The position numbers were made by a program, and so were the translations under genes. The notes beneath the pieces are model-generated. The model worked only from the letters and a program-made list of their open reading frames with translations, was not told the origin of the DNA and did not search any database. A stretch of 64,000 nt of DNA from Candidatus Doudnabacteria bacterium (lineage in GTDB: Bacteria; Patescibacteriota; Doudnabacteria; UBA920), in assembly GCA_003151625.1 (NCBI GenBank), contig PLYC01000021.1, positions 16,235 to 80,234 of the forward strand, written 5' to 3'. This document shows positions 1 to 64,000 of this stretch, in pieces (the stretch's first letter is position 1; the number at the start of each line of letters is the position of its first letter).

Positions 1-2
1 AT

Positions 3-206
3 TTAGCCAGAATGGCCAAGGACAAAATTGTCCAAAGCAAAATTGTTCGCAAAGGCCCGCCGGCGGAAGTTACCGTGCCAACGCCCAAAGCTCCAGCCGC
101 GACACCGGCCGCTTCCAAAAAAGAAACCCCGGTCTTGGCCGAAATTAACCAGGAAGAGCTGGATAAAAAAATAGAAGCGGCTCTTTCCGAAGATCTTACA
201 AAATAA
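3..206 (+). CDS. rpsF: Probable C-terminal tail of 30S ribosomal protein S6 (5'-truncated by window)
   Basis: Frame is open from the window edge; lies directly upstream of ssb-rpsR (conserved rpsF-ssb-rpsR order); only a low-complexity tail is visible. Confidence 0.6.
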   Translation, partial: LARMAKDKIVQSKIVRKGPPAEVTVPTPKAPAATPAASKKETPVLAEINQEELDKKIEAALSEDLTK

Positions 207-212
207 ATTATT

Positions 213-291
213 TATCCACTAATTCACGAATCATCACCAATATCACAAATTTGATATTCGTGTAATTCGTGCAATTAGTGAATTAGTGGAG
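213..291. repeat. Intergenic imperfect palindrome of short repeated units
   Basis: tccactaattcac...gtgaattagtgga arms. Confidence 0.7.
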
Positions 292-296
292 AATTT

Positions 297-812
297 ATGG
301 ACTTAAACAAAGTCATGATAATCGGGCGCCTGACCCGCGACCCGGAACTGCGCACCATTCCTTCCGGCACCAGCGTCTGCCAAATGGGCGTGGCTACCAG
401 CTACGTTTATACCAACCAAACCACCGGACAAAAAGTGGAACAAACCGAATTTCACAATGTTGTTTTATGGCGCAAGCTTGGCGAGATTGCTCATCAATAT
501 TTAAAAAAGGGTAACCAGGTTTACATTGAAGGCCGCCTGCAAACCCGCAGCTGGGACGGGAAAGACGGGCTAAAAAGAAACCGTACCGAAATTATTGCCG
601 ACAATATGATAATGCTCGGCAGTAAAAATTCCGGCTCCGCACCGACCGCCGGATCATATTCTGCCGCTGCCCCAAAGCCCCAAAGCCCGCCTGCCGAAGA
701 TTCTAATCAGCCCGGACCGGCGGACCCGTCTCGACTAGGCGGAGCCGAGGCGGAGCAATTACCCACCATTCAGCAAGGCGAGGACATTAACGTCGAAGAC
801 ATCCCATTTTAA
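297..812 (+). CDS. ssb: Single-stranded DNA-binding protein
   Basis: LNKVMIIGRLTRDPELR OB-fold start; acidic EDIPF tail. Confidence 0.98.
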   Translation: MDLNKVMIIGRLTRDPELRTIPSGTSVCQMGVATSYVYTNQTTGQKVEQTEFHNVVLWRKLGEIAHQYLKKGNQVYIEGRLQTRSWDGKDGLKRNRTEIIADNMIMLGSKNSGSAPTAGSYSAAAPKPQSPPAEDSNQPGPADPSRLGGAEAEQLPTIQQGEDINVEDIPF

Positions 813-816
813 ATAG

Positions 817-904
817 AAGCGAAGGTATAAGCGAAAACCGCAACGCGAAAAAGTTGCGAATTCGCATTTATCTTCGCGTATAATTTCGTAATTAATTCGC
901 TTCT
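817..904. repeat. Intergenic imperfect palindrome (gcgaa/ttcgc units)
   Basis: gaagcgaa...ttcgcttc arms. Confidence 0.6.
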
Positions 905-910
905 AACTAT

Positions 911-1156
911 ATGAGACCATCCAATAACAGAGACCGAGACAGCCAGCCCCAAATAAAAAAACAGTGCTATTTTTGCTCAAACAAAATTAGCACCGTAGAC
1001 TACAAAGATACGCAAACCCTGCGCCGCTTTATGTCGCCCCATGCCAAAATTATGAACCATAACCGCACCGGTACTTGCCCCAAGCACCAGCGCATGGTCA
1101 CCAAAGCCCTCAAGCAAGCCAGACATATGGCGTTATTGCCGTTTGTTGCAGCCTAA
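911..1156 (+). CDS. rpsR: 30S ribosomal protein S18 (Zn-binding form)
   Basis: CYFC...VDYKD...RTGTCPKHQR...ARHMALLPF. Confidence 0.97.
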   Translation: MRPSNNRDRDSQPQIKKQCYFCSNKISTVDYKDTQTLRRFMSPHAKIMNHNRTGTCPKHQRMVTKALKQARHMALLPFVAA

Positions 1157-1163
1157 TTAATAC

Positions 1164-1293
1164 ATCGAATTAACGAATAGAACGACACAGTCATCCGACG
1201 TGTCGCCCTGTCGAATGACAGGGCGAATCTACGAAGAACAACGAATTCGCAGATTCACAAATATTCGTTGATTCGTCTCATTCGTAGATTCGA
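1164..1293. repeat. Intergenic palindrome with nested GC hairpins
   Basis: atcgaat...attcgat arms, cgaat/attcg units, inner cgccctgtc-gaat-gacagggcg. Confidence 0.65.
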
Positions 1294-1300
1294 TATATTT

Positions 1301-1861
1301 ATGGATTTAAATGACATGAAAATTGGGACTATCATTCTCTGGGAAAAACAACCGGTAATGATTATTTGGAGCAACCGAATGCGCACGGCCCAAAGAAAGC
1401 CCGTAATGCAAACCAAAATGCGCAACGTAATTACCGGCAAAGTTTACGAATATTCTTTTAAATTTGGTGAAAGCATAGAAGAGGCGGATGTGATTCGTGA
1501 AAAAGCTAATTTTTTGTATACCGACGCCGAAGGCACTCACTTTATGAATAATGAAACTTTCGAGACCATAGATATTGCCAAGGATGTGACCTTAGAACAG
1601 GAAAAATTCCTCAAAGAAGGAATGGAAGTCAGCATTCTGCGCTTTAACAACAAACCGGTATCTATTGAACTGCCAATAAAGATCGAGCTCAAAGTCACCG
1701 AAGCTCCTCCGGACACCAAAGGCAACAGCGGCGGCAATGTAACCAAACCTGTGACCTTAGAAACCGGCCTGGTGGTAGACGCGCCAATGTTTATTAAAGA
1801 AGGCGACACTCTCCGCATCGACACCCGCGACGGCCAATACGTGGAACGCGCCAGCCAGTAA
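1301..1861 (+). CDS. efp: Elongation factor P
   Basis: KPVTLETGLVVDAPMFIKEGDTLRIDTRDGQYVER signature; ATG at 1301 chosen as start. Confidence 0.96.
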   Translation: MDLNDMKIGTIILWEKQPVMIIWSNRMRTAQRKPVMQTKMRNVITGKVYEYSFKFGESIEEADVIREKANFLYTDAEGTHFMNNETFETIDIAKDVTLEQEKFLKEGMEVSILRFNNKPVSIELPIKIELKVTEAPPDTKGNSGGNVTKPVTLETGLVVDAPMFIKEGDTLRIDTRDGQYVERASQ

Positions 1862-1907
1862 TGGAACAAATTAACACGGATCAAAGCAACGAATTAACAC
1901 GGATACA

Positions 1908-1937
1908 AAACTCCCATACACTGTTGTATGGGAGTTC
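1908..1937. terminator. Hairpin between convergent genes
   Basis: aactcccataca-ctgt-tgtatgggagtt. Confidence 0.7.
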
Positions 1938-1967
1938 TTCGTTGTGTTCGTATTATGCCAGACAGTC

Positions 1968-2306
1968 CTATTTTAAAATCAACACCCCAACCACATAAGA
2001 CGCAAAATTCATAACACAGGCTAATAAAAAAAGTTTTCTTGGATTTTCTTTAAATGCCCACCATAATATCAGCCATTCAACTACAACTACAATAATTTCC
2101 AAAAAGCCAATAACAAAAAAATTTATCGTCACCGAAAAAAATAACCTGTTTATTACCAAAATATAATTTAAAAGTGGGTTGGTAATAAGATTTACAAGGA
2201 TAACAGCCAACAGCTGTTTTCTGCTATTGAATCCAATCAACAACGCTACCGATAATTCCACCGTTATGGCCAGTAAAAGTGGCTCAACTAAATTATTTAT
2301 CAGCAT
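1968..2306 (-). CDS. Small multi-pass membrane protein
   Basis: Hydrophobic ORF with TVE...NLITNP...LE...VVE...N-S pattern; ATG at 2306. Confidence 0.7.
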   Translation of the reverse strand: MLINNLVEPLLLAITVELSVALLIGFNSRKQLLAVILVNLITNPLLNYILVINRLFFSVTINFFVIGFLEIIVVVVEWLILWWAFKENPRKLFLLACVMNFASYVVGVLILK

Positions 2307-2520
2307 TCTTTTTCCGGAATAATCTGAATAAAAGATATACAGCAAGGACGACTACTCCGATTACAACAACTGCAAATATAGTAAGCTGAAATATACCAAT
2401 AGTAAGTGGCTGGACTTGGGCAGCCTTTTCGCCGGGCGCGATAGGATCTGCAAAAACTTTACCAACAAGTGATAAATTTAAAAAAACAGATAACACCGAT
2501 GCTTTTATTATCTTTACCAT
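2293..2520 (-). CDS. Small protein with signal peptide and C-terminal TM helix
   Basis: Signal-like N-terminus ending VFA-DP; hydrophobic helix followed by RKK. Confidence 0.65.
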   Translation of the reverse strand: MVKIIKASVLSVFLNLSLVGKVFADPIAPGEKAAQVQPLTIGIFQLTIFAVVVIGVVVLAVYLLFRLFRKKNADK

Positions 2521-2620
2521 ATTCGTAGCTTTTTAGTTTTTGTCGGAATCCAAATGAATTTAAATAACCTTAACTTTAGTCTACATCAAAGCAAATAATT
2601 TTAAAAGTGACTTGCTCATA

Positions 2621-2649
2621 AAAAACCCCTCTCACGCGAGAGGGGTTTT
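2621..2649 (-). terminator. Intrinsic terminator
   Basis: aaaaacccctctc-acgc-gagaggggtttt. Confidence 0.8.
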
Positions 2650-2693
2650 AATTTGTGTTTATTCGTAATTAATTCGTGTTTATTTGTTTGCTC

Positions 2694-5630
2694 TTATTGC
2701 ATCCGTGAATCCCCGGAAGTCATAGGGGAAAGAATGTACAGGCGGAAGTCATAGGAGTTGGCCGGGACCACAAATGAGGCTTGGCCGCCATTGTTTAGGA
2801 AAGTGTTCCAGTCGGGAACCGGAATTAGGCCGCTTTGGTGGACAAAATAAATGGTTTGGCCGCTTTTTATCCAGCTGCCCCAGGGGTGATGGACTGCCGT
2901 TGTTGATACGGTATAACCGGAGTCGGCCAAACCTGAATTACCAACCGCCACGACATTGCCAAATTTATATCCTAATCCCAAAAATACGGAGGCACTCGTA
3001 AAAGCAGTTTTGGTATTTTTATAAACTATATACACGGTTGAGCCTTCGGAAATTAGCTGGCCGTTTGCGTAAGCGCTGGCGCCAAGGACGCTGCTTGAAC
3101 CTCCCGGATACTGCAAGCTACCGCCGCCGTTGTTATTGTAAGGATAACCGCTGTTATAAGAATAGCCACCAACGGTAACATATAAACTCTGGCAGGAGTT
3201 GGCGCTGTTTTGGCAAATTTGCAGGGTGGAACTGCCGTTGCTAATTCCGTAAATAGTTATCACGCTACCGTTAAAGCTGGCGGAAATAACGCCGGGGTTG
3301 CTGTTGGAAGAAATATAATAGCCATATCCGCCGTTGCCGGAAACGTTCACCGTGGCGCTCTGGCCGACATTTAAACCTAAAGATGATTGGCTTAATATAA
3401 TATTATTGCCGCCGTAGCCATAACCATTAACGCTAACATATACGCTGGCGCACTGGCTAGAACTTGAGCCGCACAATACTATTGTGCTGCTGCCAGAACT
3501 TTGCCCATAAAAAGTAGCCTGGTTGACCGAAACACTTACCGAAACCACACCGGAATTGCTGTTGGAAGAAACATAAACAGAGGGCACATTGTAAGCCGAA
3601 ATAATCATGCTTTGACCCTGGCTTAAACTTAAACTAGTCTGGCTTAAAGACAGACTGCCACCGTAATTATTAGAAGATCCGCCACCGACTGTTACATAAA
3701 GCGTGCCGCAAAATCCCAAAGCCGTACTGCAAACAGAAATATTGCTGGAACCGTTTTGATTGGCGGTTAAATTTAATACCGTGCCCGAAATATTCGCGGA
3801 CACAACATAAGGACTGCTGTTGGAAGAAATATAATATGCGCTGGAATTATTTAAGTAAGATGTGGCATAGGAACTGCTATTAACAGAAACCGCCAGGCTT
3901 TGCCCAACATAAAGAGTAGGATTAGCCGGACTAAACCACAGGTTGGTGTTGGCTCCCAAAACCCCGCTGACCGTAACATAAAGGGTCGCGCAGGAAGAAC
4001 TATTAGAACTTTGGCAAACTAAAACATTGGTGTTACCGGCGCTTAAAGCGTTAACATATATGCTGCTGCCGGACATGCTGGCCGATGCAACACCGGAGTT
4101 GGAATTGCTGGAAATATAATAACTTCCGTAAGAAATGTTGTTGTTGTAAACGGCAACTGTCGCGCTTTGTCCGGAATTCAAAGACAGGCTGGAAGGACTA
4201 AAAGAAATTGTCCCCGAACTTCCGTTGCCGCCAACCGTAACATATAAGCTTACACAGGAAGAAATATTACTCGCGCAAATGCTTATAGTGCTGGAGCCAA
4301 CAGCCAAACCGTAAAGGCTAATGTTGTTTCCAGAGATGCTGGCCGATGCAACGCTGGAATTGCCATTGTTGGAAATATAAATGCTGTTGCCGTTATTGTA
4401 AGCCGTGACCACAGAAGTTTGGCCAATATTTAAGCTGACGCTGGTCTGGCTTAAAGAAAAAGAACCAATACCGCTGCCGCCGCCAACAGTTACATACAAG
4501 TAACCGCAAGTAGAATTACTCTGGCATACCGTAATTGTGCTGCTGCCAGTGCTCCCCGCCTGCAAATAAAGGGAACTGCCGGTAATGCTGGCAGACACGA
4601 TGCTCGAATTGCTGTTGTTGGAAATGTAAAGAGAAGTTCCAAAATACGAGGCAGAAATAAAGACAGTGGAGCTTTGGCCAACCGATAAATTTACAGAGCT
4701 GGGACTAAAAGTTATTGAGCCGGAACTGCTGCCGCCGCCAACTGTCACATACAAGGTTGCGCACTGGCTGGAACTATTTTGGCAAATACTAATGTTGGTT
4801 GAACCGTTACTAATTCCGTTAACATAAACCGTATTGCCCGAAACGCTGGCGCCGGCCACCGAAGAGTTGCTGTTGCCGGAAATGTAAGCTGAAGATCCGC
4901 TGTTGTATCCATAAACGGTAACCGTGGAGCTTTGGCCAACCGTTAAAGATAAACTAGTCTGGCTCAAAGAAAGACTGCCGGAACCGCATCCGTTGTAGCA
5001 ACTGCCGCCGTTGACTGTGGCATATAAAGTGGCGCAAGAGCTGCTACTGTTGGAACAAACACTAATGTTTGTTGAGCCGCTAACCAATCCATAAACGTTT
5101 ACCTGATTACCGGAAGCGGTCGCGGAAGCGACGCTCGGATTAGAATTGCTGGAAACGTAAAAACTATTACTCTGACCATAAACAGGATAGCTTGCGGTTA
5201 CAGAAGCGGTTTGGCCGACGTTTAAGCTTAGGCTGGTCTGACTCAAAGTTAATCCGCCCACATTGCATCCACTGTAACCGCAGCCGTTATTATTATAGTT
5301 ATTGCCGTTATTGTATCCGTAATTGTTGCTATAGACCTGCTGGCCGCCAACTGTGGCGTTAATTTGCGAACCCACGGCAGAATCAACCATAGTCATAAAA
5401 TTTCCGCTGTAATCCGTGAACCCGCTGACGCTAGTCAGTAAACTGCTGCCGGAAGGCGTGTAATTTATAGCCACTGCGGCGTTAGGCTGGCCGCCGCTAA
5501 TGGAAACTGTCGTGCTGTTTCCGGAGGAATAAACGCTTAATGTTGGGCTATAGGCCAAAACCGAACCGGCAAAACCCATAAAAAAGCTTATAAATAAAGC
5601 AAAAATTAAGCTTTTTGATAATGTCTTCAT
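2694..5630 (-). CDS. Large secreted Ser/Gly/Asn-rich surface protein with 8 tandem Ig-like repeats
   Basis: Signal peptide; eight ~85-90 aa units LSQTSLSLxxGQ...SNSN...C-x5-7-C..LYVTV. Confidence 0.85.
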   Translation of the reverse strand: MKTLSKSLIFALFISFFMGFAGSVLAYSPTLSVYSSGNSTTVSISGGQPNAAVAINYTPSGSSLLTSVSGFTDYSGNFMTMVDSAVGSQINATVGGQQVYSNNYGYNNGNNYNNNGCGYSGCNVGGLTLSQTSLSLNVGQTASVTASYPVYGQSNSFYVSSNSNPSVASATASGNQVNVYGLVSGSTNISVCSNSSSSCATLYATVNGGSCYNGCGSGSLSLSQTSLSLTVGQSSTVTVYGYNSGSSAYISGNSNSSVAGASVSGNTVYVNGISNGSTNISICQNSSSQCATLYVTVGGGSSSGSITFSPSSVNLSVGQSSTVFISASYFGTSLYISNNSNSSIVSASITGSSLYLQAGSTGSSTITVCQSNSTCGYLYVTVGGGSGIGSFSLSQTSVSLNIGQTSVVTAYNNGNSIYISNNGNSSVASASISGNNISLYGLAVGSSTISICASNISSCVSLYVTVGGNGSSGTISFSPSSLSLNSGQSATVAVYNNNISYGSYYISSNSNSGVASASMSGSSIYVNALSAGNTNVLVCQSSNSSSCATLYVTVSGVLGANTNLWFSPANPTLYVGQSLAVSVNSSSYATSYLNNSSAYYISSNSSPYVVSANISGTVLNLTANQNGSSNISVCSTALGFCGTLYVTVGGGSSNNYGGSLSLSQTSLSLSQGQSMIISAYNVPSVYVSSNSNSGVVSVSVSVNQATFYGQSSGSSTIVLCGSSSSQCASVYVSVNGYGYGGNNIILSQSSLGLNVGQSATVNVSGNGGYGYYISSNSNPGVISASFNGSVITIYGISNGSSTLQICQNSANSCQSLYVTVGGYSYNSGYPYNNNGGGSLQYPGGSSSVLGASAYANGQLISEGSTVYIVYKNTKTAFTSASVFLGLGYKFGNVVAVGNSGLADSGYTVSTTAVHHPWGSWIKSGQTIYFVHQSGLIPVPDWNTFLNNGGQASFVVPANSYDFRLYILSPMTSGDSRMQ

Positions 5631-5819
5631 ATATTTAAAAAATTAATAATTAATTCTTGCTGGATTCTATATTATTATCCTTTTATCCCTGTTTGTCAAT
5701 GCAATTTAGGAATTTTTTTATAAAATAATTTGGCTTAAAAGTCAATCAAAAATCTTCCAAATAAAAAAATTGGGCGTTACCCATAGCGGGCAAACGCTCA
5801 ATTTCAATGGAGCTGTTAA

Positions 5820-7049
5820 TTATTCCATTTTATCTATAATCCTTTGCGCGGCTAAAACATAAGCGGCAGTTCTAAAAGTACAGTTGTATTTATTTTTCTG
5901 TTCCAAAACATCGGCAAACGCCAATTTAATTTGTTTGGATAATTTTTCCAGCACCTGTTCCTTGTTCCAGCTTTCACCCTTCATGTTCTGATACCACTCA
6001 TAGTAAGAGACGCACACTCCGCCGCTGTTGGCCAAAATGTCGGGAATAACAGCCACGCCATTTTTGGCAAAAATTATATCCGCCTCCGGTGTTGTTGGCC
6101 CGTTGGCCATCTCCACTATTAATTTGGCTTTAACTTTTTCGGCATTGTCTTTGGTTAAAACATTTTCCAACGCCGCCGGCACCAAAACATCGACAGGCAA
6201 TTCCAACAGCTGTTCATTGGAAATATTTTTTGCTCCCGGAAAATCTTTTAACGCTCCGCTGGATTTTTTGTAAGCCAGCACCTTTTCAAATCCTAAACCT
6301 TCAGGGTTATAAATCCCGCCTTTGGAATCCGATAACGCGACAATCTTGTAACCGATTTTTTCCGCCGCTTGGGCAAAAAAAGTAGAAACGTTGCCGAAAC
6401 CCTGAATGGCAACACTGGCATCTTTTGCCAAACCGACTACTTTGCTTTTTACTACTTCTTCAAAAACGTAAACACCGCCAAAACCGGTAGCCTCTTCCCT
6501 TCCCTGACTGCCGCCGTTGTCCAAAGACTTGCCGGTGAAAGTTGCTTTGGAGCTGTTAAAAGAGCGTTTTTGGTATTCGTCGAGCATCCAGCCCATAATT
6601 TGTCCGGTAGTGTTTACGTCCGGGGCGGGCACGTCTGTTTCCGGACCGATTATGGGATAAATCTTTTTTACGTAACCGCGGCTTAAACGTTCAAGTTCAG
6701 CCGCCGATAATTCTTTTGGGTTTACAATAATGCCGCCCTTGCCGCCGCCAAACGGCACGTTAACCACGGCGTTTTTAAAAGACATCCAAAAACTTAAAGC
6801 GCGCACCTCGTCAAGATTCACGTCCTGATGAAAGCGAATGCCCCCCTTGTAGGGCCCGCGGGCGTTATTGTGCTGGCTTCTGAAACCCGTAAAAATTTTT
6901 TGCGAACCATTATCCATTTTTAACGGAATGGCGACTTCCACGTAACGATCCGGATTTTTTAACTGTTCTACTTTGTCTTTATCCAAGTGGGCTGTTTCTG
7001 CGGCTTGCTGCAGCTGGGATTTGGCCGTCTCAAAAGGGTTTATTGTCAT
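5820..7049 (-). CDS. gdhA: Glu/Leu/Phe/Val (glutamate) dehydrogenase
   Basis: GPYKGGIRF, GGGKGG, DVPAPDVNT, QGFGNV, ANSGGV motifs. Confidence 0.95.
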   Translation of the reverse strand: MTINPFETAKSQLQQAAETAHLDKDKVEQLKNPDRYVEVAIPLKMDNGSQKIFTGFRSQHNNARGPYKGGIRFHQDVNLDEVRALSFWMSFKNAVVNVPFGGGKGGIIVNPKELSAAELERLSRGYVKKIYPIIGPETDVPAPDVNTTGQIMGWMLDEYQKRSFNSSKATFTGKSLDNGGSQGREEATGFGGVYVFEEVVKSKVVGLAKDASVAIQGFGNVSTFFAQAAEKIGYKIVALSDSKGGIYNPEGLGFEKVLAYKKSSGALKDFPGAKNISNEQLLELPVDVLVPAALENVLTKDNAEKVKAKLIVEMANGPTTPEADIIFAKNGVAVIPDILANSGGVCVSYYEWYQNMKGESWNKEQVLEKLSKQIKLAFADVLEQKNKYNCTFRTAAYVLAAQRIIDKME

Positions 7050-7076
7050 GTTAGATTAAAGATTAATGATTTAAGA

Positions 7077-8021
7077 TTAAATTGCTTTTTCGTTTTCCAA
7101 CACCGGGCTGTTAAAACTGCCGCCAGTCAAAACCAAAGCTGTTACCGAAGCCAATAATACCAGAGCTCCAACAATTTGCCAAGCGTTTAAAGTAATGCCC
7201 AAAAATTTCCAGTTGACAACAGTCAGCGCCAAAGGATATCCAAGTTCCATTAAAGTGGCAACCGAAGCTTTGGTGTGGCGCAGACCGTAGTAATATAGCC
7301 AAAGAGAGAAAAATCCGGTAACCAGGGCAATAATAATAACGTTACGCCAAAACAGCGGGGTCATTTGGCCAAATTGAAAATGATAGCCTATGACCACATA
7401 AACAGTTAAAAATATAAGCCCAAAAACGAAGCGCATCCCGTTAACCAGCTGTACATCAATATTTGACATTAAAGATCGCCCGACCACGGTACCGCCGGCC
7501 CATAAAATTGCCGCGCCAACTGCTAGAGCCGGTCCAAATAAATGCAAATGTCCACCGGAGCTCCAAAGTCCGGCCGGATTAGCCCAGCCAAACGTGACCA
7601 AATAGGCGCCGAGCAATGCAGGGACGGCAAACAGCCAGAATCTTGGCGAAAGTTTTTCCTTTAAAAAAATTACGGCCAGTGAAATGGCAAATATGGGTTG
7701 TAGTTTTTGTAGCAACGCGGCAATGGTAAAATTATAATTCATGGCCACCGCGGCCTGTACATAAAGTAGGGCGCCCAAGGCCGACGCTCCGGCGCCAATG
7801 TAAAGAAGCCCCGCCCACTGTTTTAAGGTCAAATTTTTAAACCCCGCGCGCTTGGCTAAAAGCCCCGGCATGCTGACAAGGCTGTTAAGCAGGTGCTCTA
7901 AAAACCCGACAAACGGCACCGAAAGGCCGCCCAAAAGCAGCGGTTCCCGAAACGGCGTATCGCCCGCCCACAGCAGTGATGAAAGAAAAACAATTAACGG
8001 TCCGCGCTTTTTTGTATCCAT
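7077..8021 (-). CDS. EamA/DMT family transporter
   Basis: About 10 TM helices in two EamA repeats. Confidence 0.9.
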   Translation of the reverse strand: MDTKKRGPLIVFLSSLLWAGDTPFREPLLLGGLSVPFVGFLEHLLNSLVSMPGLLAKRAGFKNLTLKQWAGLLYIGAGASALGALLYVQAAVAMNYNFTIAALLQKLQPIFAISLAVIFLKEKLSPRFWLFAVPALLGAYLVTFGWANPAGLWSSGGHLHLFGPALAVGAAILWAGGTVVGRSLMSNIDVQLVNGMRFVFGLIFLTVYVVIGYHFQFGQMTPLFWRNVIIIALVTGFFSLWLYYYGLRHTKASVATLMELGYPLALTVVNWKFLGITLNAWQIVGALVLLASVTALVLTGGSFNSPVLENEKAI

Positions 8022-8026
8022 TGCAA

Positions 8027-8494
8027 TTATTTTTCCAATTTCTTAATATTTTTAATATCTTTTTTTATCTGCGCTTTTAACTCAATCTCCGATGAAAACT
8101 TTTTAAACGGCCTAATAAACTTCCCTAATGTTATTACAATTTTTTTGCCGTACAGGTTTCCTTTAAAACCTATCAGATGAGCTTCAAGTTTGGGCAGATG
8201 ATGTTTATCGAGCGGACCAATTACGATCGCGGCCACATACATTTTGCGATGTAGCGGCGGCCACCCAACTTCGCCAAGGCTTCGTCGGGCAGGCTGGCCG
8301 CCATTATTTTGGAGGCCGATGGCCTCCGCTACAATCACACCTCCCGCATATACCCCCAGCCTAACCTTTAACCCCCGTCTGACATAATCTCTCCTATCCA
8401 AATTTGCCGTAGGAAATCCTAGTTTTTTGCCATAGCTGTCACCATGAACCACCCGGCCTGATACTTGAAAATTTCTGCTTGGTAATTTATTCAT
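8027..8494 (-). CDS. Stand-alone riboflavin kinase with internal palindromic insertion
   Basis: GRVVHG..GKKLGFPTAN, GVY, EAHL, LYGK, RPFKKF motifs. Confidence 0.9.
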   Translation of the reverse strand: MNKLPSRNFQVSGRVVHGDSYGKKLGFPTANLDRRDYVRRGLKVRLGVYAGGVIVAEAIGLQNNGGQPARRSLGEVGWPPLHRKMYVAAIVIGPLDKHHLPKLEAHLIGFKGNLYGKKIVITLGKFIRPFKKFSSEIELKAQIKKDIKNIKKLEK

Positions 8495-9416
8495 GTTCTG
8501 TTAAATATTTTTCTACATCTAGCGCGGCCATGCATCCCATACCGGCAGCCGAAACTGCCTGCCTATAGCGCGGATCGTTAACGTCTCCGGCCACAAACAC
8601 CCCCTCTATATTAGTGTGGGTGTGGTTCTTTACAACGATATAACCTTTTTGGTCGGTTTCTATGCCGGCAGCTGCAAAAATTTTCGCGGCTGGAGTATGG
8701 CCAATGGCCACAAACAAACCCTGGACAGGCAAAACCGATTCGTGACCGGATTGATTATCCTTAATCTTTAATCCCTCTACCGATTTTTCCCCCAAGACTT
8801 CCAAAATGGTAGCGTCGCCTATAAATTTAATTTTCGAATTATCCTGCGCCCTTTTGAGCATAATTTTACTGGCTCTAAATTCCGGACGACGATGAACAAT
8901 AGTCACAGTATTGGCAAACTTGGTTAAAAAAGTCGCTTCTTCCATAGCGCTGTCCCCGCCGCCGGCCACAATGATATCTTTTCCCTTAAAGAAAAATCCG
9001 TCGCAGGTCGCGCATGCCGAAACGCCTTTGCCGCGTAGTTTCTGCTCGCTGGGCAAATTTAACCAGTTAGCGTCGGCTCCGGTGGCAATAATTATTGTTT
9101 TTGCAAGATATTCGGCTTTATCGGTAGTGATTTTAAACGGCTGATTTTTAAAATCCGCGGCCGTAACATTTTCCGGCAAAATCTCCGTGCCAAACTTTTT
9201 TACCTGCTTCATCATATTTTCCATTAACTCCGGACCCATAATCCCTTCCGGAAAACCTGGAAAATTTTCCACTTCCGTGGTGTCCATTAGCTGGCCGCCG
9301 GGTTTTAAACCAGCCAATACCAAAGGCTTAAGTTCCGCCCTGGCCGCGTATAACGCGGCAGTCAGTCCGGCCGGGCCAGAACCTATAATTATTGTATTGA
9401 AAATCTGTTTGTCCAT
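8487..9416 (-). CDS. trxB: Thioredoxin-disulfide reductase
   Basis: GSGPAG, CATCDG, GGGDSAMEEA, AGDV. Confidence 0.97.
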   Translation of the reverse strand: MDKQIFNTIIIGSGPAGLTAALYAARAELKPLVLAGLKPGGQLMDTTEVENFPGFPEGIMGPELMENMMKQVKKFGTEILPENVTAADFKNQPFKITTDKAEYLAKTIIIATGADANWLNLPSEQKLRGKGVSACATCDGFFFKGKDIIVAGGGDSAMEEATFLTKFANTVTIVHRRPEFRASKIMLKRAQDNSKIKFIGDATILEVLGEKSVEGLKIKDNQSGHESVLPVQGLFVAIGHTPAAKIFAAAGIETDQKGYIVVKNHTHTNIEGVFVAGDVNDPRYRQAVSAAGMGCMAALDVEKYLTEHE

Positions 9417-9422
9417 AAAAAA

Positions 9423-9710
9423 TTAATTGGTTTTTGAATATAAATTAATTAATTCTGCAATGGCCTGCTTGCGCTTGCTGGTATTTTTGCTGTGCACCGC
9501 ATCCCAGGCGCAAATACCCAAATGGCCGCTTAAAATCATTTGGTTGATTTTTCGCAAAGCTTCGATGACCGCGTGATTTTGGTTAATAATATCCAAGCAA
9601 TAGGCTTCCGTTTCCACCATTTTACTGACCGCTTTTAAATGACCCTCCGCGTAATGCAGCCTGTTTAAAATATCTTTCCTATTTTTGTCGGATTTTTGCA
9701 CAGTTGGCAT
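9423..9710 (-). CDS. CsoR/RcnR family metal-sensing repressor
   Basis: NRLHYAEGHL, YCLDII (Cys), HLGIC (His-x3-Cys); ATG at 9710. Confidence 0.9.
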   Translation of the reverse strand: MPTVQKSDKNRKDILNRLHYAEGHLKAVSKMVETEAYCLDIINQNHAVIEALRKINQMILSGHLGICAWDAVHSKNTSKRKQAIAELINLYSKTN

Positions 9711-9723
9711 AATCTTATACTGA

Positions 9724-9896
9724 TAGGACTTACGCGCTTGGTCAAGCACAAGGCATTTTCCGAGGATGTTTGGAGACGTAGTTAATCTACGACGACAAAC
9801 ACCGCAGGAAAATAACGAAGTGATTGACCAAGCCCCTGTGGTTGAGGCAACAATAAATAGATTTTTATCTTTTTTGCCTCAAACGCGTAAGTCCTA
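9724..9896. mobile_element. 173-bp MITE-like element
   Basis: 13-bp perfect terminal inverted repeat TAGGACTTACGCG/CGCGTAAGTCCTA with internal nested hairpins. Confidence 0.8.
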
Positions 9897-9904
9897 ACTT
9901 ATTA

Positions 9905-9923
9905 AACCCCCCTGTGGGGGGTA
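9905..9923. promoter_or_regulatory. Putative CsoR operator
   Basis: ACCCCCC-TGT-GGGGGGT C-tract/G-tract palindrome typical of CsoR/RcnR sites, upstream of the csoR-like gene. Confidence 0.65.
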
Positions 9924-9946
9924 ACAAATTAAGTATAGGCCGGGAC

Positions 9947-9975
9947 TTGACAACTGTCAAATAAAAGTTTATACT
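9947..9975 (+). promoter_or_regulatory. Sigma70 promoter
   Basis: TTGACA-N17-TATACT. Confidence 0.8.
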
Positions 9976-10115
9976 TGTCGGTCACCCGGCAGGGCATGCC
10001 CGCCTTGGCTAGACGCCAAGTCGAGACAGGTCGATAGCCACTCTGGGTGGTGGAAAAGTTCTTTAACATCGGAACCCAAAAGGTTCCAAAGAAAACGGAG
10101 GGGAAAGGAACTCCC

Positions 10116-10379
10116 ATGTTAACGTTCCTGATTGTAGTAGCGGGATTACTGGTGGTGCTGGCCGCGCGCGAAAGCAAAAAATTGCGCAAAGCGCTGTCCA
10201 AGCATAAAACCAAAACCCGTCTACTGCCGCAAACCGTTAGTTTGCTGGTCATTTGTGCCCAGGTATCTGAACTGCTCAAGGTACTTGACCACGTGACCCT
10301 GACTAACGTCGCCACAACATTGTTTCTGTTGGCGATATTGGCGGCCGGCAAATCAGGAACAGAAAGCGAGCTGTATTAA
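10116..10379 (+). CDS. Small membrane protein
   Basis: ATG after purine-rich RBS; own promoter and terminator; hydrophobic segments. Confidence 0.65.
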   Translation: MLTFLIVVAGLLVVLAARESKKLRKALSKHKTKTRLLPQTVSLLVICAQVSELLKVLDHVTLTNVATTLFLLAILAAGKSGTESELY

Positions 10380-10448
10380 TTTCCCGAGTGAATTTAGCCT
10401 CGGACGTTTATTCGGCTGGAAAAGAGTTCCTGATAAAGGATAAGCAAG

Positions 10449-10480
10449 GACCCGGTTGTATAACAACAACCGGGTCTTTC
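10449..10480 (+). terminator. Intrinsic terminator
   Basis: gacccggttgtt-at-aacaac-aaccgggtc-ttt. Confidence 0.7.
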
Positions 10481-10517
10481 TAATTTAGGACGCGTAAGTC
10501 CTATTATTATCTATAAT

Positions 10518-11603
10518 TTATTGCAGTTGCCCCAAAACCACAGGGATATCTATATTAGAGCCGTTGCGCAGAACTTTTAAAGTCACCTGACTGCCGGCCT
10601 TGAATTTGCCGACAACATCATCTAAAGATTCATTCTGGTTTAAAGTAGTAGTGTTAACCCCGGTAATTATGTCCCCTGCTAAAATTCCCGCGACATCTGC
10701 CGGAGAGCCCTGCTTGATATCGGTAATAAGAGCGCCGTTTTGTACTGTCAAATTCTTGATAATTTGCACGGCGGGGCTAATGCTCACAAACATGACGCCC
10801 AAAAACGGACGGGAAACTTTACCAAAAGTTTTTAACTGCAAAACCGCATCCTTAATGGTATTTATTGATATGGCAAACCCCAAACCCGAGCCTTCGGTAT
10901 CTATGAGCGTGTTCATACCCACAACCTGGCCAGCCAAATTAATTAGCGGGCCTCCGGAATTGCCCGGATTAATAGCCGCGTCGGTCTGAATTAAATTGTG
11001 AAGCCTGGAAGAATCGTCGCTTACATCAACCGCCCGTCCCAAACCCGAAATTACTCCGCGGGTCACTGTATATTCATACTTGCCCAAAGAATTGCCAATG
11101 GCAAACACGCTTTGCCCGGTTTCCAAGCTGTCGGAATCCCCTAAAACGGCCGGGATCAAATTGTTAGCGCTAATTTGAAGTAACGCAATATCATCAAATT
11201 TATCCAAATCCAAAATTTTGGCCGAATATTCACTGCCATCGCTAAGCACTACCGTGTAACTCATATTTGGATCTTCTACTACGTGGTTGTTGCTTACAAT
11301 AAGCCCGTCTTTTTCCAACACAAAACCCGTTCCCAAAACTTCATTCGGCGTGGCGCTGATGCTCGGTGTGGAACTTGAATCCGGAGTGCTGGTGGCCTGA
11401 TTTTCAATGCCAATAATATTCACAACGGAGGCCTTGGCGGTGCGCACTGCTAAAATTCCCTGTTGTTCATCGGTTAAAGCCACCCCCGAGGAGTTAGGTT
11501 TAATCGGATTAAAGTTAATTGTCTGGCTTAATGCACCCGCTGCCGACATCACGGCCGCCGTAATAATTATTGTAATAATATATGATTGATATTTTTTGGG
11601 CAT
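10518..11603 (-). CDS. HtrA/DegP-like serine protease with PDZ domain
   Basis: GTGF, SNNHV, DIAL, IQTDAAINPGNSGG, C-terminal PDZ. Confidence 0.95.
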   Translation of the reverse strand: MPKKYQSYIITIIITAAVMSAAGALSQTINFNPIKPNSSGVALTDEQQGILAVRTAKASVVNIIGIENQATSTPDSSSTPSISATPNEVLGTGFVLEKDGLIVSNNHVVEDPNMSYTVVLSDGSEYSAKILDLDKFDDIALLQISANNLIPAVLGDSDSLETGQSVFAIGNSLGKYEYTVTRGVISGLGRAVDVSDDSSRLHNLIQTDAAINPGNSGGPLINLAGQVVGMNTLIDTEGSGLGFAISINTIKDAVLQLKTFGKVSRPFLGVMFVSISPAVQIIKNLTVQNGALITDIKQGSPADVAGILAGDIITGVNTTTLNQNESLDDVVGKFKAGSQVTLKVLRNGSNIDIPVVLGQLQ

Positions 11604-11660
11604 GAAATTTTTGAATAAAATTTAAAAAATTATAAATACTTACAGATGTGGCTCAATGCA

Positions 11661-11694
11661 TGTCAATCTTGTCAATCTTGTCAATCTTGTCAAT
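11661..11694. repeat. 9-bp tandem repeat (TGTCAATCT) x3.7
   Basis: Direct reading. Confidence 0.85.
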
Positions 11695-11699
11695 TTTAT

Positions 11700-12575
11700 T
11701 TACTCTATTCCCTGTTCTTTTAAGTCATCCAAAATTTGCTGAGTGGCGGTAAGCCAATTGGGATTGCAGGGCTGGACATAAACTCCGCACATTTGTTCCA
11801 GCGTCCAGTCGCTGTATTTTTTATCCAGCAGGCGGTTAAAATCCACCACCCAGGCGCTGTAACTGGCATATTGCCGCCAGGAAGGCGCGCCGGGTTTTAC
11901 CCCAATATTGCTGCAGTTATTGTCCGCGCAATTTTTCCCCAGCGTGCTTTCGGCAAAAGCGATGGCCAAAATTAGTTTCCAGTGTGCCTGTTCGGCAATT
12001 GTCTCGGACGCCGGAGCCAAGGGCGAATGCATGTCCGTTAAATATTTCTGCAGCTGATTTTTGCGCCGGTTAATAATGTCCGGTTCTTGGGTGCTCTGAA
12101 AATAACTTTGTAAATATTCTATCGGCGTATTAAATAAAACATCGTTGCCAACAGTTCCGCTGTTCTGGCTTTGCAGTTGTCCCCCAGCTAAGGGTGAGCC
12201 GGCGGGATTGGACATGTCTACGCTGGGACTATTTGTAAACGCGCCCAAAACCTGGGGCTGGGTGTCGGCAATAATGCTCTTGGTGTCCAGAACCGACCAC
12301 ATCCCGGCCACAAAAGCCAGAATTAAAGCCAGCACCGCGGCCGCAATGGGAACTTTTTTCTGGCTGTAAATTTTTCTGATGAATAGCCCCGGCGACGACT
12401 TTTTAACGGCTGATTTTCCATAAACTGACTTTGGTAATTTAACGTCGGCTCTTTTAACTGATCGCTTAACTATGCTATCAATTTTTAAAACCCTCGACTC
12501 TCCGAGCCTGGGCTGTTTTTTTAAATCAACAGTTTTTAGTTTTTTTATCCCGTCAATATTTTTGATATTTTTCAC
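11700..12575 (-). CDS. Membrane-anchored protein with probable lysozyme-like C-terminal domain
   Basis: Basic N-terminus, one TM helix, LILAIAFAESTLGK...N-xx-G pattern. Confidence 0.65.
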   Translation of the reverse strand: MKNIKNIDGIKKLKTVDLKKQPRLGESRVLKIDSIVKRSVKRADVKLPKSVYGKSAVKKSSPGLFIRKIYSQKKVPIAAAVLALILAFVAGMWSVLDTKSIIADTQPQVLGAFTNSPSVDMSNPAGSPLAGGQLQSQNSGTVGNDVLFNTPIEYLQSYFQSTQEPDIINRRKNQLQKYLTDMHSPLAPASETIAEQAHWKLILAIAFAESTLGKNCADNNCSNIGVKPGAPSWRQYASYSAWVVDFNRLLDKKYSDWTLEQMCGVYVQPCNPNWLTATQQILDDLKEQGIE

Positions 12576-12649
12576 CTAACCATTATAACACTTCCCGGGC
12601 ATAAAAAAAACTTTTTTGAATTTAAAAGCTTTCCCCCCAATTTAGACTG

Positions 12650-12693
12650 TTGACAATATAATATAATTGATATATACTTTACATATCAATTAT
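12650..12693 (+). promoter_or_regulatory. Sigma70 promoter overlapped by an 11-bp inverted repeat (probable MarR operator)
   Basis: TTGACA-N17-TATACT; ATAATTGATAT-N9-ATATCAATTAT. Confidence 0.8.
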
Positions 12694-12706
12694 TAATCAA
12701 CAAATT

Positions 12707-13117
12707 ATGAAAATCAGCAATAGGCTTAAGTTCCTTATGCAGTTATCCAAAACCCAAAGCACGGTTTCCCGAAAATTAAGCGGGCAGGGTTTGAGTTTTG
12801 GAGATTTAGCGGTGCTCTACGCCATTAGCCAAGCTCAGGAAGGAAAAATCCGCAGAATAGATTTAGCCGAGCAGGTTGGCTTAACCGCTTCCGGTGTGAC
12901 CAGGTTGCTTATCCCCCTGGAAAAAATCGGCATTATTAAAAGACAAGCGCACGAGCGCGACGCTCGGGTTAGTTTTACTTTACTGACCCATGCCGGCAAG
13001 GAACTCCTGGAAGATTCCCTAAAGTGGGCGGAAATGAAATGCGAAGACCTTATTCCGGAAGACCAGGCAAAAAAAATCGACCAGGCTTCATTGTTACTTG
13101 AATCTATGTCCAAATAA
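12707..13117 (+). CDS. MarR family transcriptional regulator
   Basis: DLAEQVGLTASGVTRLL.PLEK.G...DAR...LT..G winged helix. Confidence 0.92.
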   Translation: MKISNRLKFLMQLSKTQSTVSRKLSGQGLSFGDLAVLYAISQAQEGKIRRIDLAEQVGLTASGVTRLLIPLEKIGIIKRQAHERDARVSFTLLTHAGKELLEDSLKWAEMKCEDLIPEDQAKKIDQASLLLESMSK

Positions 13118-13126
13118 GGATCAAAT

Positions 13127-13153
13127 TAGGACTTACGCAGTGCGTAAGTCCTA
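13127..13153. repeat. Minimal TIR-only copy of the TAGGACTTACGC element
   Basis: TAGGACTTACGCA-G-TGCGTAAGTCCTA. Confidence 0.85.
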
Positions 13154-13156
13154 CAA

Positions 13157-13197
13157 ATTTTAAAAGCGCGGCTTCATAGGCCGCGCTTTTAAAATTA
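13157..13197. terminator. Hairpin/terminator after the MarR gene
   Basis: aattttaaaagcgcggc-ttcatag-gccgcgcttttaaaatt. Confidence 0.7.
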
Positions 13198-13264
13198 CCT
13201 AAAACATTTTTTCATCGGCGCTCGGGCTGTAAATTTGCGGAACCGGTATGTTGTTCAGACGCAT

Positions 13265-13472
13265 ATAAAGGTTCCTCGGAGCTTAAGCTCTCGAGGTATT
13301 AGTGCAATGAGCTGCCTGCATTTCGCAGTCCGCCCGCCTAAGGCGGGCGGACGAAGTATTGAACCTGTATTAGCTCCTCGCCCATTCGACAGCGCTCAGG
13401 GCGACCCTGAGTTATACCGAACGGATCGGCTCGCCCCGCCAGGGCGGGATCTCACTCTACGTCGCAAATAAA
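13265..13472 (+). repeat. TAAAGGTTC dispersed structured element, copy 1
   Basis: Shares its ends and the core GTATTGAACCTGTATT with 14925-15024 and 20173-20343. Confidence 0.8.
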
Positions 13473-13767
13473 AAAAATAATTCGACAATCGAGAACGACC
13501 GCCCCAACGATTAACCAAGCCTCCGACAAAATTAACGGAATTAAAAGATAAAATCGAATATAGCCATAAATTGGAATCAATTTTTACTAATGGCGGCACT
13601 GGACGAAAATATACGGGAAGTATGACAACTTTTTTATTTTCTTTCTTAAACCACAATTTTATAACCGATTCTGAAACTATTCCTATCTAATAAGCGTAAC
13701 ATTAGCACCTAGGACAATTAAGCGAACTATATTATTTACTATCATTATATTGAAAGGGAAAACAAGA

Positions 13768-14424
13768 ATGAACAACCTGAAAAAATATGCAGCGCCATTG
13801 GGCGTATTTGCCCTCCTTGCAACGGGAGCAGCCGCACTGACTTTTGCCCAACCAACGCAGGCGCTAGGCATAAGTAAGACCGTAAAAACACACGTAATAG
13901 CTCCAGGCATCAGCGGCACAGTTGCTTCAGTTAGCGGCAACAACATTATCTTAACCGGCAAAAACAAGACGACCTATACGGTTGATGCCACAAACGCCGC
14001 AATAACTAAAATTGTTAACGGAACTAAGGCCACTCTTACGGTTTCACAAATTGTTACGGGTGATAATTTAAAAGTTTCTGGTACTGTTTCCGGAACAAGT
14101 GTCACAGCCAAGACTATTGTTGATGGCGTACTTTCTATCCTTACCGCCAAACAATCCCCTACCGCGACTGGCACGATTTCGGGAATTTCCGGCAATATTA
14201 TAACATTAACCAAGGGTACCACAACATATACGGTTGATGCCACAAACGCCGCAATAATGATTACAAAGCCGGCCGGCACTTCTTTGGCCAATTCAGGAAT
14301 TATAGTCGGCGACAGCATAACAGTGTCTGGAACAACAACCGGTACCAACATTGTCGCCACTAAAATTACGGACGGCAAACTCGGCTTAGGCAAAGGGACT
14401 GGATTAAAGCCATTGAGCAAATAA
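13768..14424 (+). CDS. Secreted protein with two OB-fold-like (DUF5666-like) repeats
   Basis: Signal peptide; two GTxxxxSGNxIxL...TTYTVDATNAAI...GD.x.VSGT units. Confidence 0.8.
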   Translation: MNNLKKYAAPLGVFALLATGAAALTFAQPTQALGISKTVKTHVIAPGISGTVASVSGNNIILTGKNKTTYTVDATNAAITKIVNGTKATLTVSQIVTGDNLKVSGTVSGTSVTAKTIVDGVLSILTAKQSPTATGTISGISGNIITLTKGTTTYTVDATNAAIMITKPAGTSLANSGIIVGDSITVSGTTTGTNIVATKITDGKLGLGKGTGLKPLSK

Positions 14425-14439
14425 TAGGTATTAAAATTA

Positions 14440-14479
14440 AAAAGATTACGTTTTCCTAATGGAAGCGTAATCTTTTTTT
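14440..14479. terminator. Bidirectional intrinsic terminator
   Basis: aaaagattacgttttcc-taat-ggaagcgtaatcttttttt. Confidence 0.75.
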
Positions 14480-14567
14480 GTGAATAAAACTAATTTGGAT
14501 GGTTCAAAAATGCTAAATTGGCAGGATTAAAATTAAAGAGTACTGAAAAGTAAAACTAATAGCTATA

Positions 14568-14882
14568 CTACTTTAGCGCAATTATTTCTCGGATGATAGC
14601 GTGGACTATCCGGTTGTCGCCTTTAAGTTTATAGTAAACTTTTTGCCCCTTTCTCTCTTTTTGCAGCATATTACCCTGCTCCAAAATTTTAAGATGCTGG
14701 GAGGTCAAAGGTATGGATATTTTTAAAATTTTCGCAATGTTGCCGACTCTTAGCTCGGGGTACTGGTCTAATATTTGAAAAATTCTGTAACGGTTAGTGT
14801 CGGCCAGAATTTTAAAGACCTCTCTTTGGGAAGCACCATTTAAGCTTTTGCGGATTTTTGTGATTTGCTTGTTGGTCAACAT
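14568..14882 (-). CDS. ArsR/SmtB family regulator
   Basis: FKILADTNRYRI...SQHLKIL...RKGQKVYY. Confidence 0.92.
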   Translation of the reverse strand: MLTNKQITKIRKSLNGASQREVFKILADTNRYRIFQILDQYPELRVGNIAKILKISIPLTSQHLKILEQGNMLQKERKGQKVYYKLKGDNRIVHAIIREIIALK

Positions 14883-14924
14883 ATTTTTCCTTACCGCTTA
14901 ACAACATAATAATTAAGCTTTTAA

Positions 14925-15024
14925 TTTATTCGCGACGTAGAGGGAGGCCCCGCCCTGGCGGGACGCCCAAGGAGTCTAAATACAGGTTCAATACCTCGGG
15001 ACTTGCGGAGAGTGAACCTTTATT
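14925..15024 (-). repeat. TAAAGGTTC dispersed structured element, copy 2 (shortest)
   Basis: Reverse complement aligns with copies 1 and 3. Confidence 0.8.
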
Positions 15025-15107
15025 AAACCCAAATTAAAACCCGCAGAGGCTTCATACCCAAGCGGGCATACAAACTATATTTTATGATTTACTTATATAT
15101 GTCGGTT

Positions 15108-16007
15108 TCAATTATAGCTTCTTTTGGGTTTCTGCGCAAAGTTTTTAGACTTTTTCTTTGGCAGGAAATTTTGTTTGGATATTACGGGACGACGGAGCTC
15201 TTTTTCCAGTTCTTTTCTGGCGTTGCCGGCTACCCTGCCGCCGCGGCCAGCGTCTATTTTTAGCTTTGGCACGCCCTGGGATTCCTCATTTTTATGGATT
15301 TCCGTGGTGGAAGCTTCGCCGAGCATATTAAAAATAAGTTCCAAATTACCCATATGATCGCGCAGGTTTTCTCTTTTTAAACCTTTAATTTTTTTATGCT
15401 GGCTTGGAGTTAAATCAAAAGTGGCCTTGGCAATTTCCGCTGTTAAAATTTCGTAATCTTTTTTCTCTTTTGCCCCACGTTTTTGCCATTCGCCAGTTAG
15501 GTCTTCGCGCACTTCAATGCCGCGCATTCGCAACTCTATCCAAGAATCCGGGTAGCCTTTTAATTTATAAAGCATCCTTGTGCGTCGCGCGCCTAGCTCC
15601 GGATCCTCAATTTCCTGTACCCTTTCATACCCAACCTTTGCCAGCCAACGCTTAAAAGGTTCGGCTTTGGGAGATGGAATTGATTGGATAATACGAAAAA
15701 TTCCTTCTGTATTTGCGCAGTCGGTCTCATACATTTTACCGTCGGAAGATTTCAACTTCAGTTGTCTACAAATTGTAGACAACTCAAATCCATCTGCGCT
15801 TTTTACCCGAGACTTCATTGCAAACCAATAAACTCTTGGTTTATTACTGTCCGCTAGTGCCCCCACTACGTCAATAACTGAAAACCACCATTCGTTATTA
15901 AAAATTGTCCTTCTTATTTTGTTACCTTTAAACAAAGCTATACTATTAGTTTCCGTAAATTTACCCCTAATTATATTATACCTATATAGTATACTATCGT
16001 TCACCAT
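15108..16007 (-). CDS. Bro-N domain protein (phage antirepressor-like)
   Basis: WWFSVIDVV, LKLKSSDGK.Y.TD, RIIQSIPSPKAEPFKRWLA, LRDHM; start uncertain. Confidence 0.88.
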   Translation of the reverse strand: MVNDSILYRYNIIRGKFTETNSIALFKGNKIRRTIFNNEWWFSVIDVVGALADSNKPRVYWFAMKSRVKSADGFELSTICRQLKLKSSDGKMYETDCANTEGIFRIIQSIPSPKAEPFKRWLAKVGYERVQEIEDPELGARRTRMLYKLKGYPDSWIELRMRGIEVREDLTGEWQKRGAKEKKDYEILTAEIAKATFDLTPSQHKKIKGLKRENLRDHMGNLELIFNMLGEASTTEIHKNEESQGVPKLKIDAGRGGRVAGNARKELEKELRRPVISKQNFLPKKKSKNFAQKPKRSYN

Positions 16008-16065
16008 AAATCAAGTCTGGTCTGTGGATAAATCCGGGCGTCTTTTTCCAAGTGTATTTTTGACT

Positions 16066-16422
16066 TTAGTTTGTTTTGTCTTTGTCCGTTTGCAAATGGA
16101 ACTGGTGCAGGAGGCGATGTATTATGGGGGCAAGGAGCACGCCTACGGAGACCAGGAAAATTATGCCGGAGAACAGCGCATAAAAGGAAGCAAAAATCTT
16201 GCCTGCATTGGTATGAAGCTGATCAACCGGCCCCATACCGCCAAGTATCATTGCCGCGTTTAAAGTGGAATCTATCCACGGCAGGCCTTCCAACAAGCGA
16301 TAGCCTAAAATCCCAATCATCCATGAAACCGCCACCAGCAATAAAGCCCACCCCGCAAACCTCCCCATCCTCTTCACAAATTCCCGCCTTGATATTAAAG
16401 GTTGTTTATGATGTTCAAACAT
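16066..16422 (-). CDS. Small ion-channel-like membrane protein
   Basis: TM-pore-TM layout: WIDSTLNAAMILGGMGP...GKIFASFYALFSG. Confidence 0.75.
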   Translation of the reverse strand: MFEHHKQPLISRREFVKRMGRFAGWALLLVAVSWMIGILGYRLLEGLPWIDSTLNAAMILGGMGPVDQLHTNAGKIFASFYALFSGIIFLVSVGVLLAPIIHRLLHQFHLQTDKDKTN

Positions 16423-16585
16423 AGAAGAGTTTATTTATTAATAGCTACTTTAATTATACACCTTTTGCCGTTGTCTTAAACTAAACCATAACCGCCTTTA
16501 TAGAGTTGGCCTCTTGAAAAATTTATGGCTTTATGATACAGTAGTTAGTCCCCCAAAGTTTACAGTCACAATCGAAGGAGAAACA

Positions 16586-17098
16586 ATGAAGCCAAACGCG
16601 GTCGCTTTTGTAAGCGACACCAACCCGGAAACGGTGCCCCTGGCTATGAAGGCATGTCTGAAAGCGGACGCGAAACGCCGCTCTTGGATATTGTCCGTCA
16701 ATACGCCTAACCTCTTTACGCTCATCCGGCAAAACCTCCTGCAGTACAAGCCGGAAGTTATTGCCATCGACGCCAATCTCAGGACGGGCGACCTAGCGCG
16801 ATTGGGCGAACTCGCCCAAATGACCCCGCCCGAACTCAACCGGCTGACGAGCGACCCTGAAGCTAATTTGCCCGCCAGCCTCCGGCTGCTGCGCTTCTTG
16901 GCCAGAGAGAAGTCGCCGACCACGCCGGTCTTCTATTTCACCGACGAGCTCCCCATCTATCTCAACCTAATAGTCTATAGTCTCGGAGCCACCTGGGTTT
17001 GGACCCCGAGAAGCAACGTCGACGGGAGCGAGGAAGATTTTACCTACTTCGCTGACACCCTCATCAGGGGACGGGGCGGCGCTGGAGAGTCAGTTTAA
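16586..17098 (+). CDS. Hypothetical protein, possibly a receiver-like fold
   Basis: GAAGGAG RBS before ATG 16586; PEVIAIDANL...PVFYFT...LGA pattern. Confidence 0.6.
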   Translation: MKPNAVAFVSDTNPETVPLAMKACLKADAKRRSWILSVNTPNLFTLIRQNLLQYKPEVIAIDANLRTGDLARLGELAQMTPPELNRLTSDPEANLPASLRLLRFLAREKSPTTPVFYFTDELPIYLNLIVYSLGATWVWTPRSNVDGSEEDFTYFADTLIRGRGGAGESV

Positions 17099-17279
17099 AC
17101 TATCCCGCATTGGCAAACCGCAGCCCAAAAGGCGGCCCGCACGAAGTCCCGACTTCTGCCGGTCGCCTTGATTTATTTATTTAAACTTATAATTCAACAC
17201 TAAAAACCGCTGCCCTTAACCCAAACCTTGCTAAACTAAAAATTCCACGTGAGTGGATTTTTTAGTTTATAATATTTAT

Positions 17280-19064
17280 TTATTCCTGCGAGTTGGCGGA
17301 GCGATAACGGCGGGAGAAGGAGGCTAGGGTGGTGATTATGAGGATGGAGGCGAGGATGGCCATTAGTTCGGGGAAGGAGAGGGTGGAGCTGGTAGTGGTG
17401 GCGGAGGCTGATGAAATTGCCGGAATCATCCAAGTGGCCCAGCGGGCTTGGATGTAGGTTATTATGCAGACCAGAAAAATTAGGCCGAGACTGTGTAATA
17501 TAGTAAATCGGAAAAGGGTGCCTTCTTGGCCGGGGAGGTGGGCAGAGGCTGTGGCTACGGCTATGCTTTGGGGCGAAATCATTTTTGCCGCCACTCCCCC
17601 GCTGGAGTTGGCGGCAACGCTAAGCACCGGGCTAATGCCCAGAGAGTGCGCGGTTTGGGATTGAATGTTACTAAATAATGCGTTGGACGATGTATCACTC
17701 CCGGTAATAAATACGCCAAACCAACCGAGTAAGGGAGAGAGGAAGGGAAAGAACGCGCCGGTTACGGTAAGCGCGTTGCCAATGGCCGTGGACATGCCGG
17801 AATAGTTGGCCACGTAAGCAAAACCAACAATGGAGCCTATGGTTAATAACGGCTTGGATAATTCTTTCAATGTTTGCCAGGTAACTTCCCAAAAATCTTT
17901 CCACGCCAGATGGAGCATAAGCGCGGTTAAAATTGTGGCCAGTAAAATTGCCGTACCGGCCGCGCCCAGCCAGGCAAAGGTGTAATTAATATTTAAAGTT
18001 ATGCCGTTGCTAATTATTGCGTGATAAATATTTCCAAAAGGAATTAAGAGCGTAACTTGGCCGAGCAGTTGCTGAATACCGGTAATGCCCCAGTTGCCCA
18101 CAAAGACAATGAGTAAAATAAACGGAGTCCAGGCGCGGACAAGTTCGCTTGCGGTATGTTTGGCGCGGATGTTTGGTACGGCGTTGCCCTGCACCGGAGT
18201 CAGACGACTGGTGCAGGGTTGATTAACCCTCTCCTTTGGAAACCGCCAAATTTCTTTAGGATGCCAAATCCGCAAAAATAGCAAAAGACAAATTATAGAA
18301 ACAATCGCGGACAGTACATCGGGCAATGTCGGTCCAAGATAGCTTGCTGTCAGAAACATCGTTAAAGCATACGAAGCGCCGGTCACAAAAATAGCCGGCC
18401 AAATTTGTTTGGCGCCCTTCCATCCCGAGACAACCAACACCAGCCATAGCGGAATAATAAAGGCAATAAACGGTAACTGGTGCGCTATCATTTTGCTTAA
18501 AATATTCGGGTCTATATTGGTTAAATGCCCGGCCGTAATAACCGCAATGCCAATGCCGCCAAAGGCCACTGGCGCGGTGTTGGCAATAAGGCAAATACCG
18601 GCCGCGTACAAAGGCTCAAAACCAAGGCCTACCAGCATACCGGCGGTAATGGCCACGGGCGCGCCAAACCCGGCCGCGCCTTCCAAAAAAGTCCCAAAAC
18701 AAAACCCGATTAACAAAGCCTGCAGGCGCCGGTCGGTAGTAACCGACTCAATACTGTCTCGCACTACATTAAAACTTCCCGTGCGGACGCTAACGTTATA
18801 AAGCAGTACGGCGTTAAAAACAATCCAACCAATAGGAAACAAACCGTTTAAAAACCCATATAGGCCGGACATAACGCCCAGCCCCACGGGCATAGTGAAT
18901 ATGGTAACCGCGATAATTAATCCCAGTAAGAGCGTCAGGAGTGTGGCAATATGGCCGGCAACTTTGCGGCTAAGCAGTAAGGCGAACAAAAAAATAATCG
19001 GAACCGAGGCGGCAAAGGCGGAAAACATTACGCTATGCAATGGGTTGGAAGTTTGTGTCCACAT
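17280..19064 (-). CDS. lctP: L-lactate permease
   Basis: MWTQ..NPL start, FLEGAAGFGAP, ANTAPVAFG, GSDTSSNALF, KMISPQSIA. Confidence 0.95.
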   Translation of the reverse strand: MWTQTSNPLHSVMFSAFAASVPIIFLFALLLSRKVAGHIATLLTLLLGLIIAVTIFTMPVGLGVMSGLYGFLNGLFPIGWIVFNAVLLYNVSVRTGSFNVVRDSIESVTTDRRLQALLIGFCFGTFLEGAAGFGAPVAITAGMLVGLGFEPLYAAGICLIANTAPVAFGGIGIAVITAGHLTNIDPNILSKMIAHQLPFIAFIIPLWLVLVVSGWKGAKQIWPAIFVTGASYALTMFLTASYLGPTLPDVLSAIVSIICLLLFLRIWHPKEIWRFPKERVNQPCTSRLTPVQGNAVPNIRAKHTASELVRAWTPFILLIVFVGNWGITGIQQLLGQVTLLIPFGNIYHAIISNGITLNINYTFAWLGAAGTAILLATILTALMLHLAWKDFWEVTWQTLKELSKPLLTIGSIVGFAYVANYSGMSTAIGNALTVTGAFFPFLSPLLGWFGVFITGSDTSSNALFSNIQSQTAHSLGISPVLSVAANSSGGVAAKMISPQSIAVATASAHLPGQEGTLFRFTILHSLGLIFLVCIITYIQARWATWMIPAISSASATTTSSTLSFPELMAILASILIITTLASFSRRYRSANSQE

Positions 19065-19084
19065 ACGCGAGTATGGATTGGTTG

Positions 19085-19244
19085 GAACCCATTTTAAAAA
19101 TCCTTTGGGCTGCAATTCCAGCATTTTGGCGTCTTGGCCTTAAAAATTTTTCCGCTTAGCTTCGGCTAAACGTCAAAATTTATTAAGAGCCAATCCGCTC
19201 AAAATCCTGAAATTTCGCCTACAAATTATTTTTAAAATGAGTTC
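19085..19244. mobile_element. 160-bp palindromic MITE-like element
   Basis: 17-bp TIR GAACCCATTTTAAAAAT (16/17 match); interior folds as one long imperfect hairpin. Confidence 0.75.
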
Positions 19245-20147
19245 TTAATTATTTTGCACGTAAGCCTGAACAATATAGCTTGTGGTGGAATCAACTGTTT
19301 GCTTGGTATAATCCTGGGAATTTTTGTGGCCGAGAATTTGCAGTTTTGAAGAAAAAAATTCATTTTGCAAACGCATCTGCACGTATTGGCATGCTATTGA
19401 ATCTAAATTGTCAGGCTGGTTTAAAAGGAATAATTGTTCCGGATCCCCGCTTTGTAAAACTTTTACGGTTTGTTCATCATGATTTTCCGCGTTGGTCGCC
19501 GTCAGATAATGAGAAAAGTCCGTACTTTGGACGACTAATGAATTTTTATCCAAAACTTTTTTTAAAGCCTCAACCATTTGTTCCAGTTCCCATTTAGGCG
19601 TAGATTCTTTAAACGTAACGGCAATAATTTTAGCACTGGGAAAATAATATTTAATAAACGGCAATTCGGCGCCCAGCCCGTGCTCCCGATAGAAAAAATT
19701 CTGGACATTTACAAACGGCAGGTTAAGAAATTTTTGCGTCGCCTGTTTGTCGGTGTCCAGGGTGCCAAAAACCGTGGAGAAATCGCTTAAAGAAATTGAA
19801 ATATCCGTTTGGCCCAAATTAAAATGGTCTGGGCTAATTAACAATATTTGATTGGGGCTGCTTGAGGCGGCAAACTTAAAAGCATTAGCAATAAGGTCTG
19901 TGGCCAATAAATGGTGCGGCACGGTTATGCCGGTAACTTTTTCCGTGGTGGGAGTGGCCGTGCTAAAGTTTATTGGGGTTAAAAAAATTGATTCGTCTTC
20001 AAATTGCGGAGGCACGGTCATGGTTTGCAGGGTGCCAAGCGGCGCCGCGTTTGCGCGTACAAATGAATATTTTTGACGCTGCCATAACACTCCGGCCAAT
20101 CCGGCAAGCACAATAAAAAATATAATAAGCGCGAGTTTGAATTTCAT
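19245..20147 (-). CDS. MEMO1/AmmeMemoRadiSam protein B-like, N-terminally anchored
   Basis: VPHH, ISPDH, REHG, QSTDFSHY, TSY motifs. Confidence 0.85.
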   Translation of the reverse strand: MKFKLALIIFFIVLAGLAGVLWQRQKYSFVRANAAPLGTLQTMTVPPQFEDESIFLTPINFSTATPTTEKVTGITVPHHLLATDLIANAFKFAASSSPNQILLISPDHFNLGQTDISISLSDFSTVFGTLDTDKQATQKFLNLPFVNVQNFFYREHGLGAELPFIKYYFPSAKIIAVTFKESTPKWELEQMVEALKKVLDKNSLVVQSTDFSHYLTATNAENHDEQTVKVLQSGDPEQLFLLNQPDNLDSIACQYVQMRLQNEFFSSKLQILGHKNSQDYTKQTVDSTTSYIVQAYVQNN

Positions 20148-20172
20148 TTTGTTTGTAAAGTGCGCGTTTAGC

Positions 20173-20343
20173 TTTATTGAGCTGTGTAGAGCGAGTGAAA
20201 GTCATCCGCCTAAGGCGGATAACCTTCCGAGCCCAAGGAGTCTTAATACAGGTTCAATACCTCGTCCGCCTTAGGCGGACTGCAAAATGCAGTCTGCTCT
20301 TTGGGCTCAATACCTTGGAGTTCTACTCCGAGGAACCTTTATT
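20173..20343 (-). repeat. TAAAGGTTC dispersed structured element, copy 3
   Basis: Aligns with copies 1 and 2; overlaps the TAA stop of the upstream gene. Confidence 0.8.
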
Positions 20344-22795
20344 TCGCGATTAAAGAATCATACCAAAAATTCTTTACCGGTAATTTGTCGGTTTGGTCAT
20401 AAACCCAACCCTTCCAGTCTTCGTCGGTCAGCCTTTGGCCGCCGAGCGGATTGGTAAATTCGTACTGGTTATAGGCCAAACCGGTTACCACTCTCGGAGT
20501 TTTCTCGTTATCGACAATGGCCAGCATCACATACGGCCTGCCATCGGCTTCATAAAGAATTTGGTTTTTTATCGCGTCCGTATGAATGTCGGCAATTAAA
20601 GCCGTTTTGCCGCTGTCCTGATCGGGCTGGGCGGCGGTATCAAACGGCTGAACCATAAACGAGAGCGTTGTGGTTCTTAATTTTTCGTAATCGCTTTCAC
20701 TTATATTTTTACCCTGTGTTTCTTGGTCGGCTAGAGAAGAATAAAATGTGGTAATGTCCTGGAAATTTTGCAGCCGGGCGGAAACCTCGCTGTCGCTAAA
20801 CAATTTATTTTGGCTAAAAACTTGTTTGGTTTGGCTAATTAATTGGCTAAAACGATTCCAAAAATCCATATTCGGTTCCACAAAACCTTTAACTACCGGG
20901 GGCAAAGGCGGATTTTCATCTCCCCCGCCGCCCCTTTCCGCGTAGCTCTGTTTAGCGTAAAGCAGGGTGTCGTGTTTGAGTTCGGTAAATGATCCCAAAA
21001 AAGTCTGGAGCTGTTTGTCCAAAAAAAACGGCTCCTGCATATAGGCGGGATAGGTGGAATTATAGGAGTGGGTCAAAGAGCCGAGCACATAAAGCCAGGC
21101 GCTGCCCATGGAAGCAAACCACTCCCCTTGGGTAACCTTGCCAATGTCTGACTGCTTTTGGGAAAGTTTGGTTAAAAACCCCTGCGTGTCGCTGTCAGTA
21201 AAGCCCGCGTCTTTTTGGAGAAACTCTGTGGTGTACTTTTGCGCCTGCGCGTCGCCAAACGCCGCCGGGACAAACAGCGCCGAAGGAGTAGACGGCAGTT
21301 TTACGTCGGTTTTTTCCTGACCCGCGGTTAAGTCGTTAAGCACCCAGGCGTCAAAACTAAACCTTTGGCCAAAAATTCTAAAAGACAAAGATTGTCTTAA
21401 CAAATCGCTTTTGGTTTCGGAAGAAATATTATTGTCCATCACCACGTCGGATAAAATTTTTGGCAGCCTCACCTGATTTAAATTATCGGCTATTTTTTGG
21501 ATGTCGGCCTGGGCAACCAAATCCGCGTCCGCCGGCTGGTTCGTGCCCAGTACCCGAGTTTCAAAATCCTGCCATTGGGTATAAGTTAAATCATCGCTCT
21601 GACCGGCATAAAAAGCCGTCACTGTCATAATTTTTTGCCACGGATCAACCGGAGTAATGCCAATCTTACTTTTAATCTGAAATTGTTTGGCCAATAAACT
21701 TGAGTCGGTTATGCCCACATCTTTTTGCAAAAAATAACTGCTGCGCCCCAAATACATCATTGTCCGGAAGTAAGCGCGCAAAGCGGAATTTTCCGTATAA
21801 TGGCTGCGCGGGGTGAATTGGGTGTAATCGGTCTGCAGGGTGTCGGAATATTGCGCAAACAACGGCGACTTGCCGACATCACTGGCTTTATAAATAGACT
21901 CCAATTCGGTTTGAACGGCGCTAATAAGATCCGGGGTCAAACCAGCGGAATATTTGGACATGATGGTTTTGGCATTGCCAAAACCATCTATTGTTTGGTC
22001 TTGCTGGTTATAGGCAGTTTCCTGATCCGGGGTCTCAAAAGAAGCGGGCTTTGGCGGGTTTTTATTTTCAAACACAACTCGCGCCACGGTAATTTGAGCC
22101 AGTAAATTTTGATAACGGGTTTTGGTGTAACCGGTATTGCTCTGAACGGCCGTAAGCAAATTGCTGTACAAGCTGTTAAGAAAATCGCCTAGGGACTGTG
22201 CCAGCTCCTTTTGTTCCAGCTGCTGCAAAGTCATATCAAAAAATTTATGGTAAGTATGCAGAACAATATCGGGCGTGACAAATTTAGTATTATCCGGGGT
22301 ACGGTAGTATTCGGAGGGAGCCCCGGTTAAGAAATCAAAATCCGTAAGCATCTCGTCAAAATTATTGCCGTAGTTGGAAGCAAAAGCCGTGTCGGCCGGA
22401 TTAATCAAGACAAAATGATTATCTTCCAAATACTTTTGCTCGGCCGGGGTAAGGTTTAGGCCGTATTTCTCCGCAACCGCCATAAAATTCGGAATGGCTT
22501 TTAAAGCGTCGTCCACCGGATATTGAATGGCGGTTGTGGAAGCAGAATCGGCAACAGGCTGTGAGCTGCTCGCCTGCTGTCCCGCAGGAACCTGATTCAG
22601 GGACGTAGACGTAGGCTTGGCCGGAAAAAATTTAACGGCCAAAATCGCCACGATTATTAAAAACACAACCACCGCCCCAACAATAATATATATAGTGCGT
22701 TTACTTAAGCCGCGCGGTTGCGAATTCTGCGGAGGCATGTCTGGCTGATTGTTTTGCGGGGGCACCGAATTTTGATTTTGGTTATTTGTTTCCAT
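20339..22795 (-). CDS. DUF3160 domain protein, membrane anchored
   Basis: DYTQFTPRSHY, YFRTMMYLGR, GQRF, ELKHDTLLYAKQ, GFVEP, RLTDEDW. Confidence 0.88.
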   Translation of the reverse strand: METNNQNQNSVPPQNNQPDMPPQNSQPRGLSKRTIYIIVGAVVVFLIIVAILAVKFFPAKPTSTSLNQVPAGQQASSSQPVADSASTTAIQYPVDDALKAIPNFMAVAEKYGLNLTPAEQKYLEDNHFVLINPADTAFASNYGNNFDEMLTDFDFLTGAPSEYYRTPDNTKFVTPDIVLHTYHKFFDMTLQQLEQKELAQSLGDFLNSLYSNLLTAVQSNTGYTKTRYQNLLAQITVARVVFENKNPPKPASFETPDQETAYNQQDQTIDGFGNAKTIMSKYSAGLTPDLISAVQTELESIYKASDVGKSPLFAQYSDTLQTDYTQFTPRSHYTENSALRAYFRTMMYLGRSSYFLQKDVGITDSSLLAKQFQIKSKIGITPVDPWQKIMTVTAFYAGQSDDLTYTQWQDFETRVLGTNQPADADLVAQADIQKIADNLNQVRLPKILSDVVMDNNISSETKSDLLRQSLSFRIFGQRFSFDAWVLNDLTAGQEKTDVKLPSTPSALFVPAAFGDAQAQKYTTEFLQKDAGFTDSDTQGFLTKLSQKQSDIGKVTQGEWFASMGSAWLYVLGSLTHSYNSTYPAYMQEPFFLDKQLQTFLGSFTELKHDTLLYAKQSYAERGGGGDENPPLPPVVKGFVEPNMDFWNRFSQLISQTKQVFSQNKLFSDSEVSARLQNFQDITTFYSSLADQETQGKNISESDYEKLRTTTLSFMVQPFDTAAQPDQDSGKTALIADIHTDAIKNQILYEADGRPYVMLAIVDNEKTPRVVTGLAYNQYEFTNPLGGQRLTDEDWKGWVYDQTDKLPVKNFWYDSLIAK

Positions 22796-22845
22796 GGAAA
22801 TTTGTTTTTGGTCTCCGAGATTACATACGGAGGTTAACTATTAAT

Positions 22846-23640
22846 TTATGACAGCAGTGCTCCCCCATCCACAACCACCTGCGTGCCGGTCACATAGCTG
22901 GAAAGGTCAGAGGCCAAAAACAGAGCGGTTTTGCCTATGTCGTCGGGTTCGCCCAGCCGCTTTTGCGGAATTTTGTCTAAAAACTTTTGTGCTTGCGCTT
23001 CCATTTCCTGAGTTTTTGGCTGGCCGGCTCCGGCTCCCGGCGTGCTAATGCCGCCCGGGGCAATGGCATTTACCTGAATATTTTGCGGGGCAAGTTCCAG
23101 CGCCGTATTTTTGGTAAAACCCCACAGCCCGTGTTTGGACGCATCGTAAACCGCCAACCCGACCGAGGAAGGATGCAGCGCGTCTATAGATGTAATATTA
23201 ATAATTTTCCCTCCCCTGTTTTGCTTTATCATAACTTCGGCCGCGGCTTTGGTAAAAAAGAACGCGCTCTTTAGGTTAACGGCCAGGATTTTTTCAAAAT
23301 CCTCCGCCTGCATTTTCATAACCGGGATTACGGGATAAATGCCGGCGTTATTTACTAAAATATCAACACCGCCGAATTTTTTCACGGCAAAGTCCGTGGC
23401 GCTTTTTACTTCCTCTTGCTTGGAGACATCGGTTTTTACAAATGCCGCCTGCCAGCCGGCATTAATCAGCTGTTTGACCGCCGCCTCTCCGGCTTGTTCA
23501 TTTAGGTCCGCAATTACCACTTCTGCGCCGGCTTCGGCTAAACGGTAAGCAATACCATAACCAATTCCCATAGCCCCGCCGGTCACAATGGCCGTCTTTC
23601 CCTTAAGGTTAATGAGTTGCTGTAATGAAGGTAAATTCAT
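22846..23640 (-). CDS. SDR family oxidoreductase
   Basis: TGGAMGIG, NNAG, YDASK. Confidence 0.95.
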   Translation of the reverse strand: MNLPSLQQLINLKGKTAIVTGGAMGIGYGIAYRLAEAGAEVVIADLNEQAGEAAVKQLINAGWQAAFVKTDVSKQEEVKSATDFAVKKFGGVDILVNNAGIYPVIPVMKMQAEDFEKILAVNLKSAFFFTKAAAEVMIKQNRGGKIINITSIDALHPSSVGLAVYDASKHGLWGFTKNTALELAPQNIQVNAIAPGGISTPGAGAGQPKTQEMEAQAQKFLDKIPQKRLGEPDDIGKTALFLASDLSSYVTGTQVVVDGGALLS

Positions 23641-23696
23641 ATCTTAAAATTTAATTATTTAAAAAGATTCCCAAAAAATCCAAAATAAAGTGGGCT

Positions 23697-23757
23697 TTGC
23701 CTGTCCTCCGTAGCCTTGCCTGCCCGCCGAAGCTACAGCGAAGGAGGGGCGAAAGGA
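23697..23757 (+). repeat. Nested CCTGCCCGCCGAAGC-type palindromic repeat
   Basis: gcctgcccgccgaagctacagcgaaggaggg resembles the insert in the riboflavin kinase gene. Confidence 0.6.
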
Positions 23758-23938
23758 AAAAACCTCAAAAATTCTTAACTTCAACATTTTAAGTATACCA
23801 CAAATTAGTCGGCGTCCTCTGTAATCCCCGAACACCTTGAAAAACCTGGGATTTTATGGTAAACTGTGATAAGTTACTTTAAATTTTGAGGATTTTCCAA
23901 TCTTTCAATCTAAAACCTTCAATCTTAAATCTATATAT

Positions 23939-24013
23939 GGCGCTATCATCTAATGGTTAGGATAAGTGGTTTTCATCCACTAAATCGGGGTTCGATTCCC
24001 CGTAGCGCTACCA
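23939..24013 (+). tRNA. tRNA-Glu (TTC)
   Basis: GGCGCTA acceptor, anticodon arm AGTGG-TTTTCAT-CCACT, GGTTCGATTCC T-arm, encoded CCA. Confidence 0.95.
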
Positions 24014-25508
24014 AAGCAGAATTGCCGCCTTCAAGGGCGGTTTTTGCTTGATAGATATAAGAAAGTTTCGGGGTTGTAAAAGTTTGATAATTATAAATGG
24101 GCTTAATTGGAAAAATCATACCCATCAATTTTAATTTTTGCCAGTAGGTAGTTTTAGGCCAGAGTTTTGGCAAGTCGGCTATAAAGTCAAAAACAAAGCT
24201 CACAGTGTCATCAGCGTTAAAGTCCTGGGTCGCGCTGTCGCTAATTTCCAACTGCTTATCCGCCAGTAATTCCTTGACCTTGGCAAATTCAATTTTAAAA
24301 TCCTCATCGGGCAGTAAATCTCTTTTAACCAAATCCAGCAGTTTGGCTTTTTCCTGTTTTAAGTTTTCTATTTCCTTTTTGGCCTGTTCCTGCTGTTGAT
24401 TCTGCTGTTTAAGCCTGTTTTGGCCGACATCGGTTAGCACCTTTTTAAAGGTTTCCATTATTTCTTTGGTGGGCGTAATTTTGGCCAGACACTTGTCAAA
24501 CTCGTCCTCCAAAGTTTTTTTGGTGATGGCTTTTTTAGACGGGCAGTTTTTATTGTAACAGCGGTAGTAATAATACATACTGCCCCAGCGGTTTTCCGAA
24601 GTATGGGCGGTTAAAGGCCGGGAGCATAAGCCGCAGTCAACTTGGTGGCGCAGGGGGAATAACTCATTAGTCCGACTACCGGCGATAATGTCGCCTTTGG
24701 TGAATCGTTTTAAAAGCTTTTGGTTTTTGTAATAAATATCCTCGGTAATGAGCGTGGGGTGAGAACCTTTAAATTCGCCGCGCTTGTTGCAGATGAGGCC
24801 GAAATAAAATTTGTTGGTTAAAATTTTATGCATCAGCTGAAAGGAAATTTCTTTGCCCGAAGGCGAACGCAAGCCCATTTTGTTTACCTTAATCCGTAAT
24901 TCTTCCTGGGTATACATGCCTTTGAAATACTCTTCAAGCAAAAACTTAACAAGGCCAAACCGGGCAGGGTCTAAGATTATGGTTTTGTCGTGCTTGCCGT
25001 GGTTTTGGTTGAGGTAGCCAAAAGGCGCGCGGTGCGGGAAGCGGCCGGACTTAAGGCACTGGATTATGCCGTCGGTAACTCTCTCACTGCGAACATCGTT
25101 ATCAAGCTGGGCAATGCTAGCCATCATATTTCCCATAAACTTGCCAAAGGAATTTTCGCCAATGGCTTCGGTGGTGGAAATTAACTGGACGCTGATTTTA
25201 TCCAGCAGGCTTTTTATGGCCGAGTAGTCGTTGACGTTGCGGGACAGGCGGTCAACTTTGTTGACGATGACAAAGCTGATTTTGTTTTTCTTGTCGGCGA
25301 CAAACTTAAGCATAGCCTGGAGTCCGGGGCGGTCTGCGGTCTTGGCAGATTCGCCCTCATCGGAAAAAAGCTTAATGGCCTTAATGCCTTTGTCCTGTGC
25401 GTATTTTAAGCAGGCTTCTTTTTGGTTTCCGAGGCTAAAGCCGTCCACTTGGTCGGCGGTGGATACGCGGTAATAAATCACTCCCAGTTTTTGGTTTTCT
25501 TGGTTCAT
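23973..25508 (-). CDS. Large serine recombinase (integrase); 3' end reads through the tRNA antisense
   Basis: YYRVST..Q catalytic Ser, DRLSR, recombinase domain, Zn ribbon (CGLC...YYRC...C), coiled coil. Confidence 0.95.
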   Translation of the reverse strand: MNQENQKLGVIYYRVSTADQVDGFSLGNQKEACLKYAQDKGIKAIKLFSDEGESAKTADRPGLQAMLKFVADKKNKISFVIVNKVDRLSRNVNDYSAIKSLLDKISVQLISTTEAIGENSFGKFMGNMMASIAQLDNDVRSERVTDGIIQCLKSGRFPHRAPFGYLNQNHGKHDKTIILDPARFGLVKFLLEEYFKGMYTQEELRIKVNKMGLRSPSGKEISFQLMHKILTNKFYFGLICNKRGEFKGSHPTLITEDIYYKNQKLLKRFTKGDIIAGSRTNELFPLRHQVDCGLCSRPLTAHTSENRWGSMYYYYRCYNKNCPSKKAITKKTLEDEFDKCLAKITPTKEIMETFKKVLTDVGQNRLKQQNQQQEQAKKEIENLKQEKAKLLDLVKRDLLPDEDFKIEFAKVKELLADKQLEISDSATQDFNADDTVSFVFDFIADLPKLWPKTTYWQKLKLMGMIFPIKPIYNYQTFTTPKLSYIYQAKTALEGGNSALVALRGIEPRFSG

Positions 25509-25561
25509 AAAATTATTTTAAAATTAAGAATCTTCGGTCAAAATATTATACACCCGAAAAC

Positions 25562-25720
25562 TCATCCGGCAAAATTATTTTGCCTTTTTTCCTTGGCCCA
25601 CAGGTCAAAACCGATTTCAGCCAACTGATACATATCCTGCCGGAGCTGTTCCAGTTCTTCCCGGGTGAACCTGTTGCCGTAATCCCCAAGCGAATTTTTA
25701 AAATCATCCAGGGAAATCAT
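25562..25720 (-). CDS. 52-aa protein upstream of the integrase (not in ORF track)
   Basis: MISLDDFKNSLGDYGNRFTREELEQLRQDMYQLAEIGFDLWAKEKRQNNFAG; helical, same strand as the integrase. Confidence 0.65.
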   Translation of the reverse strand: MISLDDFKNSLGDYGNRFTREELEQLRQDMYQLAEIGFDLWAKEKRQNNFAG

Positions 25721-25737
25721 GGCTAAATTTTGTAATG

Positions 25738-25913
25738 TTTAAAAGCATTGAATTTATTGGTAAATTTTCTTAATTCTCTAGTTAAGAGGTATATATCAAG
25801 TCAATGGAAATTAAAAAATATAATTATTTGGCCAAGAAACCTTGAAATTTAAAATCATTGAATTTATTAAGGAATTTTATTTATTTCCAAGATATGAGGT
25901 ATAGATCAAGTCA
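25738..25913. repeat. Two ~66-bp imperfect direct repeats with a 110-bp period
   Basis: tttaaaa.cattgaatttatt...gaggtata.atcaagtca at 25738 and 25848. Confidence 0.8.
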
Positions 25914-26247
25914 GCAAAAACATTAAGGTTTTAGTTGTTATGGTAATATGTTATCGCTTAGTAACAAGCTTACGGCCGCGCCCCTGCGGGGCGGCGGCCT
26001 GCGCCGTTGTCCCACTGGCCGCTTTGCTGGCCGTGGGACACGGCGTCTCAAGGTTGGATCTGGAAAATTGCGGTTAAATCAGCCGGGCAGTCAGGGCAGG
26101 TTCAGAGGGAAATTAGGCAGTAAACTTAAATGTTTGTCAAAGTCAAAATGGGGGCAAAATTAAAAAACAATCTTCACTACTTGAAGATTATCGTTTAGGT
26201 CAAAAACAAACAAAGAGTTAAGCGTGCTACATAAGAATTCTTCTGTG

Positions 26248-26991
26248 CTACACTTCTTTTCGCATATTGGAGATTATTTTGTTAACGGTTCCCTCATCTA
26301 AAAACTCGCCAGTTTGTTTCCGGACGGCTCTGCGTATCTCTATTCGGGGCAAATCCCGCAAAGACCAGATAAGCTGGTTGCGCTTGGTAACGGCCGGGTC
26401 TTTGACTCTTAATTTGCCGAGCTTAATTTTAGGGTTTTGGTATTTGAGTTGTAACGGGTGGATGCTTGTCTTAAACTCTTTGGTAATAAAGTCCCTAATA
26501 ACGCGTTCTGAAGCGTAGGGGCTGATTTTAATGGCTAAGGGATAAGCGGCTAATTCGTTGTCTATGTGGGTTTTACCGTATTTATGTTTGGGCTTTTGTT
26601 TTAAGTCCGAGACTTTGCAAAGGCCTAAATTTTCGTCTTCCAGGTAAGTAATAAAATCCAAATCGTGAAAGATATGATACCAAATGGCGTAGGCAAAGCT
26701 ATTATTAAGCGCGTACTTTTTTATGAATTTTTCCCGAATTTCTTTTTCTATCTGTTCGGTCTTCTCATACAGAAAAGCCTCGCCTTCTAGAGATACGGGA
26801 TAAAATCGGGGCTTTACAGGCTTATCTTCCGGATTATCCGAACTAAGATATTCCGCCGGCACCACCTTGTCCGGCATATACTTGGCCCGCATTTCCCAAA
26901 CAGCATCGTTAAAATCCTGCTTTGCGGAAACTTCGTAAAAATATTCCAAGGCTTTTTTACGGCTTTCGGAGGGTTGTTTTTGTTTTGGCAT
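26248..26991 (-). CDS. Hypothetical protein, possible C-terminal HTH
   Basis: 247-aa ORF ending in basic helices (RNQLIW...EIRR...TVNKIIS). Confidence 0.7.
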   Translation of the reverse strand: MPKQKQPSESRKKALEYFYEVSAKQDFNDAVWEMRAKYMPDKVVPAEYLSSDNPEDKPVKPRFYPVSLEGEAFLYEKTEQIEKEIREKFIKKYALNNSFAYAIWYHIFHDLDFITYLEDENLGLCKVSDLKQKPKHKYGKTHIDNELAAYPLAIKISPYASERVIRDFITKEFKTSIHPLQLKYQNPKIKLGKLRVKDPAVTKRNQLIWSLRDLPRIEIRRAVRKQTGEFLDEGTVNKIISNMRKEV

Positions 26992-26994
26992 AAT

Positions 26995-27147
26995 TTATAA
27001 ATCTAAATCGTCAACATCAATACCCAAAGCTTCCATTCGGTTTAAGGCCTCATCCGGGTCATCCTGAAATTGCTCGGCCAGTTCTTCCTTTAAGCCGTCC
27101 TCGTCCAATTCCATTCTGATTTCGTCTTCCAAATCTTCAAGAGGCAT
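26995..27147 (-). CDS. 50-aa highly acidic protein (not in ORF track)
   Basis: MPLEDLEDEIRMELDEDGLKEELAEQFQDDPDEALNRMEALGIDVDDLDL; fills the gap between hsdR and the next ORF. Confidence 0.7.
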   Translation of the reverse strand: MPLEDLEDEIRMELDEDGLKEELAEQFQDDPDEALNRMEALGIDVDDLDL

Positions 27148-27154
27148 AAAATAA

Positions 27155-30100
27155 TTACGCGGTCACTAAACTCTTGTTGTCATAGTAGTTTTCATAAACA
27201 AAATTATAAACTTCAAATTTTTTGAATTCACAATCTTGCTCTGTGTAGGTAGGCGCGGGTAGTTTCTCAAATAATATATCTGATATGGCGCTCTTTACCC
27301 CCGAGCGGTTGGTTTCAAAATCTCTCCAATGTGGGACAAGAAGCGGCTTAAGATTTTCCAATAATTCGTGTGCCGTGCCTTTAATTTTAGCAACTTCATC
27401 CGGGTTAAGATTTTCTTTAACCAATAAGTCAAAAATTGCCAACTCCTCCTCATTTAAATTTTCCTTCACCGCACGTTGTTCTTCCACGCTCAAATCTTTT
27501 GCAAGGGAAATAAGATCGTCAAAAAGCTTGTCAACATCATGCGCGCCACTGTTATATTCCTGTAACAAAGCAAGTAAGCGATCCATAAATTTGGTTCGTT
27601 TTTTGTTCTTTCTTACCATTTCCGCTATTTTTTGTTCTAGCTCTGCGCTCATGGCCTCCACTTGAAGGTTTTTGTTTTCTAGACCCTCAAAAAATGTATG
27701 CAGTGCTTCGGAATCCAACTTACTTAAATCTTTCAACTTTTTATGTGGCGATATTACGTACTCACCAGCTTGAATAGACTTATCAAGTAAGTCCTCTAAA
27801 TCTTTTTTTACCTGGGTAACATCCACACTTTGAGCGCCTACATCTCGAATACGCGAAGCCAATACGCGAACGGCAGTCACTTCTTTATAATAATCTTCCG
27901 CGCTTGGATCCGGCAACACCGATCGGTAGGCACTTTGTAAATCCGAGGCTAAGTTTAAAAACTTTTTTTTAATTTCCTGTTTGCCAATTATTAAGTCGGC
28001 GAATTTTTCTAACAATAACAATTTTTGATCACCTGGCGCTTCCAACAAAGGCTTAAGTTCAATTTGTATAGCGCTCAAGAAATGTTTTACGGTTTTAAGT
28101 GTACTTTTTAAATCTTCTAAAAGCTCGTCTTTGCTTTTGATTATTTCATCTTTGTCTACACCGCTGGCCGCATACAATGCCAAGGCACGCTCAATATTTT
28201 TGAATACGCCAATGTAATCAACTATTAGCCCGTTCTTTTTGTCTGCGTCAGCTACGCGGTTGGCGCGGGCAATCGTCTGCATTAAAGTATGATTTTTGAG
28301 TGGTTTGTCCAAATATAATGTGGAGAGGTTTGGCACGTCAAAGCCGGTCATCCACATAGCGCAGACAAAAATAATCCGCAGATTGCTGTCGGCTTTCTTG
28401 AATTCTTCTTCCAAATTTCCGTGAATTATCCTATCCCGAATCGGCTTAACGTCAATCTCAAACTCTTCCATATCGGCGATTTCGTTCTGATTGTCGCCCA
28501 GACTTACCATTACCGCCATGTCAACATTTTCGTGCTGTTCCAGTTTTGCCAGTATTTTTTCGTGCTCACGTTCATCCTTGGCTCGGGAAAGGTCCATGCG
28601 CAATTTAGCGATGTAGCGATCCCACTCTTTTTTAACTTTGTCGTACATCCGGAACGTGGTTTTTTTATCAATACAAACCACCATGGCCTTGCCATTATAA
28701 CCCCGCCCAATGTAGTGTTCTACAATATCCCGAGCAATAACATTTAAGCGATCTTCGCGGGTAATAATTTCGTAAAAATTGGAGTACTCGCGTTCTAATC
28801 TTTCTTCTTCATCTTCATCCAAATCATACCTATCCATAAGCTGGCCTAACTGCTCCTCAAGGTTTTCGTTGACGTTTTTTAGCCTCGGCACCCTGTTTTC
28901 ATAATACAGCGGCACAGTTGCGCCATCGGCCACGGACTGGCCAAAATTATACACCGAAACATAACTGCCAAAAGTTTTTACCGTTTCGGCTTCACCGTCT
29001 GTCATTAGCGGAGTGCCGGTAAATCCAATAAAAGATGCATTGGGAAGTGCTTTTCGCATATTTAGCGCCATGCGGTCATATTGGGTACGGTGCGCCTCAT
29101 CGGTCATTACGATAATATCCTCTCGTTCGGAAATGGCGCTGGCGATATCTTGAAATTTCTGAATTGTCGTAAATACTTGCCTATGGTCTGCTCTCAGCAA
29201 TTTTTTAAGATCTTCTACAGAATCCGCATGTACTTCTTTTTCATACACCGCGCCAACATTGGCAAAATTATCGTATGCTTGTCCGTCCAACTGTTTCCTG
29301 TCTGTAACAATAACAAAAGTAAAATTACCGGTAAGTTTTCGCAAAACCTTTTGCGAAAGCCAAACCATAGAATATGATTTGCCCGAGCCTTGGGTATGCC
29401 AAAACACGCCAAGTTTGCCGTCCATTTGCTTACGATTAACAACATGTTCAAACGCCCGGTTAACACCGTAATATTGGAAATACCGCGGCACTATCTTTTT
29501 AGTCTCTCCCTTTGATTCATCAAACAAAATAAAATTTTCAAAAATATCCAAAAGCCTTGTTTTATCGCATACTCCGCTAATTATCGTAGACAAATCTGTT
29601 CTTGGTTTATTATCTTCGCTGTCGGCTTTTTTCCACTCATTGAAAAATTCGTAGGGTGCTGTCAGCGAGCCAAATTTATTTTCTATGCCATTGCTGATAA
29701 TAATTCCCATATTATACCAAAACAATTTGGGAATAGTATCTTTGTAATCGCGAATGTTGTCTTTATATGCATCCACCAAACTCTTGTGAGACGCTTTGAG
29801 TTCTAATAATACAAGCGGAATACCATTTACAAACAGCACAACGTCGGTTCTTCTGGTATACATTTCTCCTACGATCCACAATTGCGAAACGGCCAGAAAA
29901 TGATTATTCTTTGGATTTTCAAAGTCAAAAAACCTTACCCGCTCCGGCTTGCTTTCGCCGTTGGATTGGACGACATTCACGCTCACGCCGTCCCGTAAAA
30001 GTTTGTAAATTTCCTGATTAGCTTTAACCAAGCTTAAATTTGACCTGTCCCGCGTCAATGCGTCCATTGCCTGAACTAAAGATTCTTGTGACAAACCTTT

Positions 30101-30286
30101 ATTTAATTTTACCAGAGCAGGTAACAAAAACTTTTTCAATACCACTTCACCTTGATTTTCCCTTCCAAGCTTTAAATCATCCTCATCCGCAAATGCGTTT
30201 ATATGACAATCCGAATTGCCCCAAACTTCCTTAATAAGTTTGATGACAGTCTGTTCAACCAAATTGTCTTCAGAAAATGGGTTCAT
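27155..30286 (-). CDS. hsdR: Type I restriction enzyme R subunit
   Basis: D..LFVNGIPLVLLELK nuclease motif, HTQGSGKS, DEAHR, FTGTP, TGFD, QTIARANR. Confidence 0.97.
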   Translation of the reverse strand: MNPFSEDNLVEQTVIKLIKEVWGNSDCHINAFADEDDLKLGRENQGEVVLKKFLLPALVKLNKGLSQESLVQAMDALTRDRSNLSLVKANQEIYKLLRDGVSVNVVQSNGESKPERVRFFDFENPKNNHFLAVSQLWIVGEMYTRRTDVVLFVNGIPLVLLELKASHKSLVDAYKDNIRDYKDTIPKLFWYNMGIIISNGIENKFGSLTAPYEFFNEWKKADSEDNKPRTDLSTIISGVCDKTRLLDIFENFILFDESKGETKKIVPRYFQYYGVNRAFEHVVNRKQMDGKLGVFWHTQGSGKSYSMVWLSQKVLRKLTGNFTFVIVTDRKQLDGQAYDNFANVGAVYEKEVHADSVEDLKKLLRADHRQVFTTIQKFQDIASAISEREDIIVMTDEAHRTQYDRMALNMRKALPNASFIGFTGTPLMTDGEAETVKTFGSYVSVYNFGQSVADGATVPLYYENRVPRLKNVNENLEEQLGQLMDRYDLDEDEEERLEREYSNFYEIITREDRLNVIARDIVEHYIGRGYNGKAMVVCIDKKTTFRMYDKVKKEWDRYIAKLRMDLSRAKDEREHEKILAKLEQHENVDMAVMVSLGDNQNEIADMEEFEIDVKPIRDRIIHGNLEEEFKKADSNLRIIFVCAMWMTGFDVPNLSTLYLDKPLKNHTLMQTIARANRVADADKKNGLIVDYIGVFKNIERALALYAASGVDKDEIIKSKDELLEDLKSTLKTVKHFLSAIQIELKPLLEAPGDQKLLLLEKFADLIIGKQEIKKKFLNLASDLQSAYRSVLPDPSAEDYYKEVTAVRVLASRIRDVGAQSVDVTQVKKDLEDLLDKSIQAGEYVISPHKKLKDLSKLDSEALHTFFEGLENKNLQVEAMSAELEQKIAEMVRKNKKRTKFMDRLLALLQEYNSGAHDVDKLFDDLISLAKDLSVEEQRAVKENLNEEELAIFDLLVKENLNPDEVAKIKGTAHELLENLKPLLVPHWRDFETNRSGVKSAISDILFEKLPAPTYTEQDCEFKKFEVYNFVYENYYDNKSLVTA

Positions 30287-30298
30287 AGATTGTTGTAA

Positions 30299-31765
30299 TT
30301 ATTCTATCCATTCTGGTTTAATTTTCCAATCTGTTTTTGGTAAAATTCCAAAATTGGATAGACAAAGTGTATTTCTTGGATCATCCATTGAAAAAGTTAT
30401 GGTAAAACCTCTACCGTCGTTATCTTTTGGTGGTTTAATTTTTCTTTCTAAATAATATTTCAGAGCATAAACTACCTTGAATCCCTTTATTTTGAATTCA
30501 TCAACAAATTTTGTAATCCTATTCACTCCTTTCTTTATTTCTCTAGCCTTGTCTGAATTTACGAAATAAGTACAATCGTATACATAACTTCCAACGATAG
30601 AACAATTGCATAATCGCGCTTCAATTCTCCCATTTTTAAATTCTTTGGCTTCAAAAAGAAGTTTATCCGATTTGATAACAAATTCAATTGATTCATGGCC
30701 AGTACATTTTATATAGAAAAGACACCCCTGTACGTCTTTGTCATTCGACTCATTTTTTACCTCCGTAATAACCTCGTCTGTTTTGCCATAAAAAAGTATG
30801 GGGCGCCAAGCACAAGGACTGTTATATCGAGTATTTTTTTCCCTAAAAATTTTGCCATTAAATAACCATTTCCTTTGCAATTTTGCTAGTTCGCCAACAA
30901 AAAAATTAATATGATCTTTTTCCAGCATGACATTGATACCATGAACTCGCTCTTTTCTTCTTTCCCAAAATGCTTGCGAACCATTTGAAAAATGCATTTT
31001 AAACCCAACCAACCCCTCTTTCTTATCGGTCAGCAACTCAAATACTTCATAATTTGGCATTCGGTGTAGTTTCTTTGTTTTTTTAAAAGAGTACCTAATC
31101 TGCCTGTATAGATCAAAAAAAGCTTGGTAAAAAGCAAAGCAGCGGGATAATTTTTCTGACAGTTCCTCAAAGGAAACTACTTTTGGTAGTCCATTTTCAC
31201 AAATTCTAAATTCAGTATCAGTTAGAGAATAATCGGAATGATAAAATGCATTCCTTATGTCATCATCAAAAAATGAATTAATTTTACTAATCAATTCTTG
31301 CTCGCCAATCTTTTCCGCTTCATTTTTAAGTGTTACTAATTTTTTTGTTGGCGACTGTGGTCTTACATGAAATGGTTTCTTTTTCCCCAATGATTCTCCT
31401 GGGAAAGGGAAAGGAACATAGTTTTTACCTTGTGCGCACCCCAATAAATTATACAGTATTTGGTACGGGGCCGACATCTCAATCGAGTGACAATATATAA
31501 GTAAGGCAACTCGAAAAGAGGATTTTTTTATACCCTTTTTGCTAATTTTTTGAAGTATTTTACTAAACTCGATTAAGGCTTCTTGTGCCTCAATAAAAGG
31601 GTCCCATCCGCCATCTTGTACACCGCTTACACGAAGCAGTGTGTAAATATACTGTAGCCCATTTGTGTCGCGTGCACGTTCAAAAAGATGGTCAAGATAA
31701 CTACGATATTCTTGATAATATGCTTTTTGTGAATCTTGGGTCTTATATTTTACAGTTGTGCCCAT
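30299..31765 (-). CDS. Hypothetical protein with an RX4H (HEPN-like) motif, inside the hsd operon
   Basis: IRNAFYHSDY; located between hsdS and hsdR. Confidence 0.7.
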   Translation of the reverse strand: MGTTVKYKTQDSQKAYYQEYRSYLDHLFERARDTNGLQYIYTLLRVSGVQDGGWDPFIEAQEALIEFSKILQKISKKGIKKSSFRVALLIYCHSIEMSAPYQILYNLLGCAQGKNYVPFPFPGESLGKKKPFHVRPQSPTKKLVTLKNEAEKIGEQELISKINSFFDDDIRNAFYHSDYSLTDTEFRICENGLPKVVSFEELSEKLSRCFAFYQAFFDLYRQIRYSFKKTKKLHRMPNYEVFELLTDKKEGLVGFKMHFSNGSQAFWERRKERVHGINVMLEKDHINFFVGELAKLQRKWLFNGKIFREKNTRYNSPCAWRPILFYGKTDEVITEVKNESNDKDVQGCLFYIKCTGHESIEFVIKSDKLLFEAKEFKNGRIEARLCNCSIVGSYVYDCTYFVNSDKAREIKKGVNRITKFVDEFKIKGFKVVYALKYYLERKIKPPKDNDGRGFTITFSMDDPRNTLCLSNFGILPKTDWKIKPEWIE

Positions 31766-31773
31766 AAGTGTAA

Positions 31774-33024
31774 TTATTTTAGTTCTCGTTTTCCTGTGAC
31801 TAACTGGGGAATCAAAAGATCGCGAATCTGGGAAAGATTTTGATTTTCATCCTGCAAAGACAATACTAAATCAAAATGTTTTTTTACTAGGTGGCTAAAT
31901 TCATTAAGAATTTCTGAACTTGGAATAATGACCTTAACATCCTTAACTTGTATCGGACTTAAATTTTGCTGGGCAGCACCATTAGACATCCCCTCCAGTT
32001 TTTGCTGAAATCTCTTTTGCCTAAATAATAAGTAAATGTATTCTCTTTTATTTGTTCCCGTTGGATTTAATTTCGCGACTCGTTGATTTAACAAATAATC
32101 TGAACCATATACAACACAAATACGTCCAACATTCCCAGTCAATGAAAGTAGAATGTCACCACTATTCAAAATGCAATTTTCTGGCAATTTTGAAGGTAGG
32201 TCATCAATAAACGAGTCAAAATTTAATACAAATTTTCCATCATGAACATTTTTTATGGTAACTATTTTATACTTTCCGCTTTCTTGGTATGTTGACCCTT
32301 TGAAAGGAAACCCTGAAATAACATTTACGAGTTCACTAATCTTTCCAACTTTCCAACCCTCTGGAATCATACCGTATTCGGTGCCGCTGTTAATCATTTT
32401 TTCTTTTTCATGGCCGGGAAATTTGAATTTTATAAACCACTCGGTATAGAGAAGCTGGGACATTTGCTCCAGGGCTTTGATGCGTTTTTCGTTATTTTCT
32501 ATTAGGTCGTCGTAGGCGGAGAGGACAGAAGCAATGCGTGTTTGGGTTGGGAGCTCTGGAAGCTCAATTTGCAAACCGTAAAGTAAATTTATTGTGTACG
32601 CTTTTTGGGACGATCCAATAGTACATTTATTTAATTCTGATTTACCTTGCGGTGAAAGAAGCCAATAATATAACCATTGACCATTTATTCCATGAAAATT
32701 TCTAAACCATGTTAAATTTCCATCCTTAAAATAAAATTCTTCGTTCTCTTTTACCAAATACGGATTTCCGATTGTTCCGACAGAGGTCAACAATAGATCA
32801 CCCTTTTGAGGCACACCGTATTTGGCCTTTATTTCCTCAAATTTATCTCTAGAAATATATATTAAGTCGCTTACTTCTGCAGAGCTTCTTTGTTTTTCGC
32901 TGATTTCCTTTCCACGATAGAAAGGAACGCCTGATGATAAATACTCATCAGCAAAAATTCTCTTGCTTGAGGTTATTTCACAATAATCCTTAATTTTTAC
33001 TTTTTGAAAACTTACCATAATCAT
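31774..33024 (-). CDS. hsdS: Type I R-M specificity subunit
   Basis: Two TRDs; Q.RIASVLSAYDDLIENN and LSQIRDLLIPQLVTG conserved regions. Confidence 0.95.
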   Translation of the reverse strand: MIMVSFQKVKIKDYCEITSSKRIFADEYLSSGVPFYRGKEISEKQRSSAEVSDLIYISRDKFEEIKAKYGVPQKGDLLLTSVGTIGNPYLVKENEEFYFKDGNLTWFRNFHGINGQWLYYWLLSPQGKSELNKCTIGSSQKAYTINLLYGLQIELPELPTQTRIASVLSAYDDLIENNEKRIKALEQMSQLLYTEWFIKFKFPGHEKEKMINSGTEYGMIPEGWKVGKISELVNVISGFPFKGSTYQESGKYKIVTIKNVHDGKFVLNFDSFIDDLPSKLPENCILNSGDILLSLTGNVGRICVVYGSDYLLNQRVAKLNPTGTNKREYIYLLFRQKRFQQKLEGMSNGAAQQNLSPIQVKDVKVIIPSSEILNEFSHLVKKHFDLVLSLQDENQNLSQIRDLLIPQLVTGKRELK

Positions 33025-34602
33025 TTATAAAATACTTTCCCAATCGTCCTGGATATTTTTTTCCAGCTTGTGAGCTTCGACGGTTAAACCTGTAAATTCA
33101 CTCATTAATTCTTTCATTCGCGCGTTAAAGTCCACATCGCTCATTTCTTTTTCTATAATCTCCACATAACGCCCAGGATTAAGTGAGTAGTCGTTAGCTC
33201 GAATTTCCTCAAGAGTTGCAACTTTGCATCGGCCTTTAATGTCTTGATATTTTTCTTCGCCTTTTTCTTTGCGATAGCGGCGAACAACACCGGCGATTTC
33301 TTGTATTTGCTCATCTGTCCAGTCGCTATGAGCACGGTCAATTTCGGTAAAAATATCTTGCGCGTTTATAAATAAAACTTTGTTTTGCCGTTCGCTGCCG
33401 CTTTTGCGTTTGTCAAAAAACCACAAGGTACAGGAAAGTGTAGCGTTCATAAACATATTTGTGCCAACGGAAACAATTGCATCCACCATTCCGGCGTCTA
33501 CCATTTTTTTGCGGATTTCTTTTTCCGCATTTCCGGCATCACTGGAAGCGTTTGACATAACAAAGCCTGCCCGTCCTTGCGGGTTTAAAGCACTAGCAAA
33601 CATTTGCATCCATAAATAATTAGCGTTGCTGATTTCACCTTTACCAGTAAGCGGCAATCCTAAATTGTATCGCGGGTCGCCTTGAATTTTTGCTGGATCA
33701 ATTACAATTTGTTTGTTCTTGTCTTTGCCTTTTACATTAAACGGCGGATTTGCAAGGACAAAGTCAAAAGCGCCAACGCTGTTAAACGTATCGGTATAAA
33801 AAGAATTTACTTCCGCAATTTTACCCGACAAACCGTGAATAGCTAGGTTCATTTTGGCCGTGCGAATGTTGCTACTACCTTTTTCTTGGCCATACAGTGC
33901 AACTTCGTTCATAACTTGAGTTTTCTTTTCGGAATGCGCTTTAACAAAATTTGCAGACTGCACAAACATACCGCCGCTTCCGCAGGCGGGGTCGTATATT
34001 TTTCCATGGTATGGCTCAATAATTTCTACCAGTAATTTAACAATAGATTGCGGCGTAAAAAACTCGCCGCCTTTGGCTCCTTCGGCGCGCGCAAACTCAC
34101 CAAGGAAATATTCGTAAATTTCCCCGAATGCGTCACCCTCAATGTCATCGGGGATTTGATTAAAATTTTTCAGTAAGGTGATTAATATCTGACTATTTTC
34201 GCCTGGAATTTTGTGAAGCGAAGTATAATCTTGCGGCAAAACACCGGCAAGATCGGTATTTTCTTCTTCTATTGCCTTCATCGCATCATTAATTTTTTTG
34301 CCAATATTTGCACTCTCAGGTAGGCTCATTAAATAAGAATACGTGGCAATTTCTGGCAAATACAGAACACCCTTGGATTTATAATGGTCAGGCGTAATAG
34401 GTTTATTTCTTCCGGAATAAGCTTTAACAGCGCGCTCTGCAACAATCTCCGACTGGAATCTCTTAAAACGTACGTCCGCAAACTTAAGAAAAATAAGCCC
34501 TAAAATTGGCTCGGAAATTTCGTTTAATTTTAGCCCGGAGTTTGCCCGAAGCTGTACCGCCGCAGACCAAAGCCTTTCGTGAAGTTGTTTTCTGGTTGTC
34601 AT
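33025..34602 (-). CDS. hsdM: Type I R-M N6-adenine methyltransferase
   Basis: GEFFTP, YDPACGSGG, NPPF. Confidence 0.97.
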   Translation of the reverse strand: MTTRKQLHERLWSAAVQLRANSGLKLNEISEPILGLIFLKFADVRFKRFQSEIVAERAVKAYSGRNKPITPDHYKSKGVLYLPEIATYSYLMSLPESANIGKKINDAMKAIEEENTDLAGVLPQDYTSLHKIPGENSQILITLLKNFNQIPDDIEGDAFGEIYEYFLGEFARAEGAKGGEFFTPQSIVKLLVEIIEPYHGKIYDPACGSGGMFVQSANFVKAHSEKKTQVMNEVALYGQEKGSSNIRTAKMNLAIHGLSGKIAEVNSFYTDTFNSVGAFDFVLANPPFNVKGKDKNKQIVIDPAKIQGDPRYNLGLPLTGKGEISNANYLWMQMFASALNPQGRAGFVMSNASSDAGNAEKEIRKKMVDAGMVDAIVSVGTNMFMNATLSCTLWFFDKRKSGSERQNKVLFINAQDIFTEIDRAHSDWTDEQIQEIAGVVRRYRKEKGEEKYQDIKGRCKVATLEEIRANDYSLNPGRYVEIIEKEMSDVDFNARMKELMSEFTGLTVEAHKLEKNIQDDWESIL

Positions 34603-34653
34603 ACTAATTTATATTTAAAAATAACTGCTCGCGCTTTAATTTTTAGTCCTTTG

Positions 34654-35922
34654 CTATTTCAATAAATCCTCAAGCTCACAGGAGAGCAGGGCGGATTTGT
34701 TAAGCACGATTTGTTCTTTCTGGTTTAGGTTGTCCGCGGTAAGTCTAATAACTTTTGTGATTATAGCGTTGCCAATAACAACGTGGTTGGTTTTCTTTAA
34801 GTAGTTTTCGGTTTTTTCGTAAAACAGTGTTATAAAGCGCTTTAGCTTGTCGCTTAGTTTATCTTTCATATTTCCCGTAACCAATGCGACTACTTTTTCG
34901 TTTATTTCCGTCGGTATATTCCCCTCCGCGAATACTATCCAATAATCGCTTATGGCATAGGCAAAGCGCACTGGCATTTTATCTTTAGTTTCGTAAAAAT
35001 AAACAAAACGGTAATTCTGGGAACTAAAATCCTGGCCAATGGCTATTTCGCGCAACTCGCCGACTGTATTTATATCGTAAGAGTTTACAAGCCGGAGATA
35101 ATTTTCCAGCCAAGTTTCAAGCCAATGCGTAATAAAAGTCTGATCCACAAATAGCGGAGTTAAATCCTGCTGTAAGTTTGTTTTGTTTACTTTGTTCATT
35201 TGCACGGTCAGCCGGTCAAACAGCGCCTGCAAATGCGTAACATCAACCTCCTTGGCTTTAAGATAGTCCAAATCGGGGACAGTTTTCTTTTCCATATACC
35301 ACAGCAGGTCGTAAATGTCGCGGCCTTTTTCTTCGTATATTTCCTTGCCCACGCCACGCTGTCCACGTAAAAATATAGCGGCAATTTTACTGGCCATAAG
35401 CGCAGACATATTGTAAGTCTTTATTACGAATGACAGCTGGTCGTGGTTTACGGGTATCCGTTCCGTAACCGCTTTGGGAGCCGTAAAATGGTTCAAATCA
35501 ATTTTAACGTGCACCTGTTTTGAAGGGTGGCTCATTCCCAGCTCGTCGCCGATAATGAATTTTAAAAGCAACCCGCGGCCGTTGGTAATTTTTATGTTCA
35601 AAAGATCCGGCCCGGTGCTGTAGGTTTCCAAAAAATGTTCCTGCAACGCTTCCTTAAGGTTGTTAAGCAAGCTGTCGGTAGGGGCTTCCGCAATTTCAAA
35701 ATCCAAATCAACGGACATTCTGTTCAACTCATGGCAAATGCGCAAGGCGGAGCCGCCGTACATAGTCCAATTGCTGTAGACCGGGTGGTGATAAATAAAA
35801 TTTAACAGGTAATACTGCAATTCCTCTTTTAAGGCGTTGCGCTGAACTTCAATATCCACCTGTCCGTAACGAGACAGGTCTTCAAGTTTTCTTTTTAGTA
35901 AAATAATTATTTGGTTATTCAT
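34654..35922 (-). CDS. AbiEii-family nucleotidyltransferase toxin with C-terminal extension
   Basis: YGGSAL...RMSVDLDF, ASKIAA, GRDIYDL. Confidence 0.9.
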   Translation of the reverse strand: MNNQIIILLKRKLEDLSRYGQVDIEVQRNALKEELQYYLLNFIYHHPVYSNWTMYGGSALRICHELNRMSVDLDFEIAEAPTDSLLNNLKEALQEHFLETYSTGPDLLNIKITNGRGLLLKFIIGDELGMSHPSKQVHVKIDLNHFTAPKAVTERIPVNHDQLSFVIKTYNMSALMASKIAAIFLRGQRGVGKEIYEEKGRDIYDLLWYMEKKTVPDLDYLKAKEVDVTHLQALFDRLTVQMNKVNKTNLQQDLTPLFVDQTFITHWLETWLENYLRLVNSYDINTVGELREIAIGQDFSSQNYRFVYFYETKDKMPVRFAYAISDYWIVFAEGNIPTEINEKVVALVTGNMKDKLSDKLKRFITLFYEKTENYLKKTNHVVIGNAIITKVIRLTADNLNQKEQIVLNKSALLSCELEDLLK

Positions 35923-36535
35923 TGTTTAAATATTTTTTAATCATCTCATAAAATAAAGTCTGCTCCTTTTTGTCCATTTCTTCAATATCAATGCGCAGGT
36001 CGCGGATTAGCCCATCCACCATTTCCGGCTTTATCCCCCGAAACTGTCTGGTCTTAAAATACAACAGGTCAAACAATGCTTTGGAAGGCGCGGCAATAAA
36101 AAAATCAAATTTTCCTTTTACCAAAGAGAATCCGGAAAATAATTCTTTTTTAATTGAATTGTAGCCAAAGTTTCCGGCCCGCGTCTGGTAGTCTCTGGTA
36201 ACTTTTAGCGTAACCGAGGTAATAGTCTGGATGGCTTCGGTTGTTAGTTCGTAATACTGCAAAGCCGCCCAGGAGCTGACGTAAGACGGCGTCCTAATGA
36301 CGTTGGCCAGATAAAATTTGTAGGAAATATCCGCCCTGTTGTTTTCGTAAAAGTAAGTTGTTGTATACAGCCCTTTTTTAAACTGGATAATATCCTTGGA
36401 CTTCAAAGAGCGGCCGATATAGCTATCAACCGTGGTATTTTTTAGGCCGTACTGCTTGCTTAACTGGTAAATAGCGCTTTTGTTAAAATACGGCAAACTC
36501 TTGAGCTGTTCTAACAATATTTCTCTATATTTCAT
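35915..36535 (-). CDS. AbiEi-family antitoxin
   Basis: KKGLY, PSYVS..AALQYY, ITSVT, A.PSKALFD; overlaps the abiEii start. Confidence 0.88.
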   Translation of the reverse strand: MKYREILLEQLKSLPYFNKSAIYQLSKQYGLKNTTVDSYIGRSLKSKDIIQFKKGLYTTTYFYENNRADISYKFYLANVIRTPSYVSSWAALQYYELTTEAIQTITSVTLKVTRDYQTRAGNFGYNSIKKELFSGFSLVKGKFDFFIAAPSKALFDLLYFKTRQFRGIKPEMVDGLIRDLRIDIEEMDKKEQTLFYEMIKKYLNNE

Positions 36536-36548
36536 AATTGTGATGTAA

Positions 36549-36577
36549 TCATAACAATGATGAAATACTTTGTCAAT
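36549..36577 (-). promoter_or_regulatory. Sigma70 promoter of the abiE-hsd operon
   Basis: Minus strand TTGACA-N17-TATGAT. Confidence 0.7.
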
Positions 36578-36630
36578 ATGGATAGTTATTTGGATATAAA
36601 TTTAAGAAAATACCCTTTATTTATGGGTAT

Positions 36631-36780
36631 TTTGCTTCCTTATGGCTTTTTATTGTAATTCTGGATCCCGTCCAGTCAAGGGTAAAACCAAATTATTTGC
36701 CATAGGCCATAAATTGGTTTTAATCCCGTTGACTGTCCAGGCGTTCCAGAATTTTGTTTTCGCCATAATCAGTAAGCAAA
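36631..36780. promoter_or_regulatory. ~150-nt hairpin, putative ssDNA promoter (copy 1)
   Basis: Five nested stems including cagtcaaggg/ccc(g)ttgactg; homologous to 38488-38632. Confidence 0.7.
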
Positions 36781-36787
36781 AAAGATT

Positions 36788-37270
36788 ATGGAATACCAAG
36801 TCAATGTCAATTATCGGTTTCAAGCAGTTAATGAAAAGGAGGCAAAAGAAAAAGCTGTAAAATATTTAGCTAACACCCTAAAAGTCCAGCCAATGTCCAA
36901 GGCAGTATGCAGTCCCCTTGAGATTGCCGACCAGTGCTGGGATTTTAGGAAAAAGGACAAGGAGCACTTTTGCGTGTTCTTTTTAAATACCCAAAACCAA
37001 ATTATCAGCCGGGAGATTATTAGCATTGGAACTTTGAACGCCAGTCTAATTCACCCGCGGGAATGTTTTAGGACGGCAATATCTAAAAACTGCGCCTCAG
37101 TCATTTTTGTCCATAACCATCCAAGCGGCAGTCTAGAACCCTCGGACGAAGACATTGCCGTAACCAAGCGCCTTAAAGATGCCGGCAAACTTATCGGCAT
37201 CGAAGTTTTGGACCATGTGATTGTAACGGCTGAGTCCCATAAAAGCCTTAAGGAACAAGGCTTGGTATAA
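36788..37270 (+). CDS. RadC-like JAB domain protein
   Basis: KEHF, GTLNASLIHPRE, HNHPSG...PS.ED, LDHVI. Confidence 0.93.
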   Translation: MEYQVNVNYRFQAVNEKEAKEKAVKYLANTLKVQPMSKAVCSPLEIADQCWDFRKKDKEHFCVFFLNTQNQIISREIISIGTLNASLIHPRECFRTAISKNCASVIFVHNHPSGSLEPSDEDIAVTKRLKDAGKLIGIEVLDHVIVTAESHKSLKEQGLV

Positions 37271-37276
37271 GCCAGA

Positions 37277-38062
37277 CTAACTCTTTGAGCCCTTTTCGGT
37301 TTCGATTTTGAATTCTTCAAATTTGTTTTTATATGCAATAAAAAGATCTTGGGCCAAATCCAAAATTACTTTGGTATGTTTTTCCATTGTCGGCGATATT
37401 CTCTGACGCCTTGTTCTATAGCCTCGAGTTTTTAATAAGTTATCCGAGGTATTTATATCCATCTCGTGAATAATTTGATTCCTTACGGTAAAAGCATCTT
37501 TAAGTGCGTTCATTCTGTCAGCAGTGAATATCTTATTTGTGCTTAACCCAGAAGCGTCAGAAACCATACACAGTTGTCCAACGGACTGGAGGCTGTCTTT
37601 GGTCATACTGCTTAAGTATTCTTTTAAAAATATTTCCCTTGGATTTTGGTCTATCAAAGCCAAGGCAACTGTATTTAATATCTTTTCCGGACTCTTTTTG
37701 TCTATACCATTTTTAACGTAATTTCTAAATTTTTCTTGGGCATTTTTGTCTACAGTTATCAATTTTGAAAGTTTGGTTTTGGTCAGCTGTTTAACAAATA
37801 CGTCAAGTCCAGCGCAAGCAAAAATCAGCATTGCACGATATAGGTCTTGTTGGTAATGGGTAGATGGGCCACCCTTTGAGCCGCGTCTGATAATTTTATA
37901 CAGCAAATTGAAGTTATTAACGGACTCTGCTGTCTTTAGCAAAATATTGTATTCAAAACTAAAAAGACTGTCGTCCTTCTCAGCCGAAAGGTGAATTTTA
38001 TAAAATCCTAATTCCCGTTTTTTAACAGCCTTTTTCGCCTTACTGGATTTAAGCTTTGCCAT
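37277..38062 (-). CDS. HEPN domain protein (RiboL-PSP-like)
   Basis: DLYRAMLIFACAGLD N-terminal helix; RNQIIH RX4H motif. Confidence 0.75.
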   Translation of the reverse strand: MAKLKSSKAKKAVKKRELGFYKIHLSAEKDDSLFSFEYNILLKTAESVNNFNLLYKIIRRGSKGGPSTHYQQDLYRAMLIFACAGLDVFVKQLTKTKLSKLITVDKNAQEKFRNYVKNGIDKKSPEKILNTVALALIDQNPREIFLKEYLSSMTKDSLQSVGQLCMVSDASGLSTNKIFTADRMNALKDAFTVRNQIIHEMDINTSDNLLKTRGYRTRRQRISPTMEKHTKVILDLAQDLFIAYKNKFEEFKIETEKGSKS

Positions 38063-38074
38063 AAAGATTTTACT

Positions 38075-38413
38075 TCAGGAAACATTATCGCCGTCAGATG
38101 GCATGGCCGTTGCAATTGCGTTGGTAAATAACGAATCACAGTGGACTAACAAAGACTCAATTAAACGCCCATGGTATATTGCGTAGACTTCGGAACTGAT
38201 AGTTTTGCTCTTAGGTTTAATAATAAAAAAGGTCAGCTCTTTGCCACTTTCTACTTCCGGACGGAACCACGCCAAATATTTCCATTGTTGCGCCGTATGT
38301 GTAAAATCGCCATCTTTATCATAAGACCAAGTGACTATTAGCCCGTCATCAATTGCCTTCTTAAAAGAGGATAGCACTTTATTCGGAGTGGAAGTTTCTA
38401 AATGTACGGCCAT
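38075..38413 (-). CDS. Hypothetical protein upstream of the HEPN gene
   Basis: 112 aa, TWSYDKDGDFTH...W...YHGR; own TTGACT-N17-TAAAAT promoter at 38438-38466. Confidence 0.8.
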   Translation of the reverse strand: MAVHLETSTPNKVLSSFKKAIDDGLIVTWSYDKDGDFTHTAQQWKYLAWFRPEVESGKELTFFIIKPKSKTISSEVYAIYHGRLIESLLVHCDSLFTNAIATAMPSDGDNVS

Positions 38414-38487
38414 AAAATTTTCATTATTTATAGCACTATTTTAAAACTTTACTAATATAAAGTCAATTTTGCAAAAAAACCAATTCC

Positions 38488-38632
38488 TTTGCTTCCTTAT
38501 GGCTTCTCATTATACTGGCCGTTTACGGCCGGTCAAGGGTAAATTTCATTTATTTGCCGTGGGCCATAAAATCAATTTAATCCCTTGACTGCCGTAACCT
38601 GCGGCCAGTATATGATTGCCATAATAAGTAAT
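38488..38632. promoter_or_regulatory. ~145-nt hairpin, putative ssDNA promoter (copy 2)
   Basis: ttatggc/gccataa, tatactggccg/cggccagtata and gtcaaggg/cccttgac stems. Confidence 0.7.
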
Positions 38633-38648
38633 CAAGAAAGGAGTTAAT

Positions 38649-38846
38649 ATGCCTAAAGTCAAAAAGGCAGTTAGCAAGAGGCAGGGAATCACGCCGGAGA
38701 TGAAGTTAAACATCATCAAGGCGTCCTTGCAGAGAAGTATCAATTACTTTATGGAATTGAGACACTCTGTAGACCCCTCTTCCAGCGATTATCACGATTT
38801 CGGAAAAAAGGTTTCCGCGTATATCGCTGTAAAGCAGACAGTCTAA
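38649..38846 (+). CDS. 65-aa hypothetical protein
   Basis: AAGGAG RBS; follows hairpin copy 2. Confidence 0.65.
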   Translation: MPKVKKAVSKRQGITPEMKLNIIKASLQRSINYFMELRHSVDPSSSDYHDFGKKVSAYIAVKQTV

Positions 38847-38898
38847 CAAACACCAAAACAAAAACAAAAATCTTTCTTTAATTTTTAACCTTATCCCA

Positions 38899-39057
38899 AT
38901 GAAAATTATGACTGCACAGTTTGTCTACGAGATTACCTGTCCAAGATGCCAATACACATGGAGCGCTACCAAGGAAGAGACCTTTGACCTTGATATTGTG
39001 TCCTGCTCCCAATGTGGTTCCTGTGAGCTTGAAATTACCAAAAAGTTAGAAGCTTAA
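38899..39057 (+). CDS. 52-aa zinc-ribbon protein (not in ORF track)
   Basis: CPRC...CSQC motifs. Confidence 0.6.
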   Translation: MKIMTAQFVYEITCPRCQYTWSATKEETFDLDIVSCSQCGSCELEITKKLEA

Positions 39058-39208
39058 AATCAAAACAAAAACAAAATTTTTTTATGGTCGCAAATTTGCT
39101 AAAACCTCCAAAAACGCGTTAAACTGAATTCATTAGCGGAATAAAATCACGGAATTGCCGTAATTCCTGGATTAAGAGGTTGTAATGCTGTGAACAGAAG
39201 GCTACCAC

Positions 39209-39240
39209 AAAAGCCCGAACTTTGGTTCGGGTTTTTATTT
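39209..39240 (+). terminator. Intrinsic terminator (probable displaced tRNA-Glu terminator)
   Basis: aagcccgaac-tttg-gttcgggttttt immediately after GCTACCA. Confidence 0.8.
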
Positions 39241-39298
39241 ATGGTAACTTAGACATTCCTTTGTCTTTTATGCCAAAGTCTGGTAAGTTTAATACATT

Positions 39299-40387
39299 AT
39301 GAACAAACAAATTATAGTGTTTTTGGGCATTGCCCAATTGGTGCTAATTGCTTTTAATCTGATTATTTACGGCTTGCTTTTAACTTTTTTCCCGGCGCTT
39401 GGTACGCACAAAGTAGAGGTGCTAATAACCGTGCTTTTGCTGGCAATATCATTTTTAATTTTTTCTGTACTAACTTTCAAATACGAAAATATTGTTCTAA
39501 GAATCGGTTACAAACTTTCGTCAATTTGGCTGGTTCTTGGCTTTTATTTTGTTTTGGCCTCGCTTATTGCGCTTATTATATATCTGCTATCCCCCATCAA
39601 CTTGTTATATTATGGTCTGGCCGCAGTGTTTGTTAGCTCGGTTTTAACTATTTACGGACTTATCAATGCCCGGGTGACCAGACTCACGAAGATAAAAATC
39701 AGCCTCCCCAACCTGCCGGCATACTGGAAAGACAAAAGCGCCATAATGGTTTCCGATTTGCACTTAGGCCAGGTCTTGCGAAAAGGTTTTGCCAATAAAA
39801 TCATAAATTTAATAAACCGCGAAAGTCCGGAAATAGTTTTTATTCCGGGAGACTTTTACGACGGCGTGCATACGGGATTTCAAAATTTAGCCAATGAATT
39901 TAAAAAAATCAGCGCGCCCCAAGGCATATATTTTTGTTCCGGCAATCACGAAATGTTCGCTGGCTACGGGCAATGTGAACAGGCATTAAGAGGCGCGGGC
40001 ATAAAAATTTTGGAAAATCAAAAAGTGGAAATCCAGGGACTCCAAATTGCCGGTGTGTCTTACAAACACGATGTTATGCCCGATTTGTCCCAGACTCTAC
40101 AAAATATAAGCCTCGATAAAAATAAGCCCAGTGTTTTACTCAAACACGTACCGCTGCAGTTAAAGGAGGTTTGGGAAGCCGGTTTTAACCTGGTGCTGTG
40201 CGGCCATTCCCACCATGGTCAAATATGGCCGGGCAGGCTAATTACCAAGCGCTACTTTAAAGGTTTTGATTACGGTTTAAAAACCTTTAACAATTTACTG
40301 GTTTACACCAGTAGCGGAGCAGGCACCTGGGGTCCGCCCATGCGCATATTTACCAAATCCGAAGTTGTCAAAATAATATTTATATGA
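39299..40387 (+). CDS. Membrane-bound metallophosphoesterase
   Basis: SDLH, GDFYD, GNHE, GHSHHGQ. Confidence 0.93.
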   Translation: MNKQIIVFLGIAQLVLIAFNLIIYGLLLTFFPALGTHKVEVLITVLLLAISFLIFSVLTFKYENIVLRIGYKLSSIWLVLGFYFVLASLIALIIYLLSPINLLYYGLAAVFVSSVLTIYGLINARVTRLTKIKISLPNLPAYWKDKSAIMVSDLHLGQVLRKGFANKIINLINRESPEIVFIPGDFYDGVHTGFQNLANEFKKISAPQGIYFCSGNHEMFAGYGQCEQALRGAGIKILENQKVEIQGLQIAGVSYKHDVMPDLSQTLQNISLDKNKPSVLLKHVPLQLKEVWEAGFNLVLCGHSHHGQIWPGRLITKRYFKGFDYGLKTFNNLLVYTSSGAGTWGPPMRIFTKSEVVKIIFI

Positions 40388-40392
40388 TAACA

Positions 40393-40424
40393 AAAAAATC
40401 CGCCAAAAGAGGCGGAATTTTTTT
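40393..40424. terminator. Bidirectional terminator
   Basis: aaaaaatccgcc-aaaaga-ggcgga-attttttt. Confidence 0.7.
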
Positions 40425-40434
40425 ATGTAAGATT

Positions 40435-41022
40435 TTATTGCATTCCACCCTGAGTTAAAGTATGAGACCCCGGCCCCAATGCCCCAACTTTTGTTCCTAT
40501 ACAAAAAGTAATAATATAAGTAGTGGTTACTAACTGAGTTCCGGCGACATTGGCATATATATAATAATCATTGGTGCCATTGCCCGGCCCACCGCCGCAA
40601 GTGCCGTCGGAAGGAAGCACTGTTTTGGGCATCGAACTTAAATAATTCGGGACTAAAAGTCCGGCAATAGTGCCGTTGCCTAGAGCTGCGCCGGGTGTAA
40701 TGGTCGGGTAGCTGTTTTTGTCATTAAAATAAAGTTCAAATGCTTTGGCTAACTGGTTCATATCCGCGACCCTTTTGGCGTCTCTAGCTTTAGTCCTGGC
40801 ACCATTTAGCGCCACTAAAACAACGGAAGCCAAAAGACCAATAATGGCAATAACCACTAAAAGTTCAATTAGGGTAAATCCAGCACCACTTTTTGATTTA
40901 TTTTTAGTATATTTATTTGCAAAGAAAAATCCGACCATTGATAAACACGACCCTAGCCGCTGTTTCAAAGAGTGGTGCTGGGTAAATCCCTGCATATTAT
41001 GATTGATTTTTTTTGTTTCCAT
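40435..41022 (-). CDS. Type IV pilin-like protein with an extended leader
   Basis: [28 protein letters not shown], two Cys. Confidence 0.93.
40872..40989. mobile_element. In-frame MITE-like insertion at the prepilin cleavage site
   Basis: 10-bp direct repeat GGGTAAATCC 108 bp apart, flanking a 15-bp TIR (14/15 match). Confidence 0.8.
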
Positions 41023-41078
41023 TAAAATCTTAAAATAAGTCCGTTCTTATTATAGCACGAAATAAATAAAATTATCCA

Positions 41079-41654
41079 CTATTGGATAATTTTATCTATA
41101 ATTCCATATTTTTTAGCCTCGTCCGCGGTCATAAAATAGTCTCGGTCGGTATCTTTTTCTATCTTACTTATAGGCTGATTCGTGTGTTTGGCTAAAATGG
41201 CGTTTATTTGATTTTTAATGCGCATCATTTCTCTGGCCTGAATTTCCACGTCCTTTTGCTGGCCTTCCACCCCGCCCATTACCTGATGGATAAGTACGCG
41301 AGCATTGGGCAAGGAAAAACGCTTGCCTTTGGCACCGCAAGCAAGTAAGACAGCGGCGGCCGAAGCGGCCTGTCCCAAACAAATGGTGGAAACATCGGCT
41401 TTAACGTGCTGCATGGTGTCATAAAGAGCCATGGCAGAGGTAACCGACCCGCCCGGGGAATTTATATATAATTTAATGTCTTCTTTGCTGGTTTCGGCGT
41501 CTAAAAATAGCAATTGCGCTATTAGAGTATTGGCAACCGCGTCGTCTATTGGTTCGCCCAAAAAAATAATTCTTTCTTTGAGCAAACGGCTGTAAATATC
41601 GTAAGCCCTCTCCCCCATTGAGGACTTCTCAATCACCATCGGTACTAGAGGCAT
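41079..41654 (-). CDS. clpP: ATP-dependent Clp protease proteolytic subunit
   Basis: [35 protein letters not shown]. Confidence 0.98.
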
Positions 41655-41685
41655 AGGAGTAGTTGTTAGTAATTAGTTGTTAGTT

Positions 41686-41711
41686 TGTAGCGTGCCGATT
41701 TATCGGCTGCA
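41686..41711 (+). repeat. GTAG-type REP-like palindrome
   Basis: GTAG-cgt-GCCGATTTATCGGC; second copy at 54075-54096. Confidence 0.65.
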
Positions 41712-41782
41712 TTATTAATCAAAGAGGTTTGATTCTAATCTTTCTGACATTATAAAATTAGAACAGTTAGGTCAATTATAAA

Positions 41783-42997
41783 CTATTCCTTAGTTTCATC
41801 AGCTTTAACTTCTTCAACTGCTACCGCTTCTTTTGAAGCTTCCGATGTTTCCGCAACAGTTTCCTCGCCACCTAGTTTTTCCCCGTTAATATCTATTTTC
41901 CATCCCGTCAAACGCGCGGCGAGGCGGACGTTTTGTCCGGCTTTGCCAATGGCTAAAGACAACTGATCTTCTAACACGCCGACTTTGGCTTCTTTGGCTT
42001 GGTCGTTTAATTGGACGTTTAAAATTTTGGCCGGTGAAAGAGCGTTGGCAATAAATTTTACCTGGTCATCGGAAAATTCTATAATATCAATTTTCTCCCC
42101 GCCCAGTTCGGCCATTACGGTTTGCACTCGGCTGCCCTTTTGCCCCACGCAACTGCCAATTGGGTCTATGCCGTCCTGGTTACTAAACACGGCAATTTTG
42201 GAGCGCGAACCCGCTTCCCTGGCCAGGGCTTTAATTTCCACACTGCCGTTAAAAATTTCCGGCACTTCCAGTTCAAAAAGCTTGCGCACCATATCGGGAT
42301 GCGAACGGGACAAAGTAATTTTTGGCCCCTTAGTAGCCGGTTCAACATGGAGGATTAAAACTTTTATGCGCTGGCCAATGGTATATTTTTCCCCGCGAAT
42401 TTGCTCGCTGGGGAACAGCACGCCGGCGGCTTTGCCTAAGTCTACCAGCACGGTGTCGCCTTCCACTCTCTGGACAACCCCGTTTTGCAAAGTGCGCTCT
42501 TTGGCTTTGAAATCGGAAAACTGAACATTTCTTTCGGCTTCGCGTAATTTTTGGATAATAACCTGCTTGGCGGTTTGCGCGGCAATGCGGCCGTACGAGG
42601 TGCCGGTTTTGGGAGTGATTTCCGTGCGGATTTCGTCACCGACTTTGTGTTTATGAGATTTTTTTCCGCCGGTCGTTCGAGACCCTGAGGGGTCCTCAGA
42701 CCCCCGAAGGGAGGAGGATCCGCCTTTGGCGGAAATTTCCTGCGCCGCTTCCAGGGTAATGAATTTTTGGGGGTCTTCTTCCGCCTCGGTCTCGGTTTCT
42801 ACCACGGTTTTTACGTCAAAAACTTTGGTAGCCATATTCTCCGGGTCAAATTCCACCACAATATTCTGGTTCTTCTCGCCGTAATCTTTCCGGAAAGCCG
42901 CGGCCAAAGACGCTTCTATCATAGAAACTAAATCCTGGCGGCTAATGCCTTTTTCTTCTGCTATTTGGTCTAAAGCTTGTTCTAGCTGTTCGTTCAT
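41783..42997 (-). CDS. nusA: Transcription termination factor NusA (with in-frame insertion)
   Basis: GRIAAQTAKQVI.Q, S1 domain, AREAGSRSKIAV, AIGKAGQNVRLA. Confidence 0.98.
   Translation of the reverse strand: MNEQLEQALDQIAEEKGISRQDLVSMIEASLAAAFRKDYGEKNQNIVVEFDPENMATKVFDVKTVVETETEAEEDPQKFITLEAAQEISAKGGSSSLRGSEDPSGSRTTGGKKSHKHKVGDEIRTEITPKTGTSYGRIAAQTAKQVIIQKLREAERNVQFSDFKAKERTLQNGVVQRVEGDTVLVDLGKAAGVLFPSEQIRGEKYTIGQRIKVLILHVEPATKGPKITLSRSHPDMVRKLFELEVPEIFNGSVEIKALAREAGSRSKIAVFSNQDGIDPIGSCVGQKGSRVQTVMAELGGEKIDIIEFSDDQVKFIANALSPAKILNVQLNDQAKEAKVGVLEDQLSLAIGKAGQNVRLAARLTGWKIDINGEKLGGEETVAETSEASKEAVAVEEVKADETKE
42662..42735 (-). repeat. 74-bp nested palindromic element in nusA
   Basis: 71/74 identical to 53741-53814. 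Confidence 0.92.
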
Positions 42998-43004
42998 TTT
43001 AATA

Positions 43005-43082
43005 CAAACTAATTAACACGGATTTAGAAACGAATGAACACGGATCTGTGTTAATTCGTCTGCGATATTAGTGTTCATCCGT
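43005..43082. repeat. 78-bp AACACGGAT palindromic repeat, copy A
   Basis: First 31 nt identical to the copy at 44068-44145. Confidence 0.85.
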
Positions 43083-43158
43083 GGTTTCTAATAAAAAAGA
43101 TGAGCATCGCTCATCCAATGAATCTGTACAATCTTTTCTTCAACTGGTAACTGTAAAC

Positions 43159-43578
43159 TTAATTCCAGTCTTCAACTGCATTCGGTATTATTATAGCAGG
43201 TTTAAAGGTTTTGTCAAACTCTCCATATTCCATTAAACATACGTCAATTTGAGGCCTAAATTCAAGCATTTTCGGATTTCGCAAAAAATACATTTTTATG
43301 GCTCGCAAAAGTTTTTGCTGTTTGTAAATATTTACCGATTCCACTCCCTTCCCAAACTTGTCCGCGCCCGCAGTCCTGGTTTTAACTTCCACAAAGACAA
43401 TGGAGTGTTTATCTTTGGCGATAAAGTCTATCTCACCCAAGCGCTTGCCCTTTTTATTGTACTCGTTTCTGGCAATAATTTTGTAACCCAGTTTTTTATA
43501 TTCTTCCTGCGCGGCTTCCTCCCCAAGCTGGCCAAGGGTTTTTGGATTTTTATTTTTCGATGTAAACCATCTTGGCAT
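43159..43578 (-). CDS. YraN family (UPF0102) nuclease-like protein
   Basis: GQLGE, GEIDFIA, VFVEVKTR. Confidence 0.92.
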   Translation of the reverse strand: MPRWFTSKNKNPKTLGQLGEEAAQEEYKKLGYKIIARNEYNKKGKRLGEIDFIAKDKHSIVFVEVKTRTAGADKFGKGVESVNIYKQQKLLRAIKMYFLRNPKMLEFRPQIDVCLMEYGEFDKTFKPAIIIPNAVEDWN

Positions 43579-43661
43579 AAAAATTTCTACTAAATACTAA
43601 AAAAACTAAAATACTAAATCGGCCAGCTTTCGTATTTCGTTACTTTAATATTTAGTAGAGG

Positions 43662-44060
43662 TTATTTAGGTAAATATTTCAGCCTCACCTGCTCTTTTTC
43701 CCAAACGTCTTTTTCTTTTTTATAATTTTTAAGCATACCGGTTAAAATTGCAACCAGCCAAACAAGTCCGATTAAAACAATTAATAAAGCCACAAAATGG
43801 GTGCCAAAAAACATGGCATTTTCATAACGGCACAGGTACCATAAAATTTCCACAAGCCCAATGCTCAAAAACAAATGATAAAACTTCTGCCTGTATTTGC
43901 CGTCCACGGGATTGGGCGCCAAAATCGAAGAAATTTTTAGCACAATGCTCAACAAAATTAAAATAACCCCACTCAAAAAAAACAGCTTTTCCCGCGGGCT
44001 AATGAAAGCTGTATTTATTTGAAAAAGGTTTTGGTAAGTAAATAACTGTTTTATGTTCAT
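43662..44060 (-). CDS. Hypothetical membrane protein
   Basis: Three hydrophobic segments; ends KYLPK. Confidence 0.75.
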   Translation of the reverse strand: MNIKQLFTYQNLFQINTAFISPREKLFFLSGVILILLSIVLKISSILAPNPVDGKYRQKFYHLFLSIGLVEILWYLCRYENAMFFGTHFVALLIVLIGLVWLVAILTGMLKNYKKEKDVWEKEQVRLKYLPK

Positions 44061-44067
44061 ATAAATT

Positions 44068-44145
44068 CAAACTAATTAACACGGATTTAGAAACGAATTT
44101 ACACAGATCAGTGTTCATTCGTTTGCAGTATTAGTGTTTATTCGT
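44068..44145. repeat. 78-bp AACACGGAT palindromic repeat, copy B
   Basis: Aligns without gaps to copy A. Confidence 0.85.
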
Positions 44146-44150
44146 TATTG

Positions 44151-44678
44151 CTACTTCTCGTACAATACCGCGTAGTGATAGCCATCGGCCTGGAGGTCTT
44201 TGTCTTTTCGGAAACCCGCGGACTGCAGCATAATTTCCAGTTTTTCCTGATCCAATCTCTTGTCCAGCGGCGGACCAAAAGGAGTGGCGGTGCGTTTCCA
44301 TTCTACCGCGACCACGCGCCCGCCGGATTTTAACACGCGATAAATGTTTTTAATCAATTCCTGTTTTTGGTCTATTTCGTGCAAAATACTGCCAATAATA
44401 ACCAAGTCGCAGGAGCCGGGCAAAATATCCAAAAGCGGTTTGCTTAAATTGGCCTGAATAACCCGCACATTTTTATATCCAAACTGGTTGGCAATGGAAA
44501 TTGTGGCGGCCAATTTAACCGTTTGTACGTCAACCGCGTAAACCGTTCCGGTGGGGCCAATCATTTGCGCGGCCGGTAAAACATAAAACCCGTTGCCGCA
44601 GCCCAAGTCTGCCACTGTCTGGCCCATCATAAGCCCTGTTTGCGCCATAACAGCGCTTGGATTTAAAAATTGACTCAT
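44151..44678 (-). CDS. Class I SAM-dependent methyltransferase
   Basis: ADLGCGNG, VYAVD, RVLKSGG. Confidence 0.9.
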   Translation of the reverse strand: MSQFLNPSAVMAQTGLMMGQTVADLGCGNGFYVLPAAQMIGPTGTVYAVDVQTVKLAATISIANQFGYKNVRVIQANLSKPLLDILPGSCDLVIIGSILHEIDQKQELIKNIYRVLKSGGRVVAVEWKRTATPFGPPLDKRLDQEKLEIMLQSAGFRKDKDLQADGYHYAVLYEK

Positions 44679-44747
44679 ATAATTTTCTAAGAGAAAATTA
44701 GTGTGGATTAACTTTTGTTTCCTGATGAAACCTTTGTTGTTTATTAC

Positions 44748-45167
44748 TTACTTTAAAGCACCAATTACAGCTTTTAAGTATTCAGTGTAAGCCGGGATGA
44801 AAGAATTTTTTATGGAATCGTAAAATTTTCTGTTGTCTAACTCAAAATCATACTCATGGACAAGCCCATTGCGCAAACTCACGGAATCGACAAGTTTTTT
44901 ACACAAATCTCCCCCTATTATACCTAATTTATTCAGCCATTGAAAGGAATCTTTGTAAGTGTCCGGCGTTTTACCCTGTTTTTGCTGGACAATACTACTG
45001 TTAATGTCGCTAGACAACTCAACTAATAATTCCAAATTTCGCTCGCTAGACCTTATTAAAGTTACTGTTTTGTCAAAAACTTCAAACTCAACATCCGTCC
45101 ATTCCTTTAGTTCCTGAATGAACGAATGGATTTGTTCCGACTTTTTTTCTATAATTTCGTTACCCAT
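44748..45167 (-). CDS. HepT/DUF86 HEPN toxin
   Basis: RNGLVHEY (RX4HXY). Confidence 0.88.
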   Translation of the reverse strand: MGNEIIEKKSEQIHSFIQELKEWTDVEFEVFDKTVTLIRSSERNLELLVELSSDINSSIVQQKQGKTPDTYKDSFQWLNKLGIIGGDLCKKLVDSVSLRNGLVHEYDFELDNRKFYDSIKNSFIPAYTEYLKAVIGALK

Positions 45168-45525
45168 ATATTGACTGTAAATATTCGTGTCTCATTTTTC
45201 TGAACTTAGCCGTATGCTGATATCGCTTCCAAGCCGATAACTTAAATTTAAAAAAATCTTCTTCGCTACCCTTTAGCAATTTGCCGCTTTGGGCCGCTTC
45301 CATCTGGAGTAACGGCGAAGCCTCGTTTAAATCCACGAGATCAATTTTGTCTTCGGGAAATGAAAGCTCTTTGGAAAGATCTTCTCTTAATTTATCCTTA
45401 GTTTCCAAACTTAAAGGTTGTCCCGCCACCACGCCAATGTCAAAATCTGATGTAGCGTTGGCGCTCCCTTTGCTTTGAGAACCAAAAAGGATAAATAAAG
45501 ATGGGTTCGAAAATTTTGAAAACAT
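45160..45525 (-). CDS. MntA-like minimal nucleotidyltransferase antitoxin
   Basis: LFGS...SDFD, IDLVDL; overlaps hepT. Confidence 0.88.
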   Translation of the reverse strand: MFSKFSNPSLFILFGSQSKGSANATSDFDIGVVAGQPLSLETKDKLREDLSKELSFPEDKIDLVDLNEASPLLQMEAAQSGKLLKGSEEDFFKFKLSAWKRYQHTAKFRKMRHEYLQSIYG

Positions 45526-45528
45526 TTT

Positions 45529-45882
45529 TTACCTCAACGGGTTTATTAAATAATTCCAAAAAAAGAATATAAAAAATAAGTTTAAAATTGTTACAAAGCT
45601 CCAATACAGAGCCACTAGAGCAACGCCAACGATGCGTTTTGTGTCTAAATATTTATATGCAATCCTGCCTAAGCCATAAATTAACGCTGCTAATAAAACC
45701 GTAAACAAACCAGATTCGCATATCATTCTACCGACAGTTACAAATACCCCGATTCGTGTCGTAGCCTGCTGAAGACCATATTGAGGTTGTCCAGAAAATA
45801 CACTATTAACTAACAAACTAATATATAGTAACCACCAGAAAATAACAGAATAAAATCCAAATTTTTGATTAAAAATTCTCAC
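45529..45882 (-). CDS. Hypothetical membrane protein
   Basis: Hydrophobic 117-aa ORF in the operon. Confidence 0.55.
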   Translation of the reverse strand: MRIFNQKFGFYSVIFWWLLYISLLVNSVFSGQPQYGLQQATTRIGVFVTVGRMICESGLFTVLLAALIYGLGRIAYKYLDTKRIVGVALVALYWSFVTILNLFFIFFFWNYLINPLR

Positions 45883-45936
45883 TGTTTATCTTATAAATTA
45901 GGAACTCACTTTTATTTAAAAATTAAAATAATTAGA

Positions 45937-46767
45937 TCAATTAGAAATTTCTTGGTAGAGTTTTGTTATCGCTTGCGCTTTCCCATCAGCTGATGTTTCT
46001 ACCAGCACACCATTGATTTGCAACATCCCGTCTTCTTCCACCTCATTTTTAAACTTCCCTTCCGGATGCAAAAACTTTTCTAAGACAGCTTCTTTTTTTA
46101 CTCCTATTACCCCGTTTAGCGCGCCGGTCATCCCTACGTCTGTAATGTGGGCGGTGCCGTTTGACAATACGCGGGCGTCCGCGGTCGGCACATGGGTATG
46201 GGTTCCTAAGACCGCCGTTACGCGGCCGTCCGTGTAATATCCGAACGCTACTTTCTCCGAGGTGGCCTCCGCGTGCAAATCCACTATTATTATATCACCT
46301 TTTTGTCCTTCCTGCGCCAAGAGCTTATCAAATGCCAAAAACGGGTTTGCAATTCCGCCATTAAACTGATTTTCCATAAACACCTGGCCGTTTAGGTTGA
46401 TAACCAGGAATTGTTGGCTATTTTTGGCAAAACGATAATACCCGTGCCCAGGTACAGGTTGTTTTTGTTTGGCCTTATCGAGCAAAAATTCGTAGTTTGC
46501 CGGTCTTATCAGCTTATCGTATTTTTCAAAACACGTTGCCGCATCTTTGTTAAAAATATGGTTACCCGATGTATAGCAGTCTATATCCAATTCATCCAAC
46601 TCCCCCAAAGTTGATGGCGTCACCCCTTTTCCATGCGCCAAGTTTTCCACATTTACAATTACAACATCAGGATTATATTTTTCTCTCCACTGGGGCAAGA
46701 CCTCACGGAGTATTTTCCGCCCGCCTTTACCTACAATGTCGCCAATGAATAAAATTTTATGCTGCAT
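45937..46767 (-). CDS. ymdB: YmdB family metallophosphoesterase
   Basis: GDIVG, NVEN, SGNH, HAEATSEK, GTHTH, DVGMTG; follows rny. Confidence 0.95.
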   Translation of the reverse strand: MQHKILFIGDIVGKGGRKILREVLPQWREKYNPDVVIVNVENLAHGKGVTPSTLGELDELDIDCYTSGNHIFNKDAATCFEKYDKLIRPANYEFLLDKAKQKQPVPGHGYYRFAKNSQQFLVINLNGQVFMENQFNGGIANPFLAFDKLLAQEGQKGDIIIVDLHAEATSEKVAFGYYTDGRVTAVLGTHTHVPTADARVLSNGTAHITDVGMTGALNGVIGVKKEAVLEKFLHPEGKFKNEVEEDGMLQINGVLVETSADGKAQAITKLYQEISN

Positions 46768-46859
46768 AAAATTTTAAGAATCAAGATCCAAGAACACAAG
46801 AACCAAACCCGTATTGCGGTCTTTGAATCTGGCATCTTGGTTCTTGGATTTTATTACTA

Positions 46860-48401
46860 TTATCTTGCGTACTCAATAACCCTGGTCTCCCTAATTACAT
46901 GCACTTTAATTTCACCCGGGAATTTTAATTCCTGTTCCAAGCGATTGGCAATGTCCCTGGCCAATCTTTGACAGCCAAGGTCATCGAGTTTCGATGGAGT
47001 GACAAACACGCGAATTTCGCGGCCGCCCTGAATGGCGTAGGTTTTTTCCACGCCTTCGTAAGAGTTGGCAATATTTTCCAAATCCGTTAAACGCTTAATA
47101 TAATTTTCCAAAGAATCTTTACGTGCGCCTGGGCGGGCGCCGGAGATGTTGTCGCAGGCATCCACAATTATGGCTTCCACACTCTGCGCCGCTTCGGCTT
47201 TGCCGGTCACATCGGTATCGGCATGATGGCTGGCAATAGCTTCTATTACTCTGGCATCCAAATTAAACTTTTCGGCAACTTTCTTGCCAAGCTCCACATG
47301 GCTGCCTTCCAAGTCCTGGTCCAACGCTTTGCCAATATCGTGTAACAGCGCGCCCTGTTTGGTAATTTGCACATCCGCGCCCAGTTCCTCGGCCATTAAC
47401 GCACCAATTTTGGCCATTTCAATGGAGTGACGAAGAATATTCTGGCCGTAAGAGGTTCTAAACAAAAGTCTGCCAATTAAATGTACCAACTTTGGCGGAA
47501 AACTGGTAATTCCCAAATCGTAAACCGCCTGCTGGCCAGCTTCTTTAATTTGGTCGTTAATTTCCGCTTTGCTTTTTTCGTAAGCCTCTTCTATTCTGGC
47601 CGGATGAATACGCCCGTCGGCAACCAATTTTTCCAAAGTCAGCTTGGCAATATGCCTGCGGATGGAGTTAAAGCCGGAAATGACCACGGTATCCGGGCTG
47701 TCGTCAATTAAAATTTCCACACCCATCATCTGCTCAAAGGCGCGGATGTTGCGGCCTTCTTTGCCGATAATTCTGCCTTTCATTTCTTCGCTGGGAATTT
47801 GTACCGTAGTGGTGGTAACTTCGGCGGTGACTTCGCTGGCCACGCGCTCTATGGCTTGAGCCACAATATTGCGGCCTTCCCGTTCGGCGTCTTCGTGGGT
47901 TTGAGCTAAAAGCTTTCTGTATAATTCCAGCATTTCCACTTTGACGGTTTTTTCCGCGTTATCAAGCAGTACTTTAGCCGCTTGCTCACGCGTCATACCG
48001 GCGATTTTTTCCAAATTTTCTAGCTGTTTTACTTTAAGCTCCTTAATTTCCTCCTGAATCTGCTTTATTTGTTCGGCTTTCTGCTCCAATTCAGTTTTTT
48101 GCCTGTCTAAGCTGGAAGATTTTACGTCCAGTTCTTTTTCCTTACGATCTATTCTCTCCTCAAACCTGACAATTTGGGAACGGAATTCGCTCTCCTGTTT
48201 TTTGGCCTGGTCAATAATTTCCAAAGAGCGGGTTTTGGCCTCCAGTAAAAGTTCCCTTTCCCGGACCTTGGCTTCTTCTAAAATTTTCTCGGCGCGCGCT
48301 TCGGCACTGCCAACTTTTTTGGAAACCAAGCTTTGGCGAATTAAATAACCAACGCCAAGGCCAACCAAAGCGGCAACCAAACCCACTATAAATAACATCA
48401 T
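46860..48401 (-). CDS. rny: Ribonuclease Y
   Basis: TM anchor, coiled coil, KH (KGRIIGKEGRNI), HD (LLHDIGK). Confidence 0.97.
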   Translation of the reverse strand: MMLFIVGLVAALVGLGVGYLIRQSLVSKKVGSAEARAEKILEEAKVRERELLLEAKTRSLEIIDQAKKQESEFRSQIVRFEERIDRKEKELDVKSSSLDRQKTELEQKAEQIKQIQEEIKELKVKQLENLEKIAGMTREQAAKVLLDNAEKTVKVEMLELYRKLLAQTHEDAEREGRNIVAQAIERVASEVTAEVTTTTVQIPSEEMKGRIIGKEGRNIRAFEQMMGVEILIDDSPDTVVISGFNSIRRHIAKLTLEKLVADGRIHPARIEEAYEKSKAEINDQIKEAGQQAVYDLGITSFPPKLVHLIGRLLFRTSYGQNILRHSIEMAKIGALMAEELGADVQITKQGALLHDIGKALDQDLEGSHVELGKKVAEKFNLDARVIEAIASHHADTDVTGKAEAAQSVEAIIVDACDNISGARPGARKDSLENYIKRLTDLENIANSYEGVEKTYAIQGGREIRVFVTPSKLDDLGCQRLARDIANRLEQELKFPGEIKVHVIRETRVIEYAR

Positions 48402-48409
48402 AAAAATAG

Positions 48410-48684
48410 CCTTACATCGCAAAGTAAAGTTATTTAGGCTACGCAAAAATTTGCTAATTTAAAACGTAAATTAGCGGGTTATCTTTTTTGTAAGTTCACT
48501 TTTTACAAACCGTTTGTGAAAAGTGGCACCCAGTACCGGCAAACTAACGACTGGTACCGAGGTGAAAAAAATTGGCTTAGAAAAAGACCGGATTTGCATA
48601 AAGAGCCTAAACTGCAACTACTATGCGGAAAATTATCAATACTTTCAACACCCAAACATTACCATATTTTGCCAAACCTGTCAA
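48410..48684 (-). ncRNA. Promoter plus candidate structured leader or ncRNA upstream of rny
   Basis: TTGACA-N17-TAATGT, then ~250 nt with several stems. Confidence 0.35.
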
Positions 48685-48731
48685 AATCCCCCGGAAAAAA
48701 AATTGGGCGCCCAATGTGCTATTATTAAATA

Positions 48732-50039
48732 ATGATTGGTGATTTAACCTTCACTCAAAATTCCCAAAAAACCCCCGCCGGAGGCAAACTCGCCTTTTGC
48801 CGGAAATACGACATTTGGCTAATTATGCTTTTGGCTTTTTTTGTCAGAATAATTGGCTATAAATGGATGGGCTATACAAATTTTCCGGAATTTTACCGCG
48901 ACTACTATATGGTCAGTGGCATAGCCCACGGCACCCAGGCAGTCTTGCTGGGTCCGCCCTCTATGCTTCATGGATTTCATTTTGGTCCGTTTTATTATTA
49001 TTCCATGCTGCCATTTTTTTTGTTGTTTGGCGGCCACCCTTTTGGCTTAATCTTTACCGGAATTGTGTTCTCTGTTTTAACCGTCTACGTTTTTTTTAAA
49101 ATTTTGCTGCTTTGGTCTAACAACCGCGGCCTGGCATTAGCCGGCGCGCTATTTACGGCGCTGTCGGTTTACAGCCTGCATTTGGCCTCATATACCTCCA
49201 ATCCGAACTTTTTACCGCTGTTTGTGCTGTGGTACTTTTATTATTTAACAAAAATTTTAGGCGGAGCCAAAAATAAAGATTATATATTATTAGGGTTGGC
49301 TTTTGGACTTGCCACCCAACTCCATGCCACGGCCATGATTGTACTCCCGCTAGTTACCATAACCACTCTAATTATAAACAAATATCGTCCACGGATAAAA
49401 ACCGTCGCAATTTTTTTGGCCACAGTCGTCCTTACCTATCTACCATACTTATTTTATGAGTGTACCCATCGTTTCACGAATTTTAGCAGGCTGTTTATTT
49501 TAGGAACCAAGGAGTTGGGCGGCCGGCATTTAGGCGCGGGGCTTTACGCGATTTGGAATTTTTTTCAGGGAACCTTAACGCCGTTTAACTACTGGTACAG
49601 CTACAGCAACATCCAGCCAAATATTTTATACCTGGTCGTTGCCGCGGCGGCGCTTTTTGTCCTGTTTGACCTGCTGTACAAAATTTTTAAAAAGCAAAAA
49701 GGGGCGCAAACCAACGTTAAGATTTCCAAAGAAGGGCTGACCATAATTTTATCCTGGATATTTTTTACGTGCGCAGTTTTGCTTATGTTTGACCGCGGGG
49801 TACACGACCACTATATTATTATTCTCTGGCCGGTGCCCATGATAATTTTAGCCTACGCCGTTTTTTGGATGAAGGCCAGATTCAACATTTTTGCCTCCCT
49901 GATAATGTTGATTGTTGTTACCTCCCTGCTGCAAATTTATTCTTTTTACCAATTCGGCCGCACGCCCTGGTCGGCTTTTTGGCCGGAATACCAAAACCAC
50001 TACCAAAACCAGCCCGGAGTTTCGGAGATTGGTTCTTGA
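48732..50039 (+). CDS. GT-C (ArnT/PMT-like) membrane glycosyltransferase
   Basis: RDY...LLGP....GFHFGPFYYY, NPN, GLATQLH; multi-TM; start may be downstream. Confidence 0.85.
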   Translation: MIGDLTFTQNSQKTPAGGKLAFCRKYDIWLIMLLAFFVRIIGYKWMGYTNFPEFYRDYYMVSGIAHGTQAVLLGPPSMLHGFHFGPFYYYSMLPFFLLFGGHPFGLIFTGIVFSVLTVYVFFKILLLWSNNRGLALAGALFTALSVYSLHLASYTSNPNFLPLFVLWYFYYLTKILGGAKNKDYILLGLAFGLATQLHATAMIVLPLVTITTLIINKYRPRIKTVAIFLATVVLTYLPYLFYECTHRFTNFSRLFILGTKELGGRHLGAGLYAIWNFFQGTLTPFNYWYSYSNIQPNILYLVVAAAALFVLFDLLYKIFKKQKGAQTNVKISKEGLTIILSWIFFTCAVLLMFDRGVHDHYIIILWPVPMIILAYAVFWMKARFNIFASLIMLIVVTSLLQIYSFYQFGRTPWSAFWPEYQNHYQNQPGVSEIGS

Positions 50040-50069
50040 TAACATCCAGTTTTTCTATATAATAGCAAT

Positions 50070-50561
50070 ATGGCTAAACTAAAGTTCAAAAATTTAGGGA
50101 TCAAAATTAAGGGCTTCCCCAATAAACCCGACAAAAATATTCTGGAAAGCTTTCCCAACCGGCACCCTGAACAGTTATACTTGGTGTCTTTGGTGTGTTT
50201 GGAGTTTACCGCCATCTGCCCCATTACCGACCAGCCCGATTTCGGCAAATTTGAAATTGTTTACGTTCCCGGCAAAAAAATGGTTGAGTCAAAGTCTTTA
50301 AAACTTTATTTATTTTCCTTCCGCAATCACGGAGAATTCCACGAAGACGTTACGAATCGAATTTTTAAAGATTTATGGGGGCTTATGCAGCCAAAATTTA
50401 TGAGGATTTTGGGAGACTTTAACCTCCGTGGCGGGATTGCCATAAAACCATTGGTGCAAAAATTCGCCGCTGGCACAAAAAGCCCAGCCGAAAAATCAAT
50501 TTTACAAATGCTGCAAAGCTGGGATAGTTCAAAAAATAAAAACTCTTATGGACCAACTTAA
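50070..50561 (+). CDS. queF: preQ0 reductase (type I)
   Basis: EFTAICPITDQPDFG, VESKSLKLYL.SFRN.G.FHE, RGGI. Confidence 0.95.
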   Translation: MAKLKFKNLGIKIKGFPNKPDKNILESFPNRHPEQLYLVSLVCLEFTAICPITDQPDFGKFEIVYVPGKKMVESKSLKLYLFSFRNHGEFHEDVTNRIFKDLWGLMQPKFMRILGDFNLRGGIAIKPLVQKFAAGTKSPAEKSILQMLQSWDSSKNKNSYGPT

Positions 50562-51888
50562 TTACGGCCGCGCCTTAATGGGCGACAGTTTAGGATATCA
50601 TATTTTGTTTGCCCTGCTCGGTGTCGGCATTCCCCTGCTAATTTCCCTGTCTGAACTTATTGGGCTAATAAAAAAAGACAACCACTACTACACTATGGCT
50701 CGCCGCTGGAGCTTTGCCTTGGGAGTATTATTTGTGGTTGGGGCGGCCAGCGGCACCATAATTTCCATCCAACTTAACGCCTTGTGGCCAAGCTTTATGA
50801 CGCTGGCCGGCAAAATCATTGGTCTGCCGTTTTTTTTGGAAGGCTTTGCCTTTTTTATAGAAACAATTTTTCTGGGAATTTACTTGTACTCCTGGGACAG
50901 ATTTTCCAACAAATGGACACACTGGCTGTGTAGTTTGCCAATTGTTTTGGCTTCCGCCACTTCCGCGTTTTTTATTACCACGGCCAATGCCTGGATGAAC
51001 AACCCGGCGGGATTTAGCTACAGCAACGGAGTTGTCTCGGGCATCAACCCCATAAAAGCCATGTTTAACGCGGCCACGCCAACCGAGACTTCCCACTCCA
51101 TTTTTGCCTACTACTTAACCACGGTTTTGGCTTTTGCCGGTTTATACGCCATTTTTTTATGGCGGGAAAAACTCGATATTCAGCAAAAAATATATTACAA
51201 AAAAGTCATCGGCATGGCCATGGCTTTAGGGTTAATTTTTGCCTGCGCTACAGCTTTGACCGGAGACTTCTCCGGCAAATATCTGGCTAAATATGAACCG
51301 CTAAAACTGGCCGCGGCCGAAGGCTTGCAACAAAGCGGGAGCGATGCGGATTTGTCTGTGGGAGGAATTTTCCACCGCGATGAAAATGAACCCGGCGAAA
51401 AGCTGGACGGCGCGCTGCGGTTTCCCGGAATGCTAAGCTTTTTGGCCACCGGTAGTATTCACGGTTTTGTCCGGGGCTTAAATTCCTTTGACCCAAATAC
51501 CTGGCCGCCGTTATGGATTCACTATATGTTCGACTTCATGGTTTTTATCGGTATATTTTTAACTACGGTACCCTTAATATTTTTATTACTGCTCTGGAAA
51601 AAACGACAATGGGCGTTCAATAAATTTTTATTGCTTTTAACAATTGTCGCGGGGATTTCCGGATTTTTTGCCGTTGAATTCGGCTGGATATTAACCGAAG
51701 TCGGCCGCCAGCCTTATGCCATCCGCGGCATAATGACAACAACCCAGGCTTTTACCACCAACCCTGACGTCGCCCGATGGGGATTTATTTTTCCGTTAAT
51801 GTACTTGGCCTTATTTATAATTACTCCTTGGATATTGCTCAGATATTACAAAAAAAATAAGCTGGATTTGAAAAAAAATTATTTTTAG
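50548..51888 (+). CDS. cydA: Cytochrome bd ubiquinol oxidase subunit I
   Basis: YHILF, EGFAFFIE, NAWMNNP, KLAAAEG, GWILTEVGRQP. Confidence 0.95.
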   Translation: MDQLNYGRALMGDSLGYHILFALLGVGIPLLISLSELIGLIKKDNHYYTMARRWSFALGVLFVVGAASGTIISIQLNALWPSFMTLAGKIIGLPFFLEGFAFFIETIFLGIYLYSWDRFSNKWTHWLCSLPIVLASATSAFFITTANAWMNNPAGFSYSNGVVSGINPIKAMFNAATPTETSHSIFAYYLTTVLAFAGLYAIFLWREKLDIQQKIYYKKVIGMAMALGLIFACATALTGDFSGKYLAKYEPLKLAAAEGLQQSGSDADLSVGGIFHRDENEPGEKLDGALRFPGMLSFLATGSIHGFVRGLNSFDPNTWPPLWIHYMFDFMVFIGIFLTTVPLIFLLLLWKKRQWAFNKFLLLLTIVAGISGFFAVEFGWILTEVGRQPYAIRGIMTTTQAFTTNPDVARWGFIFPLMYLALFIITPWILLRYYKKNKLDLKKNYF

Positions 51889-51892
51889 TATT

Positions 51893-52816
51893 ATGCAGCC
51901 GTTTGCTCTAATTTTATCTTCCATCTTTTTATACTGCTATATTATTCTTTCGTCTATAGAATTCGGGGCGTCAGTTTTTAATATTTACCCCGAACTGCTC
52001 GGCGACCACTCTAAGTTAAATGAGTATCTAAGTCCGGTCTGGGAAACCACCAATGTTTTTTTGGTATTTTTTATAGTTGGAATTTTTACTTTTTTCCCCG
52101 GCTCTGTAATTTACTACGGCACCAATTTAATGCCGCTGCTGTTTACCGCGCTGGTTTTTGCCGTACTTCGCGTTGTTTGTATGCTGCTAGTTTTTTACGG
52201 CGAAATCCAGAACCAATACATTAATCTGCTTTTTGTTATTTCCCGCTTTTTCTTTCCTTTAATCCTTTGCGGTTTTTACTTTTATTGTCTAACGGGACAG
52301 CTTGCTATAATCCCGGAAAGTTTTTTGGGCTTGGCTTTATGGTTGTTTGCCATAGCCGTAATTTTGCTTATTTCCGCGACATTTTTTCAATATTATTCTG
52401 GCGTCAATCTAAAAAAATATATTGAAAAACTGGCCATTTTATTTACTTTGGCGCTGGCTGTTTTAATTACCGCCTTAGCCAACAGCGCACCTTACTTGTT
52501 TGCCAATGGCTACCAAAATTTATTAGCAGGATTAGTCTTACTAATAAGCGCGGCGGGGTTTATTTGGATTTTTTACAAACAAAAATTTCTACATTTATTT
52601 TTGTCCGTTTGCAGTATTATTGGGACAATCTTTTTTAGCTTAATTAGCCTCCATTTGCCTTACTTAATCTATCCAAATGTAACGGTTTACAGCGCTTTCA
52701 CCGATCCGGCCGTTTTTAAAATTATGATGTGGTGCCTGCCGTTCGGGTTAATTGTTGTTGCCCCGGCATTATTTTTGCTGTATTCCCTGTTTGGTTCTAA
52801 ACAATCCCATAACTGA
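51893..52816 (+). CDS. cydB: Cytochrome bd oxidase subunit II
   Basis: IEFGA, PVWETTNVFLV, FFP; follows cydA. Confidence 0.88.
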   Translation: MQPFALILSSIFLYCYIILSSIEFGASVFNIYPELLGDHSKLNEYLSPVWETTNVFLVFFIVGIFTFFPGSVIYYGTNLMPLLFTALVFAVLRVVCMLLVFYGEIQNQYINLLFVISRFFFPLILCGFYFYCLTGQLAIIPESFLGLALWLFAIAVILLISATFFQYYSGVNLKKYIEKLAILFTLALAVLITALANSAPYLFANGYQNLLAGLVLLISAAGFIWIFYKQKFLHLFLSVCSIIGTIFFSLISLHLPYLIYPNVTVYSAFTDPAVFKIMMWCLPFGLIVVAPALFLLYSLFGSKQSHN

Positions 52817-52827
52817 TTTTAAAAAAA

Positions 52828-54000
52828 ATGACAAAAAAAATTTTAGCCATAGAAACCAGTTGTGACGAAACAGCGGCGGCAGTTTTGGAATTGCGCGATA
52901 GCAAAACTTGGCCGAAAATAGCTTCGCTTTCTTCCGTGGTCAAATCCCAAATTTCCCTCCATAAATCTTTTGGCGGGGTGGTGCCGGAAGTTGCGGCGCG
53001 GGCGCACGTAAAAAATATTTTACCGGTCGTAAAAAAAGTCCTGTCAGACAGCAATTTAACAAAGACAAGTGAAATTCACGGCCGTGAATTTCACTTGTCT
53101 TTGCAAAAAATAGATTATATTGCGGTAACCGTAGGACCTGGTTTAATTCCCTCACTAATTGTGGGCGTGGAATTTGCCAAAGCGCTTTCACTGGCAACCG
53201 GCAAACCGATTATCCCTGTCAACCATATGTTGGGACACCTGTACTCGCCATTCGGAAAATTGGAAAATGAGGAAATTGAAAAATTATTTCCAATGATTTC
53301 ACTAATAGTTTCGGGTGGTCACACAATAATTGTGCTTATAAAAAATATTAAAGAATACAAAGTCCTGGGACAAACCGTGGACGATGCCGCGGGAGAAGCT
53401 TTTGATAAAGTCGCAAAACTCCTTGGCCTCCCCTATCCCGGAGGCCCCGAGGTCAGTAGGCTGGCCAAACTGTCTAAATCTTCCGCGATTGTGTTTCCGC
53501 GGCCAATGATAAACAGTAAAAATTATGATTTTTCTTTTTCCGGCCTAAAAACCGCGGTACTATATTATTTGCGCGACAACCCAAACGCGAAAAAAGAAGA
53601 CGTCTGTAAAGCTTTCCAGGAAGCCGCCGTAGACGTCCTGGCTACCAAAACCATGCGCGCCGCAAAAGAATATGGGGCAAAGTCAGTCAGCCTGTCCGGA
53701 GGCGTAGCCGCTAACGAACCCTTACGGAGCGCCTTAAATCTTTCCGCCAGAGGCGGATCCGCCTCCCTTCGAGGGTCTGAGGACCCCTCAGGGTCTCGAA
53801 CGACCGGCGGAAAATCTAAAATCTTAAACCCGTCTCGTTCGACGCGAGCCGAGGCGGATCTGAATTTTTTTGTTCCCCAAAAAAATTTATGCACTGACAA
53901 CGCCGAAATGATAGGCGTGGCCGCCTGCTTTATGCTGCACAACGGGTTTAAGCCAAAAAACTACAAGCAAATTAAGGCCGACCCGAACCTTGAACTTTAA
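52828..54000 (+). CDS. tsaD: tRNA N6-adenosine threonylcarbamoyltransferase (with three palindromic insertions)
   Basis: AIETSCDET, GGVVPEVAARAH, NHMLGH, SGGHT, DDAAGEAFDK, SFSGLK, TDNA. Confidence 0.97.
   Translation: MTKKILAIETSCDETAAAVLELRDSKTWPKIASLSSVVKSQISLHKSFGGVVPEVAARAHVKNILPVVKKVLSDSNLTKTSEIHGREFHLSLQKIDYIAVTVGPGLIPSLIVGVEFAKALSLATGKPIIPVNHMLGHLYSPFGKLENEEIEKLFPMISLIVSGGHTIIVLIKNIKEYKVLGQTVDDAAGEAFDKVAKLLGLPYPGGPEVSRLAKLSKSSAIVFPRPMINSKNYDFSFSGLKTAVLYYLRDNPNAKKEDVCKAFQEAAVDVLATKTMRAAKEYGAKSVSLSGGVAANEPLRSALNLSARGGSASLRGSEDPSGSRTTGGKSKILNPSRSTRAEADLNFFVPQKNLCTDNAEMIGVAACFMLHNGFKPKNYKQIKADPNLEL
53060..53103. repeat. Perfect 44-bp palindrome inside tsaD
   Basis: CAAAGACAAGTGAAATTCACGG|CCGTGAATTTCACTTGTCTTTG. 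Confidence 0.95.
53741..53814 (+). repeat. 74-bp nested palindromic element in tsaD
   Basis: Near-identical to the nusA copy, same reading frame. Confidence 0.92.
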
Positions 54001-54018
54001 AGCCCGATGGATTATAAT
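53990..54018 (+). promoter_or_regulatory. Sigma70 promoter of the NUDIX-valS leader
   Basis: TTGAAC-N17-TATAAT. Confidence 0.75.
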
Positions 54019-54031
54019 AAAGTCAAGCTTA

Positions 54032-54206
54032 TGTTCCGGCTGTCACCGGAACAGCGCGGGAAGAAATCGATGCTTGTAGTCTGCCGATTTATCGGCCATC
54101 AAAAGTAGAGCCCGCCGGGATTGCCCGTTATAGCGATCAAATTAAGTTAAATTCACGATGGTACCGCCCGCGAGGGCTTGTGAACACCACTTTTGTGGTG
54201 TTTTTA
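54032..54206 (+). ncRNA. T-box riboswitch (Val), ultrashort Stem I, with terminator
   Basis: TTCACGA-TGGTACC-GCCC-GCGA-GGGC-TTGTGAA antiterminator; AGTA and CCGTTA boxes; GTC in the Stem I loop; upstream of valS. Confidence 0.85.
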
Positions 54207-54221
54207 TTTAACAACAAACTT

Positions 54222-54647
54222 ATGGAAACCTATCAAACTCCAATATCTGTCAAAGCAATAATTTTCGAAGGCTCCAAGGTATGGTTAAGAAAAAACGAAA
54301 GAAACGAATGGGAACTGCCGGGAGGAAAACTGGAAAAACAAGAACAGCCGGAACAGACAGTTACCCGGGAAATTAAAGAGGAGCTAGATTCAGATATTGA
54401 AATAATTGAGATTATACAAGCCTATGTTTACCAAATAACAAAATCGGCAGATGAGCAATACGGAGTAATGGTTATAACATATCTGTGCAAATTATTATCT
54501 TTGGGCAAAAACTTTGAAACCCAAGGCGAAGCAGGAACTGCAGAATTCAAAAAAATTTCTATCAAAGATATTCCGGCTCTAAAGATGCCTTCGTTTTACA
54601 AAGATTCTATACAAAAAGCTTGGAACAAATTAAACAAAACATTATGA
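54222..54647 (+). CDS. NUDIX hydrolase
   Basis: WELPGGKLE..E.....VTREIKEE box. Confidence 0.92.
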   Translation: METYQTPISVKAIIFEGSKVWLRKNERNEWELPGGKLEKQEQPEQTVTREIKEELDSDIEIIEIIQAYVYQITKSADEQYGVMVITYLCKLLSLGKNFETQGEAGTAEFKKISIKDIPALKMPSFYKDSIQKAWNKLNKTL

Positions 54648-56833
54648 TCGAACTTGATAAAGCCTACGACCATTCCACGGTCGAAGAAAAAATTTATAAG
54701 ATGTGGGAGACTTCGGGATATTTTAATCCGGACAAGCTTCCGGGCGACCGTAAACAACCCTATACCATAATTATGCCCCCGCCGAATGCCAACGCTCCAA
54801 TGCATTTGGGGCACGCTTTGTTTGTGACCATAGAAGACATCCTAATAAGGTATAAAAGGATGCAAGGATACAAGACGCTATGGCAGCCGGGCACCGACCA
54901 CGCGGGTTTTGAAACCCAGGTGGTTTTTGAAAAAAAACTGGAAAAGGAAGGCCGGTCGCGTTTTAAAATGCAACGGGAAGAATTTTACAAGGAAATTTGG
55001 GAGTTTGTCCAAAGCAACAAGCATATAACAGAAAACGGACTGCGCCGTCTCGGAGCATCCTGCGATTGGGACAGGAACATTTTTACCCTGGACCCGGAAA
55101 TCGTAAGAATAGTCTACGCGACTTTTAAAAAAATGCACGAAGACGGGCTAATGTACCGCGGCGACCGCATTGGCAACTGGTGTTTTAAGCACCAAACCGC
55201 TTTGTCTGACTTGGAAACCAAATACGAAGAACGCGTTGAGCCATTTTATTATTTTAAATATGGCCCGTTTACCATAGGCACCAGCCGCCCGGAAACCAAG
55301 TTTGGTGACAAATACGTGGTTATGCATCCGAACGATAAACGTTACGCCCAATATAAAAACGGCGATACTTTTGAAGCGGAATGGATTAACGGGTCAATAA
55401 AGGCAACCATTATTAAAGACGAAGCCGTGGATATGGAATTCGGTAGTGGGGTTATGACTATTACGCCGTGGCATGATCCCGTGGACTTTGATTTGGCGCA
55501 AAAGCACAAGCTGGACAAAGAACAAATAATCGACAAATTTGGGAAGCTTTTGCCGATTGCCGGTGAGTTCGCGGGAATGAAAAACGCGATTGCCCGCCCT
55601 CTAATTGTGGAAAAATTAAAAAACAAAACCCTCCTGGTAAAAGTTGATGAGAATTACAAGCACAATGTAAATGTTTGCTATAAATGCGGCGCCATAATAG
55701 AGCCGCAAATAATCCCCCAGTGGTTCGTGGCTATGGCCAAACCGCTCCCCGATGGTCGGCCAAGCCTCCGCGATATGGCCATTAACGCCATAAAAAATAA
55801 GGAAGTAGAGATTGTCACGGAAAAATTCGAAAAAATTTTTATGCACTGGATGGAGAACCTCCGCGACTGGCCGGTAAGCAGGCAAATTTGGTGGGGAATC
55901 CCGATTCCGGTAAAATATTGTGTCGATTGCAAAGAGGTTATTGTAGACACGGACGATTCCATAAAAGTATGTCCAAAATGCCAATCACCCAAACTCGAAA
56001 AGGATCAGGATACTTTTGACACCTGGTTTTCCAGCGGTCAGTGGCCATATGCGACTTTAATGGCGAACGATGTTAAAAGAGGCACTAAGGACTTTGAAAA
56101 TTATTTTCCAACGCAAGTCATGGAAACCGGTTGGGATATTTTATTTTTCTGGGTGGCCAGAATGGTAATGATGTCGTATTACCGCACCGGAAAACAACCT
56201 TTTGAAAAAGTTTATTTGCATGGTTTGGTGCGAGACAAAGACCGGCAAAAAATGAGCAAAAGCAAAGGTAATGTTATTGACCCGCTTGGTGTTATTGATA
56301 CCTATGGCTGTGACGCTTTGCGCTTTGCGCTCATATTTTCCACCTCGGCCGGCAACGACATTCCCCTGGCTGAAGACAAAATTAAAGGCATGAAACATTT
56401 TGCCAACAAGCTTTGGAATATTGCGAGATACATTTTGGCAAATGTAAGTGTCCCCATTCCCCCCCTTGCAGAGGGGGGGCTAGGGGGGGTTACCGATGCA
56501 GACAAAGAGATTTTAACCAAACTCAATCAAACAATTAAAAATACCACGGTCCACCTGGATAATTTTCGCCTGCACGAAGCCGCCCAGGAAATTTACCAGT
56601 TTACCTGGCACGAGCTGGCGGATATTTACGTGGAAGCGTCCAAAAAACAGCTGGCTGATGAAACCTTAAAAGAAAATACCCAAAAATTGCTGCTGCATAA
56701 TTTAATTAACATCATAAAATTACTCCATCCGTTTATGCCATTCATTACCGAGGAACTTTGGGGAATACTGGGACAAGCCGATTTATTGGGTCGTCATGAC
56801 TTGCTAATAATTGAAAAATGGCCTATAGTATAA
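54644..56833 (+). CDS. valS: Valine--tRNA ligase (compact, no C-terminal coiled coil)
   Basis: PPPN...HLGH, GTDHAG, SRQIWWG, KMSKS. Confidence 0.97.
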   Translation: MIELDKAYDHSTVEEKIYKMWETSGYFNPDKLPGDRKQPYTIIMPPPNANAPMHLGHALFVTIEDILIRYKRMQGYKTLWQPGTDHAGFETQVVFEKKLEKEGRSRFKMQREEFYKEIWEFVQSNKHITENGLRRLGASCDWDRNIFTLDPEIVRIVYATFKKMHEDGLMYRGDRIGNWCFKHQTALSDLETKYEERVEPFYYFKYGPFTIGTSRPETKFGDKYVVMHPNDKRYAQYKNGDTFEAEWINGSIKATIIKDEAVDMEFGSGVMTITPWHDPVDFDLAQKHKLDKEQIIDKFGKLLPIAGEFAGMKNAIARPLIVEKLKNKTLLVKVDENYKHNVNVCYKCGAIIEPQIIPQWFVAMAKPLPDGRPSLRDMAINAIKNKEVEIVTEKFEKIFMHWMENLRDWPVSRQIWWGIPIPVKYCVDCKEVIVDTDDSIKVCPKCQSPKLEKDQDTFDTWFSSGQWPYATLMANDVKRGTKDFENYFPTQVMETGWDILFFWVARMVMMSYYRTGKQPFEKVYLHGLVRDKDRQKMSKSKGNVIDPLGVIDTYGCDALRFALIFSTSAGNDIPLAEDKIKGMKHFANKLWNIARYILANVSVPIPPLAEGGLGGVTDADKEILTKLNQTIKNTTVHLDNFRLHEAAQEIYQFTWHELADIYVEASKKQLADETLKENTQKLLLHNLINIIKLLHPFMPFITEELWGILGQADLLGRHDLLIIEKWPIV

Positions 56834-56841
56834 TTAATTAC

Positions 56842-57054
56842 ATGGTTGATTCAAAATACTTAACAGAATATCGCTGTCCGGGATGTCGCAAGCTTCTTTG
56901 TAAAGGTCTTTTAACAGACCAAAGCAATGTTTTGGAAGTAAAATGCCGCGGGTGTGGACAAATTTGCCAGTTTGCCGGTGAAGATGCCCACATTATCAGC
57001 GAACGCTCCGTGTTAATTAGGCAACGCCTTATACCGGATACCGACACCACCTAG
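56842..57054 (+). CDS. Com-like zinc-ribbon protein
   Basis: EYRCPGCRKLL...EVKCRGC. Confidence 0.75.
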   Translation: MVDSKYLTEYRCPGCRKLLCKGLLTDQSNVLEVKCRGCGQICQFAGEDAHIISERSVLIRQRLIPDTDTT

Positions 57055-57065
57055 TATAAAATTTA

Positions 57066-57098
57066 AAACAGCGGACGCCATAGCGTCCGCTGTTTTTT
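57066..57098. terminator. Bidirectional intrinsic terminator
   Basis: aaaacagcggacgc-cata-gcgtccgctgtttt. Confidence 0.85.
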
Positions 57099-57108
57099 TA
57101 TCTCTATA

Positions 57109-58308
57109 TTATTTAGCCAGGTATGCCTTTAAGCCTTCGCGCAAAATTTCCATGGCTTCTTTTAAGATCTTGCTGTCCAAAACATATGCCACGCGAATTT
57201 CGCTGTGGCCGCGGCCGGGCGTAATGTAAAAATCCTGCATCGGGGTAACCATTACGGTTTTACCTTTATAGCTAAATTCGCTAATCATAAACTTTACAAA
57301 ATCTTCGGACTCTTTTACCGGTATTTGTAAAGATTGATAAATCGCGCCCTGTGCCGGCTTAAACACCACGCCTGGAATTTTGGCCAAGCCTTCGGCTATA
57401 ACGTCGCGGCGCTTATGATATTCCTTAACCAGCTTTGTTACATAAGGTTTGCTGTTGTTTAAAACCGGGATTAAACCCAGCTGTTCCAGCGTCGGAGTGG
57501 ACAGCCTGGCCTGGGCAAACTTTAAAATGGTATGCATTACATCGGTGTTAAAACTTGCCACAACGCCTGTGCGCGCGCCCGGCATGGTAAAGCGCTTGCT
57601 GGCGCTGTCGCAGACTATTACGTACTCTCGGGCGGCTTTGTTGGCCAAAAGAGAAGTGGGTTTTTTGCCGTCAAAACGGATTTCACGGTAAGTCTCATCG
57701 GAAATTATAAATAGGTTGTGTTTTTTCGCAATGGCGACTACGGTATTCAGCTCTTTTTCCGTCCAGAGTTTTCCGGTCGGGTTGTCCGGATTAATTACCA
57801 CCACCGCTTTGGTTTTTTTGGTAATCTTTTTTTCTATTTCCGCGGCTGTGGGCAACGCGAAATTTTTTTCAAAAGGCAGCAGTACCGGCACCAGCTTAAT
57901 TCCGGTCATTACGGCAAAAGATTTATAGCTGGCATATAGCGGCTCAAAAACCAACAGCTCTTCGCCGGGGTCGCAAACCGCCTGCATGGCCAAAAGTATG
58001 GCCTCGGCACAGCCCACGGCAGGGATAATCCCGGACATCGGCAAATCTACGCCAAACTGCTTAAAATATGTTTGCCAGGCGGCCGTGTGCGCGGGAATTC
58101 CAGGGGACGGCGTATAAGGCAAAGTCTTTCCGGCATAAGCCCGAATAACTTTAAAAAAATCCTGCGGCGGCACCAAATCGGGATCACCAACATTAATTTT
58201 AATTACCTTTATCCCCTTTTTCTCCGTGGCCTGCACATAAGGCAAAAACTTGCGTATTGGCGAAGCAATAACATCTCTGCCCCTTTTTGAAACCTGCAAT
58301 TTAGACAT
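57109..58308 (-). CDS. PLP-dependent aminotransferase class I/II
   Basis: INPDNPTG, SDETY, SASK....PGAR.G. Confidence 0.93.
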   Translation of the reverse strand: MSKLQVSKRGRDVIASPIRKFLPYVQATEKKGIKVIKINVGDPDLVPPQDFFKVIRAYAGKTLPYTPSPGIPAHTAAWQTYFKQFGVDLPMSGIIPAVGCAEAILLAMQAVCDPGEELLVFEPLYASYKSFAVMTGIKLVPVLLPFEKNFALPTAAEIEKKITKKTKAVVVINPDNPTGKLWTEKELNTVVAIAKKHNLFIISDETYREIRFDGKKPTSLLANKAAREYVIVCDSASKRFTMPGARTGVVASFNTDVMHTILKFAQARLSTPTLEQLGLIPVLNNSKPYVTKLVKEYHKRRDVIAEGLAKIPGVVFKPAQGAIYQSLQIPVKESEDFVKFMISEFSYKGKTVMVTPMQDFYITPGRGHSEIRVAYVLDSKILKEAMEILREGLKAYLAK

Positions 58309-58463
58309 ATTTTGTTTATTTAAGGCTTAAATTTAAAAAGTATGATACTGTCATACAATTCAGTAAAACTATTATAACAAAAATCCCTGCTCTTTGATAG
58401 GGCAGGATTAAAAATCATTAAACTTTTATCATTATATATAACTCTGCCGCCAATTTTCTCCCT

Positions 58464-59090
58464 CTAAATAGAAGTTTCAAATATTTTCTTTACTAAACTT
58501 GTTCTTGCGTAAAAAGCACGGCTTATCGATCCATGACCCGCCCCTTTTGTTCGTGCTTGTATCCACTTCCCATCTGAGCCTGTAAGACTGGCAAAACCTT
58601 TTTTTATTAGCTTATTTCTTATAAGATCGTAATCAGCCTTTATCTCTTTAATCAGCTCGTCTGTTTCGGCAAAATCCAGACTAGTTACTTTTATCAATTC
58701 TGCTTTTTCTGCATTTTTTCCATACCACATTACCGCACAAAAAATTATGGATTTTAGTTTAGACCAGCAATGACTTTTATAGAACTCATTGTCTTTAAGC
58801 TCTTGCGGATTAATCATTGTTATTGCCATGGTCTCTTTTGGCACGAGCAGGTTTTTTACATTGTGAAAACTTACGGACTTTAATTCCCAAGAAAGTCCAT
58901 TTGGAGCTTTGGACACATTATTTTCCAAACCGGCTAGCCTTTCTAAAATTAAACCTTTCCAACCTTTGTTTTGTTTTCCCGTCTCATATGTTGTAATTTT
59001 AAAATTCTTAGCAAGTTTTCTCAAATCCTTGCCTATATATTTATTTAAGTTCTTTATTGCAACTGCTCTAGTAATAATTTTCTTAGGCAT
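58464..59090 (-). CDS. MutH/Sau3AI-family endonuclease
   Basis: NKGWKG..LE, ELKS, PKETMAIT, IQARTKG, RAFY. Confidence 0.85.
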   Translation of the reverse strand: MPKKIITRAVAIKNLNKYIGKDLRKLAKNFKITTYETGKQNKGWKGLILERLAGLENNVSKAPNGLSWELKSVSFHNVKNLLVPKETMAITMINPQELKDNEFYKSHCWSKLKSIIFCAVMWYGKNAEKAELIKVTSLDFAETDELIKEIKADYDLIRNKLIKKGFASLTGSDGKWIQARTKGAGHGSISRAFYARTSLVKKIFETSI

Positions 59091-59093
59091 AAA

Positions 59094-60059
59094 TTACTTA
59101 AATAATTCTTCCTGCTTCATTGAAAGTCTATTTGCCATAATTTCTACTTGTTTTTTACTAGGAGCTTTATTATAAACCTGATTTAGCTCTTTAATTAGAC
59201 TTTCCAATTCGGCGTGCCTCTTAATAGACAGATCCAAATATTTCTTCTCCATATCTATACCAATAAACTTACGTTTAAAAGCGCTGGCCGCTATGCCGGT
59301 GGTGGAACTTCCGGTAAAAGGATCTAAGACTACGTCCCCTTCTTTGGTGCTGGCCAACACAATGCGTTTAAGCAAATCTATTGGTTTTTGTGTTGGATGT
59401 TTGCCAAAGTGTTTTTCAGCCTTTCTTGGAGTAAGAATTGACCAAACGGAGCGCATTTGCAAACCCTCTTTTTTTAAAAAGTCTTCAGGCCACTGGCCAT
59501 TCTTCATCAAATCATAGTTAAAAGTATGTTTGGCCTTTTTGTCTTTGCGTGCCCATATAATTGTTTCGTGGCTGGCGGTAAAAAACCGGCAGCTTAAATT
59601 TGGCGAGGCGTTTGGTTTAAACCAGGAAATGTCGTTTAAAATATGGTAACCCAAAGACTGAAGGGCGTGGCCGCACTGGTAAATAGAGTGATAAGTTCCG
59701 CTAACCCAAAGGCTACCTTCCGGTTTTAAGACCCTTTTACAGGCTTCCATCCATTTGTAGTGAAAATCGTAATCATCTTGAAAACCTCTGCTTTTGTCCC
59801 AGTCCCCTTTATTCACGCTAACCATTCTTCCTGCGTGCACGGAAAAGCCTCCGTTAGAAAGGTTGTACGGAGGGTCAGCAAAAATCATATCTACGCTATT
59901 TTCCGGAAGCTGGCTTAAAACATCCAAGCAGTTTGAGTGGTACAAAACAAAATTATCCTTCGTGAAATAAGGCTTTTGGGCGACATTTGATAGGATTTTC
60001 GCTCCGGTTTCCATTTTTTTTCTTTTGTTGATTTTTCGTCTTTTTTTCATAGTATACAA
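59094..60059 (-). CDS. Beta-class N6A/N4C DNA methyltransferase (DpnA-like)
   Basis: IFADPPY...HPTQKP...LDPFTGS. Confidence 0.93.
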   Translation of the reverse strand: MYTMKKRRKINKRKKMETGAKILSNVAQKPYFTKDNFVLYHSNCLDVLSQLPENSVDMIFADPPYNLSNGGFSVHAGRMVSVNKGDWDKSRGFQDDYDFHYKWMEACKRVLKPEGSLWVSGTYHSIYQCGHALQSLGYHILNDISWFKPNASPNLSCRFFTASHETIIWARKDKKAKHTFNYDLMKNGQWPEDFLKKEGLQMRSVWSILTPRKAEKHFGKHPTQKPIDLLKRIVLASTKEGDVVLDPFTGSSTTGIAASAFKRKFIGIDMEKKYLDLSIKRHAELESLIKELNQVYNKAPSKKQVEIMANRLSMKQEELFK

Positions 60060-60115
60060 TCGTTCACCTTATGTCAAGTGGATAACTTTTAAGACTTTTA
60101 TACAGTTATTCTATC

Positions 60116-60148
60116 AAAAAACCCCGCTCTTTACGAGCGGGGTTTTTG
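60116..60148 (-). terminator. Intrinsic terminator after rpoC
   Basis: aaaaaccccgctc-ttta-cgagcggggttttt. Confidence 0.85.
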
Positions 60149-60183
60149 TTGCCGATGTTATAGTTATCAATTATCGTTCTCCC

Positions 60184-63100
60184 CTACTCCCCTTCTTCCA
60201 CCATACTGGCGGCGGCGGAGACTTCAAGTTGGAGGTTTTCTTTGGCAATTTGGTCGGTAAAACCGGTACCGGCAGGAATTAATTTACCGATAATTACATT
60301 CTCTTTTAGGCCTCTTAAATAGTCGGTCTTGCCAGTAACAGCGGCTTCGATAAGCACGCGGGTTGTTTCCTGGAAAGAAGCGGCGGCTAAAAAGGAATCG
60401 GTGTTCAAGGAAACTTTGGTAATTCCCATTAGCAACTGCTCGGATGCCACAGGGCGCTTGCCCGCAGCCTTAAGCTCTTCGTTAATAAAACCGAGCTTGG
60501 CTTTGTCGGCGACTTCGCCAACCGTTAGTTCGCTCTCGCCGGAATCGGTTATTCTGACTTTGCTGAACATTTGCTTCACAATTATTTCAATGTGCTTGTC
60601 ATGAATGTTCTGCCCCTGAGAAACGTAAATATCCTGAACTTCCTTAACAATATATTTTTGTGCCGGTTCTAAACCGCGTAGAACCATTATTTGTCCCGGA
60701 TTTAAGTTGCCTTCGGTTAACTGCTGACCCTGAGTCACCAAGTCTCCGTCTTTAACCACAAGCGACAAAGTTGCCGGAATAATATATTCCTTCACCTGAT
60801 CGCTTTCGTGCACCACAATAATGTGGCCTTTTTCCAAGCGCACCAACCCGGCTGTTTTGGCTTTAATGGCTTTGCCGGCTTCGTCTATGTATAAAGTTTC
60901 GCCGGACTCCACCTTAATACCGTCTTTAATGGTGGATTGCGCCTGCCCCAAAGTGTAATTGTCTTTGGTAACATCCGCACCCTGGATTCTGACAATAAAT
61001 TCTTTATTATTTGGTTTGGCAATATACACCTGGCCGTCGATTTCCGAGACATAAGCCTGTCCTTTTGGTTCTCTGGCTTCAAACAACTCTTCCACTCTCG
61101 GAAGACCCTGGGTAATATCTTTAACCGAGGCCGAGCCCCCTGTGTGGAAGGTTCTCATGGTCAGCTGGGTACCCGGTTCACCAATAGATTGAGCGGCCAC
61201 AATACCCACGGCCGCGCCAAGGCGCACCATATCGTTAAAGCCCAAATCATAACCGTAGCACAAGCGGCAAACTCCGCGTGACAGTTTGCACTTTAAAACG
61301 CTGCGGCATTTAACTTCCTCAATACCAGCGTCGGTAATTTCTTTGGCCTGGATGTCGTCTATGCCGTGATTTTTTTCCACAATCACCTTGCCGCTCTTAT
61401 CTTTTAAATCCTCGGCAACCACGCGGCCGAACAACCTTCTGTCGAACGGTTTGTTCATGCGCTTGCTGTCTTCCTGCGTTATTAAATCGTAATCTTCCGT
61501 GCCACAGTCTTCGCTGTTAACCACAATGTCCTGGGCTACGTCTACCAGACGGCGGGTAAGATACCCGGCATCGGCTGTACGCATAGCGGTATCGGACATT
61601 CCTTTTCTGCTGCCGTGAGTGGAAATAAAATATTCCAAAACGTTTAATCCTTCTTTAAAACTGCCTTTAACCGGAAGTTCAATAACATCGCCGGCCGGGT
61701 TAACCACCAAGCCTTTCATTCCGGACATTTGGGTAATTTGAGAAAACGACCCTCTGGCGCCGGAAGATACAAAGTAATTGACGCTGCCGTATTCAGCCAC
61801 CGTGCCGTTAACCGACTTGGCGATTTTTTCCGAAACATCGGCCCAAATTTCCACCACGCGGTTATAACGCTCGTCTTCGGTAAGCAACCCTTCCTGATAC
61901 TGCTGATAAGTTCCTTCCACTTCCCCATCGGCAATTTTTAACGTTTCATATTTTCCCGGCGGAACCAGCAGGTCGTCCATGCCCCAGGACAATCCGGATT
62001 TCTTCATATAGTAAAAACCCGTGCGCTTAATTTCATCAATTAATTCCGCGGTTTTTTCATTGCCCAGCAGACGGTGCGCTTCGCGCACTAAGCCCTGAAG
62101 TTTCTTTTTGTCAAAATTATCGTTTCTAAAACCAAGTTCTTTGGGTACAACTTTGTTAAAAATCAAACGGCCAACAGAGGTTTCCACGGTTTCGCCGCTT
62201 TCTATTCTAACTTTAACTTTGGCCTGAATGTGAACATAACCGTTGTTGTAAGCCATAATAGCTTCGCTTGGGGAAGAAAATATTTTTCCTTCGCCCTTTT
62301 GGCCGGGATGGATTCTGGTAATGTAATAACAGCCCACAACCACGTCTTTGTCCGGAGTCATAACCGGGTCACCGGAAGCAGGCTTGAGCAGGTTGTGCGC
62401 GGAGACCATAATTTCGCGCGCTTCCTTTTGGGCGGCTTCGGTTAACGGCACGTGCACGGCCATTTGGTCGCCGTCAAAGTCCGCGTTAAATGCGGCACAA
62501 ACCATTGGGTGCAGTTGAATGGCTTTTCCTTCTATTAATACCGGCTGGAAAGCCTGGAAGCCCAAACGGTGCAAGGTAGGAGCGCGGTTAAGCAACACGT
62601 AATGGTCTTTAGTAACTTCTTCCAAAATATCATAGACTTCGGTTCTGCCCTGCTCGATTAAACGGTTGGCACTGCGCACGTTGTGCGCAAACTCGCGGCC
62701 TATAAGCTTGCTAATGACAAAAGGTTTAAACAATTCCAAAGCCATCATTTTTGGCAAACCACACTGATGCAAGCGCAAGCGAGGACCCACCACAATAACA
62801 CTGCGTCCGGAATAGTCCACGCGCTTACCGAGGAGGTTCTGGCGAAAACGCCCCTGCTTGCCTTTAAGCATGTCGGCCAGGGAGCGCAATTTTCTTTTTT
62901 GGCCCGTGCTAGCGGTAACTTCCTTGCCGTGGCGGATGCTGTTGTCTATAAGCGCGTCCACCGCTTCCTGAAGCATGCGTTTTTCGTTTCTGGTAATAAC
63001 TTCCGGGGCCTTAATTTCCAAAAGTTTCTTTAAGCGATTGTTACGGTTGATAACACGGCGGTATAAATCGTTTAAGTCCGAAGCGGCAAAGCGTCCGCCG

Positions 63101-63999
63101 TCTAACTGAACCATTGGGCGCAGATCCGGCGGAATAACCGGCAACATGGTAATTAACATCCATTCGGGGCGCAGACCGGAATTAATTAAAGATTTTACCA
63201 GCTTCATGCGCTTAAGAACTTTCCTTTCGGCTTGTCCTTCCAAATTCGGCAAAGCGGTTTGCAAATCCAAAAGCAGCTGCTCCAGATTCACTTCTTCCAA
63301 AAGTCCTTTTATGCCCTCGGCGCCAATAGAGGCGTTAAAAACCGGTCCGTACTTTAAAGACAAATCACGATATTGCAGTTCGCTGATGATTTGCATTTTT
63401 TTAATGGACTTTAGCTCGCTACGCGCCTGATCGCGGATGCTCTCCAAAGCTTCCAGCTCTTTGCCCCAGGCGTCTTTGAGGCGGGTAACTTCGGTGTCAA
63501 TTTCTGCCTGTAAAACATCCGGATCTTTTTGAGCGAATTTTTGCCCAATGGCGCTTTTAGATTTGCCAATAAGCGTTTCAAATTTTTCTTCTATGACTTT
63601 TTTCTTGGCTTTAAATTCGTGCTCAATTTGTTCCAGTGTAGACATGCGGGCTTCTTCGTCTACGGAATTAATAATGTAGGCGGCAAAGTAAACCACCTTC
63701 TCCAGTTCCTGTACGCCCAAATCCAAAATAAGTCCCAAGCGCGATGGCACGCCGCGCAAAAACCAAATGTGCGCGGTCGGCACGGCCAATTTAATATGAC
63801 CCATTCTTTCGCGCCTGACCGAAGACTTGGTAACTTCCACGCCGCACTTGTCGCAAACAATTCCTTTATAACGAATCCTCTTATATTTGCCGCAATAACA
63901 TTCCCAGTCCTTAATGGGACCAAAAATCTTTTCATCAAAAAGCCCGTCCTTTTCCGGACGTTGTGTTCTATAGTTAATGGTTTCCGGCTTAGTGACCTC
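60184..63999 (-). CDS. rpoC: RNA polymerase beta' subunit (5'-truncated by window)
   Basis: [27 protein letters not shown]; frame stays open to the window edge (ETINYRT...CYCGKYK). Confidence 0.99.
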
Positions 64000-64000
64000 C

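Follow-up and report, generated by a model that had tools for sequence, protein, structure and literature searches.

Serine integrases normally take their direction from a distinct factor that is expressed separately. The locus described here raises the question of whether such an enzyme could be altered in its own C-terminus by insertion, and could thereby carry information on direction in its own gene. In the window, that is, the whole stretch of 64,000 nucleotides analyzed, a 15.2-kb defense island is inserted at the CCA end of a tRNA-Glu gene. As the preliminary description had claimed, the attachment site lies inside the integrase gene and the two states of the element encode different C-termini (Table 1). 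In the chromosomal copy, the last 10 residues of the integrase come from the tRNA gene, and the circle would encode a conserved 26-residue helix, which probably constitutes a built-in directionality switch; we put the probability of this reading at roughly one half. The extension of the gene across the core, the ends of the island, the tail's conservation at the amino-acid level, and the T-loop mimic shifted by 5 bp are directly supported by the data below.

Table 1. Positions of the island's features within the window.
Feature	Position	Strand	Basis
tRNA-Glu(TTC), encoded CCA; target gene, restored after insertion	23939..24013	+	ARAGORN
Large serine recombinase, 511 aa (integrated form)	23973..25508	-	Pfam Resolvase, Recombinase, Zn ribbon; SPbeta/Bxb1/phiC31 fold matches
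T-loop GTTCGAT; putative zinc-ribbon-domain binding motif, attB arm	23990..23996	+	5-bp-shifted match to attP-arm motif, 23 islands
Core GCTACCA, tRNA-side junction, within integrase gene	24007..24013	+	sequence match
Terminator-like hairpin and T run, encoded by integrase 3′ end	24024..24041	+	pattern only
52-aa ORF directly upstream of integrase; candidate recombination directionality factor	25562..25720	-	conservation
Uncharacterized 247-aa ORF	26248..26991	-	without Pfam, PHROG, or PADLOC match
Type I R-M operon	27155..34602	-	domain and defense-system searches
hsdR	27155-30286	-	part of type I R-M operon
488-aa ORF, no assigned role	30299-31765	-	inside type I R-M operon
hsdS	31774-33024	-	part of type I R-M operon
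hsdM	33025-34602	-	part of type I R-M operon
AbiEi/AbiEii toxin-antitoxin pair	34654..36535	-	domain and defense-system searches
RadC-like JAB	36788-37270	+	domain search
RiboL-PSP-HEPN	37277-38062	-	domain search
Decoy 11-bp match to tRNA end, in 52-aa Cys-rich ORF (38899-39057)	38962..38972	+	sequence match
26-aa circle-form tail and stop; joined to integrase only after excision	39119..39200	-	in-silico join, profile
TTACAAC, variant of attP-arm motif (family TTGGAAC)	39179..39185	-	mirrors T-loop 5 bp further out
Core GCTACCA, far junction	39201..39207	+	sequence match and tail profile
Host terminator hairpin; would follow tRNA in empty site	39209..39236	+	reconstructed empty site

The ends of the island

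As first described, the integrated ORF ends ...SALVA-LRGIEPRFSG, followed by the stop codon, and its last 10 codons are the antisense strand of the tRNA gene, which is the genome's only tRNA-Glu(TTC). Joining the core copies at 24007 and 39201 in silico reproduced the predicted circle form, a protein of 527 aa with a 26-aa tail and the stop codon at 39119-39121; the reconstructed empty site likewise brought the tRNA beside the host terminator hairpin. The second hairpin, within the integrase 3′ end, is likely the replacement terminator for the tRNA after insertion; a terminator tendency was seen across the family, 33 of 50 loci folding more stably than controls. Pfam and PHROG searches of the island identified no replication or transfer genes.

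On one strand, 15 kb should contain a 7-mer such as GCTACCA ∼0.8 times by chance, so the core alone is no proof and the boundary at 39201 rests on other evidence. When the 188 possible TGGN joins in 38 kb were ranked with a tail profile trained on nine tails from other organisms, the join at 39201 came first with a score of 35.4 (the second scored 0.3). A boundary at 38965, where 11 bp are shared with the tRNA end, was rejected: it lies inside an ORF, yields a 12-aa tail without family match, and scored −44.6 in the shift-free version of the profile score. Three tests favored 39201, namely, the profile ranking, the tails at the far ends in relatives, and natural proteins ending in the tail. 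By DNA score alone, the window's own site was not at the top, and the same held for G019, G028, and G136.

Contigs from public runs, which may derive from the window's own sample, spanned both integrated junctions with zero differences (X3, 23942-24342; X4, 39067-39596). A circle or empty-site joint was absent from the contigs of eight runs, all of them shallow and uninformative in this respect. In G018 and G010, tRNA-Glu(TTC) adjoins the phosphoesterase gene; in G018, both flanks are adjacent and the island is absent, but the tRNA has the opposite orientation. Because the tRNA is reversed in both, this comparison shows only that host sequence has resumed by 39267.

A serine integrase aimed at tRNA ends

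The integrase contains an N-terminal resolvase domain (PF00239, E 3e-32) and the Recombinase domain (PF07508, above cut-off), and PF13408 scored 24.1 bits, just below its cut-off of 25.3. Across 47 aligned sequences, both the catalytic-serine motif (Y12 R14 V15 S16) and the four cysteines of the zinc ribbon were invariant; in the structure model, long helices at 349-425 correspond to the coiled coil inserted in the zinc ribbon of large serine recombinases, and the best Foldseek matches were to the SPbeta integrase. Only serine recombinase domains were found, and none of the tyrosine type present in Mx8. Domain order, catalytic motif, zinc ribbon with coiled coil, short core, and a 5-bp motif shift are all shared with the large serine integrases of phages (SPbeta SprA/SprB, Listeria LI/A118, Bxb1, phiC31, and TP901-1).

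In the established geometry, the zinc-ribbon motif sits 5 bp nearer the center in attB than in attP (PMC3783163). The att sites found here are short and show that shift: for one arm pair in 23 islands, arm identity was 0.63 at a shift of 5 bp, 0.47 at a shift of 4, and 0.13-0.30 otherwise, and the shifted T-loop-like motif was absent from the other two arms of these islands. The attP-arm motif overlaps codons 7-9 of the tail. A spare inverted attP upstream of the integrase was sought as well; the inverted strand of the window contained no match of at least 19/36, and the 23 islands nothing above 22/36.

That targeting of tRNA 3′ ends is atypical for serine integrases, as initially noted, holds for the described enzymes, among which the Islander account presents it as unusual (PMC4383910), but not for this clade, where it is the rule (83 of 116 matched ORFs), with crossover at the CCA end and cores of 6-14 bp. 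Clade matches (E ≤ 1e-80) occurred in 72 of 401 genomes sampled in the phylum. Among 80 loci in a viral contig collection, there was one full-length relative of the tRNA type; phage and plasmid collections held only distant relatives, and a region search with P0100 returned P0100 itself as the sole result.

The small ORF upstream of the integrase was hit 59 times in 95 integrase loci, always on the integrase strand, and in 45 of the 59 hits it ended ≤75 nt from the integrase match; at 36 of the 95 loci no small ORF was detected. Its 52-aa product is small, helical, and similar in size to SprB. Pfam, PHROG, and PDB searches gave it no identity, and EF-hand matches look like chance. A promoter-like match lies between the small ORF and the integrase (6 found vs 4.6 expected), which, if real, would weaken the case for co-expression of the two.

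The tail encoded by the circle

When the reconstruction was repeated in homologous islands, the same in-frame tail was recovered at their far ends (23 islands, the window included). In 8 of the first 13 relatives, a copy of the core was followed by the tail in the integrase frame. When held-out loci were scored, 12 of 40 (window included) reached at least 10, compared with 0 of 40 on the opposite strand, and the remaining 28 stayed below 10; core identity was at least 6 bp in 17 of 17 best joins scoring at least 4, vs 7.6% of all candidates. Of 19 far ends chosen from DNA alone, 18 were open for at least 24 codons in the integrase frame, compared with 0 and 5 in the other frames and a background of 42%; the hydrophobic pattern was present in 17 of the 19 (background 4.4%). 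The main tail profile gave nothing convincing in 33 loci with another frame or without an encoded CCA, in 5 of which the DNA-only selection exposed a different tail; main-type-looking tails did occur in a few loci without encoded CCA (e.g., L237). The tail had no profile similarity to the 52-aa protein or to the integrase body.

Identity by codon position (0.41/0.51/0.33) points to conservation at the protein level, and the tail is therefore unlikely to be idle; its WN codons overlap the DNA motif, so that conservation is partly DNA-driven. The latter would suit a reading without any switch, in which the overlap of the gene with attP simply economizes on sequence, the helix is a C-terminus like any other that can be lost without harm, and the two forms do not differ in behavior. 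A mostly dispensable helix should decay, yet this one persists in enzymes that have diverged and that use several different tRNA and tmRNA targets, and in a second subclade, which uses another reading frame, a different tail, likewise helical, takes the same position (five loci, by eye). We regard this explanation as improbable.

The amphipathic character ascribed to the tail was weak in the single sequence (shuffle p = 0.078; p < 0.05 in 3 of 26 tails) and clear at the level of the family, where periodicity peaked at 100-110 degrees (72 tails). The conserved part is an internal helix (positions 8-22), which is followed by a linker of variable length (tails of 25-45 aa). Does this tail end make circle-borne integrase short-lived? 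If it were a protease tag, the integrated form would be the stable one, and mycobacteriophage BPs offers a precedent, its repressor losing such a tag by integration (PMC3694055). A non-polar residue closes 43 of 72 tails, compared with 261 of 815 genome ORFs, and 47 of 72 lack charge in their last three residues (307 of 815 genome ORFs), an enrichment that is overstated because the sequences are related. Only 3 of 72 tails end in Ala-Ala, the conserved part is internal and precedes a variable linker, and a protease tag needs no conserved helix, though both roles could coexist; we judge a stability switch to be rather unlikely.

An AlphaFold model of P0031, a natural tail-bearing protein, predicted confident tail helices. 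The pTM was 0.69 for the tail-bearing and 0.46 for the tailless model, and confidence in the catalytic domain was also higher in the former, a confounded comparison since the two models were built from different proteins and alignments (in the first, 21 of 23 tail-only rows were misaligned). As far as it goes, this difference in the catalytic domain and in domain arrangement would agree with a helix on which efficient synapsis or catalysis depends; without it, the enzyme would be weaker in both directions, which would keep the island in place. In phage Mx8, integration is described as making a new int 3′ end with altered recombination efficiencies and behavior (PMC6070905, PMC4383910). However, the tailless form has all canonical domains, the element can spread only if this form excises it, and such a switch of activity leaves the conserved small gene upstream unexplained; it, too, appears a doubtful candidate.

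The tailless form is still a complete integrase, as the junction maps near the end of the SPbeta enzyme: profile position 469 aligned with SPbeta residue 509 of 545, and ungapped extrapolation places the junction ∼7 residues beyond F532, a residue reported to be tied to directionality and flanked by the helix of the directionality factor (PMC11722253). The tRNA-derived end ranged from 10 to 71 aa, depending on the tRNA used (50 loci), and was predicted to be disordered (pLDDT ∼49). Because its length tracks the tRNA and it is disordered, the integrated "isoform" is no purpose-built alternative tail, and the proposed switch is one of helix present vs helix absent. The tRNA-tailed form made up 108 of the best 120 database relatives. 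Among the same 120, three were natural joined proteins, with P0104 as a further one by eye, and a search biased toward the tail gave 47 of 146; those tail-bearing chromosomal genes that could be placed are in tandem arrays (G017, G196, and G476), so natural joined proteins need not stem from circles.

A possible self-reading switch

For the directionality switch, the following mechanism is proposed. The enzyme would cut within TGGT, at the CCA end, while its zinc-ribbon domain would read the T-loop. The tail helix would form an appendix beside the region that binds directionality factors, and the 52-aa protein, probably co-made with the integrase, would be such a factor. On the circle, the tail would shield the integrase from the 52-aa protein and integration would be favored; once the element is inserted, the tail would be lost and integrase plus 52-aa protein would excise. 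The element would read its state from its own coding sequence, not from separate promoters. More speculatively, a whole clade of tRNA- and tmRNA-targeting serine integrases may set direction genetically in this manner, the circle's helix blocking a co-expressed 52-aa factor and insertion deleting it, with the same 30 bp serving as a T-loop-mimicking binding site and, in two reading frames, as helix code.

The integrases of Myxococcus phage Mx8 and of Sulfolobus SSV are tyrosine recombinases, the former with a tRNA target, the latter with a gene that is cut into two large parts. Integration-driven tail swapping is known in principle for these enzymes. As in Mx8 (intP/intX; Mx9 is similar), attP lies in the integrase gene and integration creates a new C-terminus; unlike there, a large serine recombinase is involved, the change is limited to the last 26 residues, and crossover takes place at the CCA end. 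The SSV integrase gene also extends across attP (PMC4383910), but here all canonical domains survive integration. BPs likewise has attP inside a coding sequence from which integration removes a C-terminal element, the split gene there being the repressor and the element a protease tag, whereas here they are a recombinase and a conserved helix. In SPbeta, attP is described as lying between the separately controlled sprA and sprB (PMC8270828); here the integrase gene itself contains attP, a tRNA or tmRNA 3′ end serves as target, and the small gene immediately precedes the integrase. Our literature search found no paper on tail swapping in serine integrases; the TIGER database and supplements, which were outside that search, could list such islands. 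A 2015 survey describes serine integrases as not known to target tRNA genes.

The clade described here is common; its members insert at tRNA and tmRNA ends and in doing so alter their own C-terminus. As 108 of the best 120 relatives are tRNA-tailed, mining databases for insertion tools would clone the helix-less version. A natural pair of enzymes that differ only in one helix allows a direct test of what the extreme C-terminus contributes to directionality. If the clade-wide proposal is true, the element would have a self-reading switch within one operon, and the family would supply integrases directed at the T-loop/CCA end, which is nearly universal.

Integrase gene, attachment cores and island

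The last 10 codons of the integrase gene are, as the preliminary description had claimed, the antisense strand of a tRNA-Glu(TTC) gene, the sole one in this 1.5-Mb genome. When the two GCTACCA cores, at 24007 and at 39201 and thus 15,194 bp apart, were joined in silico, the 26-aa tail claimed for the circular form was reproduced at the end of a 527-aa protein. The island carries type I restriction-modification (R-M), AbiEi/AbiEii, RadC-like and HEPN genes. Its GC content is 0.34–0.42, compared with 0.43–0.47 in the left 4 kb; the contrast with the right flank is weak because that flank itself lies at 0.38–0.46. A 7-bp core is at chance level (0.8 expected per 15 kb), and a rival, longer copy (11 bp) at 38965 competes with that at 39201; outside evidence was therefore required for the boundary.

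Features of the island and its borders (window positions)
Feature	Positions	Strand	Remarks
GC-rich palindromic repeat, 30–55 bp	23700–23755		upstream of tRNA; recurs in own genome and in relatives
Large serine recombinase, 511 aa	23973–25508	-	Pfam Resolvase, Recombinase, zinc ribbon
Hairpin and T run	24024–24041		encoded by integrase 3′ end, shortly after CCA
52-aa ORF	25562–25720	-	upstream of integrase
488-aa ORF	30299–31765	-	between hsdS and hsdR; candidate defence gene in R-M cargo slot; no Pfam, PHROG or PADLOC match
AbiEii, 422 aa	34654–35922	-	models reach residue 276 only; ~145 additional C-terminal residues
Host terminator	39209–39236

Conservation of the far-end tail

The antisense-tRNA peptide forms the C-terminus in 108 of the 120 best homologues; three others, and by eye P0104 (a natural tail-bearing relative), end in a tail resembling that of the 39201 join, and the remainder are cut or have other ends. 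Upstream of the integrase, eight of 13 relatives carry an in-frame match to a profile of these four natural tails, preceded by a TGGT core; of the five without one, four have <17 kb of upstream sequence (three of these <7 kb). A sample of 401 genomes of the phylum supplied 88 further matches, of which the 60 best-scoring were used (two on short contigs were skipped), with loci from three collection scans added; Verrucomicrobiota, Acidobacteria, Planctomycetota and Bacteroidota are among the record titles. In the 246 stretches screened, 116 ORF matches (two ORFs counted twice) extend as far as the C-terminal portion of the profile. Of these, 83 overlap the 3′ end of a tRNA or tmRNA in antisense, eight are followed by a tRNA after the stop, and 25, several of them truncated where the locus ends, are without tRNA. 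Glu (40), Lys (10) and Arg (6) make up most of the targets; tmRNA 3′ ends are also entered by the same integrase clade, at four loci (L252, L254, L255 and L031-L032). Of 66 cases, 50 have the CCA in one reading frame and 15 in a second; the second-frame cases cluster in a tree (support 0.72; 19 tips, 16 of them labelled). In a subclade with the CCA in another frame (L215, L218, L222, L225, L235), the far-end tail is a different one, approximately FExLLxWVxxIM, and the small upstream gene is longer.

Repeating the reconstruction on homologous islands gave same-family tails at the far ends, and 23 islands were mapped (3.6–15.2 kb; cores of 6–14 bp). Against a profile of nine training tails, the 39201 join ranked first of 188 (score 35.4; next 0.3). 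After setting aside six training loci, three without candidates and 33 with other frames or without CCA, 12 of 40 held-out loci (window included) scored at least 10; on the opposite strand, none of the 40 did. Core identity of at least 6 bp was present in all 17 best joins scoring at least 4, compared with 7.6% of candidates, and in four of 23 low scorers. Because profile-based choice risks circularity, far ends were also picked from DNA alone (score of at least 16; 19 of 51 loci). There, the integrase frame was open for at least 24 codons in 18 of 19 (other frames, 0 and 5 of 19; background, 42%), and the hydrophobic pattern occurred in 17 of 19 (background, 4.4%). Neither in the window nor in the three mapped relatives closest to it did the island's own site rank top by DNA, because the motif there deviates. 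The tail consensus is VxxxxxxWNxLxxELxxWxxL, with codon-position identities of 0.41/0.51/0.33; hydrophobic periodicity over 72 tails is maximal at 100–110 degrees. The amphipathic look noted earlier is clear at this family level but weak for the window's tail taken alone.

In a tail-biased search, 47 of the 146 new matches proved to be natural proteins of the joined type. Those placeable on chromosomes lie in tandem arrays (genomes G017, G196, G476) and thus establish the existence of the joined protein, not that of circles. In the tandem islands (L206/L207 in G196, L210/L251 in G476, L021 in G017, L208, L209), the older integrase gains the neighbouring island's tail, resulting in a full-length chromosomal form. 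In genome G000, contig C27 (~3330–3430, +) carries a second, orphan tail that belongs to this family and follows a TGGTGG core; it is the genome's top score, with no tRNA on the contig and a single strong integrase match in the whole genome; it could be a relic or an unassembled second island. A 71% identical, possibly decayed integrase with an internal stop (L021:248–520, G017) has neither a detected tRNA nor a good tail at its end. Split partial self-copies follow tRNA-Glu(TTC) in L016 (G017:C4, 1501–1688), and L007 has a similar partial tRNA copy.

Junctions and att site anatomy

In a read check of eight runs of shallow contigs, both integrated junctions were present, but the proposed circle joint was not seen. 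In two same-genus genomes, one clearly without the island, tRNA-Glu adjoins the right-flank gene, but in opposite orientation. The window's tRNA-Glu(TTC) points towards the phosphoesterase gene, that of these loci (L274 in G018, L275 in G010) away from it; because of this, the promoter-tRNA-island-terminator block (~23830–39260) looks inverted.

The tail arm contains TT(G/C)GAAC and the tRNA arm the T-loop, read as ATCGAAC; no matching motif was found in the other two arms. Arm identity is maximal at a 5-bp shift (0.63; 0.47 at shift 4, 0.13–0.30 elsewhere), the same attP/attB zinc-ribbon geometry as in Rutherford et al. (PMC3783163). Concerning the claimed effect on tRNA termination, the host terminator is displaced in the integrated state, and its replacement by the hairpin within the integrase gene is likely; folding is more stable after CCA than deeper in the gene at 33 of 50 loci.

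Consequences of the tail exchange

Integrated tails measure 10–71 aa, a length set by the tRNA (50 loci). Residues 491–511 of the integrated form are predicted disordered (pLDDT ~49), whereas the model of P0031, a natural tail-bearing relative, has tail helices at 500–506 and 508–527 (pLDDT 81–95), a comparison confounded by different proteins, different alignments and misaligned tail-only rows. That the two forms do not differ in function is very unlikely. The integrase fold matches that of SPbeta integrase, with which the profile aligns as far as 469 = 509 of 545; extrapolating from there places the junction at about SPbeta residue 539. The tailless form would therefore be complete as a canonical integrase, with the helix added, by the same extrapolation, just beyond the equivalent of F532, a residue that Shin et al. 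(PMC11722253) tie to directionality and to the helix of the recombination directionality factor (RDF).

An integrase gene lying across attP is already known from Mx8 (PMC6070905) and SSV (PMC4383910). The window integrase belongs to the large serine recombinases; it resembles Mx8 in gene layout, yet is not a member of that family, and an Mx8-like drop in activity is improbable. According to Islander (PMC4383910), tRNA genes are not known as serine integrase targets. A term search of the main text of Durrant et al. (PMC10083194) found tRNA or tmRNA nowhere; the design is not described in the TIGER resource note (PMC12424338), in passages of PMC12884075 or in passages of PMC13626063, one figure of which splits sites by integrase type. 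Our literature searches found no description of a serine integrase with this design.

The circle-form tail could act as a protease tag, for which mycobacteriophage BPs (PMC3694055) offers a precedent; the last residue is non-polar in 43 of 72 tails compared with 261 of 815 genome ORFs. We consider this reading unlikely. Homologues of the 52-aa ORF, a candidate RDF for which a search returned no known family, occur at the same place and strand: 95 loci gave 59 matches (with one duplicate), and 45 of these lie within 75 nt of the integrase match. The specific version, in which the tail helix blocks this co-expressed small protein, is possible but tentative. That the tail helix is a directionality element is the most likely reading, with a probability, in our estimate, of about one half; the enzyme made from the circle would then integrate, and that made from the chromosome would excise.

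Follow-up and report, generated by a model that had tools for sequence, protein, structure and literature searches.

The island and its two hairpins

The DNA analysed here (the window, 64,000 nucleotides from a Candidatus Doudnabacteria bacterium) carries a 15.2-kb island that starts at a tRNA-Glu(TTC) gene (23939–24013, plus strand), which represents its integration site and left end. A large serine recombinase gene (23973–25508, minus strand; PF00239, PF07508) ends inside this tRNA, and alignments define an attR-like right end, a conserved terminal segment (39062–39207, plus strand) that closes with GGCTACCA, a copy of the tRNA 3′ end. An integrase with att sites at a tRNA is present in the form of this recombinase, tRNA-Glu and a GCTACCA repeat at 39201–39207. 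The right boundary was fixed at 39207 because four related sequences (the elements L085, L074 and L104, and contig C27) align up to this position and then diverge; AGCGCTACCA at 38962 was also considered as attR and rejected, since related elements align through it to 39207. Two relatives carry a tRNA-Glu beside a phosphoesterase gene; as this is a different tRNA-Glu in the opposite orientation, neither offers a clean attB, and four sequencing runs at low depth (1–5) contained no circular (attP) or attB junction.

The defence cargo (27155–36535, minus strand) comprises a type I restriction-modification system (HsdR, a 488-aa hypothetical protein, HsdS and HsdM) and AbiEii/AbiEi. At the right end of the island lie two hairpins, HP1 (36630–36781) and HP2 (38485–38642), each predicted from its fold, promoter boxes and pairing to be a single-stranded DNA (ssDNA) promoter on the minus strand. 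Behind HP1 is the gene of a short RadC-like JAB-domain protein of 160 aa (36788–37270, plus strand; PF04002, E 3e-43; TIGR00608), in whose sequence the E, HxH and D of the JAB motif are visible. HP2 is followed by ORF65 (38649–38846, plus strand), encoding a basic two-helix protein of no known family, and by the co-oriented ORF52 (38899–39057, plus strand), encoding a CxxC-CxxC zinc-ribbon protein. Between the two hairpin units are cargo genes for a RiboL-PSP-HEPN protein (37277–38062, minus strand; PF18735, E 7e-9), in a slot that other genes fill in relatives, and for a 112-aa hypothetical protein without a family match (38075–38413, minus strand), which has its own promoter.

ORF65 has 51 close homologues, none of them named. 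Its structure model consists of two helices (pLDDT 86), for which a fold search gave no PDB match at E ≤ 0.001; a protein-atlas match of 0.83 leads only to an unnamed Doudnabacteria cluster and gives no identity. For ORF52, all Pfam and NCBIfam matches were sub-threshold, including one to Lar (E 0.023) that was discounted, and its atlas neighbours are generic zinc ribbons.

Folding of both strands bore out the sequence-only reading of this locus, which had described two hairpins of about 150 nt: HP1 and HP2, 72% identical over 158 nt, each form one long hairpin on either strand, with z scores of about −7 to −8.5 and none of 200 shuffled sequences as stable. As DNA, the plus and minus strands of HP1 fold with −32.7 and −36.3 kcal/mol (z −6.9 and −8.1), and those of HP2 with −41.3 and −40.3 kcal/mol (z −8.4 and −8.5). 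The accompanying description of conserved stems and divergent interiors holds in part, as the spacer stem and the A/T-rich central stem do diverge, but the apex is conserved. The minus-strand boxes of the left (non-template) arms are exactly as that reading gave them, namely TTGACT-16-TACAAT in HP1 (36652–36679), where folding is predicted to leave the −10 element paired at −12 and unpaired from −11 on, and TTGACC-16-TATAAT in HP2 (38509–38536). Its account of the right (template) arms as having a −35 but a poor −10 was equally accurate: on the plus strand TTGACT is found at 36729 and 38585, followed after an 18-nt spacer by T at −12 with no −10 consensus thereafter in HP1 (36729–36753) and by TATATG in HP2 (38585–38643), and T-A-n-n-n-T is missing at the stem register of both. 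In the duplex, the left-arm boxes point towards defence genes, and these, as had also been claimed, have leftward promoters of their own, at 36576–36548 for abiEi and at 38466–38438 for the 112-aa gene.

HP1, predicted to be open from −11 (pairing probability 0.01), is the textbook copy of its family, with a transcript start that would lie near CCATAA at 36763. In HP2, positions −12, −11 and −10 of the right-arm TATATG are predicted to be paired (probabilities 0.99, 0.97 and 0.91); as it is the sole copy with a paired −11 among the 80 homologues scored, HP2 may be a weakened copy. Its predicted 5′ leader begins at about 38619 and includes a Shine-Dalgarno sequence, AAGGAG, at 38638–38643, a ribosome site that is absent from HP1.

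Promoter-like anatomy of the hairpin family

The source genome holds seven copies of the hairpin, i.e. HP1, HP2 and five more, all five of which precede radC or ORF65. Contig C3 has two hairpins beside a Replic_Relax-like gene and a coupling protein gene, and contig C23 has three beside genes for Replic_Relax, a coupling protein, VirB4, PrgI and a pilin. By blastn the hairpin was detected in eight of 60 relatives, all belonging to one taxonomic family (8/36), and searches of 72,556 plasmids and 50,697 phages came back empty. A covariance model matched none of 150 other genomes of the phylum, and therefore either the family is narrow or the model is too specific. Homologues were collected with a search pattern describing the central stem, without the −10 or TTGAC boxes, which matched 25 stretches of genome contigs and 66 of metagenomes. 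A hidden Markov model (HMM) upheld 14 of 24 pattern loci in genome contigs (titled Doudnabacteria in six cases, Saccharibacteria in four, Patescibacteria group in two and unnamed bacteria in two), and the other ten were set aside; one viral contig that matched the pattern was likewise not upheld. After removal of truncated and duplicate copies, 164 HMM hits were reduced to 81 distinct full-length homologues, for the most part of Doudnabacteria or metagenome origin; 80 of these were scored, the one left out having a right −35 that offered no anchor. Four divergent copies outside the 81 have a shortened central stem with boxes and bubble unchanged. Split promoters were also sought with a scan independent of sequence, but this recovered only 48 of the 81 known members, and as 13 of its 15 hits in genomes fell outside the family, its output carries no weight here.

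In the left arm, read on the minus strand, T at −12, A at −11 and T at −7 are present in 80/80 homologues, while −10, −9 and −8 vary (at −10: A in 30, T in 30, C in 19 and G in one). In 78/80, or in 52/54 after thinning to below 90% identity, the base opposite −12 can pair with it and the base opposite −11 is a mismatch. Mean predicted pairing is 0.87–0.99 from −19 to −12 (0.93 at −12), drops to 0.07 at −11 and returns to 0.75–0.88 at +1 to +4. In an open complex, as described in PMC4496690, the −35 element remains double-stranded, position −12 is probably paired and A at −11 of the non-template strand is flipped out; by analogy, the paired −12 and mismatched −11 of the hairpins would mimic an open promoter. 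The host RpoD has canonical regions 2.3–2.4 and 4.2.

The best −35 element is on the opposite arm from the best −10: TTGAC is found on the template arm in 77/80, a count that is partly circular because the right-arm −35 was anchored on the pattern TGAC, versus 45/80 on the non-template arm. In 49/80 the spacers are offset, with 16 nt on the non-template arm and 18 nt on the template arm. Read as duplex DNA, the left arm has a −35 matching at least five of six positions at a 17-nt spacer in only 1/80; a five-of-six −35 at a 16-nt spacer occurs in 45/80 and represents a fair leftward promoter. The right arm has T-A-n-n-n-T at any spacing of 15–19 nt in 1/80. The offset spacers thus weaken both duplex readings. 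When the template strand of the gene folds, −35 and −10 are brought together again; in HP2, −11 is paired.

Compensatory changes in homologues, whose absence would have counted against the sequence-only reading, are present: double changes occur at 16 of 26 consensus pairs (55 sequences) and are densest by −12, where six pairs are doubly changed in 17–29 of the 55 sequences. The homologues are related, so that such counts overstate their independence. The fold, its covariation and the split promoter anatomy are established, and the binding of RNA polymerase to the fold is what we infer from them. The 80 natural variants display with unusual clarity how the element appears to be built, with −12 paired, −11 open, the best −35 on the template arm and the best −10 on the other, in a compact promoter design of 150 nt.

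A first-codon pattern places RadC or ORF65 behind 58 of the 81 hairpins, and where the remaining hairpins have a readable gene it is mostly an ORF65 homologue; a Shine-Dalgarno sequence is located at the base of the template arm in most copies. A 55-aa ORF after the single hairpin of simple Rep elements is a distant homologue of ORF65 (hhalign 93.7%, E 2e-7); together the two constitute the commonest gene after hairpins besides RadC. The products of the hairpin genes are presumed to be early establishment factors, and RadC, ORF65 and ORF52 may, as the sequence-only reading also considered, have an anti-defence role. A RadC search of 300 genomes of the phylum retrieved mostly full-length RadC, with no HMM hairpin at those loci, and a short RadC at C3:99324 lacks a family hairpin.

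Strand polarity and mobility

The minus strand is the more stable one in 70 of the 81 homologues when folded as DNA, and in 61 with RNA parameters; a strand test based on G-T versus A-C wobble pairs was flat (61 vs 54). An initiator gene is visible in 22 of 66 locus groups, the other 44 showing none in the sequence examined. In 22/22 it lies downstream of the hairpin and on the opposite strand, 12 groups having a relaxase/T4CP and ten a Rep of PF23343 (REP_ORF2-G2P), and this fixed orientation against the relaxase or Rep gene is established. In L061, Rep is accompanied by a Zot-family ATPase and an integrase, which is an inovirus-like layout. Simple Rep elements have a single hairpin, and many elements have two to three tandem copies, each directly before a gene.

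A search anchored on Rep identified a hairpin within 1.5 kb at six of 19 Rep loci (most of them already in the hairpin set), and at all six the hairpin folds on the rep-coding strand. In M13 and pC194 the rep-coding strand is the displaced strand. A strict ACTTGA(T/A) motif upstream of rep is present on the rep-coding strand at 10/19 loci versus 1/19 on the other strand; CTTGATA upstream of rep is described in PMC10378824 as a nick site of the pC194 type, and the pC194 origin sequence is printed in PMC7072734. If the rep-coding strand is the one nicked, the folding strand of the Rep elements is expected, by analogy, to be the strand displaced. Fifty-three distant Rep contigs gave no hit with the hairpin HMM, and a Rep query with a single protein found nothing.

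The relaxase-bearing elements possess a conserved non-coding block upstream of the T4CP gene, which has no match in the island; no oriT was identified. An F-like polarity in these elements would make the transferred strand the non-template strand, and for pLS20 a non-template transferred strand was argued to speak against ssDNA promoters (PMC8708921, section 4.1). T4SS clusters of Patescibacteria are reported mostly without a relaxase (PMC12102498).

The sequence-only reading had supposed that the island moves as ssDNA despite lacking transfer genes. The lack of transfer genes was confirmed: a relaxase, a Rep or a T4SS turned up neither among the island ORFs nor by tblastn, and the 34-contig assembly yielded no Rep; movement itself stays an inference. 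Two sites resembling rolling-circle double-strand origins (dso) were recognised by homology, both on the minus strand. In the first (25895–26045), a GC-rich hairpin is followed by TGACTTGATCTATACC, a candidate nick site, and the second (25785–25805) contains TGACTTGATATATACC without the GC hairpin; the heptamer TGACTTGAT is located at 25911 and 25801, respectively. Both sites align with DNA upstream of rep in two sister elements, and the first shares its strand with the predicted promoter fold. By itself the heptamer is frequent (six in the island), and the weight of these sites lies in their homology and the GC hairpin.

The island recombinase is 72–82% identical to those of L030 and L113, the former of which has a Rep, and L085, L074 and L104 resemble the island in having no Rep at their corresponding end. 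The island probably descends from a Rep-bearing integrative element. As it retains nick-site-like sequences but no Rep, it is either helper-dependent or no longer mobile; islands without a relaxase that are moved by helpers are described as common in other bacteria (bioRxiv 10.64898/2026.01.13.699239). That the island still moves as ssDNA is a serious possibility that we place somewhat below even odds. One RNA run yielded identical contigs at 38561–38711 and 38800–38950 (depth of about 2, starts and strand unreadable); the former begins upstream of the predicted start, reflecting either DNA carry-over or a misfit.

Proposed function and alternative explanations

The sequence-only reading had proposed that the hairpins are ssDNA promoters for which the minus strand is the template of radC or ORF 38649 (ORF65). 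The anatomy of the 80 homologues and the polarity of the Rep elements strongly support this; the paired −11 of HP2 speaks against it. Considering all of this, we regard the hairpins as a conserved fold-back family that likely acts as ssDNA promoters (a probability of about three in four), representing a new sequence family with unusually clear anatomy. The single strand would be supplied by a rolling-circle Rep or a relaxase. Upon folding of the minus strand, the −35 of the template arm would be combined with the −10 of the non-template arm, and the DNA unpaired from −11 would provide a built-in bubble. Host RNA polymerase could then transcribe radC or ORF65-ORF52 only during the single-stranded state, presumably starting near the conserved CCATAA, about 25–30 nt before the ATG. 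Synthesis of the second strand would shut transcription off, because in the duplex A is missing at −11 of the rightward arm, and the leftward arm is handicapped by a short spacer or a degraded −35.

The closest known elements are the Frpo/ssi promoters, whose fold forms on the transferred strand and from which early genes are expressed (PMC9849209, PMC11541004), and of which three sequence classes with mapped starts are described from F, ColIb-P9 and pESBL (PMC12672017). The family shares with them a long imperfect hairpin directly before small mobile-element genes, the occurrence of several co-oriented copies, the rebuilding of −35 and −10 by folding, and an A/T-rich stem upstream of −35; ACCC immediately precedes the −35, as in F Frpo2 and the klcA hairpin. 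The family differs in being shorter (about 150 nt), in having boxes near consensus and in residing in integrative elements of Patescibacteria, some with a relaxase module and some with a rolling-circle Rep, and its start sites are predicted from sequence whereas those of Frpo/ssi are mapped. The best nhmmer match, to the F leading region, has E 0.096, in a comparison covering class 1 and class 2 (the F klcA hairpin). The hairpin family thus appears to work like Frpo/ssi, with no detectable homology and outside classes 1 and 2. The radC motif of Rfam (RF01754), listed for Proteobacteria (PMC2864571), is similar in being a structured non-coding element tied to radC genes; its covariance model has no match in the window at E ≤ 10. 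The sequence-only reading had pointed to both comparisons; neither gave a significant sequence match. The experimentally tested ssDNA promoters in the literature examined are from enterobacterial conjugative plasmids, with candidates predicted in a few other conjugative elements, and a search of paper listings and openly accessible main texts showed no paper on such promoters in Patescibacteria or on Rep-type integrative elements. The present family would extend the idea to Patescibacteria and, through the Rep elements, beyond conjugation.

A broader proposal is that a pre-melted split promoter together with RadC, ORF65 and the zinc ribbon could form an ssDNA start-up cassette common to conjugative elements, rolling-circle integrative elements and one inovirus-like element of Patescibacteria, by which the incoming or displaced strand would be transcribed before it is copied; Rep-less defence islands would then be single-stranded satellites nicked in trans by a helper Rep. 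This is tentative, and we doubt that it holds as a whole. In practice, the hairpin flags candidate early genes (the ORF65 family and short RadC) and mobile elements that bear a relaxase or Rep.

Because Frpo does both, a role of the hairpins as single-strand origins (sso/ssi) is compatible with the ssDNA-promoter reading and may be a second function; that it is their main role, RNA polymerase priming the second strand with mRNA as an incidental product, is unlikely. The same anatomy is expected of such origins, at which RNA polymerase enters on the folded displaced strand of rolling-circle plasmids and ssDNA phages, as is predicted here, and in the PF23343 elements the sso-like fold is on the rep-coding strand. 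The lone hairpin of the simple Rep elements also suits an origin, rolling-circle elements are stated to require an RNA-polymerase-primed sso (PMC5714925), and priming by Frpo transcripts is reported in vivo (bioRxiv 10.64898/2026.01.09.698686). However, the hairpins are repeated and lie downstream of rep, unlike the sso, which is placed upstream of the dso in PMC10378824, and the tandem copies each stand directly before a gene. The recurrence of RadC, ORF65 and ORF65 homologues behind the hairpins, and the Shine-Dalgarno sequences at the base of most template arms, likewise speak for promoters rather than for origins alone.

It is even less probable that the hairpins are double-stranded leftward promoters, serving defence genes or an antisense RNA, within a protein-binding inverted repeat or a cruciform. 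The left arms match the consensus at 10–11 of 12 positions, both hairpins of the window face co-directional defence genes, and 22/77 have, no more than 90 nt upstream, a terminator-like stem at which a leftward RNA could end. Nevertheless, in 39/66 a leftward mRNA would run antisense to the nearest upstream ORF by a crude longest-ORF test, the defence genes of the island already own promoters, and covarying stems, the conserved mismatch at −11 and the better −35 on the other arm would all be left unexplained. Some leftward transcription of the duplex may occur as a side effect.

There is very little to recommend the view that the hairpins are structured leaders of a plus-strand mRNA, i.e. an attenuator or translational switch like the radC motif or EGeRS1 of pLS20. 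Like the hairpins, EGeRS1 occurs as repeated structured elements, here immediately preceding the ribosome site in establishment operons, but it differs in measuring 400–750 bp, in having no recognisable promoter in the fold and in lying on a non-template transferred strand (PMC8708921), whereas the hairpins here are 150 nt long with an invariant −10. The plus strand is stable as RNA (z −7.1 for HP1 and −8.8 for HP2) and the base of the stem covers the ribosome site; against this, even RNA parameters favour the minus strand in most copies, as given above, the invariant bases are sigma70 −10 positions of the opposite strand, and a conserved upstream rightward promoter was not seen. Rfam, moreover, gave no family in the window at gathering score except tRNA, and nothing relevant, the radC motif included, at E ≤ 10.

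The recognition boxes of attC sites have the consensus GTTRRRY/RYYYAAC. That the hairpins are ssDNA recombination or transfer signals of this kind (attC-like cassette sites, or an oriT) would explain the hairpin-gene arrays, which are tandem with variable inserts and in some cases near tyrosine recombinases, but is highly improbable, since the hairpins precede genes rather than follow them, their ends have no such boxes and a separate nick-site-like motif sits upstream of rep. One contig of the metagenome run X5 joins HP1 to HP2 (side 54 nt), as recombination at such sites might; this join is equally expected from a relative with one hairpin or from homologous recombination between the copies.

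Hairpins in conjugative and inovirus-like elements

In the genome under study, contig C23 (G000:C23:7457-10505, locus L002) shows a DGR-like layout in which a reverse transcriptase is accompanied by an Avd-like gene and a gene for a 231-aa protein; these genes sit within a conjugative element, immediately behind a hairpin cassette. Loci L036 and L041 carry a reverse transcriptase related to that of C23. A non-coding block 5' of the coupling protein gene (T4CP) is conserved between G000:C3:91582-92300, the end of C23 and three further loci (L035, L045 and L064). This block consists of an ACTAA-rich, G-poor tract followed by a GC hairpin with G runs on its flanks, and is a candidate oriT of the Replic_Relax (relaxase) elements.

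The contig L061, in its entirety, represents an inovirus-like element encoding a Zot ATPase, a PF23343 rolling-circle Rep and a tyrosine integrase. It carries two hairpins, radC, ORF65, ORF52 and methyltransferase-like cargo on the opposite strand to its core genes.

As in the hairpin family described here, ACCC directly precedes the -35 in the klcA hairpin and Frpo2 of the F plasmid (L160, 6958-6987 and 8397-8414). The likeness of these F hairpins to the family is not significant as homology; the ACCC is possibly a design rule common to both.

Serine recombinases and the tRNA-Glu site

At least five more large serine recombinases are encoded in the 1.5-Mb genome (contigs C1, C3, C9, C21 and C26), and the hairpin search of this assembly found no hairpin anywhere on C1, C9, C21 or C26. 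In two same-genus relatives (L149 and L150), a different tRNA-Glu in reversed orientation lies beside the phosphoesterase gene, an arrangement that suggests local rearrangement at the site.

Small ORFs and terminal segment of the island

Just upstream of the island's serine recombinase lies a small ORF (25548-25720) which is retained in L030, L113 and two relatives, and which may encode a directionality factor. A second small ORF, acidic and of approximately 51 aa (26992-27150), follows hsdR; copies are present in two other elements of the same genome, and it also adjoins hairpins in relatives. The terminal segment of the island (39062-39207) contains a variable hairpin as well as an outward-facing promoter-like sequence (TTGCTA-18-TAAACT). 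The same segment occurs alone, without a cassette, at G000:C27:3335-3475, where it ends in CCACCA.

Follow-up and report, generated by a model that had tools for sequence, protein, structure and literature searches.

Bacterial MITEs are shorter than 200 bp, carry terminal inverted repeats, duplicate their target, form an RNA stem-loop and encode no transposase; among comparable elements, the Rickettsia palindromic elements (RPEs), of ~105-146 bp, are read in frame inside proteins (Delihas, 2011; PMC3184786). In Neisseria, the GIY-YIG nuclease SsnA, with the catalytic residues Y6, Y17 and E64, is flanked by NTS repeats, and the NTS-ssnA-NTS unit resembles an insertion sequence (Chenal et al., 2025; PMC11893778). 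The rRNA genes of CPR bacteria contain GIY-YIG inserts that are not introns, are found either at the top of stem-loops or at their base, and have been judged to lie outside homing (PMC11270868). The leader of a prepilin, finally, is cytoplasmic and varies in length, in some cases being very long; prepilin peptidase cleaves it behind its final Gly (PMC10191384).

Here we describe an inverted-repeat element in a type IV prepilin gene of a Candidatus Doudnabacteria bacterium (GCA_003151625.1), located within a window of 64,000 nucleotides (the whole stretch of DNA that was analysed). From sequence comparison, it is probably a gene-less and likely mobile copy, that is a MITE, of a GIY-YIG insertion element of 280-330 bp, and the peptide that it encodes is predicted to leave with the leader of the prepilin.

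Results

An inverted-repeat element at the cleavage site of a prepilin

The prepilin gene lies directly downstream of a clpP-like gene (Table 1). The first-pass annotation, made from the letters of the window, had reported here a mini-element at the G|FT codons, with a 10-base repeat spaced 108 bases apart around inverted arms. These features are present: the repeat occupies 40872-40881 and 40980-40989, and the arms, before refinement of their ends, 40880-40896 and 40965-40981 (17 nt, 94% complementary). The total gain at the pilin is 108 bases (36 codons), composed of the 106-bp element and a 2-bp duplication. The minus strand of the element folds with -31.5 kcal/mol (z -3.0), equalled by 2 of 200 shuffles; Rfam returned no match over it. 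Its interior is found once in the genome and resembles neither the 62 other interiors compared with it nor the nuclease ORFs described below. In sequence, the element has the terminal inverted repeats, the length below ~400 bp and the lack of a transposase gene that characterize MITEs, and beyond these a target duplication (statistical, not in every copy), filled and empty orthologous sites, and multiple copies.

Table 1. Coordinates of the prepilin gene, the element and their parts within the window.
Feature	Position	Strand	Description	Basis
Type IV prepilin gene	40435..41022	-	195 aa, 48-residue leader	Pfam N_methyl (PF07963) match over cut-off
clpP-like gene	41079..41654	-	synteny anchor for orthologous pilins	named from reading of the translation
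Original G-F-T codons, left upstream of the element	40978..40989	-	now followed by QHH	sequence and peptidase rule
Non-autonomous inverted-repeat element	40878..40983	.	106 bp, ends AY...RT	paired arms and empty orthologs
Upstream terminal arm	40965..40983	-	19 nt, 17/19 complementary to partner arm; encodes T-Q-H-H	covariation over 105 copies
Downstream terminal arm	40878..40896	-	encodes K-S-G-A-G; contributes the codon of Gly(-1) and base 1 of the Phe(+1) codon	sequence and translation
AT-rich element interior	40897..40964	.	between the two arms	
Probable 2-bp target duplication, upstream copy	40984..40985	-	TT	family statistics
Probable 2-bp target duplication, downstream copy	40876..40877	-	TT; bases 2 and 3 of the Phe(+1) codon	family statistics

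A chance repeat or an assembly artefact has a negligible probability: a weight-matrix scan of the genome (1.5 Mb, 34 contigs) finds 15 paired copies, against 0, 0 and 0 in three shuffles, the family is present in many other genomes, and a contig of run X1 matches 40635-40970 without difference, although X1 may be the source sample. In four DNA runs we found neither a joint across the element nor a piece that spans it.

The leader is basic and not membrane-like (8 K/R and 1 D/E; highest 19-residue hydropathy 0.63, versus 2.66 for the pilin helix). It is hydrophilic and ends in Gly, followed by Phe, a Glu at +5 and a hydrophobic helix, as in class III signal peptides; the cut is predicted between Gly48 (40879-40881) and Phe49 (40876-40878), and the genome encodes a prepilin peptidase (PF01478 match; region of C29:12899-13240). 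Given the known rules of this peptidase, the 36 inserted residues are likely removed with the leader. The upstream G-F-T-Q-H-H is predicted not to be a peptidase site, because it lacks both Glu+5 and the hydrophobic helix. In-frame ATGs are found at 41022, 40995 and 40938, the last inside the element. The protein had been read as starting at MQGFT; the ORF, however, starts with METKK nine codons ahead of it, at 41022, and the closest empty ortholog, in relative G018, begins METKRK (METKRKNCGKL-GFTLIE). Deletion of the 108 bases from the window gene leaves a 12-residue leader, equal in length to that of G018; the ATG at 41022 is thus the likely start, and the insert an addition.

Orthologous prepilins without the element

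Orthologs were taken from the 20 best loci in a search of 41 genomes, where clpP is immediately followed by a prepilin gene in 11 of 19 relatives. All 11 of these prepilins lack the arm at their cleavage codon, so that alleles with and without the insert, which the first-pass annotation had proposed to look for, both exist. Of two MAFFT alignments made with the ortholog of G018, neither placed more than one side properly; the empty-site comparison rests on the loci described above. A strict pattern of the element occurs in 3 of 19 genomes of the genus and 5 of 401 of the phylum, with 0 matches for the backward control, a patchy distribution as would be expected of a mobile element. In relative G008, the pilin after clpP (L008) has at this cleavage codon an insert of 84 bases whose arms are of another kind, an independent event; arms like those of this insert enclose a GIY-YIG gene at L264, with GA/GA flanks.

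The hairpin might alternatively be a domesticated feature that tunes pilin translation or mRNA stability, or that marks pilins for a single-strand nuclease modulating transformation, as NTS and SsnA do in Neisseria. Such a role would fit the stable fold, the pairing of the arms, which is maintained by covariation, and the three in-frame ATGs before and inside the hairpin; NTS repeats, too, cluster beside surface-protein genes (PMC11893778). The absence of the element from all 11 orthologs, the unrelated interiors of different lineages, the different element at the same site in G008 and the lack of a cognate nuclease in the assembly nevertheless make this role very unlikely, and favor a mobile, gene-less copy.

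Ends of the element and duplication of the target

A scan of GTDB with a right-end pattern gave at least 122 stretches, which were pooled with 18 loci from genomes of the genus and phylum; among the matches listed, a left arm is present for 111 of 145 right ends, and the family is found mostly in Patescibacteria lineages. The following counts are for 106 copies among these matches, leaving out duplicates, nested pairings of one tandem array, the false pair L088 and the mis-scored row L090. Prepilin sites hold 62 of the 106 copies and other sites 44, a share that the search inflates by an unquantified amount, as the right-end pattern favors ends preserved by the reading frame of pilins. The survey of pilins proposed in the first-pass annotation has turned up further prepilin sites with the element; that it stays in frame, as at this locus, is not a rule, since only 24 of the 62 prepilin-site copies keep the frame. 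An in-frame ATG lies upstream of or inside the element in 61 of the 62, and rebuilding of Gly|Phe by the right end is the constant feature of prepilin-site copies. Lengths of the short copies peak at 30-49 bp (39/106) and 100-109 bp (43/106), with mostly unrelated interiors.

The true ends of the element are defined by covariation. In 96 of 105 copies among the matches listed (omitting L088, L100, L151, nested rows of L145 and duplicates), the base before the left arm pairs with the base after the right arm (p = 7e-18), while the same end base agrees weakly with its supposed duplicate; the arms therefore begin with AY and end with RT, and the pilin element extends from 40878 to 40983. In the pilin copy itself, these -1/+1 positions form a C.A mismatch, of which there are three among the 105 copies. 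The 10-base repeat, first taken for the target duplication, is mostly mimicry, since K-S-G-A-G and the opening base of the Phe codon come from the right end; what is duplicated is probably only TT. Target duplications of 10 bp or 6 bp are ruled out by the end covariation together with the statistics of the flanks.

These statistics come from 39 distinct nuclease-bearing elements (see below), whose flanks were not selected by the search. Two flanking bases match in 20 of them, versus 7.3 by permutation, and do not match in 19; three bases match in 2. The duplicated pairs include TT, TC, TG, GA, GG, CA and AA. Where the flanks are not of the pilin type, 8 of 19 match at two bases versus 2.6 (p = 0.0007), and within the arm family of the pilin element the TT/TC table reads 22/3/6/8 (p = 0.007). 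The target duplication is thus probably 2 bp long. It is preceded by T in 31 of the 39 elements and followed by A in 32; the target therefore approximates R-T-N-N-A-Y, and is regenerated at both junctions.

Several loci of the family show particular arrangements. In L130 and L145, copies stand in tandem, a right end being directly followed by a left end, the form expected of a re-used or circular junction. In L058 and L300, the right end rebuilds a G-G-A-G-F-I-G motif at the start of proteins that we take to be NAD-dependent epimerases, a second kind of tolerated target. In L123, L220, L246 and L259, the insertions lie in TTGACA boxes, with TG duplicated and the hexamer restored by the right end.

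A gene-bearing form with a GIY-YIG nuclease

A gene-bearing element with the same inverted repeats, which the first-pass annotation had proposed as a check, does exist: three long copies (L068, L087 and L143; 278-297 bp) enclose a stop-less GIY-YIG ORF (PF01541) that runs on into the pilin. All ten longer homologs from a protein search are, by reading, fusions of the nuclease to a prepilin, one of them being the query's own protein. A metagenome scan with the alignment of ten sequences confirmed at least 551 of at least 597 stretches, of which the best 80 were analysed. Of these best 80 nuclease loci, 60 lie between inverted repeats of 14 bp or longer, whereas none of 200 control start codons does; among the 60 bracketed loci, several of which are near-duplicates, 50 have a length of 281-332 bp.

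Residues Y5, Y16, G18, R26, H30 and E62 are invariant in the ten aligned nucleases and, matched by position, would correspond to the GIY-YIG active site, with R27 of I-BmoI as the reference for the position of the arginine (PMC3664794). The motif is intact in 77 of the best 80 loci; of 465 pairs, the 32 that are unsaturated give a median dN/dS of 0.21. A search of NCBIfam with the nuclease returned nothing over cut-off; TIGR01453 covers residues 4-37 only (26.5 bits, cut-off 56). The best PDB sequence matches are UPF0213 and Slx1 proteins, and an AlphaFold model has a pLDDT of 78.5.

In a tree of the nucleases (77 rows, 80 columns), a prepilin site lies downstream of the ORF in 26 of the 32 rows of one clade, 19 of them fused, versus 3 of 39 rows outside it, and none is antisense; the clade has support 90/91 with the bootstrap not settled, and the kin and near-duplicate contigs in these counts are not independent. 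Sister clades have related but distinct arms. Among 20 loci picked for RNA-like flanks, 9 lie within 16S or 23S rRNA genes, on the sense strand. In L222, L228, L311 and L313, sister elements are followed by AGGAAAGTC, which we take to be the P4 motif of RNase P RNA; the two such flanks tested gave no match in Rfam.

Among 146 genomes of the class, 4 contain the close nuclease clade, and three of these four belong to the family of this genome. The clade is absent from the assembly itself, where the best GIY-YIG protein scores 70 bits (49% identity at best) versus 132-148 bits for members of the close clade; four other element-bearing genomes have no GIY-YIG protein above 83 bits. The interiors of short copies contain no trace of the nuclease ORF, and the notion that they are its remnants was dropped for want of any sequence signal. 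When the genes neighboring the elements were clustered, pilus genes predominated; the nuclease escaped this analysis owing to its fusion to pilins. Carriage by phages was also rejected: 21 viral left-end matches represent one flanking sequence, apparently a single phage gene, without a paired arm, and viral contigs gave 0 matches to the junction pattern and 0 confirmed nucleases.

The gene-bearing form bears on a rival reading, in which a conventional DDE or HUH transposase would move the pilin element as an ordinary MITE and duplicate 6-10 bp of its target, the GIY-YIG gene being mere cargo. The ends can indeed hold other cargo, such as a tRNA-Leu gene in one copy of the genome, which also contains two Y1 transposase genes. 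Neither Y1 gene, however, is bracketed by these arms, paired elements within 3 kb of the right end held 0 transposases and 3 nucleases, the long duplication dissolves under covariation, and the arms differ between clades together with the nucleases, as described above; a conventional transposase is thus quite improbable, and the nuclease is the preferred partner of the ends. A Y1/RAYT transposase or a tyrosine recombinase was rejected as partner, the two Y1 genes being without these arms; the search for a recombinase partner also returned integrase matches.

Copies within the genome and the question of homing

Prepilin G|FT codons hold 4 of the 15 paired copies in the genome, and other sites the remaining 11. 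The enrichment at prepilin sites has p = 2e-7 when compared with 12 such sites among ~3,300 non-coding TTTAY sites, and a strong right arm is present at the cleavage site in 6 of 12 prepilin-like genes, chosen by eye from a list. The first-pass annotation had seen in the element a parasite of a multicopy conserved pilin target: the mobile mini-element and its presence in other pilins hold, whereas the confinement to pilins does not, given the copies elsewhere in this genome and in GTDB.

Three pilin copies have one interior in common. This, the two counts for prepilin genes and the nuclease itself, since GIY-YIG is a known homing-endonuclease fold, could point to homing or gene conversion, in which the nuclease would cut empty prepilin 5' ends and repair would copy the insert from a paralogous pilin by way of the conserved coding sequence for GFTLIE. 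The common interior, however, is also found at a non-pilin site (C28:12907), copies with the same ends lie in unrelated genes and spacers, the 2-bp duplications occur at unrelated targets, the homology between pilin leaders upstream amounts to a few bases, and the interior of the window copy is unique in the genome; the authors of PMC11270868 likewise place the GIY-YIG inserts of rRNA outside homing. Homing is therefore unlikely, and insertion of an element with its own ends is the reading retained. The unfused nuclease ORFs have ~81-100 aa and no two-domain architecture, in which they differ from the homing enzymes of group I introns, and the 20 nuclease loci examined gave one group I intron match, beside the ORF and not around it.

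Two copies in the genome enclose other sequences. At C32:20376-20537 of this genome (G000; in L276), arms of the same family surround the genome's only intact tRNA-Leu(CAG), and the whole unit is located within a broken resident copy of that tRNA; the enclosed gene and its flanks are 95% like the syntenic tRNA of G002, which suggests capture of foreign DNA. At C13:68811-69047, another palindromic repeat is nested within a copy.

Other features of the window

Between the converging pilin and phosphoesterase-like genes, a GC-rich hairpin at 40392-40428 with runs of A and T on either side looks like a two-way terminator. The nusA-like gene contains an in-frame palindromic insert at 42647-42742, whose 14-base motif occurs 17 times in the genome. 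At 31774-36535, S- and M-like genes of a type I restriction system, named from their translations, adjoin an AbiE-like gene pair.

Discussion

A possible mechanism

The probable origin of the pilin element from a GIY-YIG insertion element can be put in terms of a simple, conditional scheme. The nuclease, which would act in trans and which the assembly no longer contains, would recognize the paired ends and introduce nicks, staggered by 2 nt, into a short symmetric target (R-T-N-N-A-Y); the element would then be joined in by host repair, with the 2-bp duplication left behind. Both junctions resemble the target again because the ends are AY and RT. At a GGN-TTT-AC site, the right end would yield K-S-G-A-G|F-T, where prepilin peptidase would cut, freeing a junk peptide from short copies and a folded nuclease from full-length fusions. 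The intermediate could be a single-stranded hairpin or duplex DNA; the conserved pairing of the arms would fit the hairpin. Prepilin sites are probably preferred by this clade of nucleases and also tolerated by selection. We know of no strand-transfer step for a hydrolytic nuclease. A stagger of two nucleotides is in fact observed in other GIY-YIG enzymes: I-BmoI and I-TevI leave 2-nt 3' overhangs (PMC3664794), and the CCGC/GG cut of Cfr42I implies the same (PMC2241918).

A wider reading, which we put forward tentatively and regard as possible rather than probable, would make the family a new class of insertion sequence of ~280 bp, moved by an 80-residue GIY-YIG nuclease without transposase or recombinase. 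Its ends would rebuild their own target, and it would live in sites trimmed or tolerated by the host, namely prepilin cleavage codons, the tips of rRNA helices and TTGACA boxes; fusions of the prepilin clade would release active nuclease through the peptidase, tying mobility to the DNA-uptake pilus, and gene-less copies could carry captured DNA, such as a tRNA gene. Should the nuclease turn out to be the mobilizer, the finding would be new in category. An 80-residue nuclease alone would then move DNA with a defined 2-bp junction, a chemistry known to us from no insertion sequence family, selfish DNA would mask its cost by borrowing the signal peptidase of its host, and an explanation would be at hand for the long and unusual leaders that many pilins of Patescibacteria have.

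Comparison with known systems

One of the two closest described systems is Ssn (cd10448) with its NTS repeats, which carry the SRM pattern. There, as here, a single-domain GIY-YIG protein of about 85-95 aa is flanked by repeats and linked to surface genes and DNA uptake (PMC11893778); the present nuclease has a single domain of ~90 aa with Y5, Y16 and E62, whose equivalence to Y6, Y17 and E64 of SsnA is taken from their position. The architectures differ, in that one pair of terminal arms brackets the gene here, whereas a self-contained hairpin stands on each side of ssnA, and the copies described here lie inside genes, whereas among NTS 2% do (PMC11893778); the probable 2-bp duplication and the prepilin fusions further distinguish the present family. 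The SRM pattern was found in 0 of 111 short copies and 0 of the best 80 nuclease loci, a search that had no true Ssn locus as positive control, and matches once in the genome. By analogy, the element and its nuclease may work like Ssn and NTS; they are not assigned to Ssn, because the SRM pattern is absent (without the positive control). The main text of PMC11893778 contains neither 'Patescibacteria' nor 'CPR'; the present family, with its ends, target and empty alleles defined, would allow a direct test of the idea put forward there, that units of repeat, nuclease and repeat are mobile.

The other close system, the GIY-YIG inserts of rRNA genes in CPR bacteria, is alike in that sister clades of the present nuclease lie inside 16S and 23S rRNA. 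The words 'inverted', 'hairpin' and 'duplicat' are absent from the main text of PMC11270868, whose passages on these inserts give no terminal repeats, gene-less copies or mode of spread; if the wider reading is true, it would account for these inserts, which could not be assigned to homing there.

With MITEs and RPEs, as described in PMC3184786, the pilin element has in common its size, terminal repeats, duplication, stem-loop, lack of a transposase and in-frame reading. It differs in that a GIY-YIG nuclease, rather than any known transposase, is its likely partner, that the interiors are unrelated while the length is held near 40 or 100-109 bp, and that its peptide is predicted to be cut off, whereas that of RPEs is kept in the mature protein. 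A literature search, covering few subscription journals and no supplements, found no description of the prepilin insertion, the nuclease-prepilin fusion or the 2-bp junction.

Inteins and self-splicing introns are selfish DNA at conserved sites, often with a nuclease, that is removed after transcription and leaves the product of the host intact. The pilin element would reach the same end without self-splicing: its peptide would be removed by the prepilin peptidase of the host, at a cut site that is built from the end of the element itself.

Follow-up and report, generated by a model that had tools for sequence, protein, structure and literature searches.

In the textbook transcriptional T-box the terminator and the antiterminator overlap extensively. 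The T-boxes of the Bacillota (Bacillus subtilis tyrS and glyQS; Rfam RF00230) combine a long Stem I, which carries an AG bulge and a double T-loop, with a Stem III, a specifier that obeys the C-rule and an antiterminator (helix A1, bulge, helix A2) that is followed by the terminator and placed before a synthetase gene. According to the accessible text of PMC7583486, a long Stem I is as a rule required for transcriptional control, and tRNA binding by the antiterminator is poor when Stem III is missing; a paper of 2024 places Stem III in all identified T-boxes.

T-boxes with a short Stem I have been described from the ileS genes of actinobacteria (Nocardia farcinica, Mycobacterium tuberculosis) under the names 'Class III' (PMC10482949), 'ultrashort' (PMC7583486) and 'class II' (TBDB; PMC7778990), and the accessible parts of the first two sources agree with the preliminary description of the present locus that ultrashort Stem I is known mainly from translational ileS leaders. 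The TBDB short-stem model was, in the portion of PMC7778990 available, applied to Actinobacteria genomes and to class I matches with a truncated Stem I; entries of the kind reported here, from Patescibacteria, may exist in that database. A literature search, which subscription papers mostly lay outside, found no relevant report of T-boxes in CPR/Patescibacteria.

A third group for comparison is formed by the tug-of-war riboswitches, synthetic as well as natural, of a preprint of 2026 (10.64898/2026.06.17.733018). Its accessible text reports that ligand-stabilized structures 0–4 nt upstream of a terminator suppress termination, probably by competition for the exit channel of the polymerase, and that natural ZTP switches are built in this way; most natural tug-of-war terminators lie below −15 kcal/mol, and in E. 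coli terminators that were weak and followed a short spacer proved 'always ON'. The term 'T-box' was not found in the preprint by word search.

The leader described here precedes valS in the window, by which the whole stretch of 64 000 nucleotides that was analysed is meant. The host had been taken for a probable CPR bacterium, and this was borne out by the nearest valS records (92% identity), which are from Candidatus Doudnabacteria, and by a genome of 1.5 Mb (34 contigs). Like the actinobacterial ileS T-boxes, the leader has a short Stem I that lacks the elbow-binding double T-loop, a specifier ending in C and followed by a purine in a 6-nt apical loop, the five-purine string of the S-turn, a IIA/B pseudoknot and a 7-nt T-box bulge. 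It differs from them in specifying Val instead of Ile, in its occurrence in Patescibacteria, in ending with a terminator and U-tract instead of a ribosome-site sequestrator, in the absence of Stem III, in the loss of the tandem G–A pairs of the K-turn and in a G–C pair at the base of A2. With the Bacillota T-boxes it shares the order A1, bulge, A2 and terminator before a synthetase gene and a C-rule specifier, but it has no long Stem I, AG bulge, double T-loop or Stem III, and its terminator overlaps A1 by 1–3 nt. The likeness to tug-of-war riboswitches, as far as the accessible preprint text describes them, would consist of a ligand-stabilized structure just upstream of a terminator, a spacer of <5 nt and a sensor that stays folded; the ligand, in contrast, would be tRNA, there are 1–3 weak shared pairs and the terminators are at about −7 to −13 kcal/mol.

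Table 1. Features of the valS leader and its flanks, in window coordinates.
Feature	Position	Strand	Details
σ70-like promoter, TTGAAC, 17 nt, TATAAT	53990–54018	+	Overlaps the end of tsaD; predicted start near 54025
T-box leader of valS	54025–54209	+	
Stem I	54025–54055	+	Basal pairs 54027–54028/54054–54055; 3-nt bulge; 8-bp helix 54032–54039/54046–54053
Specifier GUC (Val) and 3' purine	54042–54045	+	GUC 54042–54044, A54045, in the 6-nt apical loop
Stem II with S-turn	54056–54115	+	Lower helix 54056–54060/54111–54115; GAA 54063–54065; GUAGA 54105–54109
GTAG-type REP-like hairpin in the Stem II loop	54076–54096	+	Incidental
Stem IIA/B pseudoknot	54116–54138	+	54116–54118/54125–54127; 54119–54124/54133–54138; F-box CCGUUA 54125–54130
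Purine string, without Stem III	54144–54151	+	AAG, two bases, then AAA
Antiterminator	54152–54184	+	A1 54152–54158/54178–54184; bulge UGGUACC 54159–54165; A2 54166–54169/54174–54177
Intrinsic terminator	54182–54209	+	Core 54185–54190/54195–54200 (6 bp) abuts A1; U-tract 54201–54209
NUDIX-family gene	54222–54647	+	PF00293, E 4.5e-12; overlaps the valS start codon
valS, valine–tRNA ligase, 729 aa	54644–56833	+	NF004349 and TIGR00422 above cut-off

The coordinates are collected in Table 1. The parts listed in the preliminary description (Stem I, specifier, Stem II, pseudoknot, bulge, and hairpin with U-tract) are all present between 54032 and 54209, including the GTC codon followed by A in the apical loop, the GAA/AGTA strands of the S-turn and both helices of the IIA/B pseudoknot around CCGTTA. 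Its start at 54032 holds for the 8-bp helix, and the element itself probably begins 7 nt earlier, at 54025. The promoter-like site ends 7 nt ahead of the conserved 5' end of the leaders; with 10 of 12 matches it had the top score of a 4.7-kb region (52500–57200), in which such sites were no commoner than in shuffles (11 versus 8.7 ± 3.1). A −10-like hexamer stood at most 16 nt upstream in 36 of the 43 leaders tallied.

That the valS leader is a real T-box can be taken as practically certain. The general features of the family are there: GUC before valS, and A1 and A2 separated by a 7-nt UGGNACC bulge whose N matches the discriminator base. The genome encodes a tRNA-Val(GAC) with the 3' end A73-CCA, an exact partner for the GUC specifier and the UGGU of the bulge, which is complementary to the ACCA end; the fit to an A73 discriminator that had been proposed from the bulge is thus confirmed. 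In folding, the leader had a z score of −2.76 and none of 200 shuffles was equally stable. RF00230 gave 11.1 bits (E 7.6) on the leader against a Rfam gathering cut-off of 93, so that no T-box was called, and it reached its cut-off nowhere in the genome. A second T-box was not found in the genome by a motif scan, by two covariance models of our own (150 of 460 and 150 of 424 candidates scored) or by RF00230; the second genomic match of the R1 model (G000:C13, E 2.7e-4) proved to be the terminator with which an ORF closes.

When 61 genomes were searched at the DNA level, the leader was seen adjoining valS in many relatives. A covariance model built for the leader matched 49 of the 61 genomes from the order, that of the window included, at E ≤ 0.05, and 33 of the 36 other members of the family; in a set of 80 valS loci it was found on all seven from Ca. 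Doudnabacteria, with 16 of the 80 giving strong matches. Leader loci were assembled to a total of 54, of which 51 could be parsed (all except L047, L192 and L201), and valS lies downstream in 51 of 51. L189–L191, weak R1 matches in relatives, have no T-box bulge and were dropped. In an unfitted MAFFT alignment of 14 leaders, picked for compactness from about 30, 92.2% of the cells pair, and changes on both sides were seen in 24 of 34 pairs, a value reached by none of 500 shuffles, the leaders being kin and not independent. Such changes were found in six of the seven pairs counted in Stem I and, as compensatory changes, in 5/5 pairs of Stem II and 6/6 of IIB, which is 69% paired; IIA is 95% paired and nearly invariant. 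A54064, A54065, U54106, A54107, G54108 and A54109 were invariant in 14 of 14 leaders, and the S-turn matches the five-purine string of the Nocardia ileS T-box (PMC7583486, accessible text).

Stem I, with its 8-bp stem and 6-nt apical loop, corresponds to the short Stem I of Class III as defined in the accessible part of PMC10482949. GUC is invariant among the leaders and the two loop bases before it vary; it was read in every parsed leader with an intact Stem I (L068 ends at a contig end, and L195 was read by eye). The other frames of the loop, CUG, UGU and UCA, were ruled out as their flanking bases vary. Because the leaders are kin and were picked by a model trained on Val leaders, the constancy of GUC shows conservation only.

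The relation between codon and gene was taken from a wider set. A broader covariance model matched 52 of 151 sampled Patescibacteria genomes (18 candidates scored per genome), showing a regulatory RNA that is widespread in the phylum and escapes Rfam; Val and Ile leaders served as training set for the models, which favours the finding of such leaders. All 62 previously unseen matches in the phylum were examined; gene names were assigned from representatives of BLAST groups, and codons were collected by a gene-blind rule (the 3'-terminal triplets of hairpin loops lying close to the 5' end, several per leader). By this rule GUC was found in 14 of 14 valS leaders, AUC in 23 of 29 ileS leaders, GAC or AAC in seven of eight aspS leaders, UCC in 3/3 for serS and ACC in 1/2 for thrS. 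AUC occurred in no valS leader and GUC in no ileS leader, any wrong triplet was limited to at most 5 of 29 leaders, and six of the 62 matches precede other or unknown genes. Within the order, reading by eye gave AUC loops at nine ileS loci and, ahead of thrS, an ACC loop accompanied by a UGGA bulge. The preliminary description had named as refuting evidence a loop codon that does not track the downstream synthetase; in the relatives it does track it, across the 62 matches.

Several elements of the described T-boxes are missing or altered. Stem III is absent from the leader of the window, where AAG and AA are kept and the helix and the G of the fifth position are missing. Its slot is at most 8 nt long in 26 of the 43 leaders parsed there, holds a hairpin in 15 and is long and unstructured in two; the eight of the 51 that did not parse at this slot mostly show a hairpin by eye. 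Stem III is accordingly missing in about half of the homologues, and it has been lost inside the family, since homologues with the helix do have the feature. At the K-turn site the 3-nt bulge is kept in the window and the tandem G–A pairs are absent; tandem GA/GA was found at this bulge in only one of 50 leaders, so that the K-turn of Class III is not represented, and many homologues carry an inserted hairpin there. The T-box bulge is UGGUACC in 41, UGGUAAC in seven and UGGCACC in three of the 51 leaders. A2 is closed in the window by a G–C pair and capped by GCGA; the accessible text of PMC11404447 accepts G–C as a substitute for G–U at the base of A2, and the steric-filter feature of the A2 base is present here in this form. 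Over the 51 leaders the basal pair of A2 is G–C in 26, U–A in 16, G–U in five, C–G in three and U–G in one; no description of U–A at this position was found in the T-box literature.

The copy of a GTAG REP element noted earlier in the loop of Stem II was recovered, and the motif occurs at nine places in the genome (ten matches, one locus matching on both strands). Relatives contain many copies, of which the pattern used placed one inside four of the 51 leaders. As a functional part of the switch the copy was rejected on account of these nine loci and of its presence in only 4/51 leaders.

The hairpin and U-tract that had been seen after the antiterminator form a terminator which in the window shares only three weak outer pairs with A1, and the arrangement is therefore not the textbook either/or switch. 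The minimum-energy fold contains both the antiterminator and the terminator core; a fold that keeps the whole antiterminator together with the 6-bp core has −21.5 kcal/mol, against −21.8 kcal/mol for the best alternative. Among the 51 leaders the core begins 0 nt (22) or 1 nt (25) past A1 in 47 and 2 nt past it in two, and it is absent in two; the resulting gap of 0–2 nt in 49 of 51 lies inside the <5 nt spacer of tug-of-war riboswitches. In all 49 leaders with the hairpin 1–3 nt are shared with A1, as A–U or G–U pairs reaching into the U-tract. The core itself does not overlap A1 but the 1–3 outer pairs can, where the tug-of-war design has no overlap between sensor and terminator. The spacing of 0–1 nt is fixed while the Stem III slot ranges over 4–93 nt and A2 over 12–94 nt, and the junction between A1 and terminator thus appears to be held short, with insertions going elsewhere. 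At least seven U within 9 nt follow the hairpin in 45 of the 49 leaders scored.

Steric blocking of this abutting terminator by a tRNA-locked A1 is, by analogy with the tug-of-war riboswitches, regarded as the likelier main route of control. Uncharged tRNA-Val(GAC) is predicted to bind the minimal leader through GUC and UGGU, and would lock A1 and hold the three shared bases. Kept out of the RNA exit channel, the tRNA-locked helix would prevent the last terminator pairs from closing, and RNA polymerase would read through the incomplete terminator to valS. With charged tRNA, the weak and bulged A1 would fray, the hairpin would be completed and transcription would stop near 54208. The exit-channel step is inferred from the accessible text of the preprint (10.64898/2026.06.17.733018). 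Against the steric route stands the strength of the terminators, which at medians of −7.0 kcal/mol beside an intact A1 and −9.7 kcal/mol with A1 released are weaker than most of those in the preprint (below −15 kcal/mol). The 'always ON' behaviour of weak terminators there speaks in the same direction, and the review statements on long Stem I and on Stem III given above also count against the reading.

A serious rival, though rather unlikely as the main route, is that the tRNA acts by base-pair competition over the 1–3 shared bases, holding the bottom of A1 and so shortening a marginal terminator below working strength. Such an overlap exists in 49 of 49 leaders, release of A1 strengthens the hairpin by a median of 2.6 kcal/mol, and the pair directly below the core covaries (32 A–U, 10 G–C, 7 G–U, 0 A–C). 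As this pair belongs to A1 in the 22 zero-gap leaders, base-pair competition may contribute. However, the shared pairs are A–U or G–U pairs into the U-tract, the core of 4–7 bp forms regardless of A1 (pair probabilities 1.0) with a full U-tract behind it, and 27 of the 49 leaders have one or two free bases between A1 and the core.

The accessible texts of PMC7583486 and PMC11404447 describe Stem III, the G–A pairs of the K-turn and the A2 wobble as important, and REP and other hairpins have been freely inserted into the leaders; a degenerate T-box, which folds but without Stem III and K-turn senses no charging and serves as a fixed leaky attenuator, would show the same. This reading is nevertheless improbable, as six families, with compensatory changes, all retain the specifier, the purines of the S-turn, the pseudoknot and the bulge, the insertions spare the A1–terminator junction and the specifier switches with the gene. 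Hardly probable either is a T-box that binds tRNA and acts on RNA processing or stability, or in which a host protein replaces Stem III: RNase cleavage of the met T-box leader of S. aureus is known (PMC7913692, accessible text) and a protein might supply contacts that are lacking in the minimal fold, but the leader alignments show no extra conserved motif and a hairpin with a U-tract has the anatomy of a terminator. Least probable is a translational T-box of the actinobacterial ileS kind, in which the 3' hairpin would hide the ribosome entry site, for although the short-Stem-I T-boxes of the sources cited above are all described as mostly translational and in 25 of 51 leaders valS begins no more than 170 nt after A1 (often 30–60 nt), the hairpin of the window contains neither a purine-rich ribosome-binding sequence nor a start codon (the ATG follows 22 nt after it), the U-tract has been conserved, and the first gene lies at a widely varying distance and is often a passenger. 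The 3' end of 16S rRNA was not found in the assembly.

Control by the leader is very probably transcriptional. This fits better than translational control in view of the conserved U-tract and of the passengers that often separate valS from the leader: in 26 of 51 leaders it is 185–1491 nt away, and unrelated ORFs intervene in 21 of these 26 (20 of 25 relatives). Acting on translation, the switch would govern a passenger that differs between genomes, whereas a terminator controls valS whatever lies between. In place of the translational output of Class III, the sequences thus have a hairpin with a U-tract before a variable first gene, and the minimal transcriptional variant that had been proposed is supported by the comparative evidence of U-tract (45/49), variable first gene and short Stem I. 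The genome contains nusG; rho was not found over cut-off in this one assembly. In three RNA runs the organism was not seen by long pieces. A 151-nt contig in X3 matches 54160–54210 with four differences and has some relative as its source.

The NUDIX gene that had been placed between leader and valS was verified by its PF00293 match. No match to it was found at E 1e-5 in the 50 other leader loci, and other passengers take its place in relatives; it was rejected as a functional part and, judged from this distribution, is a lineage-specific passenger outside the mechanism. The ten passengers scanned included a four-helix-bundle protein, an NAD(P)HX dehydratase, an AAA-type kinase, a PaaX-like protein and other NUDIX-like proteins. 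The gap between leader and valS (54210–54643 in the window) resembles an insertion hot spot under T-box control, being so occupied in 26 of 51 genomes. The valS product is short, about 700 of 860 model positions being matched.

In comparative terms, the valS leader is placed as a descendant of the T-box family that would work like one, yet it lacks Stem III, the K-turn and the translational output. The wiring of terminators was classified in 74 other short-stem matches, with 26 overlapping A1/A2, 17 enclosing, none abutting and 31 unparsed or other; the classifier is noisy, L233 being abutting by eye and 36 of the 51 valS leaders being called abutting versus 49 by direct count. As 26 of the 74 have an ordinary overlapping terminator, the combination of short Stem I and terminator recurs, and on these sequence counts the abutting layout is concentrated in the valS leaders of the order. 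In L175–L183, L192, L202, L221, L222, L226, L236, L237 and L254 the 5' arm of the terminator lies upstream and the terminator encloses the antiterminator. The CACC/GGUG pair of these enclosing terminators is the abutting hairpin of the window, and this common pair suggests that enclosing and abutting layouts may interconvert. It is tentatively proposed that valS leaders of the Doudnabacteria type represent a natural tug-of-war design among T-boxes and have the smallest tRNA sensor so far, with a short Stem I and without Stem III or K-turn G–A pairs, in which the terminator would be silenced by the bulk of the tRNA in the exit channel, and that they represent one of three interchangeable wirings (overlapping, enclosing and abutting) on a short-stem chassis that would regulate at least five synthetase genes in Patescibacteria.

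Three published generalizations (the need of transcriptional T-boxes for a long Stem I in fast tRNA capture, the universality of Stem III and switching by mutually exclusive folds) become testable on an RNA of 165–190 nt. As ilvD was not found in the genome (one assembly), the leader would report on externally obtained valine. With its swappable codon and modular terminator, a T-box of this small size would be useful as an amino-acid sensor, and is also a candidate for native control of expression in a phylum described in the accessible text of PMC11665869 as being without inducible expression tools.

Some leaders of the wider set stand before other targets. At four loci (L185–L188/L211–L214; G014:C15, G013:C53, G016:C2 and G019:C1) a short-stem T-box with CGC (Arg) and an overlapping terminator lies upstream of an ORF of 105–120 aa (one was scanned and had no Pfam match) and a dinB-like polymerase; argS was not among the ORFs in 9–11 kb around three of them, and by their gene context these are putative T-boxes on a non-synthetase target. 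The aspS leaders carry either AAC (Asn; L247, L256, L257 and L276) or GAC (Asp; L235, L239, L255 and L264), those of L276 and L264 having been read by eye, and the use of AAC and GAC in both types of aspS would fit non-discriminating enzymes. T-box-like leaders L275, L234 and L283 precede lysine/glutamate 2,3-aminomutase-like, Ham1-family and histidine phosphatase genes, respectively; synthetases may lie further downstream.

Further observations concern the genome and the remainder of the window. ARAGORN reported a tRNA-Ile with anticodon UAU at G000:C5:166392–166468, and the assembly has a single CAU tRNA. Both tsaD (53740–53870) and valS (about 56480–56530) contain in-frame hairpin-rich insertions that look repeat-derived. 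Between 50070 and 52816 queF was found above cut-off, followed by two membrane proteins which, by eye, we take to be cytochrome bd oxidase subunit-like; cytochrome bd oxidase subunits are unusual in a CPR genome. At 58464–60059 putative DNA methyltransferase and restriction endonuclease genes, judged by eye, are neighbours.
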